NCBI GenBank assembly: GCA_010093605.1
Contig: MU004194.1
Coordinates: forward strand, 435,915 to 455,914
Direction: 5' to 3'
DNA length: 20,000 nucleotides
Origin: Lophium mytilinum
Lineage: Eukaryota
Shown piece after piece: positions 1 to 20,000 of the stretch. Every line of letters begins with the position of its first letter. Position 1 is the stretch's first letter. The position numbers and the translations under genes were made by a program. The notes under the pieces were generated by a model. The model was not told where the DNA came from, made no database searches, and was given only the letters and a program-made list of their open reading frames with translations.

Positions 1-199
1 ACGTCAAGCTTTCATCGGGGCTTCTCGGCGCCTCTTGCCTAAGAGATGCGGTGAGCAGTGAAAGACCGGGGAGGAATGGCGGGGGCCCTGTCGCTGTATT
101 TCTTTTTGCCAACGCCCGGATGAGCTGCACGGGAGCGACCCGTTGCGGGCTGACTGCGTCACCGCCAGCTCAATAGCCAGTCGACAGCGTGGTGGTGAG

Positions 200-223
200 T
201 GCTGTTGCTGCTGCTGCTGCTGC
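200..223. repeat. (TGC/CAG)n microsatellite, 8 units with one variant unit
   Basis: tgc tgt tgc tgc tgc tgc tgc tgc at 200-223; it explains the poly-Q, poly-C and poly-S runs in the overlapping ORF calls. Confidence 0.85.
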
Positions 224-2328
224 CACATGCCCACATTGCCATCTCTGGTGAAGCATGCGGATCGAACATGTCGACGTGCTGATCCGCAGCAGCAACCGCG
301 AAGAGCTTCAACGCTGGCGATCCTTTGCAGCCGACGGCCCAGGGACAACGGCTGCCGAGTAAGGAGCCTGGGACCTGGAGTCCGGAGTACATACGCAGCT
401 CAAGTCGCCCAGAGATAGGAAGCCACCGGAGGAGTCTGTATGGAAAGATGGGGATGCCCTGCTCGCTCAACCCATGCGCGACGAGCCATCACACATCAAT
501 CCGCATCCTGAGCAACACTCTCATCCATCAGCATCCGTCACCTCGCGGCTCACGAGTGCGGTGGGACGGCCCGCGGGCATGCCGTCTGCCTGCCGTCCTA
601 GAGCCACGCTCGTCGTATGGCAACGGCCGGCTATTTGCAGTCTGTGACAGCCGCCGCTGCTGCCTGTCCGAAAGCGAGCGCGGTGGGCTTGGAGATGTCC
701 CTTTTCTGCGGGTTGCACGCCGGCCTGCAACCTGTGGTGCTCCGCATTGGGCGACATTCACCCTGGACCCTCGTCGCCCAGGATCAGCCCTCAAATGCTC
801 CCTCCGAGTTCCAGCCGTGCGGCTGACGAAGAAGCTAGACGACATGCTGAGCAGTCTGGTCTGGTCTGCGCACACATCACTGTGGTACTTGGATTGTAAT
901 AACAGCCAATAGATATATGTACACTGCTTCACCACAGCATGAGGTGCTTCGATATGTTTTTAGACTTGGACGAAGATGAAGATCAGTAAACAGACAATGC
1001 TGACGGCACCAGAGACATCTCATTATGCTAATACGACAGCAATTGCCGGTCCACCGAATGCATTACAACCAAGACAAGGGCAATCTGCTACGCGCAGATC
1101 GAGCAGCTTTGCCGATGTGATAGATGCAAGGCTGCAGGTCTCGTCGCGCCTCTTGGAGCCCAACCGTCAGACATAAACAAGTCCACTACCGACGATCGGC
1201 TACCCTGGCATCTAGAACAGATCTCATCGATGTCTGGACTTCAATCGAGTAGAGCACCTGCCAGGGTGTGTAGCAGAAGGGGAAACATTCCATGTCGTTG
1301 CAAGAGTTTCTGCGGAGTACATGCTGCAGTAGTCCCAACAAAGCCTCCCCCTCAATCGCCATCCACATTACTCCCGTCCAATCAATCACAGCCATTATGG
1401 CTAACTTCATGCACGAGCACCCATTCCGAGACCTTTACGCGCCCGATACCGGTCCTTGGCAGTCACGAGGGGGAGGTCATGCATGTGAGAGAGAGCCTTG
1501 CGAAGAAGTGTGACACGCTGGAACCTAAGCCACCTCCGCCGAACTTGGTTAGTTCGCAGGCGACCTTCTCACTCTCTCTAGTGCCTCATGGACTTTGGTA
1601 TACCTGTCTATCACTGTTGGTGATGCTCCAGCTGGAATTCAGGTATCGAACACAGTCTCAGAACCGCAATTTGAAGAACCGATAACTCGCTGAGCCCCCT
1701 TGGACAGTGGAAAGGGTTGTCCACAGAACGGTGTCCTTGCGCTCACGCCTTCACCCTGTCTACGCACCGACAGCATATGCGTATTTGATACTGCGAAGGT
1801 AGGAGGACCAACGATCAATCTAGTTGAATTGGAGACACCACGTGATCAATATCCCGTACAACTCCTCGACACTAGAAGTACTCTAGAACAGGACTCCATG
1901 TATCTCAAAGCACACACAGGTCATTCTGCCAAGCTATCGCCAACCCTGCCGTGTGACCATCTAACCGTTCGTGCATTACCGGGCACGGGAAGACGCAGGT
2001 CCACGTTTGATCCACGGTCCACCAGCGCATCGCTGATAAGAGTTTGTGTGATGTGATAGCTGACGCAATGTTGCACAATCGGCGATGTTCGAGCATCATT
2101 AGACTGTTGGGCAGTTACGCTTGTCGTAGCAGCAGATGCGTCCTGATGGTCCGAATATTGAAAAAAGGAAATTGGTAAATAGTATAATGCTACAAAGTTA
2201 AAGTCTGAAATTAAGAGAATGGGGGATATCATAAATCACAAGACGCTCACGTGGAGTAAAAAACAATCCATTGCCGCTTCAGTGACAAACCGAATAGGGC
2301 TTGTCCGCTTCATTTGAGACGCAACAGC

Positions 2329-5300
2329 TCACGTAGATGAACCTCTTCCCCCTCCGCTATCATCAGAGCCCCTACCACTACTTCTCGAGCTACCTCCATA
2401 CGTTCCACTAGAAGACTGACTCCCCATCAAAGCAGCTTCAAGATTCGGCGCCGGGCTAGCCTCGCGCACAGTGATGCTCGGCGCCAATCCAATCGCCGGG
2501 ATGAATCCATCCGGAATTGGTGGAAGGTGCGGACTTGGACTTACTGGGACCCGACTCCTAACTGCCTCTTCGTAAGCCTCGTAGAACTGGGTAAGAGCTA
2601 GCTTATCGGAGCAGAATCTCTCAATCTCGTCTTTGATCTCCTCGGGAGTTTGTAAGACCGCCTGCGGTGCCTTCTCGGCTAGCGCATGGAGAAAGGACGA
2701 ATCTTGCACCGGACGTGCTAGCGGCGAGGATAGTGGTGACCGATGAGATGCCGTGTGTCGCTCTGAAGGGGTAGATCCTGTAGTATTTGTGCTACCAGGT
2801 CGTCTTTCGTATGGATCAGTCGGCTTGAACCTCGAGGCATCGCGAGATGCTGCGGCACGATTGTTGTAGAGTCGATTCGCGAGTAGCAAGAACTCGCCCT
2901 TGTCAGTGAGCTGCGCGATCAGGGTACCAGATTTGTGAATGTACTGTGTGAGTAGGTAGTCTGGTTTTCCCCAAGAATAGTTGACATCTACGTCAGAAGG
3001 AAACGCTTTTGCAGCCTCCATGTCCAGTACGAAGCCGAGTTTCCGTAAGAGAGCTTTGTGATATACGTGTTTGTCAGTCTTCACCTGTGGTCCCAATTGA
3101 GTTGTATCAAAATACTGCTCCGGCTGAGACTCTGGCGGTGCCTGTGCAAGACTAACGGTGTATGGGGAGCGGAATGGATGTGCATCGCGAATACTTGAGG
3201 CTTCCGCAATGGGCACCTCTACCAGCTTGAGGCCGTATTTCTCGATTGAGGTAGCCCAAGTGCTAATGGAATCCTCAATCAATTTTGCTGTAACGTTCAT
3301 CCAGTCGATTCGAATGTGATAGCAGTTGTCAGGATTATGTAGGCGATCGTAGTGCAGATTTATAATCTCAGGCCGATACGAGCGTTTCCTAGGGTCTACA
3401 TCGTAGCGCATCACTCGACTCAAAAACACGCTTCGTTTGGGAGTGCCTGCTCTCGTCGGCGTCTTTTCACCCTCGGCAGATCCGGCTGAATCTGCAGTGC
3501 TCGGACGCGACCTATTTGTGCGAGACGACATTGACGACGACTTGGGTGGCTCGGTGAGCGGCGTCGAAGGCACAGATTTGTCTGAGCGACGGGTCCCAAA
3601 CCATCCAGTCCTTGAATCTGGACGAGGAGCCCGATAGTCTTGGGCTATTTGGTAGAAGAAATTCCCGTCTCGAAATTGATGCTTCTTTTGGACGTGTTGA
3701 AACAGACCTTTAGTCATTAGCTGCTTCCCAAGCTCCACTGCCTCATCTCGTGTTTCGATATCTTTGAAATTCTGGAGTATCCAGCTAACAAAGTCGAAAC
3801 CGATGAAGCAATGGTAATGCAGACGAAAATGCCATCTTCGATCAACAATTGGGATGCCTTTCTCGCCCTGAAGATCTTCTGCTAATCTCCTAGCATCTAT
3901 ATTAGAGGTGGAATACTGTTCATTCTCAGAGAACAATTGAGTCGGAACGTCCGTAGGGTCTCCATCAACCAATAACGAGCTTTCTGGCCCAGCAGAAACT
4001 ATCACAGACGGATCTCCGGTCCGGTACTCGATAGCAAGTGGATTTGGGTCTTTCCGCTTCCTGTTCGAAGCCTGAAAATGACCTTCCTCTGGGGGCGTGT
4101 AGCGGAACCGCTGCCATATCTGGGTCAGCTTCCGGATTCCTTCTAGTCGAACTTCCTCCTCCGAATCCTCGCTAAGAAGAGGTAGTGGTCGACGACCGAC
4201 TGAAGGTAGCTCAACTGGGATAAGAACAAAGCGAGCGCGCCAAAAGCGAAGAGAATCGGAGAATTCTTCGTGGTAGCCGGCAAGAAAAGTGTCGATGTAA
4301 TTCCAATTGTACTCCCTTCTTGGAGGTTTCAAGGTGATGCGGCGGGCAATATACTCCTTCTCCAAAGCTGTGCGGACAAGCGGTTGGTAGAGTAGAGGTG
4401 AGTCTACCCCCGCAGATGTTTCTAGGGCTGTCGTCGGCTTTCGACTGAATCTTTTGATCTCGACTTCGCCGCCCGCAACACATACAAGTTGATGAATAGT
4501 GCTCCCTACGCACATGAAAACTGTGTCGCCATCATGCGACATGTATTTGGGATCGAATATTCCAGCGATATCATGCTCACGTCCACCTGCAACCTCTGCA
4601 ACTGCTCTTCCAACGACTATCTGGAACCCATGGGACAGCCTAAACGCGATGAGCTCCCGTATTAGAGACTCACGTGATTTCGGTGCCTCGGACATTTCGT
4701 CATCTTCGTTTTGGGTGATCTTGTATGGGTTCTCACTGTATTCCGTTCTGAGCTGCTCAGGAGTAGGGAAATACTCATTAGTCAATGGAACCGCTGCAGG
4801 AGAGCAGAGTGACTTCCACTTAATCGCCGAAGCGCGAAGTGGCTTCGGGAAGACGTGCTGCCACCTACGGAACTGATTTGCAAGATTCATGTTGTTCTTC
4901 TTAGGATTACACGGATTGACCAGGACTAGCCAGGGCGAGAGTGCACTCGTTGGAGATAGGGTGCGTGGGATGTCGTGGGCACCACCGCTGGACGAGAGAG
5001 TAGGCTTCCGGCTAGCTTCCTTCGATCCGGCAGCAATCAGGAAGAGAGAATTCGGGTCTTTCGTGAGAGACTGCGGTTGGGCATTTGTACTTCCTGTATT
5101 TCCTGCTTTCGTACCATTGATGGTTTCTACCGACCTCGAAGCGTGTTCGGATGGAGAATGGGCTGGAACAGCGTTGGGGCGCAATGCTGCTTTGATGGCG
5201 ATTGGTTGTGAAGGGCTTTCGATTTCTTGAGTCCTAGTACTTGCAAGTTTAGCAGCAATAGCTCCCTTTTGGTTGTTCTCTACTGTCATCTTGGTAGCTT

Positions 5301-8168
5301 CCGCCGTTCCTGAGGATACAGTAGCACTAGCGATAGATTTGGAAGCCCCAAATCCAAGGCCACCAAAACTAATCTGTCTTGATAACCATCCCGCTTGCCT
5401 AGGATTTGCATCAGACTTAGACTTCGTGGAACCGGCGGGGCTATGTTGAGGCTTTGAGGTTTGCGCTTGAGGTGTATGTGACAGTGATGCTTTACTATAA
5501 GCAGCATCTTTTGTACCTAGTCGTGAGTTCTGTGGAGATGACACTGTGACTCGGGGTTGCACCCGACCGGCGTTCTCGTTTTCAGCAAGCTCGGACTTCG
5601 GTGGTATGCCTCCTTCTCCTTTTAGAGATGCAGGCCGTCGAAGAGATCGATAGCTGTCGAAGGCGTCGTGTCTGTACGATGAATCGGAGGGCCTGACACC
5701 CCCTGCACGTGATTGTGATTGGCGGCGCAGGGGTGACTCGGAGGTGTTGGAACGCTCCTTCATTAGCTGATGGAAGTTTGTTTCGGGTGGTGGCCGTGCG
5801 GAACTTCCAAGAGAAGTAATCGTTCCATTGAAAGATGCGGAGAGCAGAGAGTCCTTCGGAGCAGAATCATGTGGGTCCCCACTGTGCGACTGTGCCCAAT
5901 CTTGCCCTGTTTTGAGGATTTTCTCCTCGGCAGCACGCTTTTCGGGCAGTGGCTTGAAGAGATTCTCATCGTACGTTTTCATCCATGTCGATTGTATATA
6001 GCGACCTTTTTGGAGGGAGCTTTCTGCTTGATTGTGATCGACAGAGTTCTCACCCGCTGTTGATGCGGAACCGGGAAATACGATCGAGGGATCTGTGAAG
6101 CCGTTGTGCATTTCGGTCGCCTTATCAGAAAAGCCCCGAAGGGCGTAAGGAAACAATGGCTCTTCCTCCATGAATGGAATAGAGATGTTGCTGAGCTCGC
6201 TTTCCATGATTCCCATCATCTGCAGCTCGTACATCCTGCATCTGAGATTGAACTTTCTTCCATTGTTGCGCAGGCGTGTCAAAGAGCCCTTGGCCCGCTT
6301 GGGCCGCGACAATTCCACAATTTCCTCAGAAGGGCCAGACCAGAATGACACATCTATCCAATGGGGCATCGCATAATTCCATTCATCACTGACCGCCTCG
6401 TTTGCCATTGGCATCCTAATGGATGAACGCAGATGTGCTGACTTTTCTGGCGAAGGATTGACAAGATGACCAAAGTTTGGCCGACTTTGTTTGGGCGTTT
6501 TATCGTCACCGTCTTGATATGGGTCATCCTCAGGAGAACCACGATTTGAAACCAGAGTCATCGGTTTCGGCGCACCACTGGAAATAATCTTGGGATTCCG
6601 GTACTTGAATAAGGGCACAGAGTGCAACGGAATTGGTGATAGGCAGACTAGGTCAATGCCGATGCCCGTGCCAATTAGCGTATCAGTCGTCAGCTTAAGC
6701 ATATTGTAGTCAACCTCAAATATGCCTGTGCCTGCCGATATTACCACGACAGAAATCCCAGTTCGAACTAGGTCCCGGTCGATGTAGTCTTTAGCAAATT
6801 GCACGGATGCCAGGTTTATTGCCTCCAGAATGTTGCCATTAGTTGCCATGGAAGGCGCCCCAGCTATAACCCAATCCATCCTAGTATTTTGACTAGAATC
6901 CTTCTCAATTTCAGGGCGGCCTTTTGTTGGGGTATATCTCTGCAGGAGCGACACGTCCCGAAGAAAAGCTTTGAACTCTTTCTTGAGTTGGTATAATATA
7001 TTGATCCAGTCTCCGCTTGCCATTTCATTCACAACGACGCGGTAGTAGTCCTGGTACGGTCGACCCTGGCTGTTCTTGTCTATTGGTCGACGTTGCTTGG
7101 GCGGATGGCTGCTGGAGAGAATCTCTTCGTTCTCGTACTCCAACCTCGAAAATAAAATGATCGTAACCAGGTGACGGGCATTAATCTTCATCCAGCGTTT
7201 GAATAGCTCAGGAAGAAACCCGTTGACCACCTTGTTGAACATTATTTCCCCAGCGCCTTCGGTGTCGAAGTCCCACATCTCCTTCGACATTTGGATAAAC
7301 AAAACATACCGCGCAGATTCGCTACGAAATATTGGTTTCGTTACCGATGAAAAGTATCCTGAGTGAGTTGATTGGCCATTGATGAATACGTTCTTGACTG
7401 TTGCTTTGATAGTACCCATGAAGAGCAACTTTTGTCCCTTGTAGACGGTCTTATGACTGAGCTCCGACATCGCCATTCGCCACATGTCAGCTCTCGCGAG
7501 ATACTCATCCTTGAAGCCAATCTCAACATGGGATGCAGAGTGAGTGTCCTCGTCAGCCTAATCAAGACTTAGTCATTGATTCTAAATGAGCCTCTGTGGT
7601 AATTTGGAGCACTTACTGTGGTGATCATGATTTGCATACGATTTCTGAAATCAAACACCTTCGCAATTGTTTCAGATATCGAAACCTGGAGATTGGGATA
7701 TTTCGCCTTCTGCTCAGCGCTCATGGGCTTGATGACAAAGACGTAGCTCTTTTCCAAGTCCATGTCACGGCTAGATGGAAACTGGGATCCGTTCTCGTCC
7801 AGCGTGAGGGTTACGGAATGTCGACGAGTCCTCTTCGGCGGTGCATCTGTCGCTGCCTCCCTGGACGTTTCATCTGCTTTCATGTGCCTCGTGTCGGCAG
7901 AGCTAACAGCAGACTCGCGTGTCTCTGCGCGGCGAGTATGTTCCGATGATGCATTCTTGATTGATTGGAAGTCTCGGACGGCAGTCGACTGCTTGAGCGC
8001 AATGATTCGAGCCAACGACCCCGGCGTGATAGACAACTCAGGAAACTTTTCGGCATTGAACACGACCTCATTTTTGGAAAAGTTTTCGTCGTGAGTCCAG
8101 AGGGTACAGACCTTCTGAACTCGAGTGGGTTTAATGTTCTCATTTGACTTTGACATGATACAGGTCAT
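2329..8168 (-). CDS. IML1: Vacuolar membrane-associated protein Iml1 (DEPDC5 orthologue, SEACIT/GATOR1 subunit). Exons 8168-7617 and 7557-2329, ~1926 aa; alternative start at 8156.
   Basis: The 199-aa and 1718-aa ORFs join in frame across a 59-nt intron (...QIMITT|ADEDTHSASHVEIGFKDEYLARADMWR). Recognisable Iml1 motifs: CTLWTHDENFS, IFRSESARYVLFIQMSKEMWDFD, GNILEAINLA, IDRDLVRTG, GIGIDLVCLSPIPLHSVPLFKY, RRWQHVFP, KWKSLCSPAAVPLT, FWRARFVLIP, a DEP domain (DRRWHFRLHYHCFIG...FRDGNFFYQI, ~3640-3860) and LHYDRLHNPDNCYHIRIDW. Confidence 0.96.
7558..7616 (-). other. Spliceosomal intron of IML1 (59 nt, phase 0)
   Basis: On the minus strand: GTAAGT donor at 7616, GACTAAG branch-site-like motif at ~7568-7574, TAG acceptor at 7560-7558. 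Removing it fuses the two ORFs in frame. Confidence 0.92.
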
Positions 8169-8545
8169 TTTAAGCCCATAAGTATCAATATGCTAAAGCC
8201 ATTTGAGCAGAAGCTCCCGAGCGCGCGGGATTGATAGCGCTTTGTGAAGTCTTATCGATGAATCTGCACCCCGTCACGGTTTCATGCGGTGTAGGGGAAA
8301 GCCCATGGCATCCCCTATTGCAAGCTGTTTTCGTTGGATGGACCTAGCCACGGGACAAAGCAAGAGATCGACAGACAAGACGCAGTGAAAGTAGCTCTAG
8401 ATAAATATAATCACCATTGACTTCAAGAGATCGATAAAGGAATTGACGGTAGACGGCAGGCTGATGAGTTGATTGATGGAGGAGTTGAAGGCTGAGTCCA
8501 AACCGCTAGCGGCGGTTTCGGTGAAACCCCCGGAGATTGTCAGCA

Positions 8546-8555
8546 ATCACGTGAT
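8546..8555. promoter_or_regulatory. Palindromic extended E-box ATCACGTGAT ~380 bp upstream of IML1 (candidate bHLH site)
   Basis: A perfect 10-bp palindrome with a CACGTG core in the IML1 upstream region; function is inferred. Confidence 0.4.
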
Positions 8556-8871
8556 CTCCTCCATCACTCCCAGCACTCATATAGAAATTTTTGGAATTCG
8601 CTTCTACTGGATTTGACAACTCAAAAAGTGGCAATCATTCTCATCCGGCACAACAGGGTGGTCCTACTAGCTAGAATTCTCGGACCATGAAATCAGTGAA
8701 CATTTCTCCGCACCATGTAGAATTTCGTGACAGAGTATCCTACCAGAGTAACGTGTCAATACGTGGTCTTCTATGCCACTATCTACTTGTCATCTATAGA
8801 GCGGTTTGGCAAATCTCATTCTACACAAGTATCCACACGAAAGTGATTTCACCGTCCTCCATTCCTATACC

Positions 8872-9822
8872 CTATGCAAAGTGTTTATCAATGGTCGCCT
8901 TCATATCTTTCGCAATCAGCTGGTGCACACGAGTCGTCGGCTGCACGAAGTTCATCCAAAAGTATTCATCTGCATGTTTCTGGACCATGCAATCATTCCA
9001 AGCTGCATCCCCATCCCCGTCGCAAAAGCTTGTCAGTGGCTTGGTAAATCCGTTCGCGGCTGCATTCTCGGCTAGATCGGACACGAAGGTGAAGCTATCG
9101 TAGTAAATGACCTTGGACCCAAACTGCGTGAGGCCAGCCTTGAGAGCATCGTTGGCCTTCTGAATAACGTTTCCCCATGTCGTAACGCAGCCCGCGTCAG
9201 TTCCGCAAAGATACTTTGCAGTTACCGGGGCGATGTGCTTCGGGTAGATATTCGAGACGAAGACGTATGGCGCGCCACCGTTAAGAAGCTTCTTGACTGA
9301 TGCCACAGTCTTGTCCGTAGCGTTGGCTGCGAACTGAGAGTTCTTTGGGTCGCCCTCCCAGAAAGCGTCGGTATGGGCACTGACATCGTTTTGGCCGACC
9401 CAGATGAATTGAAGAGCTTTCTTGATGTTGGAATGCGGTCCCGTTGTATAGTTGTTGATTTGGTCAACAAGCGAAGGAGCTCCGGCACCAGACTTTGTAT
9501 AGGCATTATCGAAAGTGGCGCCGCCACTACTTCCTCCGCAACAGCCCCCGAAGGCAAAATCTCGCATAGGAACTTTGAGGAGGTCGGTAAGATACGACAC
9601 AGCTACAGGGCCGTTAGTCCAGGTACCAAACCCATAGACGTTTGCGGGGTCTCCAGTGATGCCATGGGCGTAGCTGCCGTTGCCGTTGTCGCTGAATTCA
9701 TCCCCGAAAGCGACGAGCTGGTTGAAAGGATAGGCAGAGCGAGATGCAAAGGACGTCGGAGCTGCAAAGGCGGCTGTGAAAAGACTGAGCGCACTCAATG
9801 CGCTAGAGATTTGATGGTACAT
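8872..9822 (-). CDS. Secreted GDSL/SGNH-hydrolase-fold protein (CE16/GDSL-lipase-like), 316 aa, with non-canonical catalytic residues
   Basis: ATG at 9822 in accATG context, followed by a signal peptide (MYHQISSALSALSLFTAAFA-AP). SGNH blocks: LVAFGDEFSDNG (I), WTNGPVAVSYL, FAFGG (II), FIWVGQND (III), YFWMNFVQPTTRVHQLIA (V). Six Cys; no intron needed. The ORF-track extension to 9912 starts at TTG and is probably UTR. Confidence 0.9.
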   Translation of the reverse strand: MYHQISSALSALSLFTAAFAAPTSFASRSAYPFNQLVAFGDEFSDNGNGSYAHGITGDPANVYGFGTWTNGPVAVSYLTDLLKVPMRDFAFGGCCGGSSGGATFDNAYTKSGAGAPSLVDQINNYTTGPHSNIKKALQFIWVGQNDVSAHTDAFWEGDPKNSQFAANATDKTVASVKKLLNGGAPYVFVSNIYPKHIAPVTAKYLCGTDAGCVTTWGNVIQKANDALKAGLTQFGSKVIYYDSFTFVSDLAENAAANGFTKPLTSFCDGDGDAAWNDCMVQKHADEYFWMNFVQPTTRVHQLIAKDMKATIDKHFA

Positions 9823-11504
9823 GGTTCTCGAAACTTGTACGAGATAAAAGAGTGTGTTGTAGTGGATTGCTGAAGAGAAAAACGGCAGAGAGAAAAAGGA
9901 AACGTATTGCAAAGAACGACTTTTGAGATTGAAATCAGATGTTGTTTCTGCTGGGGAACTCCAAGGGTATTAAAAGGCATGGGCACGCCTAAGCCACACA
10001 CGGCCCGCCATTAGGGCCTTTGTGCAGCAGGCCTTCCCCCGAGGAAAATCAAATTTTTTCGACGGCCGGCTGAACCTCGGGGGCTCACGTAAGCGAACTT
10101 AACTAAATTAGGCCATATTAGACATAGAGTTCTTAGTACTTCCCTACTAACTTAATTTACTCTATATAAATTATATAAATACTATAACTCTATAATATTA
10201 ATAATATTAAGTAGAGTAATTAATATACTATATTTAATAGCTATATATATACTTATTTAGTACTATATAACTAAAATTTAATACTAAAGGCTTTAAAAAA
10301 CTTATTAGTATATTTTATTCTTTTAGATACTTAATATAGTACTAGATAATAATATTAAAAAATAATACTAGTATACTATAGGACCTAGATCTTCTATATA
10401 TTTATAGATATAGCTACTAACTAGCTAATAGCTTTATATATAATTAAATCTATTATCTAATACTACTTCTTAATCTCTATCTTTATTATAGCTATAATAT
10501 AATCTCTATTATAATATATTTCTAATATATATAATAGTATTATATACTCTCTAGTATATAATTACTATTATATAACTAGGCTTAGCGCTAGCCTTATCTA
10601 CCTCTTAGCCGGCGCTCCGCGCTCTTCTTTTTTTCTAGTAGCTACTTTATCTATATATACTAATATTAGATCTTCTTTTAAGATTTACTATTATACTATA
10701 ATATAAAGTAGCTACTCTTCTAGCTTTTAAAAGTTTTTAAAAGTACTTTCTTTTCTATCTATCTATATATCTAGCTAATTTAATAGGCTAAAATTTTAAT
10801 ATATAAACCTAATACTCTCTATATTAATATAGAGAGACTTAAAAGAAGGCTCTATAACTTTATAGTAAAGACTCTATATACTCTATCTACTATAGTTAGC
10901 GCGTAGGCTCTATAAACCTACTTACTATTATATGTAACTAACTAATATAAGTATAGTTACTTTCTAATAATAGAGTAAAAACTATATATACTCTATTAGT
11001 AATAGACTAGTATATAGGCTTTATATATCTACTTACTACTATTACGCGTAACTAACTAGTCTATATATAGTTATTCTATTTTTATTTACTAATTAAAAGT
11101 AGCCGCTAAGTATAGTACTAGCTACTTTAGAAAGTATATCTACTTTTAAGCTTTTATAGAGAACCTATACCCTCTACCTTATATTAATCTTTTTTCTCCC
11201 TTTTAAATAGTCTAATAGTGCTTACTAGCTAAGATATATATAACGCCCCTATAACTAGCTATACTAAGCTATAGTAGAAAAACTCTAACTCTATATAGTA
11301 TAGCTATACCTAGCGCGTAGTCTATAGATTTACCTTCTAGCAGTAACTCTAAAAAGTATCTAGTTATTCTTAGTTATACTTCTATTCTTTCTTCTAGCTT
11401 ATAATTATAAGCTACTTAATCTACTCTTATATTTAACTCTTAAAAGGCGCATAAACTTAACTACTAAAAAAAGAAAGCTACCTATAAAATAGGCGGCGGA
11501 GGAG

Positions 11505-11869
11505 TATTATAATATTAATTAACTATAACTCTAAAAGCTCTTACTATACGCGCTAAGAAATTTAGTAATCTAGAACTAGATATTTACCTTCTATTAAACT
11601 AATTTAGTACTAACCTACTATAGAGCTAAGCCTATTATAACCTTACTAACTCTACTAAGTAGAATACTAATAATAACGCCTATATAAATAAAGATAAAAG
11701 TAAAGTTAAAGCTAAAGGTAAAGAAGTCTTTAAGTTATTTACTAAAATATCTATACTCTAAGCTATCTAATTTACTAAACCCCTTATTAATCTAATAACT
11801 CTAGTCTCCTCTTAAATTCTAATTACTTTAGAAAACTAGATTATTACTTCTACTACTAATACTATTATA
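11505..11869 (+). repeat. Candidate 5' LTR of the outer Gypsy-like element
   Basis: Begins and ends with TATTATA, the same RIPed termini as the inner element's LTR in its own orientation. It has a TATA-like tatataaata at 11681 and lies ~45 nt before a gag-like frame. No second copy is present in the window to confirm it. Confidence 0.4.
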
Positions 11870-11914
11870 ATTCTAAATACCTACTCTAATCTTTCTCTTT
11901 AGAGCTAGCCTAAT

Positions 11915-12905
11915 ATAGCTAATATAGGCGCTAGCTCCGCTAGAGCTAGTAGTTATAAACCTAATTATTAATAGTCTCTTCTTATAGATAATAATAATAA
12001 TAGTATAGTCTTTACTATTAACCGCGCTAGGGACGGCTAGTCTATTAATATTACTATTAATAATATAGAAGAGCTCTATAATATAGCTTAAGATAAATAT
12101 ATTAGTATTTATACTATACTACTTAACTATTATAAGAAACTAGGTAAGTTATATAAAGATATTAGAAATATAGTAGTAGCTATTTAATAGAAAGATAATA
12201 AAATTATATAGCTTTAAAAATAATAAGGCGCGTAGAATAGTATTATAATTTATAACCTTAAAGACTAAGCTAGTAAGCTCCGCTACTAAGTAGCTAAAAT
12301 ATATACTAATACTAAGAACTTTACTAATAAACGCGATAGTCTTACTAAGTAGCTAGAAGATAAGCGTAAGAAGACTAATACTTAGACTATTCTTAATACT
12401 AAGCTTTATATTAAGGTTAAAGGCCTTACTACTAAAGTAGTAAAGATTACCTTTTACTATAATTAATACTAATAGTAGTATAATATCTTCTATACTTAAG
12501 GTATAAAGTATAAGAAGAAGTATTAGTAAGCTATATAATAATAGCCTAAAGCGCGCTCTTAATAAGATAATACTACTAACTAAGGTAACTATAGCTATAT
12601 CTCTAATAAAGGCAATAATAACTCTTCTAACTATAGTTATTTTATCTAACCTAACTTTTTATATAATCTAAACGCCTAACTTACTACTAGCCTCTACTAG
12701 CCCTATACTAAATTCCGCGACCTTTAAAAGTTTAAAGAATATAATAATATATCTAAGTATAAATTATAGAAAGCTTATATCTATACTATCTTCTAGAATA
12801 AACTTTAAGACTTCTATAATAAGTAAGCTAAGCTTAAGTATATTAAATTATACTATATTAAATACGCTAAAAGCATTATATATAGCTATACTTAATAGAA
12901 CTACC
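11915..12905 (+). pseudogene. gag: RIP-degraded gag of an outer Ty3/Gypsy-like element, interrupted at 12905 by the nested insertion
   Basis: The frame from 12710 de-RIPs to KFRDPQKFEGHDDVSEYESWKAHVRTVFRNKPQDFHDEQAKLEYIKSR, resembling the fungal Gypsy Gag K.PDP..F.G...W....F..E..K..Y..SR pattern. The same frame extends back through a coiled-coil-like stretch to a candidate ATG>ATA at 11915. Confidence 0.6.
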
Positions 12906-13378
12906 TATAATAGGTTATTTCTTCTATACTCTTTAAATACTTATATAAGGTGGAGTATAGTTTAAGTCTTTATAGGGGTGCAATATTATTTAGAATAAAA
13001 GGTAAATTAATCTTAGGTATAAGATAGGGTTACTTATTAGTAGATATAAGTTACTAATATTAAGTTAAATATAAGGTTTCTATCTATAAGAATAAATATA
13101 CTTAAATATAAAAGATAACTTTTAAGAAATCTATAGATTATATAGATTATCTTAATCCCCTTAATTTAGATCTTTCTAGATTATTATAATCCTTCTAATC
13201 TATTATATAACCTTCTATCTTATAACCTTATAGCTAGGTAGGGAAATCTAGCACGCTAAGGCGTTAAATTCTTATACTTCTAGGTCCCGTATATAGATTA
13301 TATATAACTAATTTAATTTACTTACTTACTTTCTTAAATACCTTAGTAATTAAGTCCTTAGTATTATAGATTATAATA
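12906..13378 (-). repeat. 3' LTR (~473 bp) of the inner chromovirus
   Basis: 12906-13223 aligns without gaps to 19683-20000, with 15 differences in 318 bp by manual count, all transitions. The right boundary is inferred from TATAATA at 13372-13378 abutting the PPT. Confidence 0.88.
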
Positions 13379-13393
13379 CTTACTTCTCCCTCT
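13379..13393 (-). other. Polypurine tract (PPT)
   Basis: The minus strand reads AGAGGGAGAAGTAAG immediately before the 3' LTR start. Confidence 0.75.
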
Positions 13394-13495
13394 AAGGCTT
13401 TTAGCCTAAAAGTTACTCTATAGTAGAATCTTAGATAAATAGCTAGTAATCTTCTAACTACTTAAATATTATTATACTCTTTTATTTCTTCTACT

Positions 13496-14111
13496 ATATC
13501 TAATAAGGTTAAATAATACTTTATACTTAGTACCTATATTACTCTTTCTAGTATCTCTATAGTTTCTTATTTCTTCTACTAGAAGTAGTTCTTAGACTAT
13601 AAAGTACTTTTCTTAGCCTTAGATTACTATAGGGAGTATATTTATTATAGGTATATAAAATATAATACTAGTAGAGTTACTATAGTAGATTATAGGTAGC
13701 TTTTCTTTCTAATTACCTTCTAACTTACTTCTCTTAGTTACCCGTATTAATTAGACTTGCGTAAAGCTTTATACTAAGAAGTCTACTACTTAGAAAGCTA
13801 TAAGAGCGGTAATTATAAAGATAGAGCGCCTAGAAAAGTAGAAGAATCTACTTAAGTATTATAAAGTAAATATACTTTAATATAGCTTCTATACTCTTAA
13901 GAAGTTAAAAGAAAAGAATTATAAAGAGGCTAAGTAGAGAGAATAAGAGTATATTAAAAGGGAAGCCCTACCTTCTATTAGTATATCTATCTCTATTAAG
14001 TTACCTAGTTTAATAGATTCTACTTAGTTAGCTAATATAATATTACTATTATTCTAAGTTATTCTAGATTCTAGTAATAGAACTATATTACTATCTAGTA
14101 GTACTTTTTAA
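13496..14111 (+). pseudogene. RIP-degraded antisense accessory gene of the retrotransposon: Zn(II)2Cys6-like cluster plus coiled coil, two exons (13496 or 13466 to 13691; 13738-14111), ~190-200 aa
   Basis: Six TAY codons (from TGY) at 13568, 13577, 13598, 13628, 13637 and 13661 give CX2CX6CX9CX2CX7C. A 46-nt intron has (G>A)TAGGT...CTAAC...TAG. Exon 2 de-RIPs to FARIDRARAKLRAEK...AKIERLEKQKNLLKRREADMLRRGFRTLEELEEED. Confidence 0.7.
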
Positions 14112-17100
14112 GGTAGCTTTCTAGTTTCTATATATTTTCTAAAGTATTATATCCTTTCTACTTAATTAGGTACTCTATTTACTAACCTTATATTCTTAAG
14201 TCTAGAATCTTATTAACCTTATATTTATTATTATTATTAACCTTAATATTATTCTCTAGCTTAGCGTTCCAGGGTGCTAGTTCTAATAATAAGACGTAAA
14301 ATACTAGGTATATCTTTATTTTAGGTAGTAGCCTAAGCTTATAATTTACTAGGCTAATAACATCTTAGATTTTAAATAGTCTAATTTTAACATAGTTAAG
14401 TTTTCTACTTAGTTATTTTATCTTAATATTTTTTTAGAGTAGGTATACTCTATCCCCCCTTTTAAAAGTAGAAGTAATACGCCTATATTAGTTATAATAC
14501 TATACTAACCTTTATACTAGAAATTAGATATCTATTAATAGCTATTTTTACAGTTCTTTAATATTTTTAATAGAAAGTAATACCCTCTAGGCCTTTATAT
14601 TACTAATTTATAGTTCTTAATATACCTCTAGCTTAAAACTATAGTTTATATAAAAGGGTAATACCTTTATTATCTCTATAGATGCGCTATTATAAGTAAA
14701 CTAGGCTATTAGTAATAGTAATACCTAATTATCTTATTTATAGTTAATATAGTATTATAGATATTATTCTAAAGTCTAATTAAGCCTTTCTATCTATCTA
14801 TCTATTTGCGGGTAGAATACTATAGAGAGCTTATACTTTATTTCTAGTTATATAATAAGAATCTACTAGAATTTTAATATAAAGAGCTTATCTTAGTCTA
14901 AAATAACTTCTATAGGTAGCCTATAGTTACTAATAACTACTTATAGAAATATATAGGCTAGATCTTCTACTATTAATAATTTCTAATAAGGTATAAAGTA
15001 TATATATTTAGTTAATTAGTCTATAATTACTAATATAGTGTTATACTTTATACCTATTATAGGTTCTATAGACTATAGTAGCTTAACTATAAAGTTCTAT
15101 ACTATAGATTTCTATACTTTCTTAGGTATTAGTAGACTTCTTAGTAGTCTATATAGTATATATTATACTAACTTATTTTTTATGCACTTATATTTTATAA
15201 TAATTCTCTCTACTACTTAGTATATATCTAGAAAGTAGAAGGTTCTAGATAGTTATTTAACTATTTTATTAATTTCTTAGTATCTATGCGCTAGTGCGCT
15301 ATAAAAGTCTCTTATAAGCTTATCTTATAGAATTATAGGTATAAGTACTTATTCTTAGAATAGTAGTAGCTCTAACTATTTCTAAGTATCTTAGGTTTCT
15401 TGCAATTATTAACTTGCTAGGTTATTAGCTTATATTTCCTTAATTCTTCTTTTCTACTCTATATTCTTAGCTTAGTATGCTACCGCTAGCTATATATAGT
15501 TAAATTTAAGAGTTCTAGAACTAATTTCCTATAGTATTATTAGTACTTAACTATAGTTTTTTACTATATAGTCCGGCCTTCTACTTAGTGCGTCTATATG
15601 GGTATTCTTAGATCCTTTTTAATATATAATCTTAAAGTTAAAAGATTCTAGTTTCTCTAACTATTTAATCTATTATTAGTTTAACTTCTTAGTTATTATA
15701 AAGTAGGTTAGGTTCTTATAATCTATATATACCTATACTATATATAAGGCTTCTTTAAGATAAACTCTCTATTATTTAAACGCCTCTACTATAGCTAGCA
15801 GTTTCTTATTATAGACGTTATAGTTTAGCTTAGCTAGGCTTAGCTTTTTAGAATAGAATACTATAGGGTGCATCTTTCCTTATTTATCTAGCTAGTTAAG
15901 TATAGCTTTTAATGCTTTATCTAATATATTACTTTTAATAGTTATTAGTTTTTATAGATTAAAGATTGCTAATACTAGTCTTAAAGTAAACTATACTTTT
16001 AAGTTATTAAATGCAACCTAGGCGTTTAAGGTCTATTAATACTCTATATCCTTTTATATAAGTCTAGTAAGTAGTTCTATAATCTTTAAGTATCCCTTAA
16101 TAAATTATTAATAGTAGTTTACTAAACCTAGAAAGAACTATAACTTCTTTAAGTTCTTAGGTTCTAGCTATTCTATAATAGATATAACTTTAGCTTTCTC
16201 TATCTTAATTCTGCCTGGACTAATAATATATTCTAGAAATCTAACTCTTTATATATAGAACTTATATTTCTCTAGCTTAACTATAAGATTATATTCTTTA
16301 AGTTTCCCTAGTACTTTCTTAATATGCTCTTTATATTCTTCTTTATTCTCTAAGTAGATTAGAATATTATTAAGATATACTACTATAAACTAGTCTAGGT
16401 ATCTCTATAGAGCTATATTTACTACTACCTAAAATATAGCTAGCGCGTTTATAAGACTAAATAGTATAACTATATACTTAAAGTATCTATATTAGGTTCT
16501 AAAGGCTATTTTCTATTCTTCTTCTTTCTTTATTCTTATAAGGTAGTAGCCCTCTTAAAGGTCTAGCTTTATAAAGTATTTTACCTTATATAAATAGTCC
16601 TTTAGTTTTAAGATTAAGGGTAAAAGGTAATAGTTTTTAATAGTAATACTATTAAGCTATCTATAGTCTATATAGAGGCGCATTTTACTATCTTTCTTTA
16701 GAATAAATATTACTAAATAACCTGCAGGTAATTCTAATAGTTAGATAAATCCTTACTTTAGATTCTTATCTAGATATTTCTTAAGTATTACTAGTTTATT
16801 CTAGAATAGTAAATAGATTAGTCTAAACTTAGGTTATTTACCTAGTTCTAGAGGTATCTAGTAATTCTAAGATTAGTACTTTAGTAATACATTCTAAACT
16901 TTTTTCTAGAAGATTTCTCTAAATTCTTTATATACTCTTAGTATATCTAGTACTCTAGCTACCTTAGCTAGCTACTAGTTATTAAGATTTATAGGTTAGT
17001 ACTAGAATTAGCCTACTATTTATTCTTTTCTTTAGGCCCTCTATACGCCTCTTAAGGATATTATATTAATCTCTAATTTTTACTTAGGCTTATTCTAGCG

Positions 17101-17658
17101 CGGGGTGCCTTTTAGTCTGCTTTCTAGTTAGAATTATATTTTATTAAATTTCTAATTAACTTAGGGGTTATACTATCTTAGCTAAGGTATTTCTAAGATT
17201 ATATTATATCTTGCTATATTTATAATATCTATACTAATAGTTTCTCTATATTTATTAATCTATATAACTTCTAGTTAAGTTTCTATAGTTACGCGTCTAC
17301 TACTATACTTTACTAGGCTTCTATCTACTAAATATAATCTATAGGGTTTATCTTTTAATTACTATAGAATTTAGTTTTCTTTAATAAAGGTATAGAATAT
17401 ATAATTTCTCTAAGTACTACTATCTAGTAGTACTCTTATAGGTTTTCTACTAATTATTACTCTAATAATTATATATTAGTTATTAGAAATAGGTAAAAAG
17501 TTAGGCTTTATTACTAGATTCTTCTTCCCCTTTACTTACTTTAGTTCTATTTCTACTATAGTAGTAATAGTTGCTAATAACTCTCTATAGGTTGTCTCTA
17601 AGAACCTTTTATTTAGCTACTCTAGCTATCCTTTAGTATAAGCGCCTACTTATTTTTT
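13980..17658 (-). pseudogene. pol: RIP-degraded pol: aspartic protease, reverse transcriptase, RNase H, integrase, chromodomain; 3' end approximate
   Basis: All motifs lie in one frame. De-RIPed: LLDSGA (DSG 17424-17416), ILGIPWL (~17180-17200), RLCVDYRQLN (~16650-16680), [26 protein letters not shown] (~16441-16518), YLDD now YLNN (16377-16366), ESDASD and NYDVHDKELLAIVEA (~15781-15940), ADALSRRPDY (~15570-15597), HGHQGIDKT (~15260-15290), WDFVVKLP, ISDRDKLF, AFHPQTDGQTERLNQTLEQY (14761-14820), GPF, IHPVFHVSLLEP (~14280-14315), chromodomain [32 protein letters not shown] (~14105-14225). Confidence 0.95.
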
Positions 17659-19634
17659 AACTATTTATAAGGCTAATAGTTTATGTATTTCTTTTTATAA
17701 TATATAAGATAAGAGTTCTAGTAGTAGATTCTTTAGTCTTATTCTTTTCTATAGTCTATAGAGTACTATAGATCTAGTATAAATATTACTATTTCTATTT
17801 CTTTATTCTTTTTTTCTATAATATAGTATTTAGCCTCTCTTACTAATACTAGATAGGTAATAATATAGAATCTTATTTAGTATAGATACTACTTATAGCT
17901 CTTTTTATAGAATAGGTACTTTTAATACTAGTCCTCTATATAAAATAGCTAGAATATCTATCTATAAAGTAAATAGTTATAGTTTAGCCTAGAGTCTTTC
18001 TAGCTATATATACTCTTTTCCCTAATAGATTATATACTTCTATAGATTTAGATGCTAGTACTATATCTATATAGTTTTAGTAGTTCTCTAGCAGGTACTA
18101 GGCTAATTTCTCTATTACTAGTTTATTCTAAATTCTCTTATTCTTTCTTACTAGAGGGTTCTTACTCTAGGTTAAAAGTTCTAGATATATAGTAGTTACT
18201 TATAACTATTCTAAGTAGAGTTTATTCTCTATATTCTAGTTATAGTAAGAAGTACTATTATATAACCTTATTAATAGCCTATTATATCTCTAGGGATTCT
18301 AGTTTTATACTACTAGTAGAGTCTATCTTCTATTCTATCTTAACTCTAGTTACTTATTTAAGTAGTAAGCTAATTATCTTATATAATTCTTCTATTTCTA
18401 GATAATTAACTTCTATTTTATTATACTCTATATTAGCATAGTAGTTATTAAGGTAGTTATTCTTATTAATATACTCTTTATTAGTTATTATAGCTATAGT
18501 ATATATTTCCTTAGATTTATATAAGTAGTAGCCTAATCCCTACTTATTAAATTAGTAGGTAAAATAGTTATTATTATAGCACGCAGTCTATAATATAGCC
18601 TTATAGCTAACTTTAGGCATCTTTATTATTACTACTGCTATTTAGTTATTATTACTCTTAGGGCACTTATTTATAAAGTATTCCATCTTTCTATATTATA
18701 GGTACGCGCCCTTCTTATATTATTTCTATTTTTCTTTATCTAATAGTAGTTAGTACTTATATTTCTTATATTATTTAGTATAGTCTAGTTCTATTAGTTT
18801 TCTAAAGTAGTATATAACTATTTCTCTCTTATATACTAGTGCGTAGAGGTATAGGCTTTTATAGTTAGTTTTCTCTATACACCTTTTATATTATTAATTA
18901 TTAATATAGATTACTATCTTCTAGAGTCTATAGACTATTACTAGTCTATTACTTCTAGTAATTTTATTCTTAATATCTTCTTTAAGACTTCTATAGTACT
19001 ATACTACTAGAGCTTTATCTCTCTATACTAGCTTTAAGGATATCTATATAAACTTTAAGGTATAGTAGCTAGCTAAGCTGCGCTATTTTAGGTTCTTAAT
19101 TTATTATTCTATAGTTTAGATTTTATTAATATCTCTAAAGGTAGTTTAGAGCGCTATTTTAAAGTTTTAGTAGTTACTAAATATATTATTAGTCTCTATT
19201 TTTCTTTTTACTAGTTTAGTAGTATAAAGCTAGTCTATAAGTACTAGGTTAAACTAGTTAAATGCTTCTTTCTTAAGGAAGATTACTACTATATAGACCT
19301 TATCTAACTTAAATATAAGGTTATTACTATTATTAAGTAGGTATAGCTTTATCTATATTAAGAAGGCTTATAGAGTTTCTCTATTACCTAAGAACTTCTT
19401 AGGTTTCTTTATCTTATATCCTTTATAGCTACTAGTTACCTTACTAGTTATAACCTCCTCTTAAATAGCCTAGAGGTAGCCCTAGAGAGCTAGAATCTTC
19501 TTATTTTTAGTCTTATTCTAGAGTTCTAACTATTAGACCTAAGTAAGTAGCGTTTATATTTATTCTACTATATTAGCTATTATTAGTATAGGGCCTTAGG
19601 TAGTACTTCTTTAAGGGGTTTATAGTAGTACTAT
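17646..19634 (-). pseudogene. gag: RIP-degraded gag (~660 aa) with capsid region, CCHC zinc knuckle and long C-terminal extension; start approximate
   Basis: De-RIPed motifs in one frame: KKPEEFSGDR (~19380-19410), FGDIDEVRTAERQIKNLKQRGSA..YASEF (~19050-19140), YYGGLKEDVKDEI (~18960-18998), GEPMELD (~18783-18803), CLRCGKMGHF.NECP (18704-18663). Stop TAG at 17648-17646. Confidence 0.88.
17652..17658 (-). other. Putative -1 ribosomal frameshift slippery site A AAA AAC (now A AAA AAT) at the gag/pol junction
   Basis: The minus strand reads tta aaa aat aag tag, which de-RIPs to TCA AAA AAC GAG TAG (SKNE*) in the gag frame. The pol frame is exactly -1 relative to gag. Confidence 0.7.
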
Positions 19635-19672
19635 CTTAATTAGGTATTTATATATAATCCTCTAATATAGTA

Positions 19673-19682
19673 GTATTTAAAG
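19673..19682 (-). other. Primer-binding-site position, complementary to a 10-mer inside the adjacent LTR
   Basis: The minus strand reads CTTTAAATAC directly after the 5' LTR end. It is an inverted repeat of 19708-19717 (one transition) and a perfect inverted repeat of the other LTR copy at 12931-12940. Confidence 0.55.
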
Positions 19683-20000
19683 TATAATAGGTTATTTTTT
19701 CTATACTCTTTAAGTACTTATATAAGGCGGAGTATAGTTTAAGTCTTTATAGAGGTGTAATATTATTTAAAATAGAAGGTAAATTAATCTTAGGTATAAG
19801 ATGGGGTTACTTATTAGTAGGTATAAGTTACTAATATTAAGTTAAATATAAGGTTTCTATCTATAAGAATAAGTATACTTAAATATAAAAGATAACTTCT
19901 AAGAAATCTATAGATTATATAGATTATCTTAATCCCCTTAATCTAGATCCTTCTAGATTATTATAATTCTTCTAATCTATTATATAACTTTCTATCTTAT
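19683..20000 (-). repeat. 5' LTR of the inner chromovirus (truncated by the window edge)
   Basis: Direct repeat of 12906-13223. Confidence 0.92.

Follow-up and report, generated by a model that had tools for sequence, protein, structure and literature searches.

LTR retrotransposons are usually portrayed as gag-pol machines. The human retrovirus HTLV-1 carries at its 3' end, in antisense, the gene for a dimerising transcription factor, the bZIP protein HBZ, and among fungi a gene called brtn was reportedly described by Zhao and colleagues (Virology, 2011) in the Boty-like (BcGypsy1) retrotransposons of Botrytis cinerea. That brtn is an extra antisense gene of an ascomycete Ty3/Gypsy chromovirus is in print, as an earlier sequence-only reading of the locus considered here had suggested, and the passages concerned group Boty with elements bearing antisense ORFs between pol and the 3' LTR (PMC7264820, PMC8365987). 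Antisense extra ORFs, including one of fungal origin, are treated in one of these reviews, the relevant section of which describes for them no clear or recognisable similarity to other proteins and no known role (PMC7264820). The zinc-cluster reading presented below is apparently absent from those sections of the review texts, because no similarity is described in them for antisense ORFs. For plants, the same section describes such ORFs, again between pol and the 3' LTR, in Grande (gene23), RIRE2, Retand and PvRetro13 (ORF2); some of the products are nuclear, and a regulatory role has been proposed. It also mentions that HTLV has an antisense promoter within its 3' LTR (PMC7264820). No description of an antisense gene for a zinc-cluster protein in a retrotransposon of fungi was found in searches of full texts, drawn largely from outside the subscription journals.

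The window, by which we mean the whole 20,000-nucleotide stretch of Lophium mytilinum DNA that was analysed, is strongly RIP-mutated between 10000 and 20000 (GC, 25%; TpA/ApT, 1.78; (CpA+TpG)/(ApC+GpT), 0.09) and holds in this part a minus-strand Ty3/Gypsy chromovirus (Table 1). The assignment follows from the order of reverse transcriptase, RNase H and integrase, from a C-terminal chromodomain and from the flanking LTRs. The Pfam families RVT_1, RT_RNaseH and SH3_Tf2-1 are matched in one minus-strand frame of pol, which is 47% identical to the intact protein P0001 (E=1.4e-256), while the chromodomain, at about 14223-14100 on the minus strand, gives a weak match to Pfam Chromo (E=0.047), the relatives having PF00385 there. 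The sense strand of the 3' LTR begins with TATTATAAT, where relatives have TGTTAC or TGTCAC, and contigs from other copies break off at 13376-13382, in the region of the inner edge of this LTR. At the position of the candidate polypurine tract the relatives show, as read by eye, a GGAGGGG-type run followed by TGT(T/C)AC.

Table 1. Coordinates in the window of the chromovirus and of the gene antisense to it.
Feature	Position	Strand	Description
3' LTR	12906..13378	-	473 nt; 95% identity to 19683-19982; inner edge by reading against relatives
Polypurine tract (candidate)	13379..13395	-	sense strand TTAGAGGGAGAAGTAAG; immediately upstream of 3' LTR
Exon 1	13466..13691	+	basic N-terminus, helix, six-Cys cluster; 3 in-frame stops
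Six TAY codons	13568, 13577, 13598, 13628, 13637, 13661	+	align with six invariant family Cys
Intron	13692..13737	+	46 nt, phase-1; 5' ATAGGT (GTAGGT before G>A), 3' TAG
Exon 2	13738..14111	+	coiled-coil region, acidic stretch, Ser/Gly/Pro-type tail; 8 in-frame stops
pol (RT, RNase H, integrase, SH3, chromodomain)	14062..16704	-	single frame, RIP-mutated
5' LTR	19683..20000	-	truncated by window end

On the plus strand, from the end of pol to the polypurine tract, a gene of 199 codons can be read that consists of two exons and is interrupted by 11 internal stops; its 3' end overlaps the final codons of pol, tail to tail. The stretch 13466-14111 (+) has the three attributes of the antisense ORFs described above: it lies in the interval between pol and the 3' LTR, it runs opposite to gag-pol, and it recurs in most relatives. 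The sequence-only reading had placed an antisense Zn(II)2Cys6 gene in precisely this interval, and its location held; the plus-strand translation of 13562-14111 was identical to the string it had quoted, and the charged segment KIERLEK*KNLLK (the asterisk being a stop) was found as given, in the frame of 13740. Removal of the intron, which contains a branch site, CTAAC, at 13720-13724, merges the two frames into 600 nt of continuous frame that terminate with TAA at 14109-14111. The start codon is degraded to ATA, compared with ATG in the relatives, and the conserved N-terminus of the family, MSSR, aligns with 13466-13477, in agreement with the start coordinate proposed earlier; a Met-like codon at 13559 was considered as the start and rejected on account of this alignment.

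The cluster itself is represented in the window by Tyr codons (TAT or TAC) with the spacing X2, X6, X9, X2, X7 over 13568-13663, and the six codons were indeed found at the CX2CX6CX9CX2CX7C spacing claimed for them, together with four more Tyr codons within the same 35 residues. All six can become Cys codons by reversal of G>A changes, and the suggestion that they descend from ancestral Cys codons was borne out, since the relatives have Cys at all six positions. Copies in runs X1-X3, from the same organism and from a second one, span the region of the antisense gene, and nothing from run X4 aligned; among the matches listed, changes were seen at 13572 and at 13578. In other copies TCC stands at 13571-13573 (13572 T>C) in place of the window's TTC at 13571, which aligns with an invariant Ser of the family, and one relative copy in the run of another organism has TGC instead of the window's TAC at Cys2 (13578 A>G, in both of two contigs). 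The window copy of the gene is dead, with its 11 internal stops, six Cys codons that now read Tyr, and a lost start.

Intact relatives carry the antisense gene at the same position and in the same orientation, in the interval between pol and the 3' LTR, as expected of the accessory gene postulated from the window alone. Three loci have intact antisense ORFs of 185-192 residues (L005, L006 and L023), and in the relatives most sense frames are interrupted in places at which the antisense frame stays open. The start codon lies 443-726 nt beyond the pol match in nine loci, compared with about 600 nt beyond the pol end in the window. The intron proposed at 13692-13737 was matched in position and phase in seven relatives (L001, L002, L003, L007, L008, L013 and L046), whose phase-1 introns, identified partly by eye, lie 8-9 codons plus 1 nt past the sixth Cys; that of L046 measures 48 nt. 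In 80 pol-related loci, 12 of the 13 matches to the strict Zn2Cys6 spacing are antisense to pol and distributed across 11 loci, in which the Cys spacing of Zn_clus (PF00172), C-x2-C-x6-C-x5-12-C-x2-C-x6-8-C, is thus found opposite to pol. All 11 aligned sequences retain six Cys and one Ser without variation, and the strict spacing is kept in 10 of them, the exception being L011, with an insertion between Cys2 and Cys3.

With detection defined as a RIP-aware antisense signal at least 18 bits above a sense-strand control, a threshold set after the numbers had been seen, the gene was detectable in 17 of 25 testable related metagenome loci (13 of 21 distinct sequences). All seven clear negatives fall into a single clade of the pol tree, and presence of the antisense gene tracks this tree, a quick FastTree reconstruction with a midpoint root in which RIP may distort branches. 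This distribution bears on the idea that a fragment of a host gene was captured once, or that the locus is a nested insertion, and that the gene does not belong permanently to the element family. LTR elements do capture genes, according to the section of the review that deals with this (PMC7264820). However, the region is also covered by the other copies from the same and the second organism, and pairwise identities of no more than 30-50%, combined with the recurrence of the same site and orientation in those 17 loci, from many metagenomes, point to long co-descent. A single capture is accordingly very unlikely.

Whether the window holds a gene at all had to be weighed against the abundance of TAY codons in RIP-mutated DNA, in which the Tyr spacing and the heptad-like text might be products of chance and the spacer a long non-coding 3' region. 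The earlier reading had itself cautioned that the spacing might be accidental, and rightly so. The Tyr version of the Zn2Cys6 pattern is matched twice when 10000-20000 is read in six frames, and the second match lies near 14992, antisense within pol; in 300 dinucleotide shuffles of the 10 kb, 0.5 matches were obtained on average and at least one in 36% of the shuffles. For the 895-nt spacer alone, the pattern appeared in 1.9% of 2000 shuffles. Taken alone, the Tyr pattern could thus be chance. Nor does the density of stop codons distinguish the frame, as three or fewer stops per 70 codons are common in many frames, including the antisense of pol. The literal translation of exon 1, with X at stops, gave no match in Pfam, in a word-indexed search of proteins of near or shorter length or with the family HMM, as is to be expected when every Cys reads Tyr, and comparison of the spacer with the window by loose blastn yielded AT-rich noise only (58-65%).

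The chance reading is nevertheless refuted by the homology of both exons and by the intact ORFs of the relatives, and the intron shared with them speaks against it as well; its residual probability is very close to nil. In an exhaustive HMMER search of 1.84 billion proteins, the literal exon 2, with X at stops, matched P0121 with E=2.4e-10 and P0122 with E=2.1e-6. The BLASTP alignment with P0121 is gapless, has 37 of 101 residues identical and reaches both C-termini, and after reversal of RIP 78 of the 101 columns are identical, compared with 21.1 +/- 4.0 and a maximum of 35 in 1000 shuffles. A further match of exon 2, to P0123 (E=8e-6), was rejected, this being a repeat protein in which the match is confined to a low-complexity Ser/Ile stretch. 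For exon 1, a profile of the intact relatives scored in a RIP-aware manner, allowing reversal of C>T and G>A, gave 90.8 bits at 13466-13687, whereas the runner-up in the six frames of the 10 kb reached 68.6 bits and the scores of 118 dinucleotide shuffles averaged 65.2 bits and did not exceed 74.5 bits (Gumbel estimate, about 3e-6). The match covers the whole exon, and in 60 of 70 columns the family residue can be reached by T>C or A>G. The antisense gene is therefore taken to be real, because its homology to intact relatives far exceeds chance, unlike the Tyr pattern alone.

Alignment and modelling indicate a protein of about 190-200 residues, with a basic N-terminus (MSSRxxKxR), a helix, the six-Cys cluster and a short linker, followed by a helix of about 60 residues with predicted self-pairing, by an acidic stretch and by a tail rich in Ser, Gly and Pro. 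The succession of a charged helix and a Ser/Gly/Pro-rich tail, noted from the degraded window copy, was thus recovered in the alignment of the relatives and in the model. The cluster of the family has the pattern CSxC-x6-C-x8-10-C-xEC-x6-7-C. In the AlphaFold2 model the mean pLDDT is 86.3 and a short helix begins at each CxxC; over the cluster, pLDDT exceeds 90 in the full and domain models.

How close this module stands to the DNA-binding domains of the Gal4 type is less clear-cut, and the gene might be real while its six Cys form a different kind of small module, held by zinc or by disulfides, that binds protein or RNA. Such a module might serve in RNA chaperoning or export, in tethering of the integration complex or in blocking a host silencing protein, with the helix used for oligomerisation only. 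Five of eight proteins match Pfam Zn_clus, with 11.2-15.8 bits, and no score seen reached the gathering threshold of 21 bits; on the other hand, no Pfam family but Zn_clus is matched repeatedly, namely by 9 of 11 members at E<=1 with a best value of 7.5e-4, and no second domain and no middle homology region were detected in the comparison with Pfam. A search of PDB sequences with the family profile returned nothing significant, a ZZ-type finger being the best match (E=0.017) ahead of LAC9 (0.29), and hhalign against one canonical Zn_clus protein (L058) gave a probability of 2.7%. The nearest clusters of the ESM Atlas are sets of 122, 62 and 90 Ascomycota 'hypothetical proteins' that have no Pfam family in common, and in a search among named clusters only, scores remained below 0.9.

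Structural comparison points to Gal4-type domains, without reaching significance. In Foldseek, the full model retrieves at ranks 1-11 of 350,542 chains exclusively DNA-binding domains of the Zn2Cys6 type, those of Ppr1, Put3, Pho7, Gal4, Hap1 and Leu3, at E values of 0.11 or worse, and six of eight rows obtained with the domain model are Zn2Cys6 domains (E 1.3-5.3). VIA-align superposed the LAC9 domain with an rmsd of 1.6 A over all 33 of its residues, at a Z of 2.2 that ranks 11 among unrelated helical rows, in a search where Z was at most 2.6 overall; in a second look at eight Foldseek chains with this method, none was found at Z 2 or more. The residues from Cys2 to Cys3 have no strongly basic character in the family, and a Gly stands where Gal4 has a DNA-contacting Lys, the loop Pro being missing as well.

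The prediction for the dimer scored 0.54, compared with 0.02 for the best control, and passed a mark that 21 of 30 proteins with structures solved as one-chain pairs had attained, and none of 23 solved as single chains. The job was run without the alignment, and a pass may reflect likeness to solved coiled coils. The runs share at least 77% of contacts, with partner pLDDT of at least 77. The predicted pairing of the helices is antiparallel, the numbers of contacting residues summing to about 200-208, and it would therefore place the two clusters at opposite ends, unlike in Gal4. Of the Gal4-like coiled coil postulated earlier, the long dimerising helix was thus recovered in the prediction and the parallel pairing was not; the GAL4-type Zn2Cys6 assignment stood with respect to spacing. 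Membership in the Zn_clus family is putative, the scores being consistent with it but below the Pfam threshold and the fold matches pointing to the Gal4 type without significance. With the exact Zn2Cys6 spacing in nearly all aligned sequences, the recurrence of Zn_clus as the Pfam match, and the Foldseek and LAC9 results set against it, a module other than Zn2Cys6 appears rather unlikely. The interpretation offered by the sequence-only reading was largely supported.

Comparison with the described systems yields partial likenesses. The family shares with the Gal4-type factors (Gal4, Ppr1, Put3, Pho7, Hap1, Leu3 and LAC9) the Cys spacing, the two short helices started by CxxC (in the model), the linker, the long self-pairing helix, here a prediction, and the acidic tail; it differs from them in its sub-threshold Pfam scores, its size of about 190 residues, the lack of a middle homology region, the extra N-terminal helix before the cluster, the antiparallel predicted coiled coil and its encoding by a retrotransposon. 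HBZ and the family are both encoded in antisense at the 3' end of a retroelement and both have a dimerising helix and a DNA-binding part, the one predicted and the other putative in the case of the family, whereas HBZ is a bZIP protein and not a zinc-cluster protein, belongs to a retrovirus and not to a fungal retrotransposon, and has no sequence relation to the family. The plant antisense ORFs are similar to the window gene in position and orientation, but they come from lineages other than the chromoviruses and encode either different domains or none that can be recognised. Both brtn and the window gene are antisense extras of ascomycete Ty3/Gypsy chromoviruses, and the two may be one and the same; the supplements of one of the papers contain no occurrence of brtn (PMC8365987).

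On balance, 13466-14111 (+) is probably a RIP-killed copy of an accessory gene that is conserved in one clade of ascomycete Ty3/Gypsy chromoviruses and that, in its live form, encodes a dimeric zinc-cluster regulator, the function of regulator being what we infer from the predicted architecture. In live elements, the antisense gene would be transcribed from a promoter in or beside the 3' LTR and then spliced. The geometry allows an antisense promoter within the LTR, the distance from the start codon to the edge of the LTR (13378) being 87 nt. The intron, being on the antisense strand, would not constitute a splice site in the sense genomic RNA and would therefore be retained through retrotransposition, as can be reasoned from the replication of retroelements. 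The spliced product would form a dimeric zinc-cluster protein and move into the nucleus, where it may bind nucleic acid and regulate transcription or silencing of the element in the manner of a minimal Gal4-type factor. More tentatively, a clade of ascomycete chromoviruses might encode its own Gal4-like factor from an intron-bearing antisense gene driven by the 3' LTR, the dimer binding the LTR or host chromatin and balancing transcription against genome defence (RIP, RNAi and heterochromatin). If this is true, these retrotransposons would be 'complex' retroelements with a trans-acting regulator, which would parallel, among fungi, the regulators that complex retroviruses encode in antisense.

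The antisense ORF gains here a conserved architecture, consisting of a cluster, a predicted dimerising helix and an acidic tail, in addition to a shared intron and a distribution that tracks the pol tree, and the notion of a retrotransposon with a self-encoded regulator is thereby opened to direct test. RIP-aware profile scoring can recover genes that are lost to literal translation, and strongly RIP-mutated fungal genomes may conceal more of them.

GC content is ~50% at 1-9900, where ordinary fungal genes lie, and 25% at 10000-20000. The RIP indices of this second half are extreme, with TpA/ApT at 1.78 vs. 0.62 in the gene half, and (CpA+TpG)/(ApC+GpT) at 0.09 vs. 1.27. When stops are translated as X, the Pfam domains RVT_1, RT_RNaseH and SH3_Tf2-1, as well as a weak chromodomain match, all fall in a single minus-strand frame, and direct repeats that are 95% alike are found at 12906-13205 and 19683-19982; these features identify the element as a minus-strand Ty3/Gypsy chromovirus. 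The window end truncates its 5' LTR. The 3' LTR reaches to 13378, and a purine run (13379-13395) lies directly upstream of it on the sense strand; contigs of other copies from public sequencing runs terminate at 13376-13382.

Six TAY codons on the plus strand had been read, from the sequence alone, as a RIP-mutated Zn(II)2Cys6 cluster followed by a coiled coil in an antisense gene. The literal translation quoted in that reading was reproduced exactly, and the six Tyr codons are spaced as claimed. Taken alone, this pattern is weak evidence. The Tyr version of the Zn2Cys6 spacing is matched twice across all six frames of the mutated half, where 0.5 matches per 10 kb are expected by chance and at least one occurs in 36% of 300 shuffles; for the spacer alone, it arises in 1.9% of 2000 shuffles. 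The second match (~14992-15090, plus strand), which lies antisense within the integrase part of pol, illustrates how easily the pattern can originate by chance in RIP-mutated DNA. Stop density does not pick out the frame of the accessory gene, and its literal exon 1 has no match in Pfam, the protein collection or the family HMM.

Judged from sequence comparisons, it is homology to intact relatives, and not Tyr spacing, that decides whether the gene is real. The relatives were reached with the mutated pol as query (X at stops), whose best hit is the intact protein P0001 (47% identity, E=1.4e-256); metagenome contigs scanned with P0001 yielded 80 loci, which were set so that pol runs along the plus strand. 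Literal exon 2, searched exhaustively with HMMER against 1.84 billion proteins, matched two intact proteins, P0121 (E=2.4e-10) and P0122 (E=2.1e-6); its alignment with P0121 covers 101 residues without gaps and reaches both C-termini. If T>C and A>G reversal is the only change allowed, 78 of the 101 columns agree with P0121 (21.1 +/- 4.0 in shuffled controls, maximum 35). Exon 1 was scored with a profile of ten relatives against the reversal-reachable residues of every codon. The best RIP-aware score, 90.8 bits at 13466-13687 (+), compares with 68.6 for the runner-up in six frames of 10 kb and with a mean of 65.2 (sd 2.7, maximum 74.5) for 118 dinucleotide shuffles. This alignment spans the entire exon, the MSSR start of the family standing opposite 13466-13477; a residue seen in the family is reachable in 60 of 70 columns, 25 of them matching literally, and the six Cys and the invariant Ser can all be reached by reversal. 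Among the positions listed for other copies in the public-run contigs, 13572 T>C turns TTC into TCC at the invariant Ser, and 13578 A>G turns TAC into TGC at the second Cys in both contigs of a second organism. Both changes run in the expected direction.

Gene model of the antisense accessory gene in the window
Feature	Position	Strand	Remark
Exon 1	13466-13691	+	
Intron	13692-13737	+	46 nt, CTAAC branch site
Exon 2	13738-14111	+	
Stop codon	14109-14111	+	TAA
Spliced length			600 nt, in frame
Internal stops			11

The gene survives in the window as a dead relic. Between its start codon and the edge of the LTR are 87 nt, and its last ~50 nt overlap tail to tail with the last codons of pol. In relatives, a GGAGGGG-type tract and TGT(T/C)AC, both read by eye, come after the start codon within ~90-140 nt. 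The intron had already been proposed in the sequence-only reading, and its place and phase are those found in seven relative loci, where the frame breaks 8-9 codons plus one base after the sixth Cys; these breaks are GT...AG introns with branch-like motifs (48 nt in L046).

That an antisense accessory gene is a feature of such elements is borne out by uninterrupted antisense ORFs of 185-192 residues in the related loci L005, L006 and L023. Across the six frames of the 80 loci, strict Zn2Cys6 spacing has 13 matches, 12 of them opposite pol, in 11 loci and all of the form CSxC...C...CxEC...C. The sole sense-strand match, in L058, looks like an ordinary host factor. In the three full-length genes, the antisense frame is free of stops, and the sense frames contain stops in two of the three loci. 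A literal exon 1 HMM detects the gene in 14 loci, antisense in every case, including 9 of the 25 loci with 800 nt or more of sequence beyond the pol C-terminus, where it starts 443-726 nt past the pol match. Several loci that look negative carry C>T/G>A mutations themselves or represent a subtype with sequence inserted between the second and third Cys. By RIP-aware scoring, the antisense strand of a segment leads its sense strand by 18 bits or more, a cut-off picked after the numbers were known, in 17 of the 25 loci; with duplicates counted once (L011=L012, L013=L014 and L017=L018=L019), these are 13 of 21 distinct sequences. The seven clear negatives fall together in a single clade of a quick pol tree, whose remainder comprises the carriers, the window and P0001.

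Some of these relatives deserve mention on their own account. In L056, L072, L064, L073 and L051, the antisense gene downstream of pol is itself C>T/G>A-mutated, and Tyr stands at some matching Cys positions of mutated relatives, such as the first three of L072. The insertion subtype, with extra Cys residues (CSLCLLC...), lies downstream of pol in L011/L012 (7332-7571, minus strand), L017-L019 and L025, and does not have the strict Zn2Cys6 spacing. In some GC-rich relatives, one sense-strand frame is open across the whole antisense gene (L005 3033-3605, plus strand), and gene callers have therefore lengthened pol by ~290 residues beyond the chromodomain, at the C-termini of P0001 and of the pol-related P0002; this extension is presumably an artefact caused by read-through in GC-rich DNA. 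In L003, L005, L007, L008, L013 and L023, one contig end repeats the other at a period of 6268-6795 nt, as expected if both LTRs had collapsed in a circle-like assembly, so that LTR limits cannot be read from repeats there.

In the protein alignment, a basic N-terminus is followed by a helix, the cluster, a short CDGxGV linker and a long helix containing the conserved segment RLRKQK...RG[LF]xSL[DE]ELE, then by an acidic stretch and a tail rich in Ser, Gly, Pro and Ala, which has a conserved Trp and ends in a DGTVLPS-like sequence. The AlphaFold2 model (15 sequences, mean pLDDT 86.3) has helices at 16-30, 38-43, 57-62, 73-131 and 136-156, the second and third of which begin at CxxC pairs. Predicted with zinc and without the alignment, the homodimer scored 0.54 (best control 0.02), a mark reached by 21 of 30 proteins solved as same-chain pairs and by none of 23 single-chain proteins, although this pass may reflect likeness to solved coiled coils. 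Contact agreement between runs was at least 77%, and partner pLDDT at least 77. Residue numbers of contacting pairs sum to ~200-208, indicating that the predicted pairing of the long helix (L006 residues 73-131, centre residue 100) is antiparallel. The two Cys clusters would thus be at opposite ends of the predicted dimer, unlike in Gal4-type dimers.

The Cys spacing of the accessory protein fits Zn2Cys6 domains, and the protein probably contains a binuclear cluster that is divergent but genuine. No Pfam family other than Zn_clus is matched by two or more members; 9 of 11 match it (best E 7.5e-4), with none of the scores reaching the Pfam threshold. With the full model as query, Zn2Cys6 DNA-binding domains take all of Foldseek's ranks 1-11 (E 0.11 or worse), and with the domain model they take six of eight rows (E not better than 0.11). 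LAC9 superposes on the model at 1.6 A across its 33 residues. On the other side, a PDB sequence search gave nothing significant, a ZZ finger being the top match, and VIA-align gave Z values of at most 2.6, with none of Foldseek's chains confirmed at Z >=2. Where Gal4 has a DNA-contacting Lys, the accessory protein has Gly, and the loop Pro of Gal4 is absent from it.

With position, orientation, exon structure, conservation and architecture of the gene established, a mode of action can be proposed. An antisense promoter in or beside the 3' LTR would drive the gene, and its product would bind zinc, act in the nucleus and regulate its element. Plants and the Botrytis element Boty (brtn) are known to have antisense ORFs located between pol and the 3' LTR; according to review literature (PMC7264820, PMC8365987), their products have not been described as clearly similar to any other protein. 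Full-text literature searches turned up no report of a fungal retrotransposon with an antisense zinc-cluster gene. The accessory gene, which may be the same as brtn, is of clear interest for students of mobile elements.

The flanking host genes, both on the minus strand, are an IML1/DEPDC5-type gene (2329-8168), whose IML1 N-terminal pieces are split over two ORFs, so that an intron probably lies near 7485-7569, and a GDSL-like lipase gene (8872-9912). The AT-rich block sets in abruptly near 9900-10000. Left of the 3' LTR, 10000-12905 is RIP-like and AT-rich, with no Pfam domain found in any frame and with long stop-poor stretches (e.g., minus strand 12847-11806); it may be another degraded element.
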